From: a virus | Taxonomy: Duplodnaviria; Caudoviricetes | Virus record (IMG/VR): IMGVR_UViG_3300007961_000135 | Location: 11,287 to 75,286 of that record | Length of the DNA: 64,000 nucleotides | Direction: 5' to 3' (one strand) | In this document: piece by piece, positions 1 through 64,000 of the stretch | How the letters are laid out: every line of letters begins with the position of its first letter | Position numbering within the stretch: position 1 is the first letter of the stretch | Position numbers and translations under genes: made by a program | Notes under the pieces: generated by a model | What the model was told of the DNA's origin: nothing | The model's input: only the letters and a program-made list of their open reading frames with translations | Database searches by the model: none

Positions 1-2606
1 GTTCTTAGAGCTTTATTGAAACTTAGACGCGAAAAGTCAAGCATGTCCTTTGTTTTTACAACTGATGCAAATGTAGCTTGATTCTCATTGAAAGAAGGAA
101 TCTTTTCATCGAAAGATTTTTTGATAACATATGAAAGCGTACTCTCTGACTCACGATCTGAATCATTATACATCTTTCCGCCCGGTGTAATTATCTGAAT
201 TCCTTCATTTCCTTTGCGGTTAGACCAATCGTATCCGAGAAAATCTTTCTGCTCTTTATTATCTGCCGGTGCTGTGATAATGACAGTAGTCTGTTGATAA
301 ACCAACGAGAAATAGAACAGCTTCTCTTGCTCAATTGAACGGGCAAAAGCATAAAACTTTTCAAGGTATATCGCTTGCTGTTCTTCGGCGGTTTTGCTTT
401 TATATGCCTTTGTTTTCTGCAAATTCTTTGTGTCTGCCGAATCTGCAAAAGCAGCGACATACATTTTGAAATACTCTATTTCTTCCAATTCGGCGAGCAA
501 ATACTCCTTCTTGAGAAAAGCTTGGTATTCCTCTTCGCCAACCTCAATTTGCGCAAGATATGCTTCGAGAATCTCTTTGTCTTTCCAATCTGTCAATTCC
601 GAGCCGCTGAAAATGGCGTCAACGGAATCAGCCGACAAATCAATGCGTTTCGGCGGCTCGTTGAACTTTTCAAGGAACATAACAACCGTGTTTGTCCCGG
701 TTGCACCGAACGTTTTAGAACCAAACGCCGCAATGCCGCGAATATAGAAATTTTGCAAAAGCTGCTCGCGTGCTCCTGTATAACTGGCGCTGTCATTTGA
801 AAGAATGGAACTCGGCAGTATCACCGCCGCAATACCTTGCGGTTTAAGAAGCTGTCCGATTCTTTCTACAAATAGCGTTTCAATCTCGCCGCCGTTTAAT
901 CCGATACGGTCAAGGAGCGTGAAATTATTGTTTTTAAGTTGCAAATGTTGTTTGAAGTCTTTTACTGAATACGGCGGATTGGCAACCAAAATATCAAACG
1001 TACCGTTTTCAATGCCTTTATCCGGCGCATTTTCAAGTCCGTCGCCGAAGATGATATTTCCTTCGCCGGCGCCATTCATAAACAGAGATATTTTTGCAAC
1101 ACGGGCAAGACGGTAGTCTTTTTCAATACCGAAAATGTGATCTCTTGCCCATGCGTTGCTCTTGTTTTCATCAGACTTTATAAAATAGTTTATTGCTTCT
1201 ATTGCCTCTGTCAAGAAATGCCCCGCACCACAGGCGTAGTCGATAACCTTAGGATAGACCGTTCCTCTGTCGGATTTTACCATACGATCAACAGGCAGAC
1301 TATCCCAAATAAACCGAGTGATCGGCATCGGGGTAAAGAACTGTCCTTCGTTTTGCTTAAAGCCCTTGTTCAAAAGTTGCTCGAACAAATCTCCGAGAAA
1401 TTGATGCTTTGAGGGGTACACAATTCTGTATTTTTCAAACAACTGCACCATTTCAACGAGTATTTTGCCATTTTGATAGAATAATTCCTCGTTGTGAACG
1501 TCTTTGAAGGCGAAATCGTTGTTAGAGTAGAATTTCAGAATACGAATCGTGTTTTGCAGATCTTCAATCGCTTTTTTGCGCTTTGATCCCGTGTATGTAG
1601 AAAACAGCCATTCGGGATAATCGGCTGAAACGTAAAGGATTTCTTCGCGCATGAATTTCTCCATGCCGTCCCTATGAAGACGTTGTAATCTGTCCTGCAA
1701 CGTTTCGTATGTATCGGTTCCTTGCTTATATTGGAATTCTACTTCGTCATCCTCGCCTTTTGTGCTTTCATCAACAAGCTTGCAAATGAATAGTGCAATA
1801 AGGCGGTTAAATGCATTTTCTTTGTCGCTTACGTTGTTATGGCGAAGTATTTCCTCGAACTTATTGACGATTTTATCGTCAGGAGTAAAGTCGCGAAGGT
1901 TTTTCTTCAACAGAGGTTTAACACCGATTTTATAAGCAACCGAATCTGCCGAGAAAATCAGATCATCATGAATCTGATTTGCATATGTTTCTTTCCAGAC
2001 CTCGTATCTTCCGGGAGCGGTATGAGCGTCGCGATACAGTTTTATGGATTTGTCCTTTTTTGATAAAAGGATAATATTGGCGTCATCTGAACAATCTATT
2101 GTTGGAGACTTATACTCGATGCTTCCGTCCTTGTAATCAGAAGCATAGAGAACGAGCCATTTGCATGACTGTTCCTGCTGCCAGTAAGAGAACAACTGCG
2201 CTCCGTCGTTTTTTGTATCACTCAGCGCTTTATCAAACTCTCTACCCCAGGTTTTACACTCAACTATAAAGAGCATCGAGCCTTTTTCATCGGTTACGCA
2301 AATATCTGCACGGCCACTTTTTGCATCGTGTCCGAGATGCCATTCTTTTTCAAGTTCTATATGCTCGGGGCGATATCCTTTTTCAAGGAGACGGTTTACA
2401 CACTCAAACACGACGAAATTCTCTGGCGCGTCAAAACCATCGTTTCTATCCCGCCCCTTTATTTGTGTGGGATAATACAGTTTTTTGCCGGCAAAATCGA
2501 CACTTAAAAATACTCCAAATGTTGCAAACTGTTTTTCAAGCACATTTCCACTGCCGGAAAATCCGAGTTTTATAAGAAGTTCCTTGAAATTTGATTGCGT
2601 AATCAT
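1..2606 (-). CDS. Fused restriction-modification enzyme (type IIG-like: N-terminal PD-(D/E)xK nuclease plus N6-adenine MTase), truncated by window edge
   Basis: Read manually from ATG 2606 with AAGGAG RBS. N-terminal KGYRPEHIELEKEWHLGHDAKSGRADI...VECK nuclease motif, GQFFTP, motif I DYACGAGHF, motif IV ANPPY. Runs off position 1, so absent from the ORF track. Only the motif-bearing segments were translated. Confidence 0.8.
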   Translation of the reverse strand, partial: MITQSNFKELLIKLGFSGSGNVLEKQFATFGVFLSVDFAGKKLYYPTQIKGRDRNDGFDAPENFVVFECVNRLLEKGYRPEHIELEKEWHLGHDAKSGRADICVTDEKGSMLFIVECKTWGREFDKALSDTKNDGAQLFSYWQQEQSCKWLVLYASDYKDGSIEYKSPTIDCSDDANIILLSKKDKSIKLYRDAHTAPGRYEVWKETYANQIHDDLIFSADSVAYKIGVKPLLKKNLRDFTPDDKIVNKFEEILRHNNVSDKENAFNRLIALFICKLVDESTKGEDDEVEFQYKQGTDTYETLQDRLQRLHRDGMEKFMREEILYVSADYPEWLFSTYTGSKRKKAIEDLQNTIRILKFYSNNDFAFKDVHNEELFYQNGKILVEMVQLFEKYRIVYPSKHQFLGDLFEQLLNKGFKQNEGQFFTPMPITRFIWDSLPVDRMVKSDRGTVYPKVIDYACGAGHFLTEAIEAINYFIKSDENKSNAWARDHIFGIEKDYRLARVAKISLFMNGAGEGNIIFGDGLENAPDKGIENGTFDILVANPPYSVKDFKQHLQLKNNNFTLLDRIGLNGGEIETLFVERIGQLLKPQGIAAVILPSSILSNDSASYTGAREQLLQNFYIRGIAAFGSKTFGATGTNTVVMFLEKFNEPPKRIDLSADSVDAIFSGSELTDWKDKEILEAYLAQIEVGEEEYQAFLKKEYLLAELEEIEYFKMYVAAFADSADTKNLQKTKAYKSKTAEEQQAIYLEKFYAFARSIEQEKLFYFSLVYQQTTVIITAPADNKEQKDFLGYDWSNRKGNEGIQIITPGGKMYNDSDRESESTLSYVIKKSFDEKIPSFNENQATFASVVKTKDMLDFSRLSFNKALR

Positions 2607-2669
2607 ATGTCTGATCTCCTTTTATGATTCCTTTTTGATTCTATCAAATACCTTGTCCCATAAAACGGA

Positions 2670-3275
2670 CTATTGGCAGATTTCTTTTATCGTTTCGTAA
2701 ATCCACGACGTGACGTACTGCGTTTCAGAGAGAAGCGCTTTGCGTTCGTCATCGGTGGTCACGCTTCGCAATTTTTCAATAATTTTTGGCGTAACGCCGT
2801 CTTTGCCGCAGGTTTTCAATGCTTGTACGATGAGCGCAGATTTTGGGGACATATTCGAGAGTTCTTTTTTTGCCGTTCTCTTGAAATACAGCGTCGCGTT
2901 TCCATAGGAATATTCCCGATAAGCGCCGTCACTTACATAAGCCCACTGGGAAGGAATCTGTTCGGACAATCCCAGAAGATTCAGCGCCGTATCACCGCAG
3001 GGAACGATGGTCCAACCGTAATTACGCGCAAGAGCGTGGGCGACGTCATCCGGCGAGGGGGCGACGGTTCCGCCGAGCAGTTCGCTATGCTTCGGCTTAT
3101 AATAAACGCCGCGCATAACACGAGTAAGCGTGCCGTCGTTTTCAAGACGTGTAATCGCCTTGCGAACAGCTTCCGGATCGGCGAGATCGGAAAAGTCCGA
3201 GAGTATAAAAACGCTCCCGGTCTTGGCGGCTTCTATTCGGTTCCGGATCGAATCTGTGCAGCCTGATTGTCTCAT
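2670..3275 (-). CDS. DUF6088 / AbiEi-like type IV antitoxin (winged-helix N-terminus)
   Basis: GSVFILSDFSDLADPEAVRKAITRLENDGTLTRVMRGVYYKP pattern. Start reassigned to ATG 3275 (RBS AGAGGTG). Confidence 0.75.
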   Translation of the reverse strand: MRQSGCTDSIRNRIEAAKTGSVFILSDFSDLADPEAVRKAITRLENDGTLTRVMRGVYYKPKHSELLGGTVAPSPDDVAHALARNYGWTIVPCGDTALNLLGLSEQIPSQWAYVSDGAYREYSYGNATLYFKRTAKKELSNMSPKSALIVQALKTCGKDGVTPKIIEKLRSVTTDDERKALLSETQYVTSWIYETIKEICQ

Positions 3276-3524
3276 GTAGCACCTCTTTCTAATCGTCACT
3301 TTAATTATACCACATTTGTGACAAATAATCAAGTGCTTTTTATGAACTTGCCGAAGAAAATGTGAAATCCCGTTCGCACGTTCCGTGTGAAAAGTGGGGG
3401 GCAGTTATTACATATAATGAAATGAAGTTTCCGGAAGGTGGGCGCAATATTCTTATTTCGAAAAAAGTGGGTGCAATATTCAAATATGGAAACAGCGGAG
3501 CCAAAGCCCCGCTGTTCGTTGGTA

Positions 3525-3806
3525 TTATTCGTTTGCTATTAAGTCGATTGATACACTTTCCGTCATCATCCTGATGCCGAGTGAGAAACCATACCGAAAG
3601 GCAGATAGTTCGGCGAGGGAATGTAGTTCATTGACTGCGTCATCGTACTTAGCAAGCGATTCCTTTTGTTGCTCGGTAAGTGTGGCGCTCAACTTATCAC
3701 GATTCCTGCCCATTAAAGCGAGTAGGTTCTTGAAACGTCGGTCGTCATTCAGGACTGTTTCGTGCGGGTCAATGTTACCATACCACAGATCCTCCAGCAC
3801 TGTCAT
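3525..3806 (-). CDS. DUF6809-like small protein
   Basis: LEDLWYGNI...AFRYGFSLGIRMMTE pattern typical of Clostridial mobile elements; overlaps the tnpV stop. Confidence 0.6.
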   Translation of the reverse strand: MTVLEDLWYGNIDPHETVLNDDRRFKNLLALMGRNRDKLSATLTEQQKESLAKYDDAVNELHSLAELSAFRYGFSLGIRMMTESVSIDLIANE

Positions 3807-4117
3807 ACGAATATCACCTCGTTCAACACAATCTCATTGACCCTGTCGCGGATATTGTTCATGGCTCCGACCCACGCCATCTGATCACGGCGTTTCAGTT
3901 CCTCGGTGACACCTTCTTGCTTGGCAAATTGTTTTACCAGCTGAAAAACCATTTCATCCGCTTGCTCGTTGACCTCGCGCAGATAAGAGTTCAAGCAACC
4001 GTTCAGCCGCATCACGCCGATTACGCTCGGCTTGGTAGCTTTCAAATGCTGATAGTGCCTTTGTCCCCAAATTCCAACACATTTCAGATCGTCTTTCATT
4101 GCATAGCGCCTCCTCAT
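3803..4117 (-). CDS. tnpV: TnpV family transposon-encoded protein
   Basis: GIWGQRHYQHLK...EGVTEELKRRDQMAWVGAMNNIRDRVNEIV signature. Confidence 0.85.
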   Translation of the reverse strand: MRRRYAMKDDLKCVGIWGQRHYQHLKATKPSVIGVMRLNGCLNSYLREVNEQADEMVFQLVKQFAKQEGVTEELKRRDQMAWVGAMNNIRDRVNEIVLNEVIFV

Positions 4118-4299
4118 CGATAATCAATAAACCTTGTCATATCCACGACGTCGGCATACTCATTGAGGATGTTGTGAAACATTCGAGAAGAAATATGCCC
4201 GTCGTGATACAGTTGCTCGATCAGTTTCAGCGCTGCGAAGCACAGCTCCGGATCCTTTTTTGCTTCTTCAATGTTGAACGATTTAGACTTGTCTTTCAT
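4114..4299 (-). CDS. Small hypothetical protein (61 aa), first gene of the tnpV operon
   Basis: ATG 4299 with AGGAGGTG RBS; ATGA overlap with tnpV. Confidence 0.6.
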   Translation of the reverse strand: MKDKSKSFNIEEAKKDPELCFAALKLIEQLYHDGHISSRMFHNILNEYADVVDMTRFIDYR

Positions 4300-4373
4300 A
4301 TGCAAACACCTCCTTTGCGATCTCATTGTACCGCAGGGGAGGTATTTTGAAAAATGTGCGATGGACGCAAAAA

Positions 4374-4399
4374 CACCGCTTTGATTTCTCAAAGCGGTG
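4374..4399. terminator. Intrinsic terminator downstream of the integrase
   Basis: CACCGCTTTGA-TTTC-TCAAAGCGGTG 11-bp stem flanked by A/T tracts. Confidence 0.7.
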
Positions 4400-4414
4400 C
4401 TTTTGTAATCGGTA

Positions 4415-6037
4415 TCAGAGCAGAACTTTTACGGCAAAGCCGCCTTTGAAGAAGTAGGTGTTCGCCTGATACTGCTTTGGTGGCTCAAAGTTGAGCAAAG
4501 ACGAACTTTCGGGGTAATCGTTATTTTCAACCGCTTCCGGCGGAATATCTAAAGGTACTCTTACGGTGTTGTTCTTGCCGGTGAAAGAGAAAACAATCTT
4601 GAGGTCGTTGTCGTAAACGTGCGCAGAAATGAGGAAAGTATCGAATAGCCGGGCCTGGGTCTTCTTGTCGGACACGTCACCGTTTTTGAACATCGAGAGG
4701 CCCTGCACTATCTCCTCGCGGGACACCGTGACTATGTCGGCCCTGGCTGCGGCGATCTGCCCCTCTATCTTCCCCTTCTCCAATTCCAGCTCCTGAAGGC
4801 GCTCCTTAGTGCTCTCCAGGATGATACCCTGCTCTATGGCCTTAATCATATTCTTGATACTCTGCTTCGTGCCGGCGAGCTGTTCTTCCAGCACGCTTAA
4901 ATGGCTCTCCGCCTCTTTGCGCTCATTATAGGCGACAGTCTGATCGGCTATCCACTCTATCGTTTCGTCCTGCAGAGCATAGTCCATAATCGCTTTTGCG
5001 ACCTGATACTCAATGTCATCACGCCTGACGTTCTGCTTGTCGCAGGCCTTTTCAAATCGGCGCTTCTGGCAAGTATAGTAAAAATGCAGACTGCCATTCT
5101 TCCCCGTGCCGGATATGCCCGTCATGGGGGAGCCGCATTTTCCGCAGAACAGCTTGCCGGTGAGGAGGTAATCACCGTTTTCACGGTGCCGGCCTCTCGG
5201 ATTGCTTTTCGTCTTTATCGCCTCCTGTACTTTATAAAAGAGCTCGTCGCTTACTATCCTCGGTATGCCGTTCTCGATTCGGACATCCCCATAGATGTAA
5301 ATGCCCCGATACCGCTCGTTGCTGAGTATCTTATTGAAGCTTGACCGGCCCCACGGCTTTCCTCTTTGCGTTCTGAGGCCGCGGGCATTAAGGCTGTTGC
5401 ATATATCTATGAGGTGCTCGTCGTCGGCAACGCGCTTGAAGATCTCCCGGACGACCTCGGCTTTAGCTTCGTCAACGGCATAGTGGAGAGTTTTATCCGC
5501 GACATACCCATAAGGCAGCTGCCCGTTTGTCACCATGCAGTTGGCGGCGTTGTCATAAAGGCCTCTGATGATGTCCTCGGCCATGTTCTCTGAATAGAAC
5601 TGGTTGACGTTCATCATAGAGCGGGCGGCGAAGCGCCCGGCGGCGGTGTCGTCGAAGTCTTCCTCAACATATAGGATTCTGACGCCCATGTCCTGGAGCC
5701 GCGCCTCGTTGATAAGCGCCTCCATCATATTTCGGCCTATACGGTTGCTCTTCCAGGCGATTACGTAACGGAAGCCGCCTCTCTGGGCGTCTTTCATCAT
5801 CCGCTGGAAGCCAGTACGCTTATCCGTGCGCCCTGATACGGCGCGGTCAGAATAGGTCTCAATGACGTGTATGCCGAACTCGCCGGCCAGGCCGAGGCAT
5901 TTTTCAAGCTGCTGTTCTATGGATATGTCCTTTTGCGCGTGGCTGCTGTACCGGGCATATATAACGCCGGCCTCGTCGAGCTTTTGCCCCCGCTTCGGTT
6001 TGGCGGGCTGGGAGCCGGAGGCTTTCTTCTTGGGCAA
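4415..6037 (-). CDS. Large serine recombinase (prophage integrase)
   Basis: Catalytic YARYSS, resolvase and recombinase domains, zinc ribbon CGKCGSPM...YYTC, coiled coil; att site lies inside its 3' end. Confidence 0.95.
   Translation of the reverse strand: MPKKKASGSQPAKPKRGQKLDEAGVIYARYSSHAQKDISIEQQLEKCLGLAGEFGIHVIETYSDRAVSGRTDKRTGFQRMMKDAQRGGFRYVIAWKSNRIGRNMMEALINEARLQDMGVRILYVEEDFDDTAAGRFAARSMMNVNQFYSENMAEDIIRGLYDNAANCMVTNGQLPYGYVADKTLHYAVDEAKAEVVREIFKRVADDEHLIDICNSLNARGLRTQRGKPWGRSSFNKILSNERYRGIYIYGDVRIENGIPRIVSDELFYKVQEAIKTKSNPRGRHRENGDYLLTGKLFCGKCGSPMTGISGTGKNGSLHFYYTCQKRRFEKACDKQNVRRDDIEYQVAKAIMDYALQDETIEWIADQTVAYNERKEAESHLSVLEEQLAGTKQSIKNMIKAIEQGIILESTKERLQELELEKGKIEGQIAAARADIVTVSREEIVQGLSMFKNGDVSDKKTQARLFDTFLISAHVYDNDLKIVFSFTGKNNTVRVPLDIPPEAVENNDYPESSSLLNFEPPKQYQANTYFFKGGFAVKVLL
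4460..4506. other. attL (47-bp site, core CTTTGGTGG at 4475-4483)
   Basis: GTTCG-N10-CTTTGGTGG-N12-CAAAG-N-CGAAC; identical spacing and core to 62749-62795. Confidence 0.8.
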
Positions 6038-6073
6038 ATCACCACCCCCTTTCTTTATTACTTTATGAGTGGG

Positions 6074-6475
6074 TCATTTGCCGAGTGTCTTTGCAAGCTT
6101 ATTACGAGCGTCTTTTACCACCGACATAGTACCGGTGCCCCTGTCTTTGTCACCAATAGCCAGTTTAATTGACAGCAGATAAATTGAAACTCCGTTATCA
6201 TTGGAATAAGGTGTTCCATATAATGTGCCGGTCGGGCTGTCTGCCAGTTCTTTTTCAACCTGAGTGTCAATCAGAGTGGCGGACCAATCGAGCTTTTTCA
6301 GAGCGTCGGAAGCTGTGATTTTACCGTCTATATAATCGTCGGTGGTTTCCAGCGCGGCGCAGCCGAGCTCATACACATCATCGCTTAAATTATCCGGTTT
6401 TCCGCCGCCTCCGCAGCCGGAAAAAAGAGAAAGCAGAGCAACGGCTACAAGCAGAGAGGATATTATACGCTTCAT
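6074..6475 (-). CDS. Predicted lipoprotein of the lysogeny operon
   Basis: MKR + hydrophobic stretch + lipobox LFSG/C. Confidence 0.75.
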   Translation of the reverse strand: MKRIISSLLVAVALLSLFSGCGGGGKPDNLSDDVYELGCAALETTDDYIDGKITASDALKKLDWSATLIDTQVEKELADSPTGTLYGTPYSNDNGVSIYLLSIKLAIGDKDRGTGTMSVVKDARNKLAKTLGK

Positions 6476-6517
6476 ATCAATTCCTCCAGTTTTTAATCTT
6501 TGTTAATGGTTCAAAGT

Positions 6518-7228
6518 TTACCTATCGTCCGACGCCTTTCTAATCCATCTCAAAAGGCGCATTAAGTCATGATAACGACGCTCTCGCTCTTCAAATGATA
6601 AACGATCCTTCTGGTGTCGTTTCAAATAATCCACGTTTTTGCCTTGTTCGAAACGTGCCTGCTTTCTCTCTATAATGGCTCTTCGTCGTTCTGATAAATA
6701 AAAAGTATGTACAGAAGCAATAGCATAACAACCATAATAATCGTAGTGTAGAAGGTATCGTCCGAATCTTGCAACGTCGGACTGCAGACCTTTATCTGTT
6801 TTGTACCTCAAAATATAAGCTTTCGTGCGCTTTTCTCGGAAGTATTTTTCAAATAAGTCGAGGTATTCCGCCCAGCGATTAAGGCGGTCGAGAAATGACA
6901 GTTCTAAAAGGGTTAGATTGCATTCGATAAAGGCCGCTTCATCCTTTGGTATTTCGGCATAATAGAGCGACAAGACAACGCGGCACCGTTCAATAAATTC
7001 AAGGCCGAGTTCAAACTCGCGCGTTCTGTCAAACAGTTGAGGCACAAAATTTACATACGGGTGAGAGAATAGTAATCTAATAATTTCTGATGGTGAAGCG
7101 GTTGACAAAGGAAGATTTGCAAGAGGTAGAATTGCCGGCGCTTCATTATCTGAATCGGGAGCATAGTTCAATTCGCTTTTTCCTCCCGTATTTCGTGATA
7201 ATCTACCAATAGTAACAAATTTCGACAA
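6518..7228 (-). CDS. Hypothetical protein (AT-rich, lysogeny operon)
   Basis: 236-aa ORF between repressor and lipoprotein; TTG start uncertain; no family recognised. Confidence 0.6.
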   Translation of the reverse strand: MSKFVTIGRLSRNTGGKSELNYAPDSDNEAPAILPLANLPLSTASPSEIIRLLFSHPYVNFVPQLFDRTREFELGLEFIERCRVVLSLYYAEIPKDEAAFIECNLTLLELSFLDRLNRWAEYLDLFEKYFREKRTKAYILRYKTDKGLQSDVARFGRYLLHYDYYGCYAIASVHTFYLSERRRAIIERKQARFEQGKNVDYLKRHQKDRLSFEERERRYHDLMRLLRWIRKASDDR

Positions 7229-7300
7229 ATTTTGTTTTGTTCATGTTATAATCTGGGAGCGTAATAACAGCCACGGCGCCGAGGCGGAAAGGATTAAGCC

Positions 7301-7450
7301 ATGTCAGAAATTGACGACAAAATAATGAGGCTTTTTCAGCAGCTTGACGAAAAAGGCAAGTTGGAGTTTCTTACGGCTTTTGAGTCTGCTCTAAAAGAAC
7401 AATCATTGCCTGCTTCGTGTCCTCCGTCGCCTGAGAAAGAAGTTCATTAA
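7301..7450 (+). CDS. 49-aa ORF convergently overlapping the repressor 3' end
   Basis: GAAAGGA RBS, ATG 7301, MSEIDDKIMRLFQQLDEKGKLEFLTAFESALKEQSLPASCPPSPEKEVH. Confidence 0.45.
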   Translation: MSEIDDKIMRLFQQLDEKGKLEFLTAFESALKEQSLPASCPPSPEKEVH

Positions 7451-7691
7451 GCCGCTGATCCAGCGGATCAAGCCCATCCCCATTATTCGGGGGTGGGCTT
7501 TTTTCTTTTTCACGCCCTAAGAGATAATCAACAGATACATTAAAGTAATCCGCAAGGACACAAAGAGAGGCGGTGTCTGTTTCTCGTTTGCCGTTTTCGA
7601 TGTTTGTGTATGCTCCACGAGTAACGCCTATAAGCTCCGCAATATCGGCCTGTGTTTTTCCGGCAGCCTTTCTTAGTTCTTTTAATCGCAT
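7371..7691 (-). CDS. CI-like XRE repressor
   Basis: HTH_3 pattern RLKELRKAAGKTQADIAELIGVTRGAYTNIENG; divergent from cro. Confidence 0.9.
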   Translation of the reverse strand: MRLKELRKAAGKTQADIAELIGVTRGAYTNIENGKRETDTASLCVLADYFNVSVDYLLGREKEKSPPPNNGDGLDPLDQRLNELLSQATEDTKQAMIVLLEQTQKP

Positions 7692-7710
7692 ATAGTATCA
7701 CCTCCATAAA

Positions 7711-7831
7711 TATAATGCGTCATTTAGAAACAATCAAGATTATAGCATGATATGCGTCAAAAAGAAGCAAATATTTTAAAAACCTCTTGACAATGCGTCT
7801 ATTAGACGCTAATATGTTTCATAGAGACGCA
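7711..7831. promoter_or_regulatory. Lysis/lysogeny switch: four 17-bp operators and two divergent sigma-A promoters
   Basis: TGCGTC-N5-GACGCA-like sites at 7716, 7753, 7794 and 7815. Rightward TTGACA(7787)-17-TAATAT; leftward TTGATT(7737)-17-TATATT. Confidence 0.8.
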
Positions 7832-7848
7832 GAGCGGGAGGTGATAAT

Positions 7849-8052
7849 ATGAATTTGTCTGAAAAGCGCAAAGAAGCTGGGTTGAAGCAGGAGGAAGTCG
7901 CCGAAATTATCGGAGTATCGAGAGCCGCTTATTCAAATATTGAAATTGGCAGAAGACGCCCCAGCGTTAGCACGGCAAAAAGAATTGCCGCCTTGTTAGG
8001 CTTCGACTGGACAGAGTTTTACGACGACGAACAGACCGCAGACAGCGCGTGA
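7849..8052 (+). CDS. Cro-like XRE regulator
   Basis: 67-aa HTH_3 pattern with GGAGGTG RBS. Confidence 0.9.
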   Translation: MNLSEKRKEAGLKQEEVAEIIGVSRAAYSNIEIGRRRPSVSTAKRIAALLGFDWTEFYDDEQTADSA

Positions 8053-8255
8053 AAGGAGTGGAAGGTGTGAAAATCGAGGCTACACCAAAAGAAATTGCCG
8101 CCCTTGTAATGGCACTACAAGAACGGCAATCCACAAGTCAGGTTTTTGGGCCACAAACCGATATCATTCTACGGACCCCACAGAAAAACCTATCACAGAA
8201 GATAGAGGAACTACAAGCGCATTTGCGTGAATCTCTTTGCCCCCATAAGGGATAA
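8049..8255 (+). CDS. Hypothetical phage protein
   Basis: GTGA overlap with cro; IEATPKEIAALV pattern common in Firmicute phages. Confidence 0.5.
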   Translation: MKGVEGVKIEATPKEIAALVMALQERQSTSQVFGPQTDIILRTPQKNLSQKIEELQAHLRESLCPHKG

Positions 8256-8547
8256 TCACAGCTTCTTTGCAATACAAGAATTCTTCTTCATCGATTTCCG
8301 GTGGCAGTTCTTTTGGGAGATCCAGCGAGAGCGCAAAGTCAAGTAGAGAAAAACTCCACGAGTTCTCTTCTTGAACAAGAAGTTCCTCTTTCGTTGGAAG
8401 TCCGGCCGATGAACACACGATGATTCCAGCGGCAGTATAAAGCAATAGTTTTCGATCTGCCGTAATTGACTGATGAAGATTTGAAAGATCCATTTTCTGC
8501 ACAGCTTGCAGTCGCACAATCAGTTCCTCACGCGACATTCTAAACAT
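8164..8547 (-). CDS. Hypothetical protein encoded antisense within the early operon (moron-like)
   Basis: AGGAGGTG RBS; own promoter-like TTGCGT-18-TAAAAT upstream. Confidence 0.6.
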   Translation of the reverse strand: MFRMSREELIVRLQAVQKMDLSNLHQSITADRKLLLYTAAGIIVCSSAGLPTKEELLVQEENSWSFSLLDFALSLDLPKELPPEIDEEEFLYCKEAVIIPYGGKEIHANALVVPLSSVIGFSVGSVE

Positions 8548-8618
8548 TTTCTCACCTCCTTTCGCCGATATTTTACCACGGCGAGCGGGAGGGACGCAAT
8601 TGTAAAGGAAGTGACAAC

Positions 8619-8837
8619 ATGACCGAGGCAGCAGTTTACCAGCACCCGGACATAGGCAATATCGTCGAGGAAATCCATATAGACACGTCCCTCATTCCCC
8701 CTTGGACACGGGATAATCTTTGCCGTGACGTGCTGGGCCTGGTGCGTAAAATCCGTAAGGACCCCGAACTGAGCCGAAAGCTCGACGAGCGTATAGCGGC
8801 CGCCCGTGAAGCGGCCAAGACCGCAACTGAAAAATAG
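8619..8837 (+). CDS. Hypothetical phage protein
   Basis: RBS plus 72-aa ORF. Confidence 0.55.
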   Translation: MTEAAVYQHPDIGNIVEEIHIDTSLIPPWTRDNLCRDVLGLVRKIRKDPELSRKLDERIAAAREAAKTATEK

Positions 8838-8970
8838 AAATGCCCCGCCGGGTGCTGGAACACCCGATCGGGGCTGTGCACGACCTATCGAGAGTAGGCC
8901 GGACACGAGGATAGTGTATCACGCCTCCTGCCGGCTTGCAATATAAATCAGCAACCAGGAGGAATTTTTT

Positions 8971-9240
8971 ATGGAAGAAAAAACAATCAACCGCAACGAG
9001 GCTCTGGCCGCACTCGCAGAGCACTACCGCCGCCATTACGACAGGTGGGAGGTGCTCATGCTGGAGGCCAAGCGGTCTTTGAGCGGAGATGATGACCGGG
9101 AGGCGTTCAAGGCTATTATGCGTCTCGGACAGCGCAAATCCGCCTACATGGACGGCATCAAGGACGCCGCCGAGCTGGTGGGTATCTCGCCCGAAGAATT
9201 TATGGTCGCAGTAAACGCGGACAGAGACAAGGGCGATTAA
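8971..9240 (+). CDS. Hypothetical phage protein
   Basis: AGGAGG RBS plus 89-aa ORF. Confidence 0.6.
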   Translation: MEEKTINRNEALAALAEHYRRHYDRWEVLMLEAKRSLSGDDDREAFKAIMRLGQRKSAYMDGIKDAAELVGISPEEFMVAVNADRDKGD

Positions 9241-9242
9241 CC

Positions 9243-10181
9243 GTGGCACGGGCAACACGCTTCCTGAAAGAGAGTCAGACGGAATTTGCCAAGGCGTTCC
9301 GGCCTCTCGGTGAACGGTACAGCTCTTGGAAGGTATGGGCGGACTTCGTTGCTCTTGCTGCTATCGCCATTGCCAACCGTTTCGGAGACCCCGACGACAA
9401 GCGCCACCAGGAGCGGGAAAAGGAATACCTCAACATCATGAAGCGGTACACTTCGCAGGAGCAGGAGGTTTTTCCGACACTCTTTTCAATGACCGTTAAA
9501 GCCCTGGATGACAATCCGGAGCAAGACTATCTCGGCGAAATGTTCATGGGTTTGGAGCTTGGGAACCATTGGACGGGTCAGTTTTTTACCCCCTATCATG
9601 TCTGCCAGCTCATGGCCGCCATTTCAATGGAAGATGTTGAGGCAAAGATCGAACGGCAAGGCTGGATAGGAATCATGGATTGCGCCTGCGGCGCCGGCGC
9701 GCTGCTGATAGCCGCAAGGAACCACTTTTACCTTGCAAACCCGCCGATAGGATACCTTCCCGCGCACCTGCACACGCTCTTTGTATGTCAGGATGTTGAC
9801 CGCACGGCGGCGCTCATGTGCTACATTCAGCTTTCCCTTTTGGGCTGTGCCGGCTATGTGGTCGTCGGCAACTCGATTACAAACCCCACCATCAGCCTCA
9901 ACGGGAATCCCGTACTCCCCATTGAGAAAGAGGGACAGGAAATCTGGTGTATGCCGATGTTCCACGACCAGGTTTGGGTCATGCGTCAGGCGTTTGCCAG
10001 AATGGACGGACTTGTCCGGGCGGCGGCGCCGGCGGAAGTGTCCGAACCGAAAGCCCTTAACAGAGCCAAAAAAGCCGAGTTAACCCCGAAAATGTGCAAA
10101 GATGTGCAAGATTTGCACGTTAAGGAGCAAAAAGTCGCGGAGTTAAATGTGACCGCGACCGGACAGCTCACACTATTCTGA
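9243..10181 (+). CDS. N6-adenine methylase-like protein (SAM-binding part of the HsdM family)
   Basis: GQFFTPYHV and motif I DCACGAGALL; no NPPY/F seen. Confidence 0.7.
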   Translation: MARATRFLKESQTEFAKAFRPLGERYSSWKVWADFVALAAIAIANRFGDPDDKRHQEREKEYLNIMKRYTSQEQEVFPTLFSMTVKALDDNPEQDYLGEMFMGLELGNHWTGQFFTPYHVCQLMAAISMEDVEAKIERQGWIGIMDCACGAGALLIAARNHFYLANPPIGYLPAHLHTLFVCQDVDRTAALMCYIQLSLLGCAGYVVVGNSITNPTISLNGNPVLPIEKEGQEIWCMPMFHDQVWVMRQAFARMDGLVRAAAPAEVSEPKALNRAKKAELTPKMCKDVQDLHVKEQKVAELNVTATGQLTLF

Positions 10182-10189
10182 AAGGAGAA

Positions 10190-10588
10190 ATGACAATGAT
10201 TATCAGTGTACAGTTCAAATACAAGAAGTTCGACACCTACGGAGGCCGGAAATACTCCTACTTCTGCGATATCGACGGCGTGAAGGTCGGAGATCTGGTA
10301 AATGTGCCGGCAGGCAAGGGCGAAGGCGTTGCCCGGGTGACGGATATAAACGTCCCGGAGGAAAGCATTTACCCGGCAATCAGAAAAATCATGAAGTCGG
10401 TGATCTCCATAGCGGAGGATCCGGCACCGTGTGATAAGCGCAGCTGTGAAACCTGTGACGAACTCACACCAATTGGAGAGGGCGACCATATTTGCGGGGC
10501 TGATCCTCACAAAATGCCTATCTGCGAGTATTCCCCCTCTGACGAATACCTCTGGTGCAAGGGCACGTATTACAGGAGGAAAACATGA
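10190..10588 (+). CDS. Hypothetical phage protein with Cys-rich C-terminus
   Basis: GAAAGGAG RBS; YSYFCDIDGVKVGDLVNVP pattern. Confidence 0.65.
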   Translation: MTMIISVQFKYKKFDTYGGRKYSYFCDIDGVKVGDLVNVPAGKGEGVARVTDINVPEESIYPAIRKIMKSVISIAEDPAPCDKRSCETCDELTPIGEGDHICGADPHKMPICEYSPSDEYLWCKGTYYRRKT

Positions 10589-10799
10589 TGTATCGGGAAT
10601 GCCCGGCTTGCGGGCTACACCTCGACCCGGGCGAAAAATGCGATTGTCAGGAAGAAAGGGTGAGAACCAGTAAATGAAACGGCGGTTTTTGGGACAAAAA
10701 AAGAGGAGCCGACGCGAACGCCGACCCCCTAGGGAACAAGCCCATTGTACCGCAGATGTTCAGTAGAAGTCAAGACAGAACGAACACAAGGAGGAATAT

Positions 10800-12773
10800 A
10801 TGATACTTCAATCCATGACCCTGACGAACTTTCAGGGGATCCGGGACCTGCACCTGGATTTCAACGGGAAAAGCGGTTCGATCTACGGTACGAACGGGGC
10901 AGGCAAGACCACCGTATACAACGCTTTCACCTGGCTGCTGTTCGACAAGGCCAGCACCGGCGCCAAAAACTTCACCCCCAAGACCAAGGGTCCTGACGGC
11001 GACCTCCACAATCTCGATCACAGCGCCGAGGCCGCATTCATCATGCAGACGGGCGAAACCGCCACCTTCAAGAAGGTGTATCACGAGGTCTGGAAGAAGA
11101 AGCGCGGCAGCTCTGCCGAGGAGTTTGACGGTCACACCGTTGACTATTACATCGACGGCGTGCCGATGAAGGAGAAGCAGTACACCGAAACGCTTCAAAA
11201 CTACTGCGGCGGTATCGAACGCATGAAGATACTCACCATGCCGGATTACTTCGCCGAGGTCCTCCCCTGGGACGAGCGCCGGAAGATACTTATTGACCTT
11301 TGCGGAGATGTGACCGACGTGGACGTTATACGTTCCAGTGACACTCTGAAAGACATCGACGCCTATCTCCGAAAGCCCGGCACCGCAGACCAGTTTTACT
11401 CCGTGGAGGAGTACAAGAAAATCGCCTCCGTCAGAAAGGGCGAAATCAACAAACAGCTCCAGGCCCTTCCCGGGCGCATAGACGAGGCCCGGAGGGCCGT
11501 ACTGGAAGCGGATGGGCTGACTTTCCCTCAGATACAGGAGCGAATAGAAAAGCTTGCCAAGCAGCGCCAGCAGCTTATGGAGCACCGCGCCGGCCTGCTT
11601 AATAGCGGCACCGCAGTCACAGAGGCCAAAAAGAAGACCGCCGAAGCGGAAGCGGCGCTCAACGAGGCACGGAACGCATACCTTTCCTCGTCCGGAAACG
11701 CGAATGCCGAGATAATCGAGGAAATCTCCAATCTTCAAGCGCTCCTTGGTAAGTCGAGGAACCAGGCTGCCGAATTGAGGCAGCAGGCCTCAGAGCTTCG
11801 GAGGGCTGCTGACCGTATGACAGACCAGCGGCAGGCGCTTCTCCTGGACTATGCCGAAACGCAGGCTCTTGTGTGGGACGAAGCACAGGAGACATGCCCC
11901 GCGTGCGGTCAGCGCCTCCCGGCGGATCGTATCGACGAGCTGAAAAGTGCTTTTAACCAACACCGAAGCGACCGACTTATGGCCATTAACGTGCGCGGTC
12001 AAGCCGAATGCAGCTCGTCCATGATAGAAGACGCTATTTCCCAGGCTGAAAAGGCAGAGCGCATTGCCGAGGCAAACGATACCGAAGTCAAGATAACGCA
12101 GGAGCGTATCAAGGGACTTAATGACAGACTCTCCGAACAGCCGAAATTTGAGCTGACTGAGGAATACTTTACCCTCAGTAAAAACGTCACTCTCGCCCGT
12201 ATGGCCGAGAAAGAGGCCAAAGAGGTCAATGTTCCAGACACCTCGGTCATTGACCGGCAGATACTCGACCTGGGTGAAGCTCTTGACGAGGCCCAGCAGA
12301 TGAAATCACGAATTGAGCTGGCCAATGCCCAGCAGCGCCGTATTGCCGAGCTCGAAGACCAAGAAAAGCAAATGGGCGCCGAATATGAGACGCTTGAATA
12401 TGGCATATGGCTCTGTGACGAGTTCACCAAGGCAAAGGTCAAAATGCTCACCAGCCGTATAGACGGCAAGTTTGAAAACGTGCGCTTCCGGCTGTTCCAG
12501 GAGCAGTTAAACGGCGGAGTCAAGGACGATTGCGAGGCCCTGGTTCCCAATGATGAAGGAGTTCTGGTGCCGTATCGGGACGCAAATACCGCCGGATGTG
12601 TCAATGCGGGGCTGGAGATTATCGAGGTTCTCTCTAACCACTGGAATATGAAAATGCCTGTGTTTGTGGACAATGCGGAGCGGATCGTCGAGCTTTTACA
12701 GACGAACACGCAGGTGATCCGGTTTGAGGTGTCTAAGGCAGACAAGGAACTGAGGCTATCGCTTGATGGGTAA
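10800..12773 (+). CDS. AAA/SMC-like (Rad50-type) ATPase of the phage recombination module
   Basis: Walker A GTNGAGKT, long coiled coil, CPACGQ hook, Walker B-like PVFVDNAE. Confidence 0.85.
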   Translation: MILQSMTLTNFQGIRDLHLDFNGKSGSIYGTNGAGKTTVYNAFTWLLFDKASTGAKNFTPKTKGPDGDLHNLDHSAEAAFIMQTGETATFKKVYHEVWKKKRGSSAEEFDGHTVDYYIDGVPMKEKQYTETLQNYCGGIERMKILTMPDYFAEVLPWDERRKILIDLCGDVTDVDVIRSSDTLKDIDAYLRKPGTADQFYSVEEYKKIASVRKGEINKQLQALPGRIDEARRAVLEADGLTFPQIQERIEKLAKQRQQLMEHRAGLLNSGTAVTEAKKKTAEAEAALNEARNAYLSSSGNANAEIIEEISNLQALLGKSRNQAAELRQQASELRRAADRMTDQRQALLLDYAETQALVWDEAQETCPACGQRLPADRIDELKSAFNQHRSDRLMAINVRGQAECSSSMIEDAISQAEKAERIAEANDTEVKITQERIKGLNDRLSEQPKFELTEEYFTLSKNVTLARMAEKEAKEVNVPDTSVIDRQILDLGEALDEAQQMKSRIELANAQQRRIAELEDQEKQMGAEYETLEYGIWLCDEFTKAKVKMLTSRIDGKFENVRFRLFQEQLNGGVKDDCEALVPNDEGVLVPYRDANTAGCVNAGLEIIEVLSNHWNMKMPVFVDNAERIVELLQTNTQVIRFEVSKADKELRLSLDG

Positions 12774-13260
12774 GGAAGAAAACCTCTCCGGCAGACGGTT
12801 CGGACGTCTCACAGTCAAAGAAATCGCCGGAAAAATCGGGAAAAAGACATTATGGCGTTGTCTTTGTGACTGCGGACGCTCGACAGTTGTAAGGGCCGAT
12901 CAGCTTAAAAGCGGAAATACAAGAAGCTGTGGCTGTCTCAGCAAGGATATTGCAAGGGCCACTTTTACAACGCACGGAAAATCCCAGCACATGAAATTAT
13001 ATAAAGTTTGGACATCTATGAAACAACGATGTTCTAACCCAAACAGCCAGAATTATCATCGGTATGGAGGGAGAGGCATCACAGTTTGCCGGGAATGGAT
13101 CGACAGCTTTGAACGGTTTTACGATTGGGCCCTTGCATCAGGGTATCGAGAAGGCCTCGAAATCGACAGAATAGACAACAATGGCGGTTATTCCCCGGGA
13201 AACTGCCACTGGGTCACCCATAAAGTCAACGCAAATAATCGTGAAAACAACAGGAGGTAA
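12763..13260 (+). CDS. HNH-type homing-endonuclease-like protein
   Basis: GRRFGRLTV, CLCDCG, SCGC, YGGRGITVC, IDRIDNNGGYSPGNCHWVT. Confidence 0.8.
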   Translation: MMGKEENLSGRRFGRLTVKEIAGKIGKKTLWRCLCDCGRSTVVRADQLKSGNTRSCGCLSKDIARATFTTHGKSQHMKLYKVWTSMKQRCSNPNSQNYHRYGGRGITVCREWIDSFERFYDWALASGYREGLEIDRIDNNGGYSPGNCHWVTHKVNANNRENNRR

Positions 13261-13265
13261 AAATC

Positions 13266-14312
13266 ATGGCTACCAACAGCACAGCTCCCCAGACAACCGA
13301 AGTATCCCCCGTAATTCCGGATACTGCCGCCGCAGCCCCCGCTAAGGCTACTCCCAGCGAGAGGTTTACACAACTCGTCATGAAGCAGTTCGGCGGGGCC
13401 GTCGGAGCCCCGGAGGTGACGGACTTCCAGAAGAGGCTGATTCAGGGATATTTCATTGCGATTGATCGCGCTCTCAAAACAGCGGAAGAAGAAAGGCTCA
13501 GAAAGAACAGCACCAATAAAAGCCGCGAGTATGACAATCTTCTGCCCGTAACCTGGGACAACGTCAACGCGCTCGATCTTGCCTTGGACGTCGTACACTA
13601 TGCCCGCATGGGCCTGGATATGATGCAGGATAATCACCTGTTCCCCATTCCATTCAAAAATAACAAAACGAACAAGTACGACGTAAATCTGATGAAGGGC
13701 TACAACGGAATCAGCTACATCGCCCTTAAATACGCGCTCGAAAGTCCGATAGCTGTTACGACAGAGCTGGTTTACAGCACCGACACCTTTAAGCCCATCA
13801 AAAAGGGCCTCGATAATCATGTGGACAGCTATCAGTTTATCATCAACGACCCCTTTAATCGCGGCACCGTCGTCGGCGGGTTTGGGTACATCGAGTATAA
13901 CGACCCCACCAAAAACAAGCTGATAATCATGACCCGCAAGGACATTGAGAAGCGCAAGCCCCGGTACGCATCCCCCAATTTTTGGGGTGGAAAGGCCTCG
14001 GAGTGGAAAACCGGCGAAGACGGCAAGCGGTATAAGACCGAGGTCGAGATTGAAGGCTGGTTTGACGAAATGTGCCTCAAAACCGTCATCCGAGAAGTTT
14101 ACAGCCCCAAGCACATCAAGCTTGACCCCATGAAAATCGACGAGAACTACCAATACATGAAGCTCCGCGAGGCCCAGATCGCTGAAATGCAGGCCAATGA
14201 AGAGGTTGATATCTATGCAAATGGTGACGTCATAGACACATCGCCCGAATTAGCCCCCAGCGCCTCCGCAGCTCTGCCGTCTGCCTCTACGGGGTATCAG
14301 GTAAACGCCTGA
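13266..14312 (+). CDS. recT: RecT-family single-strand annealing protein
   Basis: YARMGLDM...HLFPIPF, GYNG, WFDEMCLKTVIR motifs; position between ATPase and MBL nuclease. Confidence 0.75.
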   Translation: MATNSTAPQTTEVSPVIPDTAAAAPAKATPSERFTQLVMKQFGGAVGAPEVTDFQKRLIQGYFIAIDRALKTAEEERLRKNSTNKSREYDNLLPVTWDNVNALDLALDVVHYARMGLDMMQDNHLFPIPFKNNKTNKYDVNLMKGYNGISYIALKYALESPIAVTTELVYSTDTFKPIKKGLDNHVDSYQFIINDPFNRGTVVGGFGYIEYNDPTKNKLIIMTRKDIEKRKPRYASPNFWGGKASEWKTGEDGKRYKTEVEIEGWFDEMCLKTVIREVYSPKHIKLDPMKIDENYQYMKLREAQIAEMQANEEVDIYANGDVIDTSPELAPSASAALPSASTGYQVNA

Positions 14313-14423
14313 TACTGGGGAAGCAACCGAGGCCGCAGAGAGCCGCACAGAGTCCGCAGCGGCAACGCCGACGCCTTTTGCTGGCGAAGCACAGCAGACC
14401 ACCATGGGAGGTCCTAACTTCTG

Positions 14424-15125
14424 ATGGACATAAAGATACTCGCTTCCGGAAGCGACGGAAACGCTTACACAATTTCAGACGGCACTACTGCCCTTTTGCT
14501 GGACGCGGGTATTCCCTTGAAGGAGTTGCAGATAAGGACAGGCTTCAAGATCCGCCAGTTGGCCGCTTCCTTTGTTACCCACGAGCATAAGGACCACAGC
14601 AAGGCTATGAAGGATCTGGGACACCTCGGAGTCGATGTCTATGCCAGCAGAGGAACAATGGAAGCGTGTGGCCTTTCCGGCCACCGCTTCCACAGCATAA
14701 AAGCGCTGGAGGAATTTGACGTGGGGAGCTTCCGCATTTTGCCGTTTGACGTTGAGCACGACGCAGCGGAACCATTGGGCTTTCTGTTTGCCAGCAAGAC
14801 CACCGGCGAAAAGCTCCTGTATTTCACAGACACCTATTATGTGCGTTACCGATTCCAAGGGCTCACTCATATCATGGCCGAATGTAACTATACTGAGGCC
14901 GGCATATGGGACAGCGTCAACGAAGGGCGTATCCCCGTCGAACTTGTTCCCCGCCTTGTCCGTTCTCACATGAGCATGGAGCACCTGCTGGACATGCTCA
15001 GGGCCAACGATATGAGTGCGGTACGGCAGATATATCTTCTGCACCTCAGCGATAACAACAGCGAAGCGCAGAAAATGAAAGAGGCTGTCCAGCGTCAGAC
15101 CGGCGTCGAGGTCTATCTTAGCTGA
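14424..15125 (+). CDS. Metallo-beta-lactamase-fold exonuclease
   Basis: LLLDAG, THEHKDH, HD, TDT, HMS, LHLS motifs. Confidence 0.9.
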   Translation: MDIKILASGSDGNAYTISDGTTALLLDAGIPLKELQIRTGFKIRQLAASFVTHEHKDHSKAMKDLGHLGVDVYASRGTMEACGLSGHRFHSIKALEEFDVGSFRILPFDVEHDAAEPLGFLFASKTTGEKLLYFTDTYYVRYRFQGLTHIMAECNYTEAGIWDSVNEGRIPVELVPRLVRSHMSMEHLLDMLRANDMSAVRQIYLLHLSDNNSEAQKMKEAVQRQTGVEVYLS

Positions 15126-15143
15126 AAGGGGTGTGCATGCAGA

Positions 15144-16067
15144 ATGGCTCGTCGAGACCAGCCATATTTTCCGCTGTACGTGCAGGATTTTTTGACCGAT
15201 GAAAAGTTAATCGAGTGCAGCGCCGAGGCCACGGGCGTGTACATACGGCTGCTCTGCATCATGCACAAGTCGCAGGAATACGGGGTAATTTTGCTCAAGC
15301 AAAAATCCAAGCAAAATTCAAGCAAACTTTTAGAATTTGCTTGGAAGCTTGCTAAACAAATGCCTTGGGACGTGGATACAATCCTTCGCGGACTGACCGA
15401 GCTTGTGGAGGAAGGGGTCGTTACCATTGAAGGAGACCGTCTTTACCAAAAAAGAATGGTAAAAGACGGTCAAATCAGCGAAAAACGGGCAAAATCGGGA
15501 CAAAAAGGCGGTAAAAAGTCATTTCAAAACAGGTCCGATTCGTCTTCTTCATCATCATTTGCTTCGGGTTTTGCTTCGGATTTTGCTCAAGCAAAAATCC
15601 AAGCAAACTCTGAAAATGAAAATGAAAATCATAATAGTACTAACGTAGAAGTAGAAGGAGATAGAAAAGAGGGGTGCAGGGGGGAAGAGAAAGAGGGAAC
15701 GCCCCCGGCGTCAAATGGGCTCCTTAGCGATCCGGAGCTTGCCCGTGTTATGAGTCACTATCTTGACACCGTTGACCCTATGCCCTCCTCTACGAGCCTA
15801 CAGGAGCTAAAGGAATACACGGAACAGTTCGGCGCCGATATTGTCATTCACGCAATCGACAGAGGACGGGACATGCTTTCCCAGCGGGTGAACTGGAGCT
15901 ACATAAAAGGCATCCTGCGGGGTTATGCGAGCTCGAATGTCCAAACGCTTGGCGATGTCCGCAGACAGGAGCAGGATTTTGAGGAAAGATCTGAAAGGGC
16001 GTCGGGCTCGACAGGTCAGGTATTCGTCGACATGGCAAGAGAGGCGGTTAAGAATGACAGAAAATGA
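15144..16067 (+). CDS. Replication initiator (DUF1376-like N-terminus, DnaD-like C-terminus)
   Basis: PYFPLYVQDFLTD N-terminus; C-terminal NWSYIKGILRGY (DnaD YxxxIL motif). Confidence 0.8.
   Translation: MARRDQPYFPLYVQDFLTDEKLIECSAEATGVYIRLLCIMHKSQEYGVILLKQKSKQNSSKLLEFAWKLAKQMPWDVDTILRGLTELVEEGVVTIEGDRLYQKRMVKDGQISEKRAKSGQKGGKKSFQNRSDSSSSSSFASGFASDFAQAKIQANSENENENHNSTNVEVEGDRKEGCRGEEKEGTPPASNGLLSDPELARVMSHYLDTVDPMPSSTSLQELKEYTEQFGADIVIHAIDRGRDMLSQRVNWSYIKGILRGYASSNVQTLGDVRRQEQDFEERSERASGSTGQVFVDMAREAVKNDRK
15289..15625. repeat. Iteron-like repeats inside the initiator gene (putative phage ori)
   Basis: 27-bp direct repeat TTTTGCTCAAGCAAAAATCCAAGCAAA at 15289 and 15581; at least 8 AAGCAAA/TTTGCTT units; then GAAAAT x3 AT-rich tract. 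Confidence 0.6.
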
Positions 16068-16593
16068 AACGCTCGTCATCATGGGAATTTTACAGTCTGC
16101 ATTCCCCAGCTTTTACAAGGGCATGGGTAAGAAAAATGCTTATTCCGTCGCTTCGCTCTGGCACCAAATGTTTGCTGACGATGACTTCCAGGATGTGCAG
16201 GCGGCCGTCAAAATACTCCTTGCGACCAAGACTGATGATTTTCCACCGACTATCGGTGCCGTCAAGGAGAAGCTGACGCAGTTGCACGCCGTCGGAGAAA
16301 TGAGCGCCCAGGACGCCTGGACGCTGGCCGCGAAGGCCGCTGCCGGAAATCTGAGCTGGGAGAAGTTGCCGCCCTTGGTGCAGAAAGCAATAGGTTCCCC
16401 TGCCGTTCTGCGGGAATGGGGCGTTACCGATGAAAGAGCATTCCACACCGTGATTTACAGTCAGTTTATCAAGGCTTATAAAATACAGCGGCAGCGCGAG
16501 CGAGAAATGGCAGCCATACCCGCCGAGGTGCGGGACATGCTTACGGCAATCGCTGACAAAATGTCGCTGCCGGAAAGGAGCGAACTTACATGA
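16054..16593 (+). CDS. Replicative helicase loader/inhibitor (SPP1 G39P-like)
   Basis: Follows the initiator; LWHQMFADDDFQDVQAAVKILLAT...FPPTIGAV pattern. Confidence 0.7.
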   Translation: MTENETLVIMGILQSAFPSFYKGMGKKNAYSVASLWHQMFADDDFQDVQAAVKILLATKTDDFPPTIGAVKEKLTQLHAVGEMSAQDAWTLAAKAAAGNLSWEKLPPLVQKAIGSPAVLREWGVTDERAFHTVIYSQFIKAYKIQRQREREMAAIPAEVRDMLTAIADKMSLPERSELT

Positions 16594-16780
16594 GTTACCA
16601 GACATTCACAAAATTAAGTCCGAGGGGGCGCCGCCGGGCTGTGGTGGTTATGAGCGTAGAAATAATCTTATTAGCGGTGATTTTGATTATCGCCGGTTGC
16701 CTATTAAGTCTTGGCGACTATTTCATTCAGTTACTTTTGGGTGTGGCATGATTGCCGCAATTCAAGGAGGAAAAGCAAAA

Positions 16781-17386
16781 ATGACAGCAAAGATATTAGC
16801 ACTGACAGCCTTAATTTTTTTAGGCTCGCCATGGACGAAAGACGCGGACAAGCCGGTACCCGTCAATTACATCGAGAACAAGGCAATTATCGAGGCCGAG
16901 ACCGCAGAATACAAAGAAAACCATTTTCGTGACGTCACGAAAATGATAGAGGCCGAACCTGTAAGCAATTCCGACATGTTCGGTGTTTCCGAACAGCTGA
17001 CAGACGGCTGGAGCGAGGCCGACGTCGAAATGCTCGCCTGTGTCATTTACCAAGAGGCGGGGGCCGATTACATAGCGGACAATACCCGGTACATGGTCGG
17101 CGACGTCGTTCTCAACCGCGTGGCGGATCCGCGCTTCCCAGACGCCCTTGAGGATGTGCTTACACAGAAAGGCCAGTATGGGCGCTTTTATTGGACAGGC
17201 ATTATATGGCCGGAGCGGGCGGACAGTCCGAATGAGGCCTGCGCTGTCCAGAGAGCATACGACACAGCCCGTGCGCTGCTCTCCGGCGACCACAGCGAGC
17301 TATACGGCGCAGGGTACGTCTGGCAGGCTGAGTTCAAGCAGGGTACAGACATCATCTATGCCGACGGAATCTATTTTGGAAGGTGA
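16781..17386 (+). CDS. SleB-like cell-wall hydrolase (Hydrolase_2) with signal/anchor
   Basis: LACVIYQEAG, VGDVVLNRV, RFPD, VLTQKGQY motifs. Confidence 0.8.
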   Translation: MTAKILALTALIFLGSPWTKDADKPVPVNYIENKAIIEAETAEYKENHFRDVTKMIEAEPVSNSDMFGVSEQLTDGWSEADVEMLACVIYQEAGADYIADNTRYMVGDVVLNRVADPRFPDALEDVLTQKGQYGRFYWTGIIWPERADSPNEACAVQRAYDTARALLSGDHSELYGAGYVWQAEFKQGTDIIYADGIYFGR

Positions 17387-17392
17387 CGCGAT

Positions 17393-17923
17393 ATGGCTGA
17401 ATCGCCTGGTTGGGAAGCAGACAAAAAAGCGCTCCGCAAGTTTATGGGGCAACGCTCCCGGGCGCTGGGCAAGCAGTTTGAAGACCGGCTAACTGCCTCA
17501 TTTGATTACTACGATTATCGGGGATATGCCTCGGTGGAAAAGACACCGGAGCCGATGAAGATACTCAAGCCGCTTGACGCCGGCAGATTTATCGCATGTT
17601 TTACGAAAAAAGCCCAGGCAGACTACAGCGGTACCATGAAGGGCGGACGCCGGGTCATCTTCGAAGCCAAGTTCACGGCGATGGACAGGCTCAAACAGGA
17701 AGTTGTGGACGATAACCAGGCAAAGTATCTGAGGAAGCACGCGGCTCTGGGAGCCCGCTGTTACGTGGTGGCTGGTTATGCCTCCGGAAATGTTTACCGG
17801 GTGCCCTGGGAGGTCTGGGACGGCATGAAAGCCCATTTCGGGCGAAAGTACGTTACCGAGGCTGATTTGACGGAATACCGCGTAAGGACATCGTGGAACG
17901 ACACCCTGCTCTTACTCGGATAA
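17393..17923 (+). CDS. recU: RecU-family Holliday junction resolvase
   Basis: GKQFE, VEKTPEP, ADYSGT, IFEAK motifs. Confidence 0.85.
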   Translation: MAESPGWEADKKALRKFMGQRSRALGKQFEDRLTASFDYYDYRGYASVEKTPEPMKILKPLDAGRFIACFTKKAQADYSGTMKGGRRVIFEAKFTAMDRLKQEVVDDNQAKYLRKHAALGARCYVVAGYASGNVYRVPWEVWDGMKAHFGRKYVTEADLTEYRVRTSWNDTLLLLG

Positions 17924-17939
17924 AGAAAGGAGTAATCAC

Positions 17940-18653
17940 ATGAGCGAAATATCCAAATACGAGGCACAGGTCAAGAAAATGCAGGCGCTGTGTGAGGAAC
18001 ATGAGCTTGTCTATCGCTTTGACAAGTACCGGTATCCGATGATTTTCACGATCCGGCCAACTCAGAGTGGAGGGGAACAGCTCTCTATGCTGGAAAAGGA
18101 CGAGGAGGAGGCCTATACCTCCCCGGACGCTTACATGAAGTGGCAGTTCCAGAACAACGAGCTCCGGCAGGTGGTGGACGGCGGCGCCTTTACAATCGAC
18201 GTCACCCTTCGCAAGAAGATTGAGACTATTCTTCTGAAAATGATTACGTTCTGGCTCCAGTATTTCTTCCGGGACGTAATGATAAATGGCTCCCTCAGGC
18301 GCGGCATGATGCCCGTTATCAACGAGGATGACGCCGTCGCCGCCGACGAGGCGTCCGACCAGTATGACGATGACGAGGATGAAGACGACGAGCCGGAAAT
18401 TGAGATTGAGGAGGACGAGGAAGGAGGTGACGATGATGAAGAAGCGGATTCTTTGATTGAGCAGGCTACGCAAATAGTTCGGGCCGAGAATAAGGCCACG
18501 GTATCGCTTCTCCAGCGGAGAATGAACATCGGCTATGCCCAGGCGTCAAGGCTTATGGACAGGCTGGAAGACAAGGGCGTTGTCGGACCGTTCAACGGAA
18601 ACGAGCCGAGGGCTGTTCTTCCCTGCGACGTCCCGGACGACGAGGCCGTATAA
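17940..18653 (+). CDS. Protein with C-terminal FtsK-gamma winged helix
   Basis: ATVSLLQRRMNIGYAQASRLMDRLEDKGVVGPFNGNEPRAVL preceded by an acidic linker; no motor domain. Confidence 0.8.
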   Translation: MSEISKYEAQVKKMQALCEEHELVYRFDKYRYPMIFTIRPTQSGGEQLSMLEKDEEEAYTSPDAYMKWQFQNNELRQVVDGGAFTIDVTLRKKIETILLKMITFWLQYFFRDVMINGSLRRGMMPVINEDDAVAADEASDQYDDDEDEDDEPEIEIEEDEEGGDDDEEADSLIEQATQIVRAENKATVSLLQRRMNIGYAQASRLMDRLEDKGVVGPFNGNEPRAVLPCDVPDDEAV

Positions 18654-18768
18654 GGCAAAAGAAAAAGACCGCCTCACACGGGCGGTCTAAATCTCAGAGA
18701 AACACCATTTTTACGGAAAGGAGCTCTCTTTACCAGAATTATATCACGGAGAAAGAGAAAAAGCAAGA

Positions 18769-19128
18769 ATGAGTATTTTAGAAGACACAATCCGAAAGAT
18801 TGAGGCTCAGCAACCGAAGGAGCACTCGACGGTGTGGTGCTGTGGGGAGCAGTTAAAAGATATACTGCGCGATAATCCCAGCCTCGCCGAGCTTGTGTCT
18901 CGTGATTTAGAGAACAAAAGCATGAGCATTGTCGAATGCGAGAAGAAAATCAAGGCGCGATCCGATGAGATTCATAAAAAAGCAGGAGGAATGAGCTGCG
19001 GTGTCTCGCCTTTGGAGGCCGAGGACATCATTCGGAAGTTTTACGGGCTCCCGGAGCGTGGCGAGAAAAGAAAGAATTACCATTCGAACGAGTCAGGGGA
19101 GGTGGTCAATCTTGCCGACTTCTTTTGA
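18769..19128 (+). CDS. Hypothetical protein, PcfK-like position upstream of PcfJ
   Basis: 119-aa ORF ending VVNLADFF, overlapping the PcfJ start. Confidence 0.55.
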   Translation: MSILEDTIRKIEAQQPKEHSTVWCCGEQLKDILRDNPSLAELVSRDLENKSMSIVECEKKIKARSDEIHKKAGGMSCGVSPLEAEDIIRKFYGLPERGEKRKNYHSNESGEVVNLADFF

Positions 19129-20773
19129 TTATTCAAAGCTTTTGCCGGACATAGCACCCCAGTATCTTCGGGACTGGGCGGAGGCCAGACGGTGGAAAAA
19201 TCACGCGCTTATTTGGCGCGTCGTGTGGGAGAGAGAACCTATAACAGGCATTAAACATCGCTGCGCCGAAGCGTTCTGTACAGCCTGCGGAAAGAAATTG
19301 CTGTTGGATTATGTGCCTGGCGGCACCTGCAACGGAAGCGGATATTCACCGAGCCTCTTTATAAAATGCGGGATTGTTCACAACTGGAGCTATACATTTT
19401 GCCCGGAGTGCGGTGCGGAAGTTCGCAGTGAACACGTCACCGGCGCGACTGGTTATGCAGGTGAATACTGTTATCCCATGACGCTGCACCATGTAGATAT
19501 GAAAGAAAAATCCAATCGTCTGGCAATGATTTTCTGGCAAGTTGAGAAACAACATAGAAAAGACGGGCGACGAACAATCAGCATCATGCCTTGGGAGGCG
19601 TACATCGTTGAGGAAAAAGGAATCGTCCGCTGCACACATCACGGGTCGTGTATGTACAGCGATTATAGTTTAGGTTTTTGGCGTCAGACTGTAAAATTTA
19701 CAGACACGATAAAAGACATCTATTGGACCGTATGTCCTGAAGGGATTGCGGCGGCAACGGCAGGCACAACGGCAGAAAACAGTAAGCTGGAGCTCTATAT
19801 GGAGGACAGCAGAATCTGCTTCCCGGTAAGTTGGGTACGCCTCTGGCAAAAACACAAAAATGCGGAAAACCTTCTTACCTGCGGTGCCCGCGGAATCGTC
19901 TCTAATCTGATTGGGCAGGAAAAAGCGGAAAGCAAAAGAGGATATAGAGAGAGTTATGGTTGCGCGATCCCGACGCTAAAATGCCTGAATTGGAAAGAGA
20001 CTCGCCCGGGGCGAATGCTGGCTATGGAGCGAGCGGAGCTTCGGGAGGCTATCGCCATGCAGAAGCGGTTGAACTTGGGTGGACAGACATGGGAAATATG
20101 GCTTAAAGCACGGAGGGCAGGCCACCCTTGGACGCTGGAAGACGCGGCAGCTCTGGAAACGCTGGAGAGAAAGGATCGGTTCGTTGATTGCCCAGAGAGG
20201 CCGGAGCGGATTGCACACTATCTCACAGTCCAACGCCGGCGCTGGAAGAACGACAAGCCTGATGAAAGCATGCTTCTCGACTATTGGGATATGCTTCGTA
20301 AGCACAAACCCGGGGTGTGGACCACAGAGGAGCGCTGGCCAGAGAGACTTAAAAGGGAGCATGATCGCTTTGTAAAAAAAGCAAAAGCCGAAGCAAACAG
20401 AGAGCGAGACGCAAAAATTGCGATACGGGCCAAGACGCTTGATGAATGGGAGTTCCACTACGGTGGCCTTTTGATAATTCCACCGAGAAACACAGAGGAT
20501 TTCACCGCAGAAGGCTCCAGGCTTCATCATTGTGTAGAGGGCTATTCAGAACGGCACGCAGCGGGTAAAACGACTATTATGTTTATCCGTAAAGAAAGCG
20601 CACCCGACACTCCTTTCTTCACGCTGGAGTGGGACGATAAGCGCGGGTGTGTCCTACAGAACAGAGGAAACAGGAACTGTGACCGGACTCCGGAGGTTAC
20701 AGCGTTTGAAAAAAAGTGGGTGGCGTGGATGTTGTCCGGCCGCCCGAAATTCAAGGAGGCTAAAACAGCATGA
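19112..20773 (+). CDS. PcfJ-domain protein
   Basis: C-terminal EGSRLHHCVEGY...IMFIRKESAPDTPFFTLE...QNRG. Start reassigned to TTG 19112 after GGAGGTG. Confidence 0.8.
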   Translation: MPTSFDYSKLLPDIAPQYLRDWAEARRWKNHALIWRVVWEREPITGIKHRCAEAFCTACGKKLLLDYVPGGTCNGSGYSPSLFIKCGIVHNWSYTFCPECGAEVRSEHVTGATGYAGEYCYPMTLHHVDMKEKSNRLAMIFWQVEKQHRKDGRRTISIMPWEAYIVEEKGIVRCTHHGSCMYSDYSLGFWRQTVKFTDTIKDIYWTVCPEGIAAATAGTTAENSKLELYMEDSRICFPVSWVRLWQKHKNAENLLTCGARGIVSNLIGQEKAESKRGYRESYGCAIPTLKCLNWKETRPGRMLAMERAELREAIAMQKRLNLGGQTWEIWLKARRAGHPWTLEDAAALETLERKDRFVDCPERPERIAHYLTVQRRRWKNDKPDESMLLDYWDMLRKHKPGVWTTEERWPERLKREHDRFVKKAKAEANRERDAKIAIRAKTLDEWEFHYGGLLIIPPRNTEDFTAEGSRLHHCVEGYSERHAAGKTTIMFIRKESAPDTPFFTLEWDDKRGCVLQNRGNRNCDRTPEVTAFEKKWVAWMLSGRPKFKEAKTA

Positions 20774-21726
20774 ACGAGACTACCAGTAAGAACCCCCAGG
20801 AGGCCATTGCGGCCCCTTCCGTATCTGTGTTAGACAAGACCAGAACACTTGAAATAATCGCCGGGGAGATCCGCACCTTCACCGCGTCCATGCTCAATAA
20901 CATTATCGAGATCGGGCGGCGTATGTGCGAGGCCAAAGAAATGCTCCCCTACGGGAAGTTTGGAGACTGGATAGAGGAAAACACCGGTTATTCCCGCTCT
21001 ACGGCAAACAATTACATGAGGGTCTTCCAGGAGTACGGCACCCGGCAGGGCAGCCTTTTCGGGGCTACTGTCGAGAATGACCAAGCGTTTGGAAAACTCA
21101 CCTACACCAAGGCGCTGGCGCTCCTGGACGTACCGGCGGAGGAGCGCGAGGCTTTTGTTGCAGACCATGACGTCGAGAACATGTCCACCCGGGAGCTTCA
21201 GGCCGCTATCGCTGAGAGGGACAAGGCTTTGGAGAAAGAGAATAAAGCCCTCAAGAAGCAGCTCGCAGAGCTTGAGAAGCGCCCTGTGGAGGTGGTGCAG
21301 GAACAGGAGGCCGTCGATAAGGCTGTGGCCGAGGCGGTCAAAAAGGTCAATGACGCCCACATCGCCGAGCTTGAAAAAGTCAAGTCCGCCGAGGAGAAAA
21401 AGCGGAAGTCATTGGAAAAGAAGGTAGAGGCCGCAGAGAAAGCGGCCAAGGCAGCAGAGGAGAAGGCATCGGTGGCGGGCAAGACTGCCGACGGTGAGGC
21501 CGAAAACCTCCGTGCAGAGGCCAAAAAGCTTCAAGAGGAGGCGGATAACCTTCGCCGAGAGCTGGCCTTGAGCGGCGAGGCGGCAGTAACCTTTAAGACC
21601 CACTTCGCCCTTTGGCAGCAGGAATACAGGAGTATGACGGAAGCCTTGAAGCGTGCCGATGAAGAGACTGCCGGCAAATTCAGGGCAGCTATAAACGCCC
21701 AAATGGAGGGCTGGAAAAATGGCTGA
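20770..21726 (+). CDS. DUF3102-domain protein with coiled coil
   Basis: IIEIGRRMCEAKEMLPYGKFGDWIEENTGYSRSTANNYM pattern. Confidence 0.8.
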   Translation: MNETTSKNPQEAIAAPSVSVLDKTRTLEIIAGEIRTFTASMLNNIIEIGRRMCEAKEMLPYGKFGDWIEENTGYSRSTANNYMRVFQEYGTRQGSLFGATVENDQAFGKLTYTKALALLDVPAEEREAFVADHDVENMSTRELQAAIAERDKALEKENKALKKQLAELEKRPVEVVQEQEAVDKAVAEAVKKVNDAHIAELEKVKSAEEKKRKSLEKKVEAAEKAAKAAEEKASVAGKTADGEAENLRAEAKKLQEEADNLRRELALSGEAAVTFKTHFALWQQEYRSMTEALKRADEETAGKFRAAINAQMEGWKNG

Positions 21727-24700
21727 AAACAGAATCCTCCTCTGGTCGAGAGACCCGAAGGACACCGACGGGTATATCTGTATGCCGACGAAAGAGCATA
21801 TCCCAAAGGGACGTCCCAACTGGACGCCTGATACTTGCCCGAAATGCGGCGCCGCCTGTTGGCGGCGCCCCGGGCAGGAGGAAATGGAAAAGAGCGGCGC
21901 CGTTGCCCTGTGTACAGGCTGCGCCTTGAAAATGATTCACGTGGCAGGTGGTGTAGCGTGAACACGCCAAACTGCGCCAGTTGTTCCGAAACCGTAAGGG
22001 AACCTTTTCCGCATATGATTGTTGCCCTTCGGTGCTATCACCCGAAGGCGGGACCGTGGCGAGGCCGAACTACACATCTTCTGAAAAAGGATTACGACAG
22101 CCCAAAGACTACCACTCCGGCGCCGTCATGGTGTCCGAGAATTGTCGAGGAGGTATCGCACAGGTTATGAGTAATCATTCAGTTTATAAAGGCAAACAGC
22201 CTCGGCGCGTTCCGGGTCTACGCTATGAGACCTGCAACGAATGCGGCCTTGAGTGGAATGTATCAAAGCTTCGCGAGGGCGGGCGCTATGTCTGTCCCTG
22301 GTGCGGGGAGAAAGAAATGGGAGGAAGAAAAAATGCCAAAATGCAAAGGATGTGGCGCTGAAATCATCTGGATCGGGACGCTGGGCGGAAAGTCAATACC
22401 TTGCGATCCGCAGCCGGTCGCATACTGGGAGAAACCCAAAGCTAAGGGTAAGATTGTAACGAAGAACGGCATGGTCCTCAGCTGTGAGTTCTCCGGAGAT
22501 TTGAATAAGGCTACCGGTATTGGCTATATATCCCATTGGAGCACCTGTCCCAAAGCAAATGATTTTAAGAGAAAGAGGGTTTAAACATGAAAGAAGAAAT
22601 CTATGCAATATTCTGCGTCTATGCGGCAAGCCGTGCGTAGGTTTTTTGTTCATAAGCTCATGTGTAGGGCTGCTATAAGGCATTCAGGAAGGAAACCGGC
22701 TTCTCGGGAGAGGAGATCACCTGGATTGAATGTGACGAGGCGGAAAAGGCGTTCTGTATCGAAGCTCGTCCGAAAGAGCCTCTGAAACCTGTCAGCACAG
22801 AGATTCTGATTGAAAAGGGGGACTGACGCTATGCTTCTGTCAGGAGATATCCCAGACTACTGGCGACCTGCAGAGCGATTTATCGGGCGGTGCGTTCAAT
22901 GTGGCAGAGAAATGATGAAAAAGAACATGGTTACTCTTCTTGCAAGGGAATACGGCAGAAACCCGCGCACACTCGGTCATTATTGCCCGGAATGCTGGGC
23001 GAGATTCATCGAAGAGAGGGGTGTTGGATAAATGATGAAGATAAAAATCTGCGAGAGGTGCGGGAAAGCCTTCAATGCAAATTCCGGCCACCAGATACGA
23101 TGTCAGGAATGCATAATAAGGCACCAAAAAGAATACCACGCCCGGTATTATCTTCAGAACAAAGCGAATTTTACTCACATCGCTGTCGAGAGTGAGACAA
23201 AACGGAAGGCCAAGAACCCCGAAAACGCCGGGTTGACACTTGCACAGGTGCAGCTCCGGGCTCGGGAGTTGGGGCTTACATACGGTCGTTATATGCTGCT
23301 TGTGCAGACAGACGGTCTGGAAGATTATATCAAGAACAGGAGGATTGAAAATGAGAATACTCAAGGAATTACTTAACCATAACAATTTTAGCCTTCTCGA
23401 AATAATATTAGTCATCGTTTGTGACGTCGTTAGTATTGCGGTGAGCTTTTTCGCTACGGCGGGGCTCTTGTGGGTGATTTGCTGGGCGTTTAACCTTGCG
23501 TGGTGGAGTTGGAAGATAAGCCTCGGAGTGTGGGTTGCCTTATTAATTCTCTCTTCCACGTTTAAGGTCGTAGTGAAATAGTGAGAGGTGCAGACATGGA
23601 TAGACTGACTATCAGAGCGAACGACGGAAGGGCTCTTTTGGCGCCAAATCTCCAGAACAAGTACGGTGCACATGAAACTATCATCAGCCAGCTCGTAAGA
23701 CGCCTCGCATCCTATGAGGACACCGGCATTTCTCCGGAAGATCTAAATGAGGCGAAGGAGGTTATAAGCTCAGAATCTTACGAGGCGGCAAAAATCATTG
23801 ACCATGTCTGCTGTAAGCGTAGACGAGTGCTTGATATTGCCAGAGCCGAACTGGAAGGAAGATTGAAAATCCTTCCGGCCAGGTGGGGGGCGATAGTGTA
23901 CGAGGTCTATTATGACTGCGGTATTTGTGGCTATCTGGCTGCCTGTCCTTATGTGATAGAGCGTAGAGAATGTTACAGGAAGAAGGTCGCTATTCGGGAA
24001 GTAGCATTTGATCGCTATGATCTGCTTAACGAGAATAACCCCGAACGGTTTAGACCGGGCGTTTTCCGCACTCTTGAGGAGGCGAGAATAGCGAGAATGT
24101 TTGCAGAGGATATGTACAGGAGGGAAAAAGATGGCTGAATATAAAAAGGACATAACCATGAGCGGACTTTATATTAAGGGCATGGAAATGCCGAGCATGC
24201 ACAACGGAGGCGGTGTGCCGGAAGTTTTTGCTGTCCACGGGAAAATCGTTGTTTATCCAAACGGTGAAGCAAGGCTTGATATAACGATAGACAATACGGA
24301 GCACACATATAGTCTCGTCCCCGTCCCCGACCACGGCGACCTGATAGACCATGACGCTTATCGTGACGAGTACGTGAGCCAGGTTTATGACCTTTGCACC
24401 GACGATGCAAACAACTGGAGAGCAAATGCGCTCATAGACCTGTTTGACAACGCCCCTGTAGTTATCCCGGCAGACAAGGAGGACAAGTGATTATGGACAG
24501 GCTTACAATTCGCAATTCTGACGGCAGCGTTTCCCAGCCAACTAATATGAAATGGGCCGAGGCGTTGGAGAAGTTGGCAGCCTATGAGGATAGCGGTTAT
24601 TCGCCTGAACGTGTCAAAGAGCTTGGACAAGCAGAGGTCGAAGACCGCCTTGTGATTTTGCCGTGCGAACTTGGTGCGACTGTGTATGTCCTCTGCTCTA

Positions 24701-24867
24701 ACAAAGCTGCACCATACACGGTAAAGTCCTTTGCCGTGCATCCAGGCCACTTATTCCTCATTTGTGAAGACCCCAAGCATAAAGGCTTCTCCAGAATATG
24801 CAGCTGGCGAGAGACTTGCTTCCCCACGCTCGCGGAGGCCGAGAGGTTTTTGGAGGCGAAGAAATGA
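21719..24867 (+). other. Run of small, mostly Cys-rich hypothetical early/middle genes (21719-21961, 21958-22170, 22167-22361, 22333-22584, 22830-23031, 23032-23376, 23351-23581, 23596-24138, 24131-24490, 24487-24867)
   Basis: Tightly packed plus-strand ORFs with RBSs and ATGA/GTGA overlaps; no families recognised. Confidence 0.6.
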
Positions 24868-25571
24868 AGCCCATATTGTTCAATACCGATATGGTTAAGG
24901 CCATTCTGGAGGGCAAAAAGACCGTAACCAGACGAACGATGAAGCCCCAGCCGATATTAGACGATAGTGGCATGTGGCATTACAAGGACTGTCAGTGGAT
25001 GGACGGAGGATTAGGGTTTCCGCAGTCTGGCATTGATGACTATGCCCCATATAAGCCCAGTAATACTCTCTACGTCCGGGAAACGTTTGGTTTTGGCTGC
25101 ACTTTTTCCACCGAAGGACATATCTTTTTTAAGGCGGACGGCGACACGAATGACGTTTATCGTTGGCAACCATCTATCCACATGCCGAAGGAGGCGGCGA
25201 GGATCTTCCTGCGCGTGGCGGACGTGCGTGTGGAGCGGCTCTGGGAGAGCTTCGGCAATGGATATGGGCAAGCTGAGAGATTCCAGCATGAAGGGATCAC
25301 GCTTCCGGAGGAGTGCGCAACCTGCATCGAAGCATACGGGTGTCCCTGTTGCTCCGACTTGGATGACAGCTTACCTTACGACGAGCGGACCGGTGAGGAC
25401 AGCAATGGCGGCTCCGAGTGTGGGATGCTGGACGAGGTTCGGGGTGATTTTGCTGGACTTTGGGACAGCACCATCAAGCACGTTGACCTTAACCGCTACG
25501 GCTGGGCGGCCAATCCCTGGGTGTGGGTTATCAGCTTCGAGCGGTGCGAGAAGCCGAAGGAGGAAAAATGA
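24864..25571 (+). CDS. ASCH/PUA-like phage protein
   Basis: MKPILFNTDMVKAILEGKKTVTRR, LYVRET, WQPSIHMPKEAARI, WAANPWVWVISF. Confidence 0.7.
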   Translation: MKPILFNTDMVKAILEGKKTVTRRTMKPQPILDDSGMWHYKDCQWMDGGLGFPQSGIDDYAPYKPSNTLYVRETFGFGCTFSTEGHIFFKADGDTNDVYRWQPSIHMPKEAARIFLRVADVRVERLWESFGNGYGQAERFQHEGITLPEECATCIEAYGCPCCSDLDDSLPYDERTGEDSNGGSECGMLDEVRGDFAGLWDSTIKHVDLNRYGWAANPWVWVISFERCEKPKEEK

Positions 25572-26086
25572 GAAAGCAGTACAGCTCCACCATGGAAGAC
25601 ATGGAGAAGAAGCTGGGGCGCGTCATGGAACGCCTCGGGGTAGAAACATATCAAAGCAACTGGACCCAGGGGAAGGCCGGGAGCAGCTGCTATGTAGAAA
25701 TGCGCTACGGTGCCTCTACTTACCGCTTCGAGAATGACACGGCCAAGTCGGCCGCCTGCGGCCGCAACCTCACCTACGCCAGCGATCTGTTTGCCGCTGT
25801 GGTCTATTCTCTCGAAGGGCTGGCCCGAGCTGTCGAGCAGGGTATATTCACCCTGGACATGCTGCTTGTCGGTGTGCCGGCTCTTCCGGAAGCGTCGAAG
25901 CCGCTGGAACCCTGTTTTCAGGCCATGGGGTTTACCGACATTCCCGACATCGACGCCCTCAAAGAACGGTATCGCCAGCTGAGCAAAGTGTTTCACCCGG
26001 ACGCCGGTGGAAGCACCGAGGCTTTCTTAAACCTCAAACACAACTATGAAGCTTGCCTTACTGCTTTAGAGGAGGCCAAAGCATGA
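25568..26086 (+). CDS. J-domain (DnaJ-like) protein
   Basis: C-terminal LKERYRQLSKVFHPDAGGSTEAF with HPD motif. Confidence 0.85.
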   Translation: MRKQYSSTMEDMEKKLGRVMERLGVETYQSNWTQGKAGSSCYVEMRYGASTYRFENDTAKSAACGRNLTYASDLFAAVVYSLEGLARAVEQGIFTLDMLLVGVPALPEASKPLEPCFQAMGFTDIPDIDALKERYRQLSKVFHPDAGGSTEAFLNLKHNYEACLTALEEAKA

Positions 26087-27424
26087 TGTTTTCGTCCTAT
26101 TATAACGCCTTGGCAAAAGTAGATATCCCATATATCCCCGAGCCAAATCTATGTACTGGCGTCGGCCACGGTCATTTTAGACCACTCACAAGATCACGAG
26201 AAAAGCGCGGAATCTACCAGAGCAAACACCGTAAAAACAAAATGGCGAAAGCCAGCAAAAGGAGGAACCGAAAATGAAAAATAAAATAGTGTTTCTTGTG
26301 TGGATGATTTTCATGATAGCCGTTTGTATCCTTATCATTTCCTGTATTGCTTTAGGTGCGTATGCGTACATAAAATACGGTAGTTCTCCTATAACAGAGA
26401 TTCCCTCATGGGCATTTTTCTTTATGGGAGGTGCGGGGAAATGATTGATGAGGCCTTTGTAAAACGCTTGCGTGAAGCCTCGGAGGAGATTAAGCGGGGC
26501 GTTCATAGCCCCGGCCACATGGCTCTGATGAATAAGGCAGCGGATATTCTTGAGAGCTTTGAGTCTCGTGACGTAAAGATCGACACGACGGACGAGCGCG
26601 AGTTCCGCGACTACTGCTGCCCCAGGTGCGGCGTCACTATATGCCAAGAATTGAAAGCCCCGGTATCTCCGTTTCACGTGGCACCGTTATATAAGCCGAA
26701 TTTCTGCGTTGACTGCGGACAGGCTTTAGTCTGGCCTGTGAGATATATCGAGCCCGCCAATCATGAATAACCAAAATTTGGGATAGGCGTTAAACGGCCT
26801 CGGGGCTTTTGCGGAAATGGTGCACTTCTTTTTCCGAGCAATGATTAAATCTGGAGCAGAAACACCAGAGGCAATGGCCGCTATGCAAGCCTTTATATAC
26901 ACCTATTGGACTAATGCCGTGAACAGAAACCTAGGGGCATAGGGAGAAGTTAAGCCTTATGAAGACTGATGAAATCTTTACCATTCCCGCCCGACGGTGC
27001 GCCCGGTGCGGAGGGCTATTGACCAGCGAGAGCAGTATCAAGGACGGCTACGGCCATTCCTGTAAACAGAAAATGCGTAATGAGCAGCTTGAAAAAGAGG
27101 CCGAAAAAGACCAAATCTGCCTGTTTGAGGAGAAGGAAGACGACTATGGGCAAGAAGAACAGCAAGAAGGTCAATCCTCGCCGGCGCCCGGCTACTGAGG
27201 CCGACGTAAAGCGGGCCAAGCAGTCAGCGCAGGAAAAGGCGGTGAATATAGCGTGGGCGATATTCTTCACCGTCTTGCGCGATAAAGAGAACGCAGACGC
27301 GGAGATCCTTCGCCGCGTTTGGGATGAAGTCAATGATTTATCAGACAGCGTCTCCCAGGGCTACGTGAGCGTTTCCGACCTTATGAGGACGCTGGCCGAA
27401 GAAGCCGGAATTGTGCTTGAATAA
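26083..27424 (+). other. Small hypothetical genes (26083-26277, 26441-26770, DUF6011-like 26959-27198, 27146-27424)
   Basis: Overlapping ORFs with RBSs; CARCGGLLTSESSIKDGYGHSC is DUF6011-like. Confidence 0.55.
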
Positions 27425-27468
27425 CAATCGCAGTCGGAGACAGAGCAGTTAAAGGCAGGTGTGGCGGC

Positions 27469-27891
27469 ATGACATTGGAAGAATTGAATTCGCACTATGA
27501 CAAAAGGCGCCAGAAAGCCGAGGCGGAAGAATTGCTTGCCGCCCTGCGTTTGGAGGCAGAGCCGGGCGCTGCCCGGCTCACGGGAATGCCGCACACCCCC
27601 GGCGTGAAGGACAAGGTCGGAGATCTCGGCGCCGAGATTGCGGACACACTTACGTACATCGAAGTCCTGGAAGCGGAGATCGAGCAGCAGGAGCCAGAGG
27701 TAGCGGCTTTTATAGCTGAGATTAAAAACATCAGGACACGCACAATCTTCCGGCTCAGATTCCTCCGAGGTCTTACCTGGAAAGAAGTGAGCCGGATCCT
27801 TGGCCGGTACACAAGTGAAAGCAATGTGAGAACAGCCTGCTACAATTATTTTCGCAATACCGCATTGGATGAAACTGAACAGCATAATTAG
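27469..27891 (+). CDS. Late-gene transcriptional activator (ArpU/DUF1492-like)
   Basis: C-terminal RTIFRLRFLRGLTWKEVSRIL HTH; last gene before the late operon. Confidence 0.75.
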   Translation: MTLEELNSHYDKRRQKAEAEELLAALRLEAEPGAARLTGMPHTPGVKDKVGDLGAEIADTLTYIEVLEAEIEQQEPEVAAFIAEIKNIRTRTIFRLRFLRGLTWKEVSRILGRYTSESNVRTACYNYFRNTALDETEQHN

Positions 27892-28188
27892 GCATCAGAT
27901 TAACAGATACAGCAACGATTTTCGTGACAAACCCCCTTATATGTGATAGCGTTTAACCTGTAAAATCCTACATAGCCAGACGGCGCCCCAAAAGGGCGCC
28001 GTCATTCTTTTGGAAAGGAGGCTGTAATGGCTCTGCGTTTCTCCTTTGCGCGGAGTCTGGTTCGGGCAGAGCGCCAATCGCCAACGGCGCCCCGCAGCGG
28101 GCACATCAAAAAAAGGAGGAAACCCCATGTTGTCGAATATAAGGCTCCTATCACCCGCGGAGATAGTGGGAAGAGAGGCGAGCCGGCC

Positions 28189-29307
28189 GTGATCTACCTC
28201 GAAAACAATGTATTCGACGAAGCTCTTGACCGCATTCGCTTCATTTACCAAAACCACGACGATGTAATAGTCAGCATGTCCGGAGGAAAGGACAGCACCG
28301 TACTCTTTCAGCTTTCATTGATGGTGGCGCAGGAGCTCGGGCGCCTGCCTGTCAAGGTGTTCTGGCTCGACCAGGAGGCGGAATGGCAGGCTACGGTGGA
28401 CTACATGACAGAGCTCATGCAGCGCCCGGAGGTAAAGCCCTGCTGGTTTCAGATACCCTTTGAGTTCACGAACACGCTATCCCCGGAAAAGAACTTCCTC
28501 AGCATATGGAATCCGGAGGATAAACCGCTGTGGATTCATGAACAGCACCCGCTTTCTATCAAGGAAAACCCGTGTAAGGCCAATCGCTTTCACGACCTTG
28601 TGAACGCACTCCCGGAATACTGTACAGATTCGGAGAACTGCGCCGTGCTGGTGGGCATGAGAATAGTGGAGAGCTTAAACCGGCGCGCTGCGATAACGCA
28701 GCACCCGGCCAAGTTCCAGGGCGTGACGTGGTGCAAGAAGAAATCCGGCCGCTGTCAGGTCTTCTGGCCGATCTACGATTTTACCCATGACGACATCTGG
28801 ACGGCCATAGGACAAAATCACTGGAAGTATAACCGTGTGTACGATCTCCAGTATCAATGGGGCGTGGCGAAAGAGGCTATGCGCGTCAGCGCTTTAATCC
28901 ATGAGACCGCGTGGCATTCGATTGAAATGCTCCAAGAGTTTGAGCCGGAGACCTATAACAAGTTCATACGCCGCGTATGCGGCGTAGGCACCTTCGCCCA
29001 CACCTTTGACAGCGGCGACATCGTCCCCCGCCAGCTCCCCTTCGCTTTTTCCTCATGGAAAGAGTACCGGGACTATCTTCTGGTAAACATCGTCAAGCCG
29101 GAATACCACGACCTTTTTCGTAACCGCTGGAAGAATCAGACCGGTGATGAATGGTACCGCGTCCACGTGAAGGAAATCGTCCTGAATGACATCGACGGCA
29201 CCAACAACGCAAATGCCCGGTCCCGCTTCCGGCTCCGCGACAGAAAGGCTGTCTATCGTCAGCGCGATATGGAGCAGTTCGAGCAGTACATGGGGGAAAA
29301 GTCGTGA
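28189..29307 (+). CDS. ibrA: IbrA-like PAPS-reductase-family (PP-loop) protein
   Basis: IVSMSGGKDS PP-loop, FWLDQEAE, VGMRIVESLNR, WPIYDF. Start GTG 28189 is coupled to a 21-aa upstream ORF. Confidence 0.8.
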   Translation: MIYLENNVFDEALDRIRFIYQNHDDVIVSMSGGKDSTVLFQLSLMVAQELGRLPVKVFWLDQEAEWQATVDYMTELMQRPEVKPCWFQIPFEFTNTLSPEKNFLSIWNPEDKPLWIHEQHPLSIKENPCKANRFHDLVNALPEYCTDSENCAVLVGMRIVESLNRRAAITQHPAKFQGVTWCKKKSGRCQVFWPIYDFTHDDIWTAIGQNHWKYNRVYDLQYQWGVAKEAMRVSALIHETAWHSIEMLQEFEPETYNKFIRRVCGVGTFAHTFDSGDIVPRQLPFAFSSWKEYRDYLLVNIVKPEYHDLFRNRWKNQTGDEWYRVHVKEIVLNDIDGTNNANARSRFRLRDRKAVYRQRDMEQFEQYMGEKS

Positions 29308-29864
29308 TAAAAGACCAGCCTATTTTTAAGGTCGAGTGGATCCCCCTCGAAAAAGTCCACGCGAACAACTATAACCCCAACAGCGTGGCCACGCAGGAAA
29401 TGAAGCTGCTCTACCGCTCGGTGAAGTCAGACGGATACACCCAGCCGATAGTCGTTATTTACGACGAGACGAAAGACCGCTATGTGATAGTTGACGGCTT
29501 CCACCGGTACAGCATAATGCGCCGGTATAAAGACATCTACGCCTCGTGCGAAGGAAAGCTCCCTTGCGTAGTGCTCCACGGCAAGACCATGAACGACCTT
29601 ATGGCCTCCACCGTGCGCCATAACCGAGCACGAGGCAAGCACTCCATCAGCGGCATGTCGAACATCGTAATGGAAATGCTCGTCAATGGTGCCTCAGACC
29701 TCGACGTCTGCAATGACCTCGGCCTCGAGCCGGAGGAACTGGTGCGCCTGAAGCACATCACGGGTTACGCCAAGCTGTACGAAAACAACACTTACTCTCG
29801 CGCCGCCATATCCGAGAATCAGGCGCGGCAGCTCTCCCAGTACCGGAAGGAGGCCGCGCAATGA
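29304..29864 (+). CDS. ibrB: IbrB-like ParB/Srx N-terminal domain protein
   Basis: ANNYNPNSV, DGYTQPIV, IVDGFHRY, STVRHNRARGKH. Confidence 0.85.
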   Translation: MIKDQPIFKVEWIPLEKVHANNYNPNSVATQEMKLLYRSVKSDGYTQPIVVIYDETKDRYVIVDGFHRYSIMRRYKDIYASCEGKLPCVVLHGKTMNDLMASTVRHNRARGKHSISGMSNIVMEMLVNGASDLDVCNDLGLEPEELVRLKHITGYAKLYENNTYSRAAISENQARQLSQYRKEAAQ

Positions 29865-30496
29865 GGAAATACGCATACGGCGGCTTTTCTGAAAAGTACG
29901 ACATGAGCGGCGTCATCACCATGGGCACCGGCACATTCTGTGTCCATGATATTTTCGACGAGACGCCAGACTTTATGAAAAGGGCCGACGTGATATTCAC
30001 CGACCCGCCGGGGACCATGGGGCTGCTTAACGGCTTCTATGCGAAAGCGGAAAAAGAAGTGCGCACCGGCGACTATGGAGCCTTCCTCAGGCGCCTATTT
30101 GAAGTCATCGCCGAGATAGACCCCAAATTCGTGTACGTGGAAGCGTTCCGGTTCAACCTCGACGCGATCGAGCAGGAGATACGCGCCAGATACCCATTCG
30201 TAGAGATCTCCACGAACACCTATTACCGAAAGGCGGCCAATCGCTGCTGGATAGTCGCAGGCGGCAAGGTCGAGCTCCCATATGTCCGGATAGACGGTCT
30301 TGACGAGGAGGCCGCCATTGAAAGGATCTGCGCCGATGTGGATTACCGGTGCATAGGTGACCCGTGCATGGGAAAGGGCCTCGTCGGATATTATGCAAAT
30401 CTGGCCGGAAAGCCCTTCGTCGGCACCGAACTGAATAAGAACCGCCTGGCCGTCCTCTGTGACCGTCTGGAGCATGGCAGAGGGAGGATAAATTGA
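29861..30496 (+). CDS. Putative beta-class amino-methyltransferase
   Basis: FTDPP (motif IV-like) precedes GDPCMGKG (motif I-like) and GTELN. Confidence 0.6.
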   Translation: MRKYAYGGFSEKYDMSGVITMGTGTFCVHDIFDETPDFMKRADVIFTDPPGTMGLLNGFYAKAEKEVRTGDYGAFLRRLFEVIAEIDPKFVYVEAFRFNLDAIEQEIRARYPFVEISTNTYYRKAANRCWIVAGGKVELPYVRIDGLDEEAAIERICADVDYRCIGDPCMGKGLVGYYANLAGKPFVGTELNKNRLAVLCDRLEHGRGRIN

Positions 30497-31158
30497 TGGA
30501 AAACACGTCTGTCAACGTCGCCTCCAAAATCGTCATGCGGAAGCTATCCGAGGTAAAGCCCTATGTACGGAATCCCCGGAAGAACGATAAGACCGTCGAG
30601 CTCCTGGTTGAGATCATCCCCAAGGTGGGCTTCAATGTCCCGCTGGTTATCGACAAAAACGGAGTGATCGTCAAAGGCCACGCCCGATATGCTGCGGCAA
30701 TCCGGCTCGGCATGAAAGAGGTCCCCTGTGTGATAACCGACGCCGACGAGGAGGCCATTAAATTAGACCGCCTGGCCGACAACAAGATTTCCGAGTTCTC
30801 CGAATGGATAAATGAGGAGCTGCTTCATGAGGTCGATATGCTCAACCTTGACTTTGACTTCGACCTGGAGGCCCTCGGTTTCCCCGCCATGGATGATTTC
30901 GACTTCGATGACTTACCCGATGATGACGCCGGGCATGAGACCGAGGAAGAGAAAAGAGCGCGTTATGCCGCCTATCTCGAACAGGCCGCGAAGGACGAGG
31001 CCGTAAATGCCGCTATCACCACCCAGGAACAGATAGACAAGGCAAAAGCAGCCGCCGGCAGCATTGCCGAGAAGCCGGCAAGATATTTCAAGGTCGTGTG
31101 CGAACAGTGCGGAAAGGTCATGTTCATAAAGGAGGGCGAAGCTGTCTTTATCGCCTGA
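30493..31158 (+). CDS. ParB/Srx N-terminal domain protein
   Basis: PYVRNPRKND, GFNVPLVID, IVKGHARY, RLADNK. Confidence 0.85.
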   Translation: MMENTSVNVASKIVMRKLSEVKPYVRNPRKNDKTVELLVEIIPKVGFNVPLVIDKNGVIVKGHARYAAAIRLGMKEVPCVITDADEEAIKLDRLADNKISEFSEWINEELLHEVDMLNLDFDFDLEALGFPAMDDFDFDDLPDDDAGHETEEEKRARYAAYLEQAAKDEAVNAAITTQEQIDKAKAAAGSIAEKPARYFKVVCEQCGKVMFIKEGEAVFIA

Positions 31159-31249
31159 CAACGCTATGAAAGCCCCGTGTCCCGCCTCCTACTCTTTAGG
31201 GCATGGGGCTTGTCTTTTGCAAATTCCAACGAATTAGGGAGGGAGGGAC

Positions 31250-32092
31250 ATGCCGAGGGCGAGAAGCCCGGAAAGGCAAAAAGCCTTTGAGCTCTGGATA
31301 AAGAGCAAAGGTCAGAGCCAATTAAAGGATATAGCGGCAGAGCTCGGCGTCTCTCCGGAACAGGTGCGCAAGTGGAAATGTGCGGACGCCTGGGACAGTA
31401 AAACGGTAACGGTAACGTTACCCAACGGAAAAGGTCACATTACCAAACGGAAGCGCGGCGGACAGCCCGGTAATAAGAACGCTGACGGCGGCCCTCCGGG
31501 CAACAAGAAGAACCTTCGTCACGGCGCCTATGAGCGCGTAATGGGCTCTCTGCTCTCCGAGGACGAGGCCGAGATATTCAACGATGTCGACAATACCGGC
31601 GCGGAGATAGAGGCAGAGCTACGCCAAACCCTCGCGGCCCTCAACGCCAAAGAAGTACGCCTTATAAAACACATAAACGACATCACGGAGCTGTCGAAAA
31701 AGAGCAAAAGCGGACTGATTCATTACGGCGGCAGCAAGACCGTAATACAGCGTGAGGCCGGTGCATTTGAGAAGGACGAAAACGGCCGCTGGGGAGATAA
31801 AGTCGGGTCTGTTGTGGCCGGACAAGATGTCGCTGTCGGCGAGCGTCAGAGCTCGACCAGCTCTCATACTATATCAGTCTATGACGCTCTTCAAAAGCTG
31901 GAGGCAGAGCTCGACCGGGTACAGGGACGCAAAATCAAGGTGCTCGGCGACCTCGAAAAAATCCACATTGAGCGTGAGCGCCTCGACCTTGAACGGAAGA
32001 GGCTGGAAGGCCAGACCGAACAGAGCAAGCTGGCCAAGGCCTGGATCGCTGCCCTAACGGGCGAGGAGTTTGAGGGTGAGGACGATGAATGA
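31250..32092 (+). CDS. Terminase small subunit
   Basis: N-terminal HTH, GGQPGNKNA/GNKKNLRHG repeats; immediately precedes TerL. Confidence 0.8.
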   Translation: MPRARSPERQKAFELWIKSKGQSQLKDIAAELGVSPEQVRKWKCADAWDSKTVTVTLPNGKGHITKRKRGGQPGNKNADGGPPGNKKNLRHGAYERVMGSLLSEDEAEIFNDVDNTGAEIEAELRQTLAALNAKEVRLIKHINDITELSKKSKSGLIHYGGSKTVIQREAGAFEKDENGRWGDKVGSVVAGQDVAVGERQSSTSSHTISVYDALQKLEAELDRVQGRKIKVLGDLEKIHIERERLDLERKRLEGQTEQSKLAKAWIAALTGEEFEGEDDE

Positions 32093-33515
32093 TAAAGCGC
32101 TGATTAAATCCCTGCGCGGGCGTCAGCTGATTTATCAGAAAGACCCCGTACTCTTTGCCAAGGAAGTCGTTAATTACACTCCCGACGACTGGCAGGCTGA
32201 TACGCTGCGCGATCTTGCAGACCCGGAATGTCACAGAGTCAGCGTGCGAAGCGGCCAGGGCGTCGGCAAGACGGCGACAGAAGCTATCGCCGTACTGTGG
32301 TTTTTGAGCTGCTTCCCCTTTGCCCGTGTCGTGGCCACCGCTCCTACGCGACAGCAGCTTAACGACGTACTCTGGGCGGAGATCGCGAAATGGCAGGCCA
32401 AGAGCCCGCTCCTCTCCGTTATCCTCAAATGGACAAAGACCTACGTCTATATGGCCGGCATGGAGAAGCGCTGGTTTGCCGTGGCACGCACGGCCACCAA
32501 GCCGGAGAACATGCAGGGCTTCCATGAGGATAATATGCTCTTCATCGTGGATGAGGCTTCCGGTGTCTCAGAGCCGATAATGGAGGCCGTGCTCGGCACC
32601 CTGTCCGGCGGCAATAACAAGCTGCTGATGTGTGGAAACCCCACCCGGACATCCGGCACCTTTTACGACAGCCACGTAAACGCGAAGGTGCGGCCTCTGT
32701 ATCGCTCCCGCCGCGTTTCCTCCCGGGAAGTGTCCCGTACCAATAAGGAAAACATCGAAATGCTGGAACGGCGTTACGGCAAGGACAGCAACGTAGTCCG
32801 CGTCCGCGTCGACGGCGAGTTTCCCTTACAGGAGGACGATGTTTTTATTCCGATTTCCCTCATAGAAAAATCTATCAACACGGAGTACGAGCCGAAGAAA
32901 GAGCCGCTTCATATCCAAATAGGCTGTGACGTCGCCCGCTTCGGCGAGGACAAGACCGTGATAGGTTACGCCGTCGATGAAAAAGTTGATTTCTACCTCA
33001 AGCGCAACGGCCAGGACACCATGACCACCGCGGACAAGCTGGTGGAGCTCGGCGAAAAGCTCGTTTTGCGGTATAAGTGGCGCCACCAAATACCTATTTG
33101 CGTGGACGACGGCGGCGTCGGCGGCGGTGTCGTTGACCGCCTCAACCGTATCAAGAAAAATGACCCTGGGCGCTTCTGGTGGATGGAGGTCGTTCGTATT
33201 CAGTTCGGCAAGCGCATTAACCACCGCTACTATCACGACAGCACGACCTTTATGATGGGCGTCCTCCGGAAGCTCCTCGAAGATTATGAGGACGACGGTA
33301 CCCCGAAGCCTGTCGAGGTCATTCTTCCCAACGACGACGATCTCGTAGGCCAGTTATCCAGCCGAAAATACTCTATGACCGAGCAGAGTAAGCAGAAGGT
33401 CGAGAGTAAGGAGGAGATGAAGAAGCGAGACCTCCCCTCTCCCGACGAGGCTGACTGTGTCCTGCTGTGTGTCGTGCCGGTCAGGTTAAAAGAAAAAGCC
33501 AAGAAGGAGGCATAA
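32085..33515 (+). CDS. Terminase large subunit
   Basis: Walker A SGQGVGKT, Walker B IVDEASG, nuclease GCDVARFGEDKT, SPDEAD. Confidence 0.95.
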   Translation: MNDKALIKSLRGRQLIYQKDPVLFAKEVVNYTPDDWQADTLRDLADPECHRVSVRSGQGVGKTATEAIAVLWFLSCFPFARVVATAPTRQQLNDVLWAEIAKWQAKSPLLSVILKWTKTYVYMAGMEKRWFAVARTATKPENMQGFHEDNMLFIVDEASGVSEPIMEAVLGTLSGGNNKLLMCGNPTRTSGTFYDSHVNAKVRPLYRSRRVSSREVSRTNKENIEMLERRYGKDSNVVRVRVDGEFPLQEDDVFIPISLIEKSINTEYEPKKEPLHIQIGCDVARFGEDKTVIGYAVDEKVDFYLKRNGQDTMTTADKLVELGEKLVLRYKWRHQIPICVDDGGVGGGVVDRLNRIKKNDPGRFWWMEVVRIQFGKRINHRYYHDSTTFMMGVLRKLLEDYEDDGTPKPVEVILPNDDDLVGQLSSRKYSMTEQSKQKVESKEEMKKRDLPSPDEADCVLLCVVPVRLKEKAKKEA

Positions 33516-33519
33516 TCCC

Positions 33520-35136
33520 TTGGAGAGTGAAAAGAAACATCCGCGGGTAAACGTTCATATCATCAAAGCTTCAGGCCCGGTGCCGGAAGAAAAGCCGGTT
33601 GAAAAGGCTGAAAACCCTACACAGCTTAACAAAGAAACCGAGCAGACCGCCGGCGAGTTCGTTACCCCTCCCTATCCTCTGCTGGGCTATAAAGCTCTGG
33701 TGAAAGAGTCGAACATCCTGCCTCAGTGCATAGCGGCCTATAAAAACAATATCGTCGGCTTCGGTATTGGTTTGCGCTATACCGTGGACGACGCCGATGA
33801 AACGCCGGAAATGAAAGCCGAATGGGACAGAGCGCAGGAAATAATCGACCTCCTCAACATGGACATGGACACCAAAGAGGTGTTCGAGGACTTGATAGAG
33901 GCCAGGGAAACATACGGTATCGCCTATCTTGAAGTCATCCGCAATCCGGAGGGCGAAGTAAATCAGATTCATTTTGTCCGCGATACTCCGTCTGTAACAA
34001 AGACCTGCCCTCTCGACCCTCCCGAGGAAGCCGAATACAACTATAAGGGCACCAAGATCGTTAAGCGCCCCCGCCGCTTCTGCAAATACAGACAGAACGT
34101 CGGCGGAAAGACTGTGTACTTCAAAGAGTTCGGAGACCCCCGCGTCATGGATAACCGGTCTGGGGAGTACACAACTATCAACGAGGACGGAGAGGGACTC
34201 AAAGCCCAGTATCAAGCCAATGAAATCCTCGAATTTGCTATCGGTACTGAACTGTACGGAGAGGTCCGCTGGATCGGCCAGCTCCTCGGCGTTGACGGCG
34301 TCCGCAAAGCGGAAACGCTCAATAACAGCTACTTCTCCAAAGGGCGTCATACTCCCCTCATGATAATGGTAAAGGGAGGTACACTTACAGACGACAGCTA
34401 TAATAAGCTGCAAGAGTATATTGACGATATACAGGGAGAGAAAGGCCAGCACGCCTTTCTGTTGCTCGAAGTTGAGAACACGGATAACCAGGCGGGCTTT
34501 GACGAAACGAAAAAGCCCGAAGTCGAAGTCAAGGACCTCGCGGCCATTCTTCAGAAGGACGAGCTCTTCCAGGACTACATAGAGAACGGGCGGAAGCGCG
34601 TACAGTCCGCTTTCCGGCTCCCCGACCTCTACACCGGTTATACCACCGACTTCAACAGGGCGACGGCACAAACCGCCATGGAAGTCACGGAGGAGCAGGT
34701 GTTCCAGCCTGAGCGTAAGTCTCTTGCCTGGGTTATCAACAACCGTCTGCTGAACGGTTACGGCTTCAAATACGTCGAGGCATATTTCCTCGCTCCGGAC
34801 ATCAGCAATCCGGACGACCTGTACAAGATACTCTCCATAACCGAGAGAGCCGGCGGCCTGACGCCGAACAAGGCGAGGACCATTATAGGCAAAGCCTTGG
34901 GCGAGGATGTTGAAAACTTCGAGGGCGAATGGGCGGATATTCCCATAGCCGCGAAAGATCTCATAGCCTCCCTTAATCCACAGGAGCCCGCCATGCCTAT
35001 GGCGGACATCCTCTCACAGCTCACCGGCCAGATACAGAAAGCGGCCTCGCACAATGACGACGCCGTTGTCGCTGTCATGAAAGAGGTCAAGGCCGTACTG
35101 CTGAAAATGCAGGAGGGCGACAATGAAGCGGTGTGA
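33520..35136 (+). CDS. Portal protein (PBSX family)
   Basis: Position after TerL; AFRLPDLYTG...FNRATA motif. Confidence 0.9.
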   Translation: MESEKKHPRVNVHIIKASGPVPEEKPVEKAENPTQLNKETEQTAGEFVTPPYPLLGYKALVKESNILPQCIAAYKNNIVGFGIGLRYTVDDADETPEMKAEWDRAQEIIDLLNMDMDTKEVFEDLIEARETYGIAYLEVIRNPEGEVNQIHFVRDTPSVTKTCPLDPPEEAEYNYKGTKIVKRPRRFCKYRQNVGGKTVYFKEFGDPRVMDNRSGEYTTINEDGEGLKAQYQANEILEFAIGTELYGEVRWIGQLLGVDGVRKAETLNNSYFSKGRHTPLMIMVKGGTLTDDSYNKLQEYIDDIQGEKGQHAFLLLEVENTDNQAGFDETKKPEVEVKDLAAILQKDELFQDYIENGRKRVQSAFRLPDLYTGYTTDFNRATAQTAMEVTEEQVFQPERKSLAWVINNRLLNGYGFKYVEAYFLAPDISNPDDLYKILSITERAGGLTPNKARTIIGKALGEDVENFEGEWADIPIAAKDLIASLNPQEPAMPMADILSQLTGQIQKAASHNDDAVVAVMKEVKAVLLKMQEGDNEAV

Positions 35137-36097
35137 CTGCGGGAAGCTGCTCAAGGCCATTGACGCCTTTATTGAAAAGGCGGAAGGCGACCTAAAGGAC
35201 GAGCTGGCGGAGGCAGGTTTTGCCGAGGCCGGCAAAACGATTGACGCTATCAGCGCCCTGGAGGGAGACGTAGCAGCTGCTCTTATTGAGGAAACGGAGC
35301 TCTTCAACGCCGCCATCGCGGAGGCCGGAGATCTCCAGACCTTTGCGCGTGACATCTGGCCGAGCCTGAAGGAGAACGACAAGCTGGCGGTCAAGCTGAA
35401 AGAGATATTCAAAAACCGCTTCTCGGAGCTCATGCCCGGTCTTGTCGATACATACCTGAAGCAGACGGACAGCGAGCTTGCCGCCGACAGGATAAGCAAT
35501 CTCACCCTGGGCTGGATCGAGGAGTGGAGCGGTCAGCTCGCGGAGCTCATGCAGCTCAACAGCCACACGGAGATAGAGGCTATCCTTGAAACCGGCCTTG
35601 CCAACGGCGACGGTATCGCCGAGTTTGCTCAAAACATCCTCGACAGCGGTATCCGCGATGAATACTACAAGGCACGGCGGGTAAGTCTCACCGAGGTCCT
35701 GAGAGCTCATAACGTCGCCCACCAGGAGGCGACCATGCAGAGCCCGGTCGTCACCCACAAAATGTGGCGGCATACAGGCAGCTACCGGAACGAGCCTCGG
35801 GAAAACCACGTCGCCATGGACGGCCAAACGGTTGGCAAAGCTGAACGCTTTACGCTCCAAGGCCGGGACGGAGTAATCTACTATCCCATGTACCCGATCG
35901 ACCCGATATTGCCGGCCTCCGAAAGTATCAACTGCCATTGCATAAGCGAAGACGTTGTCGACCCGAGCATTTTAGGCATGAGCCTTGAAGAGCGCCAGGC
36001 GCTCCAGCAGGAGGCTATCGACGCCATGGACGCCGAATGGGAGGCTGAGCTTGCCGCCATCGACGCGGCGAACAGAGCTAAAGCCGGAATCGAATAA
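35123..36097 (+). CDS. Minor head morphogenesis protein (Mu gpF / SPP1 gp7-like)
   Basis: RVSLTEV, KMWR, HVAMDGQ, INCHC. Confidence 0.85.
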   Translation: MKRCDCGKLLKAIDAFIEKAEGDLKDELAEAGFAEAGKTIDAISALEGDVAAALIEETELFNAAIAEAGDLQTFARDIWPSLKENDKLAVKLKEIFKNRFSELMPGLVDTYLKQTDSELAADRISNLTLGWIEEWSGQLAELMQLNSHTEIEAILETGLANGDGIAEFAQNILDSGIRDEYYKARRVSLTEVLRAHNVAHQEATMQSPVVTHKMWRHTGSYRNEPRENHVAMDGQTVGKAERFTLQGRDGVIYYPMYPIDPILPASESINCHCISEDVVDPSILGMSLEERQALQQEAIDAMDAEWEAELAAIDAANRAKAGIE

Positions 36098-36354
36098 CAG
36101 CCTTAAAAGGCGCCAAATGAAAAACGAGTTTAACTTTTCGGTCTCTGATAGTTAAACTCATTTTCTTTTGGGCATAAGCGAGGCTCTCAGAGCCCCTCAG
36201 AGCGCCACACGCTCCCCGGGGGATAGAGAACCATTACCCCGGCGCCTTCTCGCCGCGCTGTATGCGCTGAGAGGCCAGAGCGGGGCAAATTTCGTAAAAG
36301 AGCAGTCGGAAACGGCTGCTTTTTGTTATTCACCAAAGAAAGGGGGTGAATCGA

Positions 36355-37713
36355 GTGAGCAAGGTGCAGAAAGCAACCGCAATTTCTGACGCGAAAATTG
36401 GGTATGTCAGCCTCGTTGATAAAGCCGCTAATCAATGGCGATTCCTTATCACCAAGCAGACTGACGGATTGGCTCAGTTTTCCACATACAGCAAGATCCT
36501 CAAGTTCGACAGCAATACCCACTACATTACCGGAGTTGTCTATGAGCCCATGGTCGAAGACGCCCACGGGGACTTTATGACCGCGGAAGAGATACAGAAA
36601 GCGGCCTACTGGTTCGCCGAGAATGGCGACAGTGTTGACATTCAGCACAGCTTTGAAAGCGTCGAGGGCCTGTCCGTCGTTGAGAGTTATGTCGCCCCCA
36701 GCGACCTCACCGTAGGCGACACGCCTGTGAAAAAGGGGACGTGGCTAATTACGGTCAAGTGTACCAACGACGACGTCTGGCAGGCTGTGGAGAAAGGTGA
36801 GCTTACAGGCTTCTCCATGGGCGGCGTCGGCAAATACAGCAAGGAGGATATCGACTTGGACGATGTAACCAAAACGGGCGGCGATACCGCCGAACAGAAG
36901 AACTTGTTCAAACGCTTGGCCAAGTTCTTCAACCTCGACGTGGTGGAAAAGGGCGAGGTCATGGATCGCTTCAAGGCAAACGCAAAAGCAGATCAGTTCT
37001 GGGACGCGATGTGGGCGCTGGAAGATGTGCTCTACCGCTATAACTGGTCAACCGACTGCTACGTGTTTACCGCCGACGAGGCAACCATTAAAGAAGCCCT
37101 GGCGGACTTCAACAGCATAGTCACCACCATTCTTTCAGAACCGGATACGGCCATTGTAAAGGCCGTTTCCCTGCCCGTCATCAAGGCGGGTAAAAAAATG
37201 TCCAGCACCAACAAGGCCAAGCTGGACGAAATCTGTCAGGCTCTTTCCGACTTTAAGGCCTCGTTTGAAGAGAACGAGGGCGACGGAGACGGAGAAGGCG
37301 AAACCATCACCAAGGAGGATGATAAAGAAATGAACAGAGCAGAAACCGAGGCCTTTGTAACTGAGGCCATCACCAAGGCGCTGACCGAGGCCGGCATTAT
37401 CAAGGCCGCCCCCAAAGAGACGCCCGCACCCGCGCAGCCCGCAGCACCCGAATCCACTTCCGCTCCGGAAGCGGCCGCGCCTGACCTCGAGGCCATGGTC
37501 GAAAAGGCCGTCACCAAGGCGCTTGTTACAGCCGGCATTATCGAGGAGGAGCCGGATCCGGACGCGCCCGTCACCAAGGCAGAACTTGAGCAGGTCGTTG
37601 CTGACGCAATGGCTCCCCTGCTCAAGGCTTTTCGTATGCCTCAGAACCTGAACGACGAAAAGCCGGTTGAGAAGCAGAAGGAAGAGACCCACTATCTGCA
37701 CGGCATTCTGTAA
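36355..37713 (+). CDS. XkdF-like prohead protease-scaffold
   Basis: SLVDKAAN, GVVYEP, DAHGD, DIQH, GELTGFSMGG; acidic/Ala-rich scaffold tail. Confidence 0.85.
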   Translation: MSKVQKATAISDAKIGYVSLVDKAANQWRFLITKQTDGLAQFSTYSKILKFDSNTHYITGVVYEPMVEDAHGDFMTAEEIQKAAYWFAENGDSVDIQHSFESVEGLSVVESYVAPSDLTVGDTPVKKGTWLITVKCTNDDVWQAVEKGELTGFSMGGVGKYSKEDIDLDDVTKTGGDTAEQKNLFKRLAKFFNLDVVEKGEVMDRFKANAKADQFWDAMWALEDVLYRYNWSTDCYVFTADEATIKEALADFNSIVTTILSEPDTAIVKAVSLPVIKAGKKMSSTNKAKLDEICQALSDFKASFEENEGDGDGEGETITKEDDKEMNRAETEAFVTEAITKALTEAGIIKAAPKETPAPAQPAAPESTSAPEAAAPDLEAMVEKAVTKALVTAGIIEEEPDPDAPVTKAELEQVVADAMAPLLKAFRMPQNLNDEKPVEKQKEETHYLHGIL

Positions 37714-37748
37714 GGACTGCCACAGAGACAACAAAAGGAGGATAAAAA

Positions 37749-38690
37749 ATGCCTATTTCCAATCGTGCCATTGTCAGAAAGGCTGCCGCGATAGACACCG
37801 CTTCTCTCAGCGGCGGCGGTCTGCTCAGCAAGGAGCAGGCGAGAAAGTTCCTGAAGCAGACCTTTGAGGCCACCAATCTCAGCCCGCTGGTGCGCCACGA
37901 ACTGCGCACCTCGAAGACCGGCGAGATCGACAAGATCGGTATCGCCAAGAGAATAGTCCGCAAGAAGATCGAGAACACCGACGACGGCTACCGTGCAAGC
38001 CCCACCACCTCCAAGCTCGAGTACGCCTGCACCGCTGTCCGTCTGCCCTGGGAGATCACCGAGGAGACCCTGCGCGAGAACATCGAAGGCGAGAACTTCG
38101 AGACTATCGTCGCCAACCTCATGACCGAGCAGATGGGCGTTGACAACGAGGACCTGTATCTCAACGGCGACACCTCTACGGCGTCCACCGATCCGGACTA
38201 CGACTTCCTCAAAATCAACGACGGCTGGATCAAGCAGATCTCCAACGGCGGCCATGTCGTCGACGCTTCCCAGAGCCCCTACAACGGCTCCATGAGCCTC
38301 GATCTCCTGTATGCCACCATGCAGTCTCTACCGAACAAATACAACAACGGCAAGCTCCGCTGGCTCATGAGCCCGAAGCTCGCCCAGGATTGGGAGAAAT
38401 ACCTCCTGAACCAGGTCATCAGCAATGGCGGCGCCGTGCCCGAAAGCGTATACAAAGGCCCTGCCGGTATCCCCATCGTACAGTGCCCCAGACTGACGAA
38501 CACCAAGGTCCTCCTGACCGACCCGAAGAACCTCATCGTTGTGAACACTTACGCTGTGCAGATCCGCAAGACCACCGAGGGCAAGGAAGCCATCATGCAG
38601 GACAAGCGCTTCTATGTGATTCACTATGATTACGACCCGATCATCGAGGAGCTCGACGCCACGGCTATCATCAGCGGCCTGGCCGCATAA
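37749..38690 (+). CDS. Major capsid protein (XkdG/HK97-like)
   Basis: GGLLSKEQARKF, RLPWEITEETLRENIEG, DNEDLYLNGD. Confidence 0.9.
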   Translation: MPISNRAIVRKAAAIDTASLSGGGLLSKEQARKFLKQTFEATNLSPLVRHELRTSKTGEIDKIGIAKRIVRKKIENTDDGYRASPTTSKLEYACTAVRLPWEITEETLRENIEGENFETIVANLMTEQMGVDNEDLYLNGDTSTASTDPDYDFLKINDGWIKQISNGGHVVDASQSPYNGSMSLDLLYATMQSLPNKYNNGKLRWLMSPKLAQDWEKYLLNQVISNGGAVPESVYKGPAGIPIVQCPRLTNTKVLLTDPKNLIVVNTYAVQIRKTTEGKEAIMQDKRFYVIHYDYDPIIEELDATAIISGLAA

Positions 38691-38699
38691 AGGAGGACT

Positions 38700-39170
38700 G
38701 TGATGTACCACCTCAAACTGATTAAGGCTCTTTCATACCACGGCGCCGTAACAGCGACGAGGGAAAAGCCTGACGTTTTTACCGAAGATGTGACCGCCGC
38801 CATGTCCGCTATCGAATCCGGCTATTTTGAGTTGGTCGAGGCCACCGAAGCGGACACCGTCACTCCGGACGAGGAGGATACCGAAGCGGCCGAACAGGAC
38901 GCACAGGACGAGCAGAACGAAGTCACTCCGGACGAGGAGCAGGACGCCGAGGTCACGGATACTTTCTCCGAGACGTCGGAGGACGATTCGGAGCCCGCCG
39001 CCGCTCCGGACTTTGAAACGCTTGCCGCCATGACCAAGCAGGAGCTTATCGACTACGCGAAAGAGCGTGAAATCGATGTGGACAAATGCAAGACCAAGAC
39101 AGACCTCCTTGGTGCTATCAGCGTCTTCTACGGCGGCAGCTACACCATGATAGACCTGCAGCATGAATAA
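38700..39170 (+). CDS. YqbF-like head protein with acidic linker and small C-terminal helical domain
   Basis: Position after capsid; MTKQELIDYAKEREIDVDKCKTKTDLL. Confidence 0.6.
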   Translation: MMYHLKLIKALSYHGAVTATREKPDVFTEDVTAAMSAIESGYFELVEATEADTVTPDEEDTEAAEQDAQDEQNEVTPDEEQDAEVTDTFSETSEDDSEPAAAPDFETLAAMTKQELIDYAKEREIDVDKCKTKTDLLGAISVFYGGSYTMIDLQHE

Positions 39171-39188
39171 CTGAAAGGAGAAAAAACA

Positions 39189-39584
39189 ATGAAAGTTCAG
39201 GGTAACGATCTCGGCGTGTGCGGCGTAGAGCAGCTGCTTCATGCCGGCACCGTCAAATACAACGACACCGGTATCGGTGACGGCAAGGCTATCTTCACCA
39301 TTCCCCACGATTGCGTCATCACCCGCGTTGTGGCCGTGGTAGAGACTGCCTTTGCCGGGGCCACTTCTCCCGTGCTGATTTACGGCACCGCGGACGATGA
39401 CGACGCTTTCCTCGCCGCCGGAGACATCACCGAGGGCACCGCCGGAGCCTACACCAAACAGCTCTTCTCTGAAATTGAGAAGGGCGACAAAATCTACGCC
39501 AAGCTCACCGGCACCGGCACCTTCACCGCAGGTGTGGCAGAGCTGTACGTCTTTGCCGTCGGCATTCCCGAGGTGAACTCCTAA
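39189..39584 (+). CDS. Probable capsid decoration / virion protein
   Basis: Beta-rich 131 aa in the head-neck region. Confidence 0.5.
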   Translation: MKVQGNDLGVCGVEQLLHAGTVKYNDTGIGDGKAIFTIPHDCVITRVVAVVETAFAGATSPVLIYGTADDDDAFLAAGDITEGTAGAYTKQLFSEIEKGDKIYAKLTGTGTFTAGVAELYVFAVGIPEVNS

Positions 39585-39602
39585 CGGAAGGAGGGCGGCG
39601 TT

Positions 39603-39989
39603 ATGGCTGAAAGCCCATGGGTTACTCCTGCGGAAGTAAAAGCGTACAGCGACCGTCCTGAAATTGCGGCGAGAGCAGACACAAAGCTGGCCGTGGATAT
39701 ATCACGCGCAGAGGCCTACGTAAAAGCCTATACCAATAACACCTTTCCGTCAGAGAAGTACCCGACGATCCCGGAAGAGGTAAAGACCGCCGTCATTCTT
39801 CTTGCGGAGAATTACGGCGTCGGATCCGTTAAGGGGACCGGCGGCATGAAATCGGAGACCTTCGACGATTACTCCTATACGGCCTCCGAAGGCTCACTTG
39901 TCGAAACGCTTGGACTTGGCCCGCTGCTCGACGGCTACGTCATTGCGGCGCCGAAGAATGGCGTTACGATGAAGCTCCGCAAGCTGTGA
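39603..39989 (+). CDS. Head-tail adaptor (YqbG/DUF3199-like)
   Basis: WVTPAEVKAYS, MKSETFDDYSYT. Confidence 0.75.
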   Translation: MAESPWVTPAEVKAYSDRPEIAARADTKLAVDISRAEAYVKAYTNNTFPSEKYPTIPEEVKTAVILLAENYGVGSVKGTGGMKSETFDDYSYTASEGSLVETLGLGPLLDGYVIAAPKNGVTMKLRKL

Positions 39990-39993
39990 GAGG

Positions 39994-40365
39994 GTGAACA
40001 GCGTGATTACAGACTTTTTCGACCATACCTGCAATATCTTTCACCTCCAGACATCGTCTGCCTCTCCGGGCTATGCGCTGCCCGCTTCTCCCTCCCACTC
40101 TTACCCGACTGTGCCGGACGAGGAAGGCGTAAGCTGTCACTTCGGCGTGAAGGCGGCAACGGTGACGGTCACGCAGACTGAGCCGGCGAACATGCTGGAC
40201 GCCAAAATCAAGCTGACGCTTCCCGTGGGAACAGATGTTCGATTGAACGACAGGATCGTGTGGAACGACACGGGCCTTGTCTTTACGGCGGAGGTGCCGC
40301 GCAATATCCGCGGACATCACAAATTCGTTTACGTCAAGCGTGTTGACGCCCAGAGGCCGCTTTGA
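39994..40365 (+). CDS. Head closure protein (YqbH/XkdH-like)
   Basis: FFDHTCNIFHL, DVRLNDRIV; synteny. Confidence 0.75.
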   Translation: MNSVITDFFDHTCNIFHLQTSSASPGYALPASPSHSYPTVPDEEGVSCHFGVKAATVTVTQTEPANMLDAKIKLTLPVGTDVRLNDRIVWNDTGLVFTAEVPRNIRGHHKFVYVKRVDAQRPL

Positions 40366-40883
40366 TGGTTACTCATATCGACATGGATCTCTCCGAGCTC
40401 AATGAGTTTTTTGAAAAGCTCGGTACCGCCGCGAAGGGAGATTTCAAGCGTGAGCTGTCATCATTCCTGGAGGCGGTCGGCTACGATTTTCTTAGAATCA
40501 TGCACGACGAGATTATCCGCCTCAAGGTTATGGACACCCGCCTGCTGCTGAGAAGCTTTGCGCTGGGTGGTGACAATGGCGTCTGGAAGCTGGAGGACGG
40601 CGGCCTTACCCTTGAGGTAGGCACCACCGTTGATTATGCGTCCTACGCCAACGACGGCCACTGGACGAATCCTAAAGGGACGGCGGCCCGATGGGTGCCG
40701 GGTCATTGGAACGGTGACCGCTTCACCTACGACCCCTCCTCCAAGGAGGGAATGTTGCTGAAACAGCATTGGGTGGAGGGCTCCCATTACTGGGAAAGCG
40801 GCCTCAGGATACTTGAAAAGACTTTTCCCAAGCTGCTGGACAGGAAGCTGCAGGAGTGGATAGACCGATACTTTGGAGGTTGA
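40362..40883 (+). CDS. HK97 gp10-like neck protein
   Basis: DTRLLLRS, EVGTTVDYASYANDGH. Confidence 0.8.
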   Translation: MMVTHIDMDLSELNEFFEKLGTAAKGDFKRELSSFLEAVGYDFLRIMHDEIIRLKVMDTRLLLRSFALGGDNGVWKLEDGGLTLEVGTTVDYASYANDGHWTNPKGTAARWVPGHWNGDRFTYDPSSKEGMLLKQHWVEGSHYWESGLRILEKTFPKLLDRKLQEWIDRYFGG

Positions 40884-40886
40884 AAA

Positions 40887-41402
40887 ATGATAGAGCAGGA
40901 GCTTGCCAGTATCATCATGTTCGTTCTTGCCGCATCCGGAAACCCGACCCCGTATTACTGGAATGTCCCGGAAGACTTCGTATTCCCCGCCGTGTTCTTC
41001 CCGACGCCTGAAATCGACTCGTCCGGAGAGACATTCAGGACATATCGGCTGGATTACGTCTGGTATCTGAAATTCTTTCACACGACTACCCAGGCGGCGC
41101 ACAAGATCGCGCGTGACGCCCTGGAGGCCATAAAGAAGGCTAGGAACCTCATACCGCTGATAGACGAAGACGGTGAGTATCTCACAGAGGGCATAAGAGG
41201 TATTCGCCTTGCGGAGGTGGCGTTGAAGCCGATAGACGACGGTGTGGTACAGCTGACGATACGATTTGCCAGCCGCAGGCCGTATGACGCGCCGGATTCG
41301 GAGCTCATGCAGCACTGGATTTCCACCATCACGGACAAGACGGACGGCACGGAGATTGTCGTCGACAACGACGAAGAAGACGGAACGGAGGAGGACGAAT
41401 AA
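40887..41402 (+). CDS. Tail terminator/completion protein (XkdJ-like)
   Basis: Synteny; FPAVFFP motif. Confidence 0.65.
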   Translation: MIEQELASIIMFVLAASGNPTPYYWNVPEDFVFPAVFFPTPEIDSSGETFRTYRLDYVWYLKFFHTTTQAAHKIARDALEAIKKARNLIPLIDEDGEYLTEGIRGIRLAEVALKPIDDGVVQLTIRFASRRPYDAPDSELMQHWISTITDKTDGTEIVVDNDEEDGTEEDE

Positions 41403-41662
41403 TGGCAGGAGGAACATTCGTAAAGGACGCCGGAAAGGTTCGCCCCGGCACCTATACCAATTTTGAGGACATTGACCCGAGGATCGTCCCCATCGGCGGA
41501 GGCGGCTCGGGAGGTGACGGAGGTGGAGGCCCAATCAAGCCCGATGATTACATTATCGGCAAAATCTTCGCTGTCACCACCACGCCGGACAACAGCACTT
41601 TAATAAATGACTTTGTTGCCGCAGCAGACGATGTCTACTGCGGCACCCTTGTCTATGACTAA
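41402..41662 (+). CDS. 86-aa protein whose N-terminus duplicates the tail-sheath N-terminal arm
   Basis: 17/23 residues identical to the sheath N-terminus, followed by a Gly-rich linker. Confidence 0.6.
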   Translation: MAGGTFVKDAGKVRPGTYTNFEDIDPRIVPIGGGGSGGDGGGGPIKPDDYIIGKIFAVTTTPDNSTLINDFVAAADDVYCGTLVYD

Positions 41663-41677
41663 CAAGGAGGAATCACA

Positions 41678-41878
41678 GTGGCCAATAAAAACATCGAAGC
41701 GGAGCCGGTTGAAAAGGAGCAGAAGTTCCCTGTTTCCCAGCTCCAGAGATTTGCCTACGAGCTGTTCGACGTGCCGACCAGTACGTTCGTAGGCGCGACG
41801 ACCGGCCTCAATGGTGAATACACCGTCGAGGAGGTCAGGAAAATCATTTCCGAATGGAAAGAAAAGGAGGCAAAGTAA
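41678..41878 (+). CDS. Small tail-region protein
   Basis: AAGGAGG RBS; 66 aa preceding the sheath as in PBSX-like tails. Confidence 0.65.
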   Translation: MANKNIEAEPVEKEQKFPVSQLQRFAYELFDVPTSTFVGATTGLNGEYTVEEVRKIISEWKEKEAK

Positions 41879-41881
41879 ACC

Positions 41882-43240
41882 ATGGCGGGAGGAAATTTTG
41901 ACAAAACCGTGGGCAAGGTACGCCCCGGAAACTATGTGAATTTCGAGGACGACAATGTTTCTCTCGTTGCCGGCAATTCTCGCGGCACCGTTCTCGTTCC
42001 CCTTCCGAATACCGATTACGGTCCCTCCGGCGTGTTTATCAGCATTACTGCCGGCTCTCTCGACGCGGCAAAGCCGTACCTCGGTTACAGCGTCACCGAT
42101 ACCGGAGACCCCGCGAACAACATGCTTCTCATAAGAGAGGCTTTCAAGGGCGCCTACCGTGTTATCGCCTACATCTGCACGGACGGCACCGCGAAAGCCA
42201 GCGGTACGGGCGGCGGTGTGACCGGCACAGCAAAATATAAGGGCGCAAGGGGCAATAAGCTCTCTTACGCTATCATCACCAATCCCGCCGGGGGTTTTGA
42301 CGTGGAGATCTCTCTTGACGGCAGCATCGTCGAGACCCATGAGCGTGTTACCGCCGTTACCGATCTTGCCGATTCCAAGTGGATAGACTTCGCTTACAGC
42401 ACCGGCAGTTCTGCGCTTGTGGCAGTAGCCGGCGTTTCTCTCTCCGGAGGCAGCTCCGGCACGACTACCAATTCCAACGTGACCGACTTCCTGGACGCCT
42501 CCGAGGGCGTTGCGTTCAACACGATGTGCTTCCATTTCACCGACGCCACCCTGCAGGCGGCCTGCAAGACCAAGATCAAGTATCTGCGGTCTCAGGTCGG
42601 ACGCGGTGTACAGGCGGTCTGCCCGAACTATGCCGGCGACTACGAGGGTATCATCAACGTCACCAACAGCTACGCGCTGGGCGATTACAACCTGACCACT
42701 GCCGAGGCCTGCGCCTTCGTAGCCGGTATTACCGCCGGCGCCAGCAACGTGGAGTCCAACACCTACAAGGTCGTGGACAGCGCCACCGGCGTTGTCGGCC
42801 TCAAAACCCACGAGGCTGCCGAGACCGCAATCATGAACGGCGAGTTCTTCTTCTCCGCCAGCGAGAGCGGCGACGTCATCGTTGAGTATGACATCAACTC
42901 CCTCAAGACCTTTACCGCCAAGAAGGGCGTGCATTACAGCAAGAACCGCGTCATCCGCGTGTTCGACACCTTCCAGGAAGCTATCCAGCGCAATTTCCCG
43001 CCCAACAAGTACAGCAACGACCCGGACGGCTGGGCGATCATGAAGGGCGTAGGCAACAGCATTCTGAAGCTCTTCGGCCCCAGGTCTGACGGCGGCGTAG
43101 GAGCTATTAAGAACATTGACTACGAGCACGACTTCGTGATCGACGAGGAAAACAGCACCGGCGACCAGACTTTCTTCAACGTCGGCCTGGAGCCCGTGGA
43201 CAGCTCGGAGAAGCTGTACTTCTCCGTGGCGACCAGATAG
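41882..43240 (+). CDS. Tail sheath protein (XkdK-like)
   Basis: VRPGNYVNF, SKNRVIRVFD, EKLYF. Confidence 0.9.
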   Translation: MAGGNFDKTVGKVRPGNYVNFEDDNVSLVAGNSRGTVLVPLPNTDYGPSGVFISITAGSLDAAKPYLGYSVTDTGDPANNMLLIREAFKGAYRVIAYICTDGTAKASGTGGGVTGTAKYKGARGNKLSYAIITNPAGGFDVEISLDGSIVETHERVTAVTDLADSKWIDFAYSTGSSALVAVAGVSLSGGSSGTTTNSNVTDFLDASEGVAFNTMCFHFTDATLQAACKTKIKYLRSQVGRGVQAVCPNYAGDYEGIINVTNSYALGDYNLTTAEACAFVAGITAGASNVESNTYKVVDSATGVVGLKTHEAAETAIMNGEFFFSASESGDVIVEYDINSLKTFTAKKGVHYSKNRVIRVFDTFQEAIQRNFPPNKYSNDPDGWAIMKGVGNSILKLFGPRSDGGVGAIKNIDYEHDFVIDEENSTGDQTFFNVGLEPVDSSEKLYFSVATR

Positions 43241-43254
43241 GAGGGTAAAAGCGC

Positions 43255-43692
43255 ATGAGCGTTATGCAGTACAACAAGAGCCCCATTTCTCTTAAAGAGG
43301 GCAAGGTCTTCATCGACGGCGTGGAGGTTCTGGACAGCGTCACCTGTGAAATAACCTTTACGCCTGACGTGTGGACGGGCAGGCAGCTCGGCGAGCGTAC
43401 TCCGTCCTCCCGCTGGACGGGCTACACCATAACCGGCACCATCACCCGCCGCCGCTCCACCAACTGGCTGGAGCAGAAAATCAGAGAGTACAAGACTACC
43501 GGCAAGACGCCCGAGATGACCATTCAGGGCGTCATGAACGACGAGAACAGCGACTACTACGAGGCCAACGGCACCAATGTCGTTACAGCTGTCGGGTGTG
43601 TCCTCACCGGCAATCTTCCTCTGACCCGCCTCGATTCCAACGGTGACATCGTGGACGACCAGATCTCTTTCAACGCAAAAGACTTCGCATAA
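43255..43692 (+). CDS. Tail tube protein (XkdM-like)
   Basis: Follows the sheath; 145 aa; typical PBSX tube pattern. Confidence 0.85.
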   Translation: MSVMQYNKSPISLKEGKVFIDGVEVLDSVTCEITFTPDVWTGRQLGERTPSSRWTGYTITGTITRRRSTNWLEQKIREYKTTGKTPEMTIQGVMNDENSDYYEANGTNVVTAVGCVLTGNLPLTRLDSNGDIVDDQISFNAKDFA

Positions 43693-43794
43693 TCCCCTAT
43701 GCAGAACAGCCCCGGGGCTTCCGGGGCTGTCTTTTGCTGCCTTTTATCAATAATCGCTGCTTTTCCGCAGCGGACACTTTTTAGGAGGTTAATC

Positions 43795-44262
43795 ATGGCC
43801 AATAAGAGCCTTAAATATTTCATGCGCGACACTACGCCCAAAACCGTTATCGTCCCCGGTCCGGAGACCTTCAAGGACGAAGAGGGCAAGGTCATAGACT
43901 TTGAAATCAAAGTGCTTACCCAGTCCGAAATCATGAAAATCAACGACGCCTATCGCGTTCACCGGGCAGCCCGCGACAAAAAAGGCAATCCACTGGTGCT
44001 GAACAATGAGGTCGTCTGGGAGACCGAGCGCGACAATGCCCGTGCCTCACGGCACATGATTGTGGAGGCTCTGTTGTATCCCAACCTGAAAGACCCGGAG
44101 CTGATGAAGCACTACAACTGCGTGGACGTCACGGATATGCCCCTGCACGTATTTCCGCGAGCGGACGAGTATCAGCACGTTACCAAAATCGTCATGCAGG
44201 CTCTTGGCCTCGGTGCCGACGAGCTCGAAGACGAAGAGGATATTAAAGACGCAAAAAACTGA
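43795..44262 (+). CDS. Tail assembly chaperone (XkdN-like)
   Basis: IVEALLYPNLKDPELMKHY; ends GCA-AAA-AAC-TGA slippery site. Confidence 0.85.
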   Translation: MANKSLKYFMRDTTPKTVIVPGPETFKDEEGKVIDFEIKVLTQSEIMKINDAYRVHRAARDKKGNPLVLNNEVVWETERDNARASRHMIVEALLYPNLKDPELMKHYNCVDVTDMPLHVFPRADEYQHVTKIVMQALGLGADELEDEEDIKDAKN

Positions 44263-44447
44263 TTGCCGCCGAGGGCTCTGACGCCTATTGGGCTCACCGC
44301 CTTTGGCAGCGGCACAACCTTCGACCGGAGGAATTTGAGGCCATGCCCCGCCGTATGAAGTTGTTTTACATCGCCAGCGAAATGACCGAGGCTAAAACCC
44401 CGGTGAGGCGGGACACATGGAGACCATTCAAGAAAGGAGGCGCGTAA
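44253..44447 (+). CDS. -1 frameshift extension of the tail chaperone
   Basis: A-AAA-AAC heptamer at 44253-44259; -1 frame is open: KLIAAEGSDAYWAHRLWQRHNLRPEEFEAMPRRMKLFYIASE... Confidence 0.75.
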   Translation, partial: KKLIAAEGSDAYWAHRLWQRHNLRPEEFEAMPRRMKLFYIASEMTEAKTPVRRDTWRPFKKGGA

Positions 44448-44450
44448 CAA

Positions 44451-47400
44451 ATGGCTAATCTGACCGCGACTTTTAAGCTCATAGACAATATGAGTAACAA
44501 AATGGCTCAAATGGGCAGTACGGGCAATAACATGCTGCGCTCATGGCAGAGCTCTGGCCAGTCCGTTAATGACGCGCTTTCCAGAATAGACGGAACCGCC
44601 TCCGGAGCGGTCCGTAGCGTTGACGGAGTAGCCAAGTCTGTCGAAGCCTTTGACAGAACATCGGCCGGGGCATCATCGGTCGGCGACAAGCTTGCCGGTG
44701 CCATGAACAACGTATCTCAGTCCGCGAGCGCAGCGGCGCCGCAGACGGAGGATTGGACCGACTCAATAGACGAAGCCGCCCAATCAGCTCGTGAAGCTGC
44801 TGACGCCTCCGGAAAGCTGGCAGAAGCTGCCGAAGATGCCGGCGAAGCCGCCGAGGAAGCCTCCGACGATCTGGAGGACCTGGGCGAGAACGGCATGAAT
44901 TCCATACAGGCTCTGTCTGGCGCTTTGGCCTCTGCCGGTATCGTTAAGATTTTAGAGGAGATTGGAGAAAAGGCTCTTGAAGCAGCCGGCAAGGCTGAAC
45001 GCTTTGAGACGTCTATCGCCCAGCTCCAAACGATAGCCGGCGGCAATCAAATAAGCTACCTCACAGGCGATATCAGCGCCTTGTCCCGGGAAACGGGGCA
45101 GGCGGCGTCCGGCCTCGCAACGGTATCCTATAACGCTATTTCCGCAGGCTCGGCAGTTGAGGATGCGGTTTACAATGCGGGAGCGGCCAGCAAATTGGCC
45201 GTGGCAGGATTCACCGATACTACCTCCGCCCTGTCCGTGCTTTCCACTACCATGAACTCCTACGGAGAGGCGGCAGGCTCGGCGACGGAGATCTCCGACA
45301 GTCTTATCATGGTGCAGAATCTCGGCGTTACCACCGTGGCAGAGCTGTCCCAGCAAATGGGCCGCGCCATTGCCGTGGCCTCCGGCTATAACGTATCTCT
45401 CGGAAATCTCGAAGCGGCGTATATCTCCACCACCAAGGCCGGTATCAACACGGCCATGTCCACGACCTATATCAGCGGAATGCTGTCGGAATTAGGCAAT
45501 GCCGGCAGCGACGTTTCCGTTATCCTCCAGGAGACCACCGGAAAGACCTTCGGCCAGCTCATGGAACAGGGCGAGAGCCTTGCCGATGTGCTGGGTGTCC
45601 TGTACGACAGCGTGAACGGTGACACCGAGGCATTTATGAACCTGTGGGGAAGCACAACGGCAGGCATGGCGGCAGCGGCTATCATCAACCAGGGCCTTGA
45701 ACAGTTCAATGAGAACCTGCAGGCGGTTGAAAACTCTGCCGGTGCGACGGAAGAATCATACAAAGTCATGGCGGACACGACGGAGTTTGCTCACCAGAGG
45801 ATGATAAACTCCATGGAGCAGGTAAGTATCGCCTATGGCACTACGATAAACCCGCTTCTTGAAAAATACTACAACGCGAAGGCTGAAATCCTGAACGGCA
45901 TAGCGGAGTTCATTGATGAACATCCGAAGGTTGTCAAGGCGGCTTCGTCCCTGGCCATCGGGATCGGCGTCGTAGCCGGAGCGATCGCCCTTGCCGGCAT
46001 AAAGGCATTGGCTGCCATACCGGCTGTCGCCGCCTTTGGCACGGCGTTTACCGCGGCCCTCGGGCCTATCGGCTGGGCGGCTGTCGCTATCGGCGCCGTA
46101 GTTGCAGCCGGCGTCGCTTTCATCGCCATGAGCAGCGACGCGGAGGACGCCACAGAGAGACTCACTTATGCTTCTCAGGAACAGGAAAAGGAGCTTGCCG
46201 AACTCAACGCCCAGTATGAGGAAGCCTGCGCCAGATCCGGCAGTCTTTTAGGCGAGGCCGGGGAGCTGGCTCTCAAAATCTCCCGCCTCGAGGAAGCATA
46301 CGGCGGGACAGGCAAAACCCTCGGCAAGCTAATCGAGGAAATCAACGCCACCGGCGAAGCGATTTCCGGCATTCACCAGAGCTATGAGGACGCCATAACC
46401 GACGCGAACAGCCTCGAAACAGGCTCTACGCGGCTTATAAGCCAGCTCTTTGTTCTGGCCGGACAGACGGACGACACCGGCGCCAACCTTGACGTCATGC
46501 GGGGCATTGTGGATAAGCTCAACAGCTCCTACGAAGGCCTCGGTCTCACCATCGACGAGACTACCGGCAAGCTGTCCATGTCCGTTCCCGACCTCTACGA
46601 CTATATCCAGAAGATTGCGGAACAGCAGAAGAAGCAGGCGGCCACCGACGCCCTTGTTTCAGCCATTGCCGAGTTTGATACTGCCCGGCAGAAAGTTTCA
46701 GAAGCAGCTGACGAAGTGCTGTTGTCTTGGAATAAGAAGCAGGAATATGCAGGGACTATATCTCCCTTTGACTCCGCAGCGAACATTGCTTACGCAAACG
46801 CCCGCGAAACTTATGAACTGACGTCAATTCGGTTGGGAGAGGCCAAACAGCACTATACCGACCTGATAAGCAATATTCGGACATACTGTGAAGAACTTGG
46901 GTATTCTTCCGAACAGACAGAGGCGTTCATAGAACAGCTTATAGCCTCGTCGGAGGGCGCAGACAGTCTTGCCGATAGTCTTCAGGAGACCGAAGCCGCT
47001 ACCAGCGACTATGAAGAGGCCGCCGCCTCCGCTTTCCAGAGTGTCAAGGGTGAGATCGACAAGCTCTGCCAGGCATACGACGATGCCTATAACGCGGCGC
47101 TTGAAAGCTTTAACGGGCAATTCGGCCTCTTTGACGAAGCCCAGACCAGCGCCGACGCCACTGTTGAGAACGCCCAAAAGGCCCTTGACAGCCAACTTGC
47201 CTACTGGAACAACTACCTTGCCAACATCGAAGCTCTGAAGGCCGTCTCCGCAGAGGACCTTGGCGTCACACAGGAAAACTATGAGGCGCTTATGGCCTAT
47301 GTCCAGAGCGGTACCGAAGAGGCCGCCGGGCTGGCCGCGAGCATGGTCAAGGACATCAATGCCGGGCATGAGGAGGCTGTCGCACAGCTCGCCACTACTC

Positions 47401-48398
47401 TCGGTGATGTGCAGACAAAGCAGCAGGAGGCCGCTGACTCCGTCGCCGATTGGCAGGTGGACTTTTACTCTAAGCTGGATGATCTCAGTGATAAGTTCGA
47501 TGAAGTAGTGGAAGGCCTTGACCTCTCTGATGAAGCGGAAGCGGCCGCGAGCGATACCTTCCAGGCGTATATAGACGAGATCGAGAGGAAGGGCGATTCG
47601 GCGGTGGCCGCAGCACAGCGCGTAGCGGACAGAGTGTCGGCGGCGCTGTCCAGCGCCAGCGGCAACATAAGTGTCAATCTGAATGCGCCGGCTCCCGGCC
47701 ACGCCAAAGGCACCGACTATGCCGAGAACGTCTTTGTCGCCGGCGAGGAAGGCCCGGAACTCATACGCAGAGCGGCAGGCTCTTACTCCAAGCCGGAATA
47801 CTTCTTTGCCGGCCTGAACGGGCCTGAGCTCATCGTCGGAGAGCAGGGCGCGAAGGTCTATACCAACGAGGAAACGAAAAACCTCATAGGCAACGCTGCG
47901 GGGGCAAGCCCCTTGTCTCAGGTGGGCGACATCAGCTACGGCGACACTATCACCACGAGCTATGACCGGACCTATGATACAGACTACTTCTACGACATGG
48001 GTCGGCAGTCGGAGGTGTTGTCCGAGCGCGCCGAGCCGGAAGTCATGCCCGACAGCGGGAACAAGACCATCATTTCTTTCGCCCCGGACTTTATGGAAAG
48101 GATCGGCGGAAAGACCCGGATTTATGACACCGAGGACACGGAGGCAGCGCCTTTCAGGACTGTCGGAGAGCCTGACGACTATCGGGAGGGACAGCCTTCC
48201 GGCGGTCTTCGCGGAGGCAGCTCGGAAGATACCCGGCATATCTATCTCGACATCACCGGCAGCGGCGCCATCAAGGTCAGCGCCGGTATGGACAGAGAAA
48301 CGGTGCTGGAGCTCCTGCAAGAGAACCTTAAGCCCGTGCTTGCGGGTATCATCCAGGAGGAGATCTTCGAGGAGGGGGATTTGAGCTATGATTACTAA
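44451..48398 (+). CDS. Tape measure protein
   Basis: 1315 aa, Ala-rich, TP901-type core, central hydrophobic segments. Confidence 0.9.
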
Positions 48399-49050
48399 TT
48401 ATCAGATGTGGATGACCGCCAACGGCTCCACCGTCAAGCTCCAATTCCCCGTTCATCCTGATAAGATCGAGGTCCGCAGGAACGGCAACAACGACACCGT
48501 AAACCTCACCGGGATAGGCGAGGTGACGATCATCCAGAAGCCCGCAGCGGACAGAGTGACATGGAAATGCTTTTTTCCCGCGGCGTCATTTCCTGGCGTA
48601 AAGGGGAGCCTGCAGGAGCCTATGAGCTACGTTAAGCAGCTCAACGCCTGGAAGAACAGCGAAGAGCCGGTCTATTTTGTCTCGACGGCCTGCGGTATCT
48701 GCGACTACTACACCATAGAGGGTTTCACCTACTCCGAGGAAGGCGGCGACGTCGGTACTATCCAGTATTCGATAGAGCTGAAGCGTTACACGGAGCTTGG
48801 AGCCCGGACCGTAACGGTAAGCCTCGATGAGCAGCGGGCCACCGTCCCAAAGCAGAACGACAGCCCCAGGGTGGACAACACGGAGACGCCGCAGACCTAC
48901 ACCGTTAAAAGCGGAGACAACCTGTACAAGATCGCCAAGACCCTCTACGGCGACGGCTCCCTGTGGACCAAGATATATGACGCAAACAGGGACAAGATTT
49001 CAAACCCCAATCTAATATACCCGGGGCAGATATTTACGATTCCAAGCTAA
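48388..49050 (+). CDS. LysM-domain baseplate/tube initiator (XkdP-like)
   Basis: C-terminal [14 protein letters not shown]...NPNLIYPGQ LysM. Confidence 0.9.
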
Positions 49051-49054
49051 GGGG

Positions 49055-50266
49055 GTGGGTGAAATAGCAAAGTATCAGCTTTTGCTGTTCAAATCCGGCT
49101 CCTCCGGGACCGACATCACGAATCTCTGCCAGCAGATAAAGTGGAAGGGGCGAAAGGGCAGCGCGGCGCGAAGCGTAGCAGCGAAGCTCATAGACGACGA
49201 CGGCGCCAAGCATTACCGCTCCGGCATTACCGTTGAGGACGGTCACCAGGTCGTTTTCCTTGTGGACGGCGACGAGGTTTTCCGAGGCATTGTCATGTCC
49301 ACCGGGCAGACCGGTAAAAAGCTGATGACCGTGACTGCCTACGACAACGGGATATACCTCGCCAACAACAAGGACACCTTTTGCTACGAAAACAAGACTG
49401 CCGACGAGGTCTTCCGGGATGTTATGTCCCGTTTCGGTCTGCCCGTCGGCACGGTGGCTTCCTGCTCTTACGTCATCCCGGAGCTGACAAAGAGTAAAAC
49501 TTCTGCCTTTGACGCCATAGCCGACGCGCTGAACCTCGATTACAAAAACGCACAGGTCAGGCATTACATAGCCAGCTCAAAGGGGAAGATAAGCCTGCTC
49601 ACCCGGAGGGAAAATATCCTGCAATGGGTGATCGAGCCTACCTCCAACCTCATAGATTACAGTCTGAGCAAAAGCATTGAGAAGACCAGAACCCGTATAA
49701 AGCTGGTTTCCAACGAGGGCACCGTTCTGGCGGAGGCCTCCGACACGGCGCTGGAGGAAAAGATCGGCATGTTCCAAGACATAGAACAGCCGGATGAAAC
49801 GCTTACACAGGCGCAGCTTACGGCGCTGGCCAAGTCGATATGCGCCGAAAAAGCCGTTGTGGAAAACACGCTTACCCTCGACGCCCTGGGTATAAAGGAA
49901 GTAATCTCCGGCGTGGGTGTTTTTGTCAACATCCCGCACCTGGGACTCTCCCGCACTTTCTATGTGGACGAGGACACTCACGTCTTCGAGGGCAACAAGC
50001 ACACCATGAACCTAAAGCTGAACGTAGCCAGCGACGTGGGAGCTGGTACCGGAACGCAAGTCCAGAGCGGCGGTAAAAGGTATGTGGTAGTTGCCAAATC
50101 CGGCCTGCACATCAGAAGCGGTGCCGGAACAGACTGCGCCTCCCTCGGCGTTCTGCCCTACGGTACATCATTCTCCGGAGATGGGCAGGAAAGCGACGGC
50201 TGGATACACGGCACGGCCAACGGGCTTACAGGGTGGTCATACGGCGGCTATCTGAGCGAAGCATAG
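49055..50266 (+). CDS. Baseplate hub (XkdQ-like) with C-terminal SH3b domain
   Basis: Synteny; C-terminal LHIRSGAGT...GWSYGGYL. Confidence 0.8.
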   Translation: MGEIAKYQLLLFKSGSSGTDITNLCQQIKWKGRKGSAARSVAAKLIDDDGAKHYRSGITVEDGHQVVFLVDGDEVFRGIVMSTGQTGKKLMTVTAYDNGIYLANNKDTFCYENKTADEVFRDVMSRFGLPVGTVASCSYVIPELTKSKTSAFDAIADALNLDYKNAQVRHYIASSKGKISLLTRRENILQWVIEPTSNLIDYSLSKSIEKTRTRIKLVSNEGTVLAEASDTALEEKIGMFQDIEQPDETLTQAQLTALAKSICAEKAVVENTLTLDALGIKEVISGVGVFVNIPHLGLSRTFYVDEDTHVFEGNKHTMNLKLNVASDVGAGTGTQVQSGGKRYVVVAKSGLHIRSGAGTDCASLGVLPYGTSFSGDGQESDGWIHGTANGLTGWSYGGYLSEA

Positions 50267-50280
50267 GAAGGAGGCAGCGG

Positions 50281-50640
50281 ATGAATACGGACGAAGCTCT
50301 CAGTTTGAAAGGACTTTTCCAGGGCATAATACCACCGGCCTGTGCGCTGGTGCAGGGGACGGTAATCTCTATCACCCCTCTGAAAATCCAAATCAAAAAC
50401 GACGAGAAGCTGATAATCGGCGCCGCGGCTACGGTAATACCCAAGCACCTGACGGATCACACCGTTACGGTGACGATACCGAGCTCCGGCGCTCACTCTC
50501 AGTACACCGGCAACGGTTTACACAGCCATACGGAGGTAACTATGACGGTATATAACGGACTGCGGAAAGGGGACGAGCTTCACCTGCTGGCGGTGCAGAA
50601 CGGCAAAAAGTATTTCGCCCTCGGCCGCGTTGCAGGATAG
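50281..50640 (+). CDS. Baseplate spike-like protein (XkdR/DUF2577)
   Basis: GTVISITPLKI, LRKGDELHLL. Confidence 0.75.
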   Translation: MNTDEALSLKGLFQGIIPPACALVQGTVISITPLKIQIKNDEKLIIGAAATVIPKHLTDHTVTVTIPSSGAHSQYTGNGLHSHTEVTMTVYNGLRKGDELHLLAVQNGKKYFALGRVAG

Positions 50641-51059
50641 TGGCCGCCGTGAATTTCCTGGAGTTGCCTGTAGAAACGTTTGAGGAGGCCAAGGAGGCAC
50701 CGTCCCTGACCTATAAACTCGACCTGAACACGGGCAGAATCGTCGGCAAAATCGACGGCAAAGAAGCGGTCCGGCAGGCAATACGAAAAGCAATAATAAC
50801 ACCGCGCTGGAAGTGCCTCATATACAGCAATCAGTACGGAAGCGAGATAGAGCGGTCGTATATAGCCGGAAACGCCTCCCTGGACTTTATCAGGGCTACC
50901 ATAGAGGCGTATATAAAAGACGCCCTCTTGCCGGACACGCGGATCCTCCGCTGTTATGATTTTGACGTGACTCAGGAGGACAACAGCGTGTATATTTCCT
51001 TCAAATGCGATACGGTCTTCGGGGAAATCTCAATGAAAGAGGTGATAGAGGGTGTTTGA
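50640..51059 (+). CDS. Baseplate wedge protein (XkdS/DUF2634)
   Basis: EAVRQAIRKAIITPR...YGSE. Confidence 0.8.
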   Translation: MAAVNFLELPVETFEEAKEAPSLTYKLDLNTGRIVGKIDGKEAVRQAIRKAIITPRWKCLIYSNQYGSEIERSYIAGNASLDFIRATIEAYIKDALLPDTRILRCYDFDVTQEDNSVYISFKCDTVFGEISMKEVIEGV

Positions 51060-52164
51060 AAAATATACTTACGAGTACCTTCTGGACAAATACCTGGCTT
51101 TGGCGCCAAGCGGAATAGACACCCGTGAGGGCAGCATATTCTTCGACTCCGTTTCTGGATGTGCGCTTCGCATGGCAAAGCTCTACACCGATCTCGATCT
51201 TGTGTTCTTCCTCTCCCAGCTCGCCACCACCGTCGGCGAACACCTGGACATCAAGGCGGGTGAGTATGGCCTTTTCCGTCATGCCGCAACACCTGTTCAG
51301 TATTATTTCTCGTACACCGGAAACATGCCCGACACGGGCGAACGATTCTTCTATGACGGCGTTTACTTCGTACTGAAGGAGGACAGCAACAACAATCTTT
51401 ACCTCGAATGCGAGGAAGCGGGCGCCAGTCACAATTTCATAGCTTCCGGCACGCCGGTCGTGCCGGTAAACAACATCGACGGTCTGACGTCCGCCTCTAT
51501 TGGTGCCGTTTATGAATACGGCACCGACGAGGAAACAGACGAGGCTTTAAGGTCGAGAGTGCAGGCTAAGCTCTCCGGCCCCGCTGAGAACGGGAACAAG
51601 CAACACTACAAGGTCTGGTGCGAGGAAGTGGACGGAGTGGGTATCGCAAGGATACTGTCGCTGTGGAACGGTCCGAACACCGTCAAGGGTGTCCTTATAA
51701 ACTCCGAGGGACTCCCCTGCGGCAACACTATCGTCGCGGCCGTCCAGGAGCATGTTGACCCGGCCAAGCTTGGCTACACGACCACCGTGGACGGCGTGAC
51801 CTACGTTGTGGGCGACGGCCTCGGTGAAGGGCGGGCAAATGTAGGCGCTCACTTTACAGCTGTGGCAGCGAAGAGCGTCACGATCAACGTCGCGGCCTCC
51901 GTGGAGCTTGCCTCCGGATATGACGTTCAGACAGCCACGGATGACGCCGAGGCCGCATTGCAAAAGTATTTTAAGGAACTGGTACTCCAGACGGACAGCG
52001 CGAACGATCTCATAGTACGGCTCTCTGCCGTTGGCGTCATTCTCGCGGGCCTGGCGGATATTCTGGACTACTCCAGCCTCACCATTAACGGAGGAACGGC
52101 GAATATCACGCCCGGGGTGGACGGAGTGCCGGTGCTGGGTGAGGTGACGCTTAATGCTGTTTAA
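51052..52164 (+). CDS. Baseplate J protein (XkdT-like)
   Basis: IDTREGSIFFD, ETDEALRSR, GNKQHYKVW. Confidence 0.9.
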   Translation: MFEKYTYEYLLDKYLALAPSGIDTREGSIFFDSVSGCALRMAKLYTDLDLVFFLSQLATTVGEHLDIKAGEYGLFRHAATPVQYYFSYTGNMPDTGERFFYDGVYFVLKEDSNNNLYLECEEAGASHNFIASGTPVVPVNNIDGLTSASIGAVYEYGTDEETDEALRSRVQAKLSGPAENGNKQHYKVWCEEVDGVGIARILSLWNGPNTVKGVLINSEGLPCGNTIVAAVQEHVDPAKLGYTTTVDGVTYVVGDGLGEGRANVGAHFTAVAAKSVTINVAASVELASGYDVQTATDDAEAALQKYFKELVLQTDSANDLIVRLSAVGVILAGLADILDYSSLTINGGTANITPGVDGVPVLGEVTLNAV

Positions 52165-52879
52165 CTACCCCTATGCAAGCAACTTCGACGAGCTGATAAC
52201 CTATTATCCGAAATACTACTATGACGTAGTGGAAATGATAGCGCTCCTCAAGGCCCAGGGTGCAGCTCTGGACGAATTCATGGAAAACGCCGAGAAGGTT
52301 TTCAACAACTGCTTCATCGACACCATGGACGAGGAGGCTGTCGGCACGCTCGAAGACTTCCTTGATATCCACCTCTACAAACAAAGGACACTTGAGGAGC
52401 GGAAAAGGCTCCTCAAAACTTTCTTTGTAGGCCATGGACGGCTGTCTGCCGAAATGATCAAGCAGACCGTTTCGGCCTATACCGGCAGTGACGTTGAAGT
52501 GTATCTTCTGCCGATAAACCGAACACCGGGAGCGACAGAGTATGAGCCGGGCGACAACCGGCTCCACATCAACTATCTGCGCGGCGAGGAAGAGATCTTA
52601 TACCTCAACGACGTCGATACGCTGCTTTCCAGGCTCATTCCCGCACATCTGGATTACAGGAGCGCACTCACCTACCGCTACGGCGTGACAACATCGCCGA
52701 AAAGAAAGAAATACATAAAGGACTTCGAGCCCGCGGGCACGATTCCGGAAACCTCAACCCTCGGCCTTTCCGCCGGGGGTGATGTTGTAGTTGACGCAGA
52801 CAGCGGCCTCGCGAACAGGACGACCGTATGCGTGACTTATAAATTCTGCGGCACGGACGTATGCCGCGACACTATCTGA
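52154..52879 (+). CDS. Baseplate protein (XkdU/YmfQ, DUF2313-like)
   Basis: LITYYPKYY, FIDTMDEE, LIPAHL. Confidence 0.75.
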   Translation: MLFNYPYASNFDELITYYPKYYYDVVEMIALLKAQGAALDEFMENAEKVFNNCFIDTMDEEAVGTLEDFLDIHLYKQRTLEERKRLLKTFFVGHGRLSAEMIKQTVSAYTGSDVEVYLLPINRTPGATEYEPGDNRLHINYLRGEEEILYLNDVDTLLSRLIPAHLDYRSALTYRYGVTTSPKRKKYIKDFEPAGTIPETSTLGLSAGGDVVVDADSGLANRTTVCVTYKFCGTDVCRDTI

Positions 52880-52895
52880 CAAGGAGGAAAACGCG

Positions 52896-53994
52896 ATGTT
52901 GACTGACGCCTTTCTCAACCGCACCCGGACGAGGTGGATGCGTTGGCTTACCGACTTCCGGTATTGCCTGAACGGGACCTGGTACACGGCGGAAATCACC
53001 GACAAGGAGATCGACGGTGACAAACTGCGTATTACCACCATGACCACGGACGAGGTTGCGGGTACGGTGACGGCCGTGCGTATCTACGACAACAACGGAA
53101 CGCTTGCTCTGTCGGCCACGGAGAACATCACCAAGAAGGCCACCCAGGGCATTCTCACCGTGTGGGAATTTCCGCTGTACGAAGTTTAGGGAGGAGGTGA
53201 ACCAGAGCCATGTATAACCAGACCTATTGGAAAGACCATGTCGTTGACGGTGAGGGCCATGTAATACAGCAGGGCACGAACATGGACGCGCAGAACTTCA
53301 ACAACATGGAAGACGGCATTCAGGACGCCCATGTGGCGGAACAAATCCTTCTGCAGCACAAGCTTCAGAAGGAGCGTGAGCTTGACGCAGGACTGGCCGA
53401 GATCGAGAACGAGATTGCGGCCGAGTACGGCACCAAGACCCTCACAAATACCGATTCATATCCTTTCAACAACTCTGCCGCGACCGTTGCGCTGGCAAAG
53501 ACGCGCGACACCATCAACTACACCGTGGAGGCTATCATCACCGCATACAGCGGCGGCCTGCCGGGGGCTATCCACGTCACCGACAAGGCCATAAACGGCT
53601 TCAAGCTGTCCTTTGACGGCAGCGCCAAATCTGTGACCGTAAGATACATCGTAAAAGGAGGTTTCATGTCATGATCGTAATCGAGAAAAACGAGGGTACT
53701 AAGATCCCCTATGAAGTGGACGGTACCAAAATCACCTTCGACGATGAGCTGACGCTTAAACTGCAGAAGCTCCAGAAGGACGAGCCGGTACATAAGGACA
53801 TCTGCTACGACAGCGACCTTGACCTGTGCATCGGCACCAAGGAGGGCAAATACTACGTCGCCGAGATCGACATACCGGCGATCGAGTATGAGGAAGTCGA
53901 GGAGGGCGGCGAGACCCACCGCGAGCCTCTGCCCCTCAATATGGACGACGTCACGCTCACCCTGTGGAGCATTGACGACAAGACCAAGATTTAA
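52896..53994 (+). other. Three tail-tip/fibre-region genes (52896-53189, 53210-53674, 53671-53994)
   Basis: RBS-supported ORFs between the baseplate and the DGR target. Confidence 0.65.
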
Positions 53995-54005
53995 GGAGGA
54001 TTATC

Positions 54006-55100
54006 ATGGGAAACTTCGATCTTTCCGCTCTGGCACTCAAGGCCGTATGCCCCGGCAACGACCTTCTCTATGACGACAAGGGCCTGCCCTCCGTCATGGT
54101 CTATGTTCCCAAGTTCAAGATTTCTGACGTCATCACCGGCGGCAGCAACAGCGTACACCCGGCTTTCATCATCAACGGCACCGAGGTTGACGGTATCTGG
54201 ATTTCCAAGTACCAGAACATCGTCAAGGGCGGCAGAGCCTACAGCCTGCCGTGCGAAGACCCGGGCACAAACATAACGTTTGACAGCGCCCGCCAGGCTT
54301 GCGAGGCCAAAGGCGAAGGCTGGCACCTGATGACGCTGGCTGAGTTTAAAGCGATTGCTCTCTGGTGCAAAAAGCACGGTATCGCGCCGAAGGGCAACAA
54401 CAACTACGGCAAGGATTCCGAAGACAGCACCTACGACGGTATCCCGACGACCTACGGCACCGGTGCCGACGCCGGTAAAATCTTCCATATCGCTACCGGC
54501 TCCGGCCCCATAAGCTACTCCCACGACGGCACCCTTTCCGGTATATGGGATCTGAACGGCAACGTGACCGAATGGCAGGGCGGCGCCCGTCTTGTTCACG
54601 GAGAGCTGCAGATCCTCGCCAACAACAACGCTGCCGACGCCGACAACTCCCAGGCCGCGAACTCCGCGCAGTGGAAAGCTATCGACGGCACGGACGGTTC
54701 CCTTATCACACCGAATGGCTTCGGCACCACCACAAACAGCCTCAAGCTGGACTATGTGAGCAGCGCATGGAAGTGGATAACCGGCACTATAAGCAGCAGC
54801 GCCGACAGCTCCAGAAACTGCGCATTCGCCAGCGTCACCGCAGACAACACTGTCTGCGCGGCGGCACAGGAGCTCCTTTACACCCTCGGCCTGCTGCCCG
54901 ACAGCTCCACCGCCACCGATTACCACGGTGACGCCCTCTACGCCAACAACGCGGCAGAGGAGCGCCTTTTCAGCGCCGGTGGCCACTACAGCAACGGTGC
55001 CAGCGCGGGCGTGTTCTACCTCGGCGGCAGCAACACTCGCTCGTACTCCGACGGCCACGTTGGTTTCCGCGCCGCTTTTGTAAATCTGCCCTCTGCTTAA
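54006..55100 (+). CDS. DGR target protein, CLec (FGE-sulfatase-like) fold, probable receptor-binding protein
   Basis: WISKYQN, FDSARQAC, WHLMTLAE, DLNGNVTEW, terminal GFRAA; 3' end matches the TR. Confidence 0.9.
   Translation: MGNFDLSALALKAVCPGNDLLYDDKGLPSVMVYVPKFKISDVITGGSNSVHPAFIINGTEVDGIWISKYQNIVKGGRAYSLPCEDPGTNITFDSARQACEAKGEGWHLMTLAEFKAIALWCKKHGIAPKGNNNYGKDSEDSTYDGIPTTYGTGADAGKIFHIATGSGPISYSHDGTLSGIWDLNGNVTEWQGGARLVHGELQILANNNAADADNSQAANSAQWKAIDGTDGSLITPNGFGTTTNSLKLDYVSSAWKWITGTISSSADSSRNCAFASVTADNTVCAAAQELLYTLGLLPDSSTATDYHGDALYANNAAEERLFSAGGHYSNGASAGVFYLGGSNTRSYSDGHVGFRAAFVNLPSA
54962..55078 (+). repeat. DGR variable region (VR)
   Basis: 117 bp; 106/117 identical to 55638-55754; all 11 mismatches lie opposite TR adenines. 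Confidence 0.97.
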
Positions 55101-55108
55101 TGTGTACT

Positions 55109-55157
55109 GTTGCCCCGCGATAGCGGGGCAACGTCTCCTTACCGCGCGCAGCGCGGT
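55109..55157. promoter_or_regulatory. DGR target-recognition hairpins downstream of the VR/IMH
   Basis: GTTGCCCCGC-GATA-GCGGGGCAAC (10-bp stem, GRNA loop) and ACCGCGC-GCA-GCGCGGT. Confidence 0.75.
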
Positions 55158-55173
55158 CCGCGCAAAATTTATG

Positions 55174-55195
55174 AAATAACGGATTACGTTATTTT
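55174..55195. promoter_or_regulatory. Palindromic operator-like site upstream of avd
   Basis: AAATAACG-GATTA-CGTTATTT; 20/21 match to 62608-62628 on the reverse strand. Confidence 0.6.
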
Positions 55196-55268
55196 ATAAC
55201 GAAATACACTGTCCCGCCCCCTGCCTGGAGTATAATCAAAACACTTTCCGAGGGAGCGGGGCAGCAAA

Positions 55269-55619
55269 ATGGCAGAGGATTTGAAACTCCAACAGAAGAT
55301 CTACGACATGATGTTGTACGCCTGGCCAGTGCTGGCTCAATTCCCGAAATCCGAGAAGTTCACCCTCGCCGCCGACATCAAGAGGAATATGGACGTCCTC
55401 ATGGAGCGGTGTATCGAGGCGAAAAAGAAGTATTACAAGAAAACCACCCTGCACGACATGGACGTGACCAACGAGAAGATACAGGTTTATGTCCGTCTCG
55501 CCTTCGACCTCAAATACATAAACAGCCACAAGTATAGCGTATGGTCAGGGAAGCTGGTGGAAATCGGAAAGATGTTAGGTGGATGGATCAAGGCCGTCAG
55601 CGGTCCGAAAGCCACTTAA
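55269..55619 (+). CDS. avd: DGR accessory variability determinant (four-helix bundle)
   Basis: LAQFPKSEKFTLAADIK...EIGKMLGGWIK; located between target and TR. Confidence 0.92.
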   Translation: MAEDLKLQQKIYDMMLYAWPVLAQFPKSEKFTLAADIKRNMDVLMERCIEAKKKYYKKTTLHDMDVTNEKIQVYVRLAFDLKYINSHKYSVWSGKLVEIGKMLGGWIKAVSGPKAT

Positions 55620-55637
55620 TATAGGGAACTGACCGCC

Positions 55638-55754
55638 GCGCCTTTTCAACGCCGGTGGCAACTACAACAACGGTGCCAACGCGGGCGTGTTCTACCTCAA
55701 CGGCAACAACACTCGCTCGAACTCCAACGGCAACATTGGTTTCCGCGCCGCTTT
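55638..55754 (+). ncRNA. DGR template repeat (TR)
   Basis: Intergenic between avd and RT; 11 AAC codons in the VR frame; followed by a hairpin-rich spacer (CAGAGCC-TACG-GGCTCTG). Confidence 0.95.
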
Positions 55755-55933
55755 ACCGTCAAGCCAGATACCCAGAGCCTACGGGCTCTGCCTCAGTGCA
55801 GCGGTGATAAAGGGGTCTGTTCCCTCAGTCATGTTTATGGCAGAAAAATGATATGCCGCATATACCGGCGTTCCGGCTGCTTCCCCAGCGCGGCACGGCG
55901 CCTGTAAGGTGCGGCCTTCGGGGGTACGACGAA

Positions 55934-57010
55934 ATGGAAAAGCACTCTCATGTGTTTGAGCAATTCGCAACCTTTGACAACATGTATGACGGCTACCTCC
56001 TTGCGCGCCGCCAGAAACGGTACAAGGCGGCAGTGCTGGACTATTCAGTCCGCCTCGAAGAAAACATCATCGACAGCGTAAACCGGCTCCAGTGGAAGGA
56101 GTACAGGCCAGGGAGGCTCTTTCCGTTCTACGAATACTTCCCCAAGCTGCGCCTTATCCATTCGCTCCCTTTCCCCGACCGCGTAATAAACTGCGCGGCC
56201 TATAAGGTGCTTTGGCCGATTTACAGCCAGAGCTTTTACGAGCACAGCTACGGGAGCATACCGGGCAAGGGCACGCTGTCCGCCGTCCAGCAGCTCCAGC
56301 GCTGGATGAAGCGGGTGAAGCGCAAGGGCTGGTATGCCGGCAAGCTGGACATCGCCAAATTCTTCTTCAGGATACCGGTTGATGTGCAGCTCCGGGAGCT
56401 GGGACGCCCTTTGGACGATGCGGATATGATGTGGTTCCTGGAAACGGCCATAAGGTGCGACGGGCGGCCCTTTGGACTCCCGCTCCATTGCACCGACGTC
56501 ACCACGGCCGAGCGCATAGCCGGCATCGGAATGCAGGTGGGATCTCTCATATCTCAAATGACGGCAAATGTCGTGCTCACTCCCCTCGATCATTACATCA
56601 AGAGGGAACTGCGGGTACCATACTATATTCGGTATATGGATGACATGATTATCCTCTGCCCGTCCAGAGAGCAGACATGGGATGTAATAACGGCCGTCGA
56701 TGATTATCTGCGTGAGGAGCTCGGCTTACAGCTCAACAACAAAACGGCTGTTATGACTGTCGGTGAGCGGGTGGAGTTTGTCGGGCGCAAAGTCACGCCG
56801 GACAGGATCGAGCTGCGGAAAAGCACGTCTCTCCAGATGAAGCGCCACCTCTCCTGGGTGATGGAGCACTATTCCACTGGGGAGCTGCCGCTTGAATACT
56901 GTCAGCAGGTCATGGACTCGTATTTAGGGCTGATGAAGCATGCTGACTGTGACGAGCTGCGGAGCAAGGTCTTGGACGATTTCGTTCTCGTCCGGCACAG
57001 CAGAAGTTAG
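55934..57010 (+). CDS. DGR reverse transcriptase
   Basis: FPDRVIN, SYGSIPGKG, KLDIAKFF, GMQVGSLISQ, YIRYMDD, VEFVG; no intron maturase or endonuclease domains; start reassigned to ATG 55934. Confidence 0.95.
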   Translation: MEKHSHVFEQFATFDNMYDGYLLARRQKRYKAAVLDYSVRLEENIIDSVNRLQWKEYRPGRLFPFYEYFPKLRLIHSLPFPDRVINCAAYKVLWPIYSQSFYEHSYGSIPGKGTLSAVQQLQRWMKRVKRKGWYAGKLDIAKFFFRIPVDVQLRELGRPLDDADMMWFLETAIRCDGRPFGLPLHCTDVTTAERIAGIGMQVGSLISQMTANVVLTPLDHYIKRELRVPYYIRYMDDMIILCPSREQTWDVITAVDDYLREELGLQLNNKTAVMTVGERVEFVGRKVTPDRIELRKSTSLQMKRHLSWVMEHYSTGELPLEYCQQVMDSYLGLMKHADCDELRSKVLDDFVLVRHSRS

Positions 57011-57058
57011 TATGTAGGTTTACATACCGAAAATGATGTAATGATATCATTCCCGTGG

Positions 57059-57088
57059 GGAGCTGCGAAAGCGGCTCCTTAATTTTTT
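57059..57088 (+). terminator. Intrinsic terminator after the RT
   Basis: GGAGCTGC-GAAA-GCGGCTCC followed by a T-rich tract. Confidence 0.7.
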
Positions 57089-57106
57089 ATGTGAAAGGAA
57101 ACTGTT

Positions 57107-57592
57107 ATGAATGAAAAGTTGATTGCCGCGAAAATTGGCATAAGCGTAATCGCAGCGGCTTTGACAGATTTTTTGGGCTGGAAGGGAGTGCTGATGTTAG
57201 TCCTTGCCTTTCTTATGGCTATTGACTACATTTCCGGGACACTTGCCGCCAAAAAGAACGGCACGTGGTCGAGCACCATTGCGCGGCAGGGGTTATTTCA
57301 TAAGGGAGGCACTATTATCATGGTGCTTGTGGCGCTCTTTATGGACGTTATTTTCACAGTAGCGTTTCCGCATATCCCGGTTATAGGCGGTGGCATTGAA
57401 AACCCCGGAATATTCCTGCCGCTCGTTTCCGTGTGGTATATCATTACGGAAATGGGCTCAATTATGGAAAACTCCGCCAAAATGGGCGCGAAGGTACCAA
57501 AGTGGTTCCAAAAGGCCGTTGAAAAAGTCGGTGAATCCATAGATAGAACCGGCGAAGCACAGACGAAGGAGGAAGAGCATGACGACACCTGA
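57107..57592 (+). CDS. Holin (Phage_holin_4_1 type)
   Basis: TM segments, IDYISG, SSTIARQGLFHK, EMGSIMEN. Confidence 0.9.
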   Translation: MNEKLIAAKIGISVIAAALTDFLGWKGVLMLVLAFLMAIDYISGTLAAKKNGTWSSTIARQGLFHKGGTIIMVLVALFMDVIFTVAFPHIPVIGGGIENPGIFLPLVSVWYIITEMGSIMENSAKMGAKVPKWFQKAVEKVGESIDRTGEAQTKEEEHDDT

Positions 57593-58352
57593 TAAACTCA
57601 TAAATGTCGCCTTGGGCGAGGTGGGGTATTTGGAAAAAGCCTCAAACGCCCAGCTGGAGGGAAAGACCTCCAACGTAGGCAAAGCAAACTACACGAAATA
57701 CGGCGCATGGTACGGCATAAACCCCGGTGCCTGGTGTGCTATGTTCGTTTCCTGGTGCGCAATGAAAGCGGGAGCCAGCGATATAATCCCGAAATTCGCT
57801 TCATGCTCTCTTGGCATTGCCGCTTTTAAGAAGCTCGGAAGGTGGCACACCAGGAGCGGATACGAGCCGAAGAGGGGAGACATTATCTTCTTTGGCGATA
57901 AAAACGGAGCGCCCCAGCACACGGGCATTGTCTATAAGGTGTCCGCTGCAAGGGTCTATACCATTGAGGGCAACAGCGCCAACGGTGATAAGGTTATTCC
58001 AAACGGCGGCGCCGTCGTTTTGAAGGATTACACACGGGACGACCCCAGCATACTCGGATATGTTAACCCCGATTGGCCGGAAGAGAAGACGGAAGTTGAC
58101 AAAACGGACAATAAGTCAACTGAGGAGCCCGAAAAGTCAACTCTCGGCGAAGATAAGTCAACTAAAGAGTTGCGTTTCAACCGCATATCCGAAATGCCGG
58201 AGTGGGCGAGAAATGACATGATGTCTCTCTGCGACAAAGGCATACTCAAAGGAAACGGCGGCGAAAAGGACGGCAATGGCCGACCCGCCGACCTGGATTT
58301 GAGCCTCGATATGATAAGAGTGCTGGTGATGTGTAAGCGCATGCACCAGTAA
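57579..58352 (+). CDS. Endolysin, CHAP domain
   Basis: WCAMFVSWC, HTGIV, IEGNS. Confidence 0.9.
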   Translation: MTTPDKLINVALGEVGYLEKASNAQLEGKTSNVGKANYTKYGAWYGINPGAWCAMFVSWCAMKAGASDIIPKFASCSLGIAAFKKLGRWHTRSGYEPKRGDIIFFGDKNGAPQHTGIVYKVSAARVYTIEGNSANGDKVIPNGGAVVLKDYTRDDPSILGYVNPDWPEEKTEVDKTDNKSTEEPEKSTLGEDKSTKELRFNRISEMPEWARNDMMSLCDKGILKGNGGEKDGNGRPADLDLSLDMIRVLVMCKRMHQ

Positions 58353-58355
58353 ATG

Positions 58356-58410
58356 AAAGCACCCCCTTGACAGGATATTTCTCCTGTTGAGGGGGTGCTT
58401 TTTTGTTTTT
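58356..58410. terminator. Bidirectional terminator between the lysis genes and the right-arm operon
   Basis: AAAGCACCCCC...GGGGGTGCTTTTTT long stem. Confidence 0.8.
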
Positions 58411-58542
58411 ATACACCAGAGTGTAAAACGGGCGGTTTATTCGGCCTCTGAGGGCCGCCTTTGTCCGGTCATGTTTCCGTATTCTCGCTCCCGGAAACGC
58501 CGAGGAGCGCCGCGAGGTGAGACGCAGCGGGCCTTTGCGCTC

Positions 58543-61500
58543 CTATTCGTGCGTAGCCTTGAAATTCTCAATCGCCCACTTGTTCCCCGTGGCCGCGACC
58601 GCCGCTTTTGTGCGCTCATATGGCGTAGCGGGAGGCAATACCTCCTCGCGCTGGTCCTCGATCAGAATGTCGTGGATGACGTACTGCTTGTTACCGTCTG
58701 CAGTCTTGTAGTACATGGGCGTGACGGCCACCAACGGGCCGGGCTTGCCCTCAACATATGCCTGAGCCGCTTCCAGGGTGCTGTACCCCACCTGGGATAT
58801 GTGGCCGGCGGGGTGATTCCCGCCAGCCGGCAGATATTCTATGAACTCGATGATATAGGCTTTCATGCTGTCTCCTTCCTTAAAAGCTGATTGCCATACT
58901 CCATTCGTTCAAAGGGAGCGGATTTCCGACCATGTCCCGGATCGCCTCGTCCATGCCGCATTCATCACAGACATAGACGTGGGCGTGCCGGCTCAGGGCG
59001 TTGCGGACCAGTTTCTCGTTCATGCGGTCATAGCCGCAACGGGGACAAGGAAACTTTTCGCCCCGCTCCTGCAGCGGCATAAGGCCCTCAATAAGGAGCT
59101 TGGCTTCTTCGACTGTTTTCATTTGTTATCCTCCTCTAATCTCTTAAATCCAAAGCTGTCACAGAACCAGGTGGACTTTGTCGGTGGGTCTGTGCTGTTA
59201 TCCCAAAGGTTGACTATGTCGCTGACGCTCATGCTGCGGCCGGTGTAGCCCTCTGGTCTTTTGTCAGTATTGTAGGCGCTGAACAGGTGCTCACAAGCTG
59301 TAATCTCATCTGGTGCCTCCACTACACCGCTGTCGGCGGTGTAATAGCGGTCAAGATCAACGCCCCCGAAAAGTTCAATAGTGCGTTCATAACACTCAAA
59401 GAGGCGATAAACATTTTCGGCCGGCACGTCCCGGATCTGGTCGAAGGTGTAGGTGTATTTCATCGGCTGTTCCTTTCTCCAGGTCTATTGCCCGGCCGGG
59501 AGGGCTTATTATCACAACTCAAAAAGTGCGGCAACTCCGATTTCTGCGCATTTTTTCGTGATATGCTCCATCTCAGCAATCATCACATCCAGCGAGCAGA
59601 TGCAGCCGCCATCGGCAATTTCCTTGAATCTGCTGCGAATGTCGTGCGGCACAATTCTGCACATGTCGTGCGATATGACGATGATCGTGAATTTAACTGT
59701 TTCCATGCTATGTCCTTTCTGCCCTCGTGACCTCCGGGGCGTGTATCTTGTCAATCGTCCAACAACGGGGCGTCGTCGATGATTTTGCGGATGGTCTCTA
59801 TCTCTTGCTCCATATCGGCCCAGAACCGGGCGTTTCCAGGGGCGTTCTTGAAGCTCGGCGTTCCATCCGGTTCCGTTTCATTGGCAAGCCGTTCCCAGGT
59901 CTCGCGCTCACCCTTGCGGAAGTTGGTAGTCATCAACAGGAAGCTCGTCAGCGTGACGGCCTGCTCATGGGTGAGTGTGATCGTCTTTATCATGGTGGCC
60001 TCCTTATTCAATGGCAGATTCAATGTTGCTTATGGCCTCTTCCAGATTGCTTACGGCCTCGTCCATGTTGTCACAGGCTTCCTCGGCCTTCTCGTACCGC
60101 TCTGAGGTCTGGAGGTTTTCGGGCATGGCGTCGCGGTATTCCTCCTCCTCCTCTTTAAGCTCCTCAAGGCTGGATTTCAGCTCCTCCAGCTGGTCGATGA
60201 TCTCCTGCAAGCTCTTTCTGCGGATTCTGTTCATGTAATGTCCTTTCTCCCCGTCGTGCCGGTAGGCCAGCTTCAAAGGATTTAATCCAGCATGCTTGGG
60301 TCAACTGCGGTGGTTTCGGTAAACTCGGCTTTTTTGTCTATCAGCAGCGCGCAGTTATAATCTACATCCACAACCTTATAGGTCTTTCCCTCATAGCTTA
60401 CGGTCTTTCCAATCCACTGTTTTTTCATCCACCGGACGTGTTCCCTGTAGGTCATCACGTTTCCTTTCTGCCCTCGTGACCTCCGGGGCGGGATTTCGTT
60501 TTACTGCGCCAGCCTGAATACATTGTAGAGGAAATCGCCCTCTTCATTGTGAATGCTCTCGACAACCGTGAGTTTTTCAAGAGCCTGGCTCATCGGGCCA
60601 CCATAGATGCCCAGTTCCCAGAGGCCAGCAGCCTGGGCCTTTTTCCAGAAGCAATTAACCTCGATCCCGGCTGACGGCTTTCCTGCGAAAAGGTGATGCT
60701 TGGTTCCAAAAGCGGCCCGGATGAAGTTCTCGCACCATTCAACCTTTACCTGTTTCATTCTGCGCCTCCTTAGTGTAGGTCAAAGACCTGTCCGCGAGCT
60801 TTAATGGTGTATTTGACATACCTCTTGCCGGTTCGGCTCTCGATGTGGTGCTTCGTGACTCTCTCGATCTCTGAGAGGCGGACGCTCTTGCAGCGGGGTT
60901 GACGGCGAATAAAGGGAAGAACAATCTCTTTGGCGGCCTCATTGAGCGGACGCCCTTCAGGCTCCCACCTGTTGCGGTATCTGTCCCACCGCTTATCCTG
61001 CTGGGCGACAGCTTCCTCCTTGGTTCCGTACCACTTGGAGTATCTGCCGTTTCGGTATCCGATCTGGTAAAACTCTTCCCGGTAGAGTTCTTCAAGGCTA
61101 TCGTTCCAAATCGTATCTCCGTATGTGTTGTCGCTGTTTGGAAAAAACCTTCCGGTTGCTTTACCGACCGTCAGTGCTACCAGATCGAAGTCGTAAAAGC
61201 GGGTCTCTTTTCCCTCTCCGGTGTGCTCATGGGCACTCTCGGGGCCCAGCAGAATGCGGATGAGGTCTTTACCGTCGGTCAGGTCAATCTTTGCAATCTC
61301 GCCCTGGTGTCCGCTCATCGTCGCGGTGTTGATTGTGTACCCCTTTCCGATCCACTCGGAAACGACCTCGGTGAACTTGCGGTTTATAGTCTCGAACTTC
61401 ATGGTGTTCCTCCTTATTTGTCTTCCCGGCGGTCAAGCTCGGTCATCATTTCATGGTTTTCGGCGATCAGCTTACGCTTCAGATTGATGTTTGTGGTCTT

Positions 61501-61584
61501 TCCAAGAATTATGCGATTCGCGATGATTTTGTTTGTCAGCTCTTTGCTGGTCATGGCCCTGATTCCGGGGGCTTTCATTTTCAT
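58543..61584 (-). other. Right-arm operon of small unknown genes (58543-58866, 58880-59122, 59119-59463 YodL-like, 59512-59706, 59751-59993, 60004-60234, 60282-60455, 60501-60758, 60770-61402, 61414-61584)
   Basis: Co-directional ORFs with strong RBSs; RPEGYTGRSMSVSDIV is YodL-like; 60282-60455 and 61414-61584 were read manually. Confidence 0.7.
59713..60490 (-). repeat. 29-bp exact direct repeat including the RBS (59713-59741 and 60462-60490)
   Basis: CGCCCCGGAGGTCACGAGGGCAGAAAGGA precedes two gene starts. Confidence 0.85.
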
Positions 61585-61655
61585 TTCCTCCCTGCGATAT
61601 AGATGATGGTGAAAATACTTAAAACTAAGATTGCGATGTCGATTATTATCTCCAT
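61581..61655 (-). CDS. 24-aa hydrophobic peptide MEIIIDIAILVLSIFTIIYIAGRK
   Basis: Read manually; single TM segment with basic tail; ATGA-coupled to the next gene. Confidence 0.5.
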   Translation of the reverse strand: MEIIIDIAILVLSIFTIIYIAGRK

Positions 61656-61721
61656 ATCTCTTGACATTGGCGAGTATTTGTTTTATCCTCTTGGTGGGGG
61701 GAGGTTTCCCTCCCCCCGCCT

Positions 61722-61841
61722 CTACTCAAGCAGTTTTTCGATTATATCGATAACCGACTTGATGAGATTGAGGATTGCGGTGATCATGACCAGCTTTGCG
61801 AGCGTCTTGTCGTGGTCGCCGCTTTTCTTTTGTTTCGCCAT
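61722..61841 (-). CDS. 39-aa peptide MAKQKKSGDHDKTLAKLVMITAILNLIKSVIDIIEKLLE
   Basis: GAAAGGAGGT RBS; first ORF after the consensus promoter. Confidence 0.65.
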   Translation of the reverse strand: MAKQKKSGDHDKTLAKLVMITAILNLIKSVIDIIEKLLE

Positions 61842-61868
61842 CGGTCTCTTACCTCCTTTCTGTCTATT

Positions 61869-61966
61869 ATTATAAACGAAAACCTTTCATTTGTCAATAC
61901 TTTTCTTCAAGTTTTTTCTTGATTTTTCAATTTTTTATTGACTTTTGAAAAATAATCGTTTATATT
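61869..61966. promoter_or_regulatory. Divergent sigma-A promoters
   Basis: Minus strand: perfect TTGACA(61897)-17-TATAAT(61874). Plus strand: TTGACT(61938)-17-TATATT. Both carry TCGTTTATA overlapping the -10. Confidence 0.8.
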
Positions 61967-61991
61967 TGCTATATGAAGGAGGTGAACCATT

Positions 61992-62201
61992 GTGAACATC
62001 ACAATGAAGATTAAAATGGCTGAAACATATGCCCAAATTAAAGAGGCTGAATTGGCGCGGAGGCTTGGAACTTCCTCGCAGGCACTCGGCCAGCGCATTA
62101 AGACGGGTAAGTTTACAGCTGCAGAATTGGAGAATATTGCGGCTGCGCTCGGCTGCGAGTTCATTTGTAAATTTCGCTTCCCTGACGGTACAGAAATCTA
62201 A
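61992..62201 (+). CDS. Small XRE-type HTH regulator
   Basis: AELARRLGTSSQALGQRIKTGKFTAAELENIAAALGCEF. Confidence 0.85.
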   Translation: MNITMKIKMAETYAQIKEAELARRLGTSSQALGQRIKTGKFTAAELENIAAALGCEFICKFRFPDGTEI

Positions 62202-62253
62202 TCCCAGGAAGCATCGTTGCTTGTCCAACAGTTTAGACAACCGAGTGTAGAGC

Positions 62254-62284
62254 AAGCCCCGGGCGGCACGACCGCCCGGGGCTT
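62254..62284. terminator. Hairpin between the convergent HTH genes
   Basis: AAGCCCCGGGCGG-CACGA-CCGCCCGGGGCTT. Confidence 0.7.
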
Positions 62285-62292
62285 TAGGGAGC

Positions 62293-62544
62293 CTATCTCT
62301 TTTGCTTATCCGTGCCAGCACGGTTTTTTGTTTGAACATCCCCGTTAGGCACTCGAACAATGATGTCTGTCGGCTCACAGTCGAGAGCTTCACAAATTAA
62401 GTCGAGGTGTTCAAGGTTGATTCGCTCGGCAATCTCGTGGTACATGTCGTTGATTGTCGATGCTCTTATGCCGGTGGCGCGGGCGAGATCGGCCTGCGTC
62501 CAACGCAGCTCGCCAAGCTTGCGGGACAGTAAAATCCTTATCAT
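62293..62544 (-). CDS. Cro/C1-type (HTH_26-like) regulator next to attR
   Basis: WTQADLARATGIRASTINDMY...LDLICEALDCEPTDII. Confidence 0.9.
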   Translation of the reverse strand: MIRILLSRKLGELRWTQADLARATGIRASTINDMYHEIAERINLEHLDLICEALDCEPTDIIVRVPNGDVQTKNRAGTDKQKR

Positions 62545-62607
62545 AGCCTTTTGCTCCTTTACGGTAAATTCTACCGATTATTGTAGATACCCGCAGGAGT
62601 TTGGTAG

Positions 62608-62628
62608 AAAATAACGTAATTCGTTATT
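62608..62628. promoter_or_regulatory. Palindromic operator-like site upstream of the HTH gene
   Basis: AATAACG-TAATT-CGTTATT; near-identical to the site upstream of avd. Confidence 0.6.
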
Positions 62629-62636
62629 AAAAATAA

Positions 62637-62676
62637 AGAGAGACTATTACCTCGAAATCAAGGTAATAGTCTCTCT
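62637..62676 (-). terminator. Intrinsic terminator just inside attR
   Basis: 16-bp perfect stem AGAGAGACTATTACCT/AGGTAATAGTCTCTCT with a T tract on the minus strand. Confidence 0.8.
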
Positions 62677-62748
62677 GCTTTATTATGTCTTGTCCAACGG
62701 ACAAACTAAAACGAACACGCCGCCACTCATAAAAAGGGTGACCTTGGT

Positions 62749-62795
62749 GTTCGTTTTAGTCAACTTTGGTGGAGCAAGATGCACCAAAGTCGAAC
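62749..62795. other. attR of the prophage / attL of the neighbouring element (core 62764-62772)
   Basis: Same 47-bp architecture and CTTTGGTGG core as 4460-4506. Confidence 0.8.
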
Positions 62796-64000
62796 ACCTC
62801 GCCGGAGGCCTCCGCGAGGCCTTCGACGAATGGCAGGTCGACCGTCTCCGCTCCGTTCTTCGTGTAATTGTAGACGATCCGGATCCGGTCGTCGTACAGA
62901 TAGACGGCGTTCACGAAGTTCTCGATCACCTTCCATTGAAACGCCGGATCCGTGACGTCACCGCCCCGGAACCTCTCGAGCCAGTAGATCACCTGCTCCT
63001 TCGAGAGGGCCGGCGTCTCGAAGCGAATCCGCTCGATCTGGTCCTGAAGCTGCCGGCGCTGCTCCTCGAGCTCCTCGAGCCTCGCCTTCGTCGTCTCCGT
63101 GATGATCCCTTGCTCGATCGCGGTCATGACGTTCCGGATGGAGCGCTCGACGTCGCCGAGCTGCTTCTGCAGGAGGGGACCCTCTCCGGCCTCAGCCTCA
63201 GCACGCTGCAGATCCACGACGGCGTCGGCGATCCTCTCGATCACAGAGTCGACGAGGACCCGCTGCACAGTCTCCCGGACGACGAGCTCCTCGATCCAGT
63301 CCTTCTTCACCGGCTTCTTCTCACAGTCCCGGCGGCGCTTCCGGCCGACGCAGGTGTAGTAGTTATGCTTCGCCCCTGTTTTGGAGGTCCCGGACTCTCC
63401 GACCATGGCGGACCCGCAGCGGCCGCAGAACAGCCGGCCGGTCAGCAGATAGTCGACGCGGGACCACGACGCGGCGGGGGCCTTCGCGTTCTTCGCGATG
63501 ATCTCCTGAGCCATATCGAACGTCTCCCTCGTTATGATGGCGGGGATCCCGCCCTCGATCCTGACGTCGCCGTACTTATACACGCCGACGTACCTCTCAT
63601 TCCGGAGAACGGTCCGGAGCGAGTTCTTGTTAAACTTGACGCCGCGGGAGGTCCTCAGGCCCCGGGCGTTCAGATCCGCGCAGATCTCCGTCGGGCTCAT
63701 GCCGTCGATATACATGGCGAAGATCTCCCGGACGAGGGCGGCGCCGGCGGGCTCGATCGCGTACCGGCCGTCCGGACCTTTGCAGAGGCCGAGCGGCAGC
63801 CGGCCGTTATTGACCTTGCACTCGAGCGCGTTCGCGTGCATCCCTCGCTTTATGTTCTGGGCCAAGTTCGCCGAGTAGTACTCCGCGGAGCCTTCGAGGA
63901 CGCTCTCGAGCAGGATCCCTTCCGGGCCCTCTGGGATGGACTCCTTCGCGTACATGACCCGGACGCCGTACTTCTTCAGCCGCGCTTTATACATGGCCGA
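62756..64000 (-). CDS. Second large serine recombinase (5' end outside the window), belonging to an adjacent GC-richer element
   Basis: Recombinase domain, CGRCGSAM zinc ribbon, coiled coil; homologous to 4415-6037 but with markedly more GC-rich codon usage. Confidence 0.9.
   Translation of the reverse strand, partial: SAMYKARLKKYGVRVMYAKESIPEGPEGILLESVLEGSAEYYSANLAQNIKRGMHANALECKVNNGRLPLGLCKGPDGRYAIEPAGAALVREIFAMYIDGMSPTEICADLNARGLRTSRGVKFNKNSLRTVLRNERYVGVYKYGDVRIEGGIPAIITRETFDMAQEIIAKNAKAPAASWSRVDYLLTGRLFCGRCGSAMVGESGTSKTGAKHNYYTCVGRKRRRDCEKKPVKKDWIEELVVRETVQRVLVDSVIERIADAVVDLQRAEAEAGEGPLLQKQLGDVERSIRNVMTAIEQGIITETTKARLEELEEQRRQLQDQIERIRFETPALSKEQVIYWLERFRGGDVTDPAFQWKVIENFVNAVYLYDDRIRIVYNYTKNGAETVDLPFVEGLAEASGEVFDFGASCSTKVD

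Follow-up and report, generated by a model that had tools for sequence, protein, structure and literature searches.

Two described diversity-generating retroelements (DGRs) stand closest to the locus analysed here. The DGR of the Bordetella phage BPP-1 is arranged mtd-avd-TR-brt, and combines adenine-specific transfer of sequence from a template repeat (TR) to a variable repeat (VR) with an Avd protein, a YMDD reverse transcriptase (RT) and, after VR, a GC hairpin closed by a G..A tetraloop. In the Thermus aquaticus prophage DGR the gene of the variable protein comes first, followed by avd, TR and RT; the protein itself, TaqVP (PDB 5VF4), is a monomeric C-type-lectin (CLec) protein (PMC6328139). 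Beyond these, prophage DGRs of Clostridia (Guo et al. 2011: Eubacterium rectale, Desulfotomaculum; PMC3240598) and the DGRs of gut viromes (PMC8008677) are described as phage-borne elements with CLec targets beside tail genes, GRNA-loop hairpins and an enrichment in gut viruses. All of these traits recur in our locus, and we are confident that the 64,000-nt window (the whole stretch of viral DNA analysed) carries a complete DGR of the Bordetella-phage type, in a temperate phage with a contractile tail that infects gut or rumen Clostridia. The core of the cassette consists of the following features:

54006-55100, plus strand: DGR target gene, 364 aa; single-domain C-type-lectin (FGE-subtype) fold of the TaqVP type, variable residues aa 323-352
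54962-55078, plus strand: variable repeat (VR), 117 bp; differs from TR at 11 positions, each a TR adenine
55269-55619, plus strand: avd, accessory variability determinant, 116 aa
55638-55754, plus strand: template repeat (TR), 117 bp, 26 adenines
55934-57010, plus strand: DGR reverse transcriptase, 358 aa from a conserved ATG; VGSLISQ and YMDD motifs, best solved relative 8ub7

The initial annotation had called this element a complete DGR in the order target(VR) - hairpins - avd - TR - RT. Both statements hold: A-only TR/VR differences, Avd, a bRT-like RT, a CLec target with a C-terminal VR, a GRNA-loop hairpin and a structured RNA were all found, and in that order. Searches for relatives returned 264 in IMG/VR and 101 in genomes, mostly prophages of gut and rumen Clostridia; with hundreds of relatives, the cassette is ordinary as a DGR. 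It is one more member of a very large, well-described class, the phage DGRs with CLec targets that are enriched in gut viromes, and specialists will find little unexpected in it. What it offers is a clean TaqVP-type example with full annotation. The nearest relative has 72% target identity and a near-identical sister genome was not found; megablast of positions 50000-60000 against the phage GenBank collection gave zero matches, and no tRNA genes were found.

The two 117-bp repeats align without gaps, and repeat search and script both recover the 11 adenine-only differences first noticed (eight A>G, two A>C and one A>T from TR to VR). The probability that 11 random differences would all fall on the 26 adenines among 117 positions is 8.9e-9, and VR was clearly rewritten at some time by adenine mutagenesis, as the proposal of A-specific mutagenic retrohoming and past activity had it. 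In the frame of the target the 26 adenines lie in 11 AAC, two TAC, one ACT and one ATT codon; the earlier count of variants, 15^11 x 4^4 or 2.2e15 with stop codons impossible, is correct. The proposed search for further VRs found none in the 75-kb record, where the next best place has 45 mismatches, and the record therefore holds a single VR. The same bias pervades the family, in which 1306 of 1333 TR/VR mismatches fall on TR adenines.

Avd is recognised by profile (NF033474 DivGenRetAVD, 114 bits against a cut-off of 80; PF22296 bAvd, E 1e-29; phrog_3206), and has zero matches among PDB sequences at E 0.01. Membership of the RT in the DGR clade was judged by [I/V/L]GxxxSQ, YxDD and a closer relationship to bRT than to retron or group II RTs, and on these points the protein belongs there. 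It has VGSLISQ (IGSLTSQ in BPP-1) at aa 228-234 and YMDD at aa 261, both in the numbering of the longest ORF, and its best PDB match is 8ub7 (328 aa, nine entries; E 1.5e-28), compared with 4e-15 for retron-type RTs and 1e-14 for group II RTs. The group II NCBIfam model scores 90, far under its cut-off of 300. From its length, nine entries and motifs, 8ub7 appears to be bRT, and the two RTs are homologous. One correction concerns the start codon, which had been placed at the longest-ORF ATG (55853); the conserved ATG at 55934 is the most likely start. The region between avd and this ATG contains, besides TR, a series of predicted RNA elements:

55623-55634, plus strand: 5' strand of the TR-bracketing duplex, AGGGAACTGACC; pairs with 55814-55825; resembles the cPRT-Stop element
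55755-55933, plus strand: spacer (Sp) of the DGR RNA, about 179 nt
55773-55790, plus strand: spacer stem-loop, CAGAGCC-TACG-GGCTCTG; resembles the Avd-binding element
55802-55805 (CGGT) and 55809-55812 (AAAG), plus strand: spacer primer strand; pairs with ACCG 55755-55758 and CTTT 55751-55754
55814-55825, plus strand: 3' strand of the TR-bracketing duplex
55844-55848, plus strand: A-run in the spacer
55856-55914, plus strand: long interrupted stem; resembles the RT-binding element

The evidence for this structure is covariation rather than folding energy, since the whole region 55620-55940 is no more stable than shuffled sequence (z -0.23). Across 22 relatives, 92% of cells pair in the RNA helices, compared with 33-57% when the partners are slid, and 61-63 double changes are seen; the TR-bracketing duplex is kept in 22 of 22 despite differing sequences, and the long stem has compensatory changes in nine of ten pairs. 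A GGGG/CCCC hairpin at 55812-55824, proposed by RNAalifold, was set aside in favour of this long-range duplex. Rfam, searched over the whole window at the gathering threshold, gave no family, and so no Rfam model covers the DGR RNA here. The order of the elements (stem-loop after TR, spacer strand on the TR 3' end, TR-bracketing duplex, long stem) is that described for the BPP-1 ribonucleoprotein (bioRxiv 10.1101/2023.10.23.563531); the spacer of about 179 nt sets the locus apart from BPP-1.

The sites at which a copied TR would be received lie at and just beyond the end of the target gene. VR and TR share a GC-rich end, GGTTTCCGCGCCGCTTT, and part directly after it, as would be expected of an IMH/IMH* pair that sets the direction of transfer. 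Two hairpins follow:

55109-55132, plus strand: target-recognition-type hairpin/cruciform, GTTGCCCCGC-GATA-GCGGGGCAAC; 10-bp GC-rich stem, GRNA-type 4-nt loop
55141-55157, plus strand: second small GC hairpin, 7 bp, 3-nt loop, no U-tract

The GATA-loop hairpin begins 30 nt past the end of the TR/VR homology. Among 105 related VR/TR pairs the stems differ and covary, and G..A tetraloops, among them GATA and GCAA, make up most of the loops. The hairpin here and those of the relatives fit the published rule for DGR hairpins (GC stem of 7-10 bp, GRNA loop, 4-34 bp from VR; PMC3240598). With the hairpin, the TR-bracketing duplex, the priming duplex and the two stem-loops all placed to the base, the mapped cis elements support the published claim that the BPP-1 mechanism of reverse transcription is conserved in Bacillota DGRs.

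A pathway built by homology to BPP-1 can be proposed. A transcript of the avd end, TR and spacer would fold into a defined RNA, composed of the TR-bracketing duplex, the stem-loop just 3' of TR, the spacer strand on the TR 3' end and the long stem, and would be bound by Avd and RT. The RT would then prime on the RNA itself and copy TR to cDNA, misreading adenines only. Next, the cDNA would take the place of VR at the target gene's 3' end; the GC-rich 3' end that VR shares with TR, together with the GATA-loop hairpin 30 nt beyond it, would direct the exchange. The TaqVP-type CLec protein would thereby acquire a changed C-terminal surface for binding (aa 323-352), in up to about 2e15 variants without stops. 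In addition to this pathway, expression of avd-TR-RT would probably be set by an 83-aa HTH protein acting at two palindromes 7 kb apart.

The protein receiving this variation was predicted at the outset to have a CLec fold, and the structure prediction set beforehand as a check bears this out: the model (pLDDT 94.7) has TM 0.88 to TaqVP 5VF4, and the sequence matches 5VF4 over its full length at E 2e-45 and about 31% identity, with VR at the extreme C-terminus in both. FGEs, TvpA and Mtd are weaker matches. The target is not Mtd-like: it is a single-domain TaqVP-type CLec protein without the N-terminal trimerising domains of Mtd, whether beta-prism or beta-sandwich. The whole 364 aa align to single-domain TaqVP, and the Foldseek matches to Mtd are weak (E 4e-3 to 1e-2, TM about 0.32). 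The target and the three small ORFs upstream of it have zero hits in Pfam and NCBIfam. Two of these ORFs are conserved with the target:

53210-53674, plus strand: 154-aa short-fibre-like protein, phrog_9010
53671-53994, plus strand: 107-aa protein, phrog_8734; its start overlaps the stop of the 154-aa gene

In order, the genes are sheath, tube, tape measure, baseplate J, a Mu gp48-like gene, the 154-aa short-fibre-like protein and the target, followed by avd-TR-RT, a holin and a CHAP lysin. The target does follow baseplate genes, as first described, but not a long fibre gene; three small ORFs, one of them short-fibre-like, lie between. Compared with the Thermus DGR, the host here is a mesophilic gut or rumen Clostridia member, and the target visibly ends a contractile-tail baseplate module, behind two conserved small genes. 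Among 160 related loci, 118 have the 154-aa gene ahead of the target and 123 have the 107-aa gene directly upstream of it.

What switches on DGR mutagenesis is, to our knowledge, largely unknown, and for this reason regulation is the part of the locus that could matter more. The relevant features are these:

55174-55194, no strand: palindrome, candidate operator of the DGR promoter, AAATAACG-GATTA-CGTTATTT; centre 47 nt upstream of the -10-like TATAAT
55231-55236, plus strand: -10-like hexamer TATAAT
62293-62544, minus strand: Cro/C1-type HTH protein, 83 aa, PF13443; candidate regulator of the DGR promoter
62609-62629, no strand: second copy of the palindrome, 65 nt upstream of the HTH start codon

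The palindrome, in the form AAATAACG-N5-CGTTATT, stands ahead of both avd and the HTH gene, and its two copies in the 75-kb record compare with 0.03 expected. The HTH protein has an HTH_26/HTH_3 domain (PF13443, E 5e-18, 65.5 bits against a cut-off of 22). Among 115 relatives of the DGR, 38 have the palindrome in the same gap between VR and avd; it is absent from the other 77 and is therefore not a general feature of DGRs. Where at least 9 kb of sequence follows the HTH gene, as it does in 35 loci, an RT is encoded in 33, an A-biased TR/VR pair is present in 29, and 29 have a second palindrome before the TR-RT unit. The pairing extends to a second DGR clade, whose RT identity is only 25-28% and whose VR and TR have no avd gene between them. 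Where the operator varies, it does so alike at both sites of a given phage, and residue 29 of the HTH protein varies with operator type. The relatives, too, have a near-consensus -10-like hexamer after the palindrome, about 36-38 nt past its end where counted; no conserved -35 was seen in them, and a consensus scan of 55050-55900 found neither a full sigma-70 promoter nor an intrinsic terminator.

From these patterns of sequence we lean towards a model in which the 83-aa HTH protein binds both palindromes and sets DGR expression. Activation is as possible as repression, because the palindrome does not overlie the -10-like hexamer but has its centre about 47 nt upstream. Autoregulated Cro/CI (XRE-family) repressors offer a parallel, with an inverted repeat shared by the promoter region of a small HTH_26 protein and one further promoter; they differ in that here there are only two sites in the whole phage, one of them before the retroelement operon. 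More tentatively, with chances we would put at slightly less than even, the HTH protein and the palindrome ATAACG-N5-CGTTAT may be a dedicated switch for DGR mutagenesis in many gut-Clostridia phages, common to two DGR clades whose RTs are about 25% identical. If so, one small regulator, and not the late operon, would turn DGR activity on or off. The co-occurrence of HTH gene and DGR could partly stem from the shared ancestry of related phages and not from function. A small HTH gene and a 17-21 bp palindrome recurring with DGRs in dozens of phages provide a simple, directly testable candidate switch, and the pairing, conserved across two DGR clades, is a new element of the locus. The parts of PMC3240598 and PMC8008677 drawn on here mention neither it nor the conserved 154-aa and 107-aa genes.

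The palindromic candidate operator and its linked HTH gene also separate this locus from that of BPP-1. We know of no BPP-1 counterpart of the pair. A literature search for a described DGR regulator found none for BPP-1 or otherwise, which is no proof of absence.

Conservation of the palindrome would also be expected if it acted as a DNA or RNA hairpin with a part in the DGR or in terminating transcription. Its arms do stay complementary in the symmetric variants, and two other hairpins stand immediately before it, at the end of the target gene. We nonetheless consider this unlikely, as the same sequence is found 60-100 nt before the start of 63 of 74 HTH homologues, far from any VR; one phage has at both of its sites an asymmetric variant (..CGTGAT) that does not preserve pairing; the stem is rich in A and T, and no T-run typical of a terminator follows it; and the -10-like hexamer follows the palindrome in relatives. 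An operator bound by the HTH protein remains the reading we prefer. It is also improbable that the element is a relic, with a VR diversified in the past and retrohoming since lost in this phage. A single VR is a snapshot, and sister genomes come no closer than the 72% target identity given above. Against a relic, the avd and RT frames are open with the catalytic YMDD intact, the hairpin and RNA helices are preserved, and with the A positions masked VR equals TR at 91 of 91 positions, where decay would have built up non-A differences. Variation is also ongoing in sister lineages: in most of 15 groups of loci with identical TRs, the VRs differ among themselves only at TR adenines, from which we conclude that the family is active in nature.

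The role of the target is a separate matter. Since it is the last gene of the baseplate/short-fibre module, its likeliest role, and in our view a probable one, is to vary the receptor-binding specificity of the phage; its position suggests a place at the tail tip, and host-receptor switching may follow as with Mtd. Were the target instead soluble or cell-associated, for example a binding protein made from the prophage, it would have some role other than host-range switching. Such a protein would suit the single-domain build of the monomeric TaqVP type, the lack of a fibre-attachment domain and of any tail-fibre Pfam hit, and the assignment to phrog_2889, a PHROG of unknown function; phage DGR targets of a non-structural kind are on record (PMC8008677). 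We regard this as rather unlikely, given that the target lies in the same orientation as, and directly behind, the baseplate genes and the short-fibre-like protein, ahead of the lysis genes, that in most of the 160 loci the 154-aa, 107-aa and target genes stay together as a trio, and that the target has a weak match to the tail-protein phrog_5302 (E 3e-16).

The 154-aa protein of this trio itself opens with strands at the N-terminus, runs through a long helix (aa 27-69) and closes with a C-terminal beta-sandwich that resembles H-type lectins and the knobs of tail fibres or tailspikes.

The element is a complete, canonical diversity-generating retroelement (DGR) of the TaqVP/BPP-1 kind, carried in a Clostridia prophage. 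The initial annotation's claim of completeness is borne out by differences between variable repeat (VR) and template repeat (TR) that fall on adenines only, an Avd, a reverse transcriptase (RT), a target of C-type lectin (CLec) fold, a hairpin and a covarying RNA. As a DGR of known kind it holds little surprise; the sole feature that we believe merits experiment is its conserved pairing with a helix-turn-helix (HTH) gene and a palindrome.

Features of the DGR and the HTH locus
54006-55100 (+): target ORF
54962-55078: VR
55109-55132: hairpin GTTGCCCCGC-GATA-GCGGGGCAAC, 30 nt past the end of VR/TR homology
55141-55157: 7-bp GC hairpin, downstream of the GATA-loop hairpin
55174-55194: AT-rich palindrome, copy 1, downstream of the GC hairpin and 75 nt upstream of avd
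55231-55236: -10-like hexamer TATAAT, following copy 1
55269-55619: avd (PF22296, E 1e-29; NCBIfam equivalog NF033474, 114 bits, cut-off 80)
55638-55754: TR
55853-57010: longest RT ORF (RVT_1; phrog_1423, E 2e-101)
62293-62544 (-): 83-aa Cro/C1-type HTH gene (PF13443, E 5e-18)
62609-62629: palindrome, copy 2, 65 nt upstream of the HTH gene

A repeat search of the window and a script recover the 117-bp VR/TR pair as first described, with 91% identity and 11 mismatches; at each of these the downstream copy has an adenine, which the VR replaces by G (8 times), C (2) or T (1). Homology extends not one base further on either flank, and 11 differences would all land by chance on 26 of 117 positions with P = 8.9e-9; with adenines masked, VR and TR agree at 91/91 positions. 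Because the 26 TR adenines fall, in the target frame, in 11 AAC, 2 TAC, 1 ACT and 1 ATT codons, the earlier figure of 15^11 x 4^4 (2.2e15) variants, with stop codons impossible, is correct on recount. The VR is the only one in the whole 75,286-bp record, since the next best TR-like site in an adenine-masked search has 45 mismatches. VR and TR share a GC-rich end, GGTTTCCGCGCCGCTTT, directly 3' of which they diverge, an arrangement that looks like an IMH/IMH* pair.

The target ORF has no match in Pfam or NCBIfam, and matches a PHROG of unknown function (phrog_2889, E 6e-125). Over its entire length it aligns with PDB 5VF4 (E 2e-45), which is TaqVP, the monomeric, single-domain variable protein of FGE-subtype C-type-lectin fold from a Thermus aquaticus prophage DGR whose gene order is the same as that found here (PMC6328139). 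An AlphaFold model built on an alignment of 43 relatives (pLDDT 94.7) superposes on 5VF4 with a TM of 0.88, and far more weakly on formylglycine-generating enzymes, TvpA and Mtd. The model thus supports the CLec fold on which the initial annotation had staked its reading, and the target is TaqVP-like, unlike Mtd.

The window encodes a sheath, a tube, a chaperone, a tape measure and baseplate proteins, among them baseplate J and one resembling Mu gp48. Behind these genes come three small ORFs and then, in turn, the target, avd-TR-RT, a holin gene and one for a CHAP lysin. A 154-aa ORF precedes the target in 118/160 related loci, and a 107-aa ORF in 123/160. The 154-aa protein is modelled (pLDDT 79) with strands at its N-terminus, followed by a helix of 43 residues and a beta-sandwich. 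In Foldseek this sandwich is similar to H-type lectins and to the knobs found on phage tailspikes, on R-pyocin fibres and on AP22 gp53, with probabilities of ~1.0 yet E-values of only 2e-3 to 0.2; the ESM Atlas points to Gp53-like_C and H_lectin clusters. The target lies after this short-fibre-like gene, a position that would fit a role on the tail; the tail-tip location and receptor switching originally proposed remain putative. Separately, the product of 48388-49050 (+), 220 aa long and encoded behind the tape measure, matches endolysin/LysM-like PHROGs (phrog_380, E 3e-66) and is probably a tail-associated lysin distinct from the holin and CHAP lysin that follow the DGR.

Relatives of the target number 264 in IMG/VR and 101 in GTDB genomes, the latter nearly all prophages of gut and rumen Clostridia (Oscillospiraceae, Lachnospiraceae, Ruminococcus, Gemmiger, Faecalibacterium). 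Among relatives, 1306 of 1333 TR/VR mismatches fall at TR adenines. Sequence comparison indicates that the family is demonstrably active in nature, because in most of fifteen groups of loci with an identical TR (for example the related loci L008/L010/L013, L092/L034 and L052/L053) the VRs differ among themselves, and at TR adenines only. The window phage has no twin in the collections searched; its own repeats and genes indicate past activity and intact machinery. Relatives L052 and L099, one a Gemmiger prophage and the other an IMG/VR contig, have a second VR (368-481 in each) that matches the same TR and lies ~4.5 kb ahead of the main target. Its differences from the TR are A-biased, and one DGR there appears to serve two targets. 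Close relatives of the target also occur in archaeal and alphaproteobacterial bins (L110, a contig labelled Candidatus Nanoarchaeia, and L137, a Paracoccus MAG), labels that may reflect binning errors or misassigned phage contigs.

The closest relative, L003, shares 72% identity in the target, 71% in the baseplate and 85-90% in the 154-aa and 107-aa proteins, and merely 48% in Avd and 34% in RT. This divergence, and the absence of correlation between RT and target identity (r = -0.08 across 96 loci), suggests that phages have swapped avd-TR-RT cassettes without the target gene moving along.

The best solved relative of the RT is 8ub7, a 328-aa 'Reverse transcriptase' with nine entries (E 1.5e-28, against ~1e-15 for retron-type and group II RTs); the RT carries YMDD and VGSLISQ, the second of which lines up with IGSLTSQ in 8ub7. 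The length and motifs of 8ub7, and how many entries it has, lead us to regard it as the bRT of the Bordetella phage. The RT most likely starts at 55934, because residue 29 of the longest ORF is the first to align with 8ub7, a conserved ATGGAAAAGCAC with a G-rich Shine-Dalgarno upstream aligns with 55934 in 20/22 relatives, and length differences upstream of this point are not multiples of three.

The predicted DGR RNA helices are supported by an alignment of the TR 3' end and the sequence after it from 22 relatives with RTs 58-78% identical to the window's, in which covariation supports four helices, the first four listed.

Predicted helices of the DGR RNA
55773-55790: 7-bp stem-loop, TACG loop; double changes in 5/7 pairs
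55755-55758 (ACCG) and 55751-55754 (CTTT, final bases of the TR) with 55802-55805 (CGGT) and 55809-55812 (AAAG), both in the spacer: TR/spacer pairing; covariation
2-bp helix: fully covarying Y-R pair
55856-55914: long interrupted stem; compensatory changes in 9/10 pairs
55623-55634 (AGGGAACTGACC, directly 3' of the avd stop) with 55814-55825 (GGTCTGTTCCCT): TR-bracketing duplex

Pairing holds in 92% of all cells, and in 33-57% once partners are slid by 1-3 columns; double changes occupy 61-63 cells, and 0/500 shuffles reached the observed values. An equivalent 10-12 bp duplex of differing sequence brackets the TR in 22/22 relatives. The elements run in the order stem-loop, primer strand, 3' duplex strand, small hairpin and A-run, long stem, which agrees with the order described for the BPP-1 RNP, and conservation of these elements in Bacillota DGRs was predicted by the authors of the BPP-1 RNP study (bioRxiv 10.1101/2023.10.23.563531); by analogy, each helix may take the function described there.

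On the DNA 3' of the VR, the stretch of hairpins and palindrome folds more stably than 200/200 shuffles (z -4.3). Most of 105 A-biased TR/VR pairs detected in related loci have a GC-rich stem of 6-14 bp and differing sequence 30-90 nt past the VR, its loop usually a G..A tetraloop (GATA 30 times, GCAA 11, GGTA 5, GAAA 5). The published target-recognition hairpin/cruciform has GC stems of 7-10 bp and a GRNA loop and lies 4-34 bp from the VR (PMC3240598), and by its sequence we identify the GATA-loop hairpin as this element.

Two copies of the palindrome, AAATAACG-N5-CGTTATT, are present in the 75-kb record against 0.03 expected, and 38/115 related loci have one in the VR-avd gap, symmetric variants counted. 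Of five genomes tested, four carry an HTH homologue of 71-78% identity at a distance of 5-6.5 kb past the DGR palindrome, with a palindrome core 83-86 nt upstream of its start codon in each. Among 277 relatives of the HTH protein in IMG/VR, a palindrome lies at -60 to -100 of the gene in 63/74 loci with enough upstream sequence, and the 35 loci that extend 9 kb or more downstream contain an RT (33/35), an A-biased TR/VR pair (29/35) and a second palindrome (29/35). Many of these loci belong to another DGR clade (RT 25-28% identical) with the order VR-palindrome-TR-RT, no avd between, and the palindrome ~90 nt upstream of the TR. Conservation of the pairing extends to dozens of phages and to two DGR clades.

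Such an association may be inflated by the shared ancestry of related phages. Both palindrome sites vary together in the phages of two related loci: L008 has ..CGTGAT at both and L045 an ATTAC.. half-site at both; residue 29 of the HTH protein (S, T or A) differs with the type of operator, in small numbers. Both clades have a near-consensus -10-like hexamer past the palindrome, ~36-38 nt from its end where counted, with no conserved -35. We lean, by a narrow measure, towards a model wherein the HTH protein would bind both palindromes and control the DGR promoter, as activator or repressor; a DGR regulator of this sort was not found described in the literature searched. HTH promoters (e.g. window 62545-62608, and related loci L174-L181) contain, downstream of the palindrome, a further inverted repeat, TTCTAACA ... 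TGTTAGAA; it overlaps a -10-like TAGAAT and may serve as another operator or form a hairpin. The gene for another small HTH protein (61992-62201, +; 69 aa, weak HTH_26/DUF6471 match) is convergent with the 83-aa gene, and a serine recombinase (62756-63994, -) adjoins the two HTH genes; together they are probably the lysogeny end of the prophage.

Follow-up and report, generated by a model that had tools for sequence, protein, structure and literature searches.

The DGR cassette and its target gene

The end of the tail region of this phage carries a DGR, which was found in a 64,000-nt stretch of DNA (the window) taken from a record of 75,286 nt. Its target gene and cassette are arranged as follows.

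54006-55100, plus strand: target gene of the DGR, located where the tail region ends, recognized by the VR/TR repeat
55111-55134, plus strand: GC-rich hairpin with a GATA loop, directly after VR, read from the sequence
55269-55619, plus strand: avd, encoding the bAvd accessory protein (Pfam bAvd, PF22296, E = 1.3e-29)
55638-55754, plus strand: template repeat (TR), immediately upstream of the RT gene, recognized by the VR/TR repeat
55751-55895, plus strand: structured RNA between TR and RT (Rfam RT-14, RF02921)
55853-57010, plus strand: DGR reverse transcriptase (RT; Pfam RVT_1, E = 3.4e-22)

The product of the target gene had no match in Pfam; homologs of the gene stand before avd in related loci. 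VR occupies positions 54962-55078 at the 3' end of the gene and forms a direct repeat with TR (117 nt, 91% identical), in which every mismatch falls at a TR adenine (A in TR versus another base in VR). A stem-loop following VR is a usual feature of DGR target sites, and the related loci show the same hairpin as that found here, ...CGCGATAGCG... The match to RF02921 scored 48.1 bits, exactly the gathering score of that family. With an RT beside TR, an adenine-specific TR/VR pair and an Avd, the DGR is of the BPP-1 type; it is intact and has been recently active.

The HTH_26 gene and its neighbors

At the other end of the region of interest lies a small regulatory gene, accompanied by the following features.

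62293-62544, minus strand: HTH_26 protein of the Cro/C1 type, 83 aa, proposed operator-binding regulator (Pfam HTH_26)
62637-62676, minus strand: strong terminator hairpin (18-bp stem, T-rich tail) separating the integrase gene from the HTH promoter
62756-64000, minus strand: large serine recombinase (Pfam Recombinase, E = 6.5e-22; Zn_ribbon_recom, E = 4.2e-14)

The HTH_26 protein was assigned to its Pfam family with an E-value of 5.2e-18 and 65.5 bits, where the cut-off is 22, and both this score and its helix-turn-helix fold place it in the XRE, or Cro/C1, class. The AlphaFold2 model (pLDDT 82) has helices at residues 17-24 and 28-35, the latter being the predicted recognition helix, of which residue 29 is the second residue. 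Searching the PDB by sequence with this protein gave no match; the best fold matches of the model were Stl, VanUg, CylR2, and 434 Cro. The nearest PHROGs families carry the label 'transcriptional repressor.'

The large serine recombinase, the N-terminus of which is lost at the contig end, is probably the phage integrase, and the gene order recombinase, terminator, palindromic site (described below), HTH gene is repeated in relatives. Apart from the recombinase, the HTH_26 gene is flanked by a second small HTH gene (61992-62201, plus strand) and by small genes with no known function; no restriction-modification genes were found within 10 kb of it. A minus-strand open reading frame at 61907-62164 was discarded as an antisense artifact of the real plus-strand HTH gene at 61992-62201. 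Farther away, positions 7371-7691 encode an HTH_3 protein.

Two copies of a palindrome

An earlier note on this DNA had drawn attention to two similar 21-mers, one upstream of avd (AATAACGGATTACGTTATTTT, 55175-55195, plus strand) and the other upstream of the HTH_26 gene (AATAACGAATTACGTTATTTT, 62628-62608, minus strand). These were indeed identical at 20 of 21 positions and located at those coordinates, and both have the form of the inverted repeat AATAACG-N5-CGTTATT. The elements recognized at the two putative promoters are the following.

55175-55193, plus strand: candidate operator of the DGR promoter, AATAACG-GATTA-CGTTATT, centered at 55184
55196-55201, plus strand: third half-site ATAACG, 20 nt downstream of the left half-site
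55231-55236, plus strand: predicted -10 hexamer of the avd-TR-RT promoter (TATAAT), lying 47 nt from the center of the palindrome, with no -35
62610-62628, minus strand: candidate operator of the HTH promoter, AATAACG-AATTA-CGTTATT, centered at 62619
62568-62573, minus strand: predicted -10 hexamer of the HTH promoter (TAGAAT), lying 46 nt from the center of the palindrome

In this phage, the arms of the DGR-promoter operator lengthen to 13 bp (55169-55199). The third half-site corresponds to a conserved element, yTxAC, in relatives, and at HTH promoters the palindrome is followed by its equivalent, TCTAaC.

Allowing up to two mismatches, these were the only two sites within the window; shuffled sequence gave a mean of 0.16 matches, and two or more in only 2 of 100 shuffles. 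With up to one mismatch, the same two sites alone were found in the entire 75,286-nt record. Likewise, no further copy with up to three mismatches and a -10 at the right distance was detected elsewhere in the window, and hence nothing ties the site to the early or immunity region. A chance repeat is ruled out by the shuffles and this whole-record count, together with the cross-locus conservation and the IMG/VR scan presented below.

Geometry of the two promoters

The 21-mers lie 74 nt from the start codon of avd (ATG at 55269) and 64 nt from that of the HTH_26 gene (ATG at 62544), as had been reported. The accompanying suggestion that they are one helical turn apart holds for these start-codon distances; relative to the -10 hexamers it does not, as the centers lie 47 and 46 nt upstream, respectively, and thus at an equivalent position. 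The presence of TATAAT upstream of avd with no detectable -35 was also borne out; the best -35 match at this promoter was no better than in shuffled sequence. A sigma-70 scan returned no promoter at avd and, at the HTH gene, only a match overlapping the start codon, and the conserved -10 hexamers were derived from cross-phage alignments.

Among relatives, the palindrome center lies 46 nt from the -10 in 46 of 67 DGR promoters and in 70 of 86 HTH promoters. For both promoter types, this spacing is fixed while the intervening DNA is not conserved and a -35 is absent. Most HTH promoters of relatives have an extended -10, TGtTAGAAT, with the TGn motif present in 63 of 86; at DGR promoters it occurs in 21 of 67. 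Given a good -10 at 46-47 nt and no -35, a bound protein would sit at approximately -58 or -59, a position that depends on the predicted hexamers. Such fixed geometry suggests activation from about -58 and, at the HTH promoter, positive autoregulation. A role for the site in recognition of the VR target was rejected: its distance from the GATA hairpin varies among loci, from about 32 to 50 nt (counted by eye), and the spacing to the -10 is fixed.

Conservation of the site pairing

Co-conservation of the palindrome before avd and before the HTH gene was assessed in about 240 related loci, assembled as HTH-anchored, Avd-anchored, and one-genome-per-species sets, and it holds in each of these three sets, which were drawn independently, as well as in a site-first scan. 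Of 237 site copies, 223 either precede an HTH homolog or stand upstream of a DGR RT by no more than 1.5 kb. The pairing is a feature of phages and prophages of gut Clostridia, for the most part Oscillospiraceae. Among distinct sequences, 67 relatives have a conserved operator ahead of avd or TR, and 86, which come from many host genera, have one approximately 82 nt before the ATG of the HTH homolog. Isolates that harbor related prophages include Yanshouia hominis BX1, Faecousia intestinalis CLA-AA-H192, Hominicoprocola fusiformis CLA-AA-H269, and Flavonifractor spp. The pairing was seen in two DGR layouts, avd-TR-RT and promoter-TR...RT, the RTs of which are only about 25% identical, and it is independent of whether the HTH gene lies on the same or the opposite strand.

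The site-first scan of IMG/VR, an unbiased search in which the query was simply the site plus TATAAT, returned 64 stretches, of which 57 lay directly upstream of a DGR and five or six preceded a small gene that immediately follows the DGR. Where at least 8 kb of flanking sequence was available, the HTH gene was present in nine of ten matches; the tenth (L291) is chance-like and has no DGR. Two loci that appeared to be counter-examples, with an RT and no site (L044 and L047), were set aside, having lost TR and the promoter through VR x TR deletions.

No DGR was found within 10 kb of roughly half of the HTH loci in the species-level genomes, and thus the HTH protein is not exclusively a DGR factor. 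Five DGR-less HTH genomes were searched for the exact site: two had it at the HTH gene's own promoter only, two had none, and in the remaining one the sole exact site was a GC-spacer match on another contig.

Co-variation of operator and residue 29

The operator sequence varies with residue 29 of the accompanying HTH_26 protein. Ser-29 proteins (RPST/RAST) occur with ATAACG/ATAACG half-sites (69 of 79), Thr-29 proteins (RPTT) with ATAACG..CGTGAT (22 of 27), Ala-29 proteins (RPAT/RAAT) with ATTACG..CGTAAT (5 of 7), and Asn-29 proteins (RPNT/RRNT) with ATATCG (6 of 10), while the RSQT class pairs with xxTCCG. Variant operators were found at both promoters of a single contig in L129, L092, L159, and the L105 group. 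The DGR-promoter operators track residue 29 only in part, several Thr-29 phages retaining ATAACG/CGTTAT before avd. A phylogenetically controlled test yielded three to four independent contrasts on supported branches, all of them concordant but under-powered (sign test, p at least 0.125). This co-variation of half-site and residue 29 points to the HTH_26 protein as the binder.

Comparison with known regulators

The C proteins of restriction-modification systems (C.AhdI, C.Esp1396I, C.BclI, and C.PvuII) activate their own promoters, thereby creating positive feedback through which a potentially dangerous enzyme gene is switched on as well. They resemble the HTH_26 protein in size (approximately 80 aa) and XRE fold and, as is proposed for it, act as dimers on palindromes upstream of their own genes, and C.BclI, C.Esp1396I, and C.AhdI were among the Foldseek matches to the model (E = 3e-3 to 8e-3); at the level of sequence, no family match to C proteins was detected. 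Unlike the C proteins, the HTH_26 gene has no restriction-modification context around it, and its second target would be a separate promoter 7.4 kb away rather than a co-transcribed downstream gene. The C-box pair of OL and OR abuts or overlaps the -35, whereas here a single palindrome with a third half-site is centered at approximately -58.

With respect to promoter organization, a further parallel is found in the P2-like late promoters controlled by Ogr, Delta, or B, which have a dyad, TGT-N12-ACA, centered near -55. As here, a good -10 without a -35 is combined with a dyad consistently placed at around -55 to -60. The resemblance appears to be one of architecture only; unrelated to the HTH_26 protein, the Ogr-type activators are zinc-finger proteins that serve structural late operons in Proteobacteria, with no retroelement.

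CylR2, the cytolysin regulator of Enterococcus faecalis (2xiu/1utx), and VanU(G) (3tyr) are among the closest solved folds (TM 0.66-0.71). They share with the HTH_26 model an HTH of five helices and beta strands at both termini, and they are small stand-alone XRE proteins of about 66-75 aa that bind inverted repeats as dimers. Their identity to the HTH_26 protein is 22-29%, and their targets differ. CylR2 is a repressor whose own operator overlaps its promoter, unlike the operator of the HTH_26 gene.

With DGRs themselves, silencing of RepC_HP, the CI-like repressor of a Bacteroides hankyphage, increased the expression of phage genes as well as replication and DGR activity (PMC12135933). RepC_HP is thus a phage-encoded regulator whose state changes DGR activity; however, it is a general lysogeny repressor, and the DGR responds to it together with induction of the whole phage (PMC12135933). 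No operator at the DGR promoter has been described for RepC_HP, whereas the present phage has two sites only, at the promoters of the HTH_26 gene and the DGR.

A proposed switch and its alternatives

The earlier note had proposed that the HTH_26 protein controls both its own gene and the DGR, and the co-conservation and residue-29 co-variation lend support to this view. On the basis of these comparisons, it is probable, though by no means assured, that a dimer of the protein binds both palindromes and activates both promoters. The dimer would occupy ATAACG-N5-CGTTAT upstream of its own promoter and that of avd-TR-RT, with the third half-site, 20 nt downstream, perhaps adding a further contact. 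Bound at -58/-59, the protein would most likely recruit RNA polymerase, thus acting as a positively autoregulating activator. The TGn-extended -10 of the HTH promoter could provide the basal expression that starts the loop; the DGR promoter, mostly without TGn, would need the HTH_26 protein. TR RNA, Avd, and RT would then be made with the regulator on and not otherwise, confining mutagenic retrohoming into the tail-fiber VR to that state. What the analysis shows directly is the sites and their conservation, the geometry, the co-variation with the protein, and an intact DGR that was recently active; protein binding, the sign of control, the transcription starts, and the timing within the life cycle are what we infer.

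The same protein acting at the same sites might instead be a repressor, keeping its own gene off and avd-TR-RT silent until it is removed, as upon induction. Small Cro/CI-type proteins adjoining integrase genes are usually repressors; the PHROGs labels and several of the nearest folds (CylR2, SaPI Stl, and 434 Cro) are those of repressors; and a promoter with a perfect TATAAT, joined by TGn in the 21 DGR promoters noted above, might fire without an activator. We nevertheless regard repression as unlikely, because the operator ends approximately 30 nt upstream of the -10 and overlaps neither the -35 position, the -10, nor the start site; maintenance of a 46-47 nt spacing while the DNA drifts is typical of a face-of-helix contact with RNA polymerase and not of steric occlusion; and no second operator that could serve a repression loop was found near either promoter. 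Less likely again is that the palindrome is bound by another protein, be it a host factor, the HTH product of 61992-62201, or the HTH_3 protein of 7371-7691, and that the HTH_26 gene merely co-travels with it. The evidence is all comparative, shared ancestry could explain much of the co-occurrence, and the independent-contrast test, with its three to four contrasts, was under-powered; but the half-site tracks residue 29 of HTH_26 across five residue classes, the site precedes the HTH_26 gene in the 86 distinct sequences mentioned above, with their many host genera, the second small HTH was detected in fewer than half of the site-bearing loci, and this phage has no sites near its early or immunity region.

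That the palindromes are not operators at all, representing sites for a serine recombinase that would invert the intervening 7.4 kb, weak terminators, or a chance repeat, is highly improbable. The two copies are indeed inverted and one adjoins the serine recombinase gene, but the pair is also found in direct orientation and on contigs without a recombinase. Moreover, the odd spacer of 5 nt leaves no central dinucleotide of the type cut by serine recombinases, and the palindrome does not have the arrangement of hix, gix, or att sites (a dyad around a 2-bp crossover, in orientation-dependent pairs). Each copy does follow a gene end and precedes a run of Ts, with an RNA fold of -12.3 kcal/mol for site 1, as might befit a terminator; however, site 2 folds weakly (-4.2 kcal/mol) and already lies behind a strong terminator, and the half-sites of the Thr-29 class (ATAACG..CGTGAT) are asymmetric, which breaks the hairpin. 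The fixed spacing to the -10 hexamers argues against each of these roles, and the shuffles, conservation, and IMG/VR scan exclude a chance repeat.

Extending the proposal of an activator, positive autoregulation may constitute a bistable switch, such that only a fraction of lysogens transcribes TR, avd, and RT at any time. Hypermutation of the tail fiber would then be heritably on or off in a given prophage instead of running constantly at a low level. Gut Clostridia phages belonging to a large clade would share this dedicated DGR switch, and residue 29 would define 'specificity groups' among them. We offer this extension tentatively, as a possibility that is rather more doubtful than not.

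Implications for DGR control

DGRs are the most powerful natural systems of targeted mutagenesis, and they reach their highest density in the human gut. A search of the literature found no description of a DGR-dedicated regulator, and a 2024 preprint stated that DGR regulatory mechanisms "await discovery." The one phage case of DGR regulation that was found is indirect, through a general lysogeny repressor (PMC12135933).

The module presented here is of an ordinary type; its proposed wiring to a DGR is new. It represents a concrete and widely conserved candidate for a switch that turns DGR mutagenesis on, with each candidate part defined: the 83-aa protein, its putative 19-bp operator, the fixed geometry of the promoters, and the naturally occurring specificity variants. 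Because many phages and prophages of Oscillospiraceae and other Clostridia have these parts in conserved form, DGR switching becomes directly testable, and the same parts could provide a compact module with which to control engineered DGR mutagenesis.

Palindromic Sites and Gene Surroundings

The two 21-mers described in the earlier note, AATAACGGATTACGTTATTTT and AATAACGAATTACGTTATTTT, were located as claimed at 55175-55195 (plus strand) and 62628-62608 (minus strand), respectively, and both contain the palindrome AATAACG-N5-CGTTATT. At up to two mismatches, the palindrome matched the window at these two places only (shuffled sequence gave a mean of 0.16 matches), as it did at up to one mismatch in the whole 75,286-nt IMG/VR record, and the rest of the window held no weaker copies with a -10 hexamer at a fitting distance. 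One copy precedes avd, the accessory gene of a diversity-generating retroelement (DGR), and the other precedes the gene of a small Cro/C1-type regulator candidate, the HTH_26 protein.

Features around the two sites
54006-55100, DGR target gene, with its variable repeat (VR) at 54962-55078
55111-55134, GC hairpin with a GATA loop, 3' of the target gene
55269-55619, avd (bAvd, E 1.3e-29)
55638-55754, template repeat (TR), between avd and RT
55751-55895, Rfam RT-14 RNA motif across the TR-RT junction, its score exactly equal to the gathering threshold
55853-57010, DGR reverse transcriptase, RT (RVT_1, E 3.4e-22)
62293-62544, minus strand, HTH_26 protein, 83 aa (HTH_26, E 5.2e-18)
62637-62676, strong terminator hairpin upstream of the HTH_26 gene

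Genes for a holin and a CHAP lysin are located after RT, and a large serine recombinase gene upstream of the HTH_26 gene is cut by the contig end. Every mismatch between VR and TR falls at a TR adenine, and thus the DGR has been active.

Convergent with the HTH_26 gene is a second small HTH gene (61992-62201, plus strand; 69 aa; weak HTH_26/DUF6471 match), with promoters around it at 61938-61966 (plus) and 61897-61869 (minus). Small unknown genes form a minus-strand operon divergent from it, behind a perfect TTGACA-17-TATAAT promoter; a minus-strand ORF at 61907-62164 was rejected as a gene, being merely the antisense frame of the second small HTH gene. At its left end, the record has 19 kb, taking in L084 (record 1-11400) and window 1-6100, that resemble a mobile element in its own right. 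This part encodes ParB, two NikA-like proteins, Fic/Bro-N, DUF6414, TnpV, a type IIG-like methylase/R-M gene, a DUF6088/AbiEi-like gene and, at 4415-6037, a complete large serine recombinase, the second besides that near HTH_26.

Conservation of the Pairing

The earlier note had proposed to look for co-conservation of the palindrome before avd and before the HTH gene in related prophages, and this was borne out: with three sets pooled, 223 of 237 site copies were HTH-proximal or fell in the 1.5 kb preceding a DGR RT. Among the best 80 of 277 IMG/VR relatives anchored on the HTH protein, ATAACG-N5-CGTTAT occurs approximately 82 nt before the HTH start in most loci, and another copy lies immediately before avd or RT, usually 7-8 kb off and on the opposite strand. 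In the set anchored on Avd, avd has the site in front of it, and loci with a long enough flank always include an HTH homologue; in one arrangement group, the HTH gene follows the lysis genes on the same strand and keeps its own site. The sole Avd group with a flank of about 9.5 kb and no HTH gene (L151-L154) also has no site. The third set, anchored on HTH with one genome per species, again presented the two-site pattern, the hosts being gut Clostridia, mostly Oscillospiraceae (Vescimonas, Faecousia, Faecalibacterium, Ruminococcus, Flavonifractor, Yanshouia) and some Lachnospiraceae. The pairing is common to two DGR layouts, avd-TR-RT and one in which the promoter is followed directly by a TR-like sequence, the RT of the latter being only about 25% identical.

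A gene-blind, site-first scan of IMG/VR with the pattern ATAACG-N5-CGTTAT-N37/38-TATAAT returned 64 stretches: 57 directly upstream of a DGR, 5-6 before a small gene (SNLQIIEALC...) located between RT and lysin, and 1-2 that were something else. Nine of the ten matches flanked by 8 kb or more carry HTH; the tenth (L291) has no DGR and is chance-like.

Some relatives have a third promoter with the same operator and -10 geometry (L005:5726, L022:5956, L024:6521, L064:6908, L195:6791, L245, L253, L276, L283 and L290). It drives a gene for a 54-64 aa non-hydrophobic protein (..SNLQIIEALCKLVEQQSQL..), which lies after RT and before the CHAP lysin, and is absent from the window. In L044 (~16100-17200) and L047 (~7850-8950), RT is present and a VR-like coding sequence takes the place of TR and promoter; these look like products of VR x TR recombination that deleted promoter and TR, leaving a dead DGR.

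HTH Loci Without a DGR

In the species-level set, approximately half of the HTH loci lack a DGR in the surrounding 10 kb. Exact site copies were searched in five genomes with such a locus: in two (G001 and G005) the only copy was the HTH gene's own promoter, in G003 one copy was present, on another contig and with a GC-rich spacer, which is probably due to chance, and in the other two none was found. These DGR-less loci indicate that the HTH protein is not an obligate DGR component; as read from these sequences, it is a predicted autoregulator whose sole further target, in genomes with a DGR, is the DGR promoter.

Promoter Geometry

When distinct sequences, 67 DGR-proximal and 86 HTH-proximal, were aligned on the palindrome centre, the palindrome proved to be conserved and the DNA between elements did not; the left half-site is followed, 20 nt on, by a third element that resembles a half-site (yTxAC). 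The distance from palindrome centre to -10 hexamer is 46 nt in 46/67 DGR and 70/86 HTH promoters. In the window, it is 47 nt at avd (TATAAT, 55231-55236) and 46 nt at the HTH promoter (TAGAAT, 62573-62568). The earlier note's reading of the avd promoter, a TATAAT at 55231 with no good -35, holds: in the aligned promoters, a search at 16-18 nt gave best -35 matches no better than shuffled, none reaching 5/6. A TGn-extended -10 is found in 63/86 HTH promoters versus 21/67 DGR promoters.

A strictly kept helical position and the lack of a -35 are the hallmark of activator-dependent promoters, and we infer from the geometry that the present promoters are of this kind. If transcription starts about 7 nt past the -10 hexamer, the centre of the bound HTH protein would fall near -58 or -59, where the operator would not occlude RNA polymerase.

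The HTH promoters also have an inverted repeat, TTCTAAC after the palindrome and GTTAGAA at the -10 region, approximately 27 nt apart, which may act as a further operator or fold as 5' RNA. In the window (62586-62610 and 62566-62575, minus strand), its arms are altered in a matching way, TCTACC...GGTAGA.

Co-variation of Operator and HTH Residue 29

The HTH family is very conserved, with I26, R27, T30 and I31 invariant and variation at residues 28-29. In an AlphaFold2 model (pLDDT 82), residues 28-35 form the recognition helix, placing residue 29 second in it, a classical base-contacting position. Over 126 distinct protein/operator combinations, the operator half-site follows residue 29.

Operator half-sites by HTH residues 27-30
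RPST/RAST: ATAACG on both halves, 69/79
RPTT: ATAACG..CGTGAT, 22/27
RPAT/RAAT: ATTACG..CGTAAT, 5/7
RPNT/RRNT: ATATCG-containing, 6/10
RSQT: xxTCCG, 2/2

In L129, L092, L159 and the L105 group, the DGR and HTH promoters on one contig both have variant operators, but the DGR-side operator tracks the HTH protein only partly. The association is strong as raw counts, whose phylogenetic independence is not established, since a tree-based independent-contrast test gave only 3-4 contrasts on supported branches, all concordant but not significant. In the RSQT sub-clade (L105-L134, e.g., L106 and L127), the palindrome preceding avd is TTTGCCG-N5/6-CGGTAAA, with a distance of 46 nt to TATACT retained, and the one preceding the HTH gene is TTTTCCG-N5-CGGAAAA; this sub-clade also has a second, divergent HTH paralogue (36-38% identity).

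Comparison with Known Systems

A PDB sequence search with the HTH protein gave no match. Its fold resembles those of small stand-alone XRE proteins (the SaPI2 Stl N-domain, VanUg, CylR2 and 434 Cro) and of restriction-modification (R-M) controller proteins. R-M controllers gate a hazardous enzyme through positive autoregulation. Together with the P2-type activator-dependent late promoters, they appear to be the nearest functional analogues, although the protein lies outside the R-M controller family and the module outside the P2-type family.

No published regulator or operator dedicated to a DGR was found in the literature; a preprint states that mechanisms of DGR regulation "await discovery", and in hankyphage the general repressor affects the DGR only indirectly (PMC12135933). 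The comparative evidence argues that the regulatory link of a small XRE protein to the phage DGR is real and conserved, very likely transcriptional and probably activating. As a kind of module it is ordinary; the DGR as its target is new and useful.
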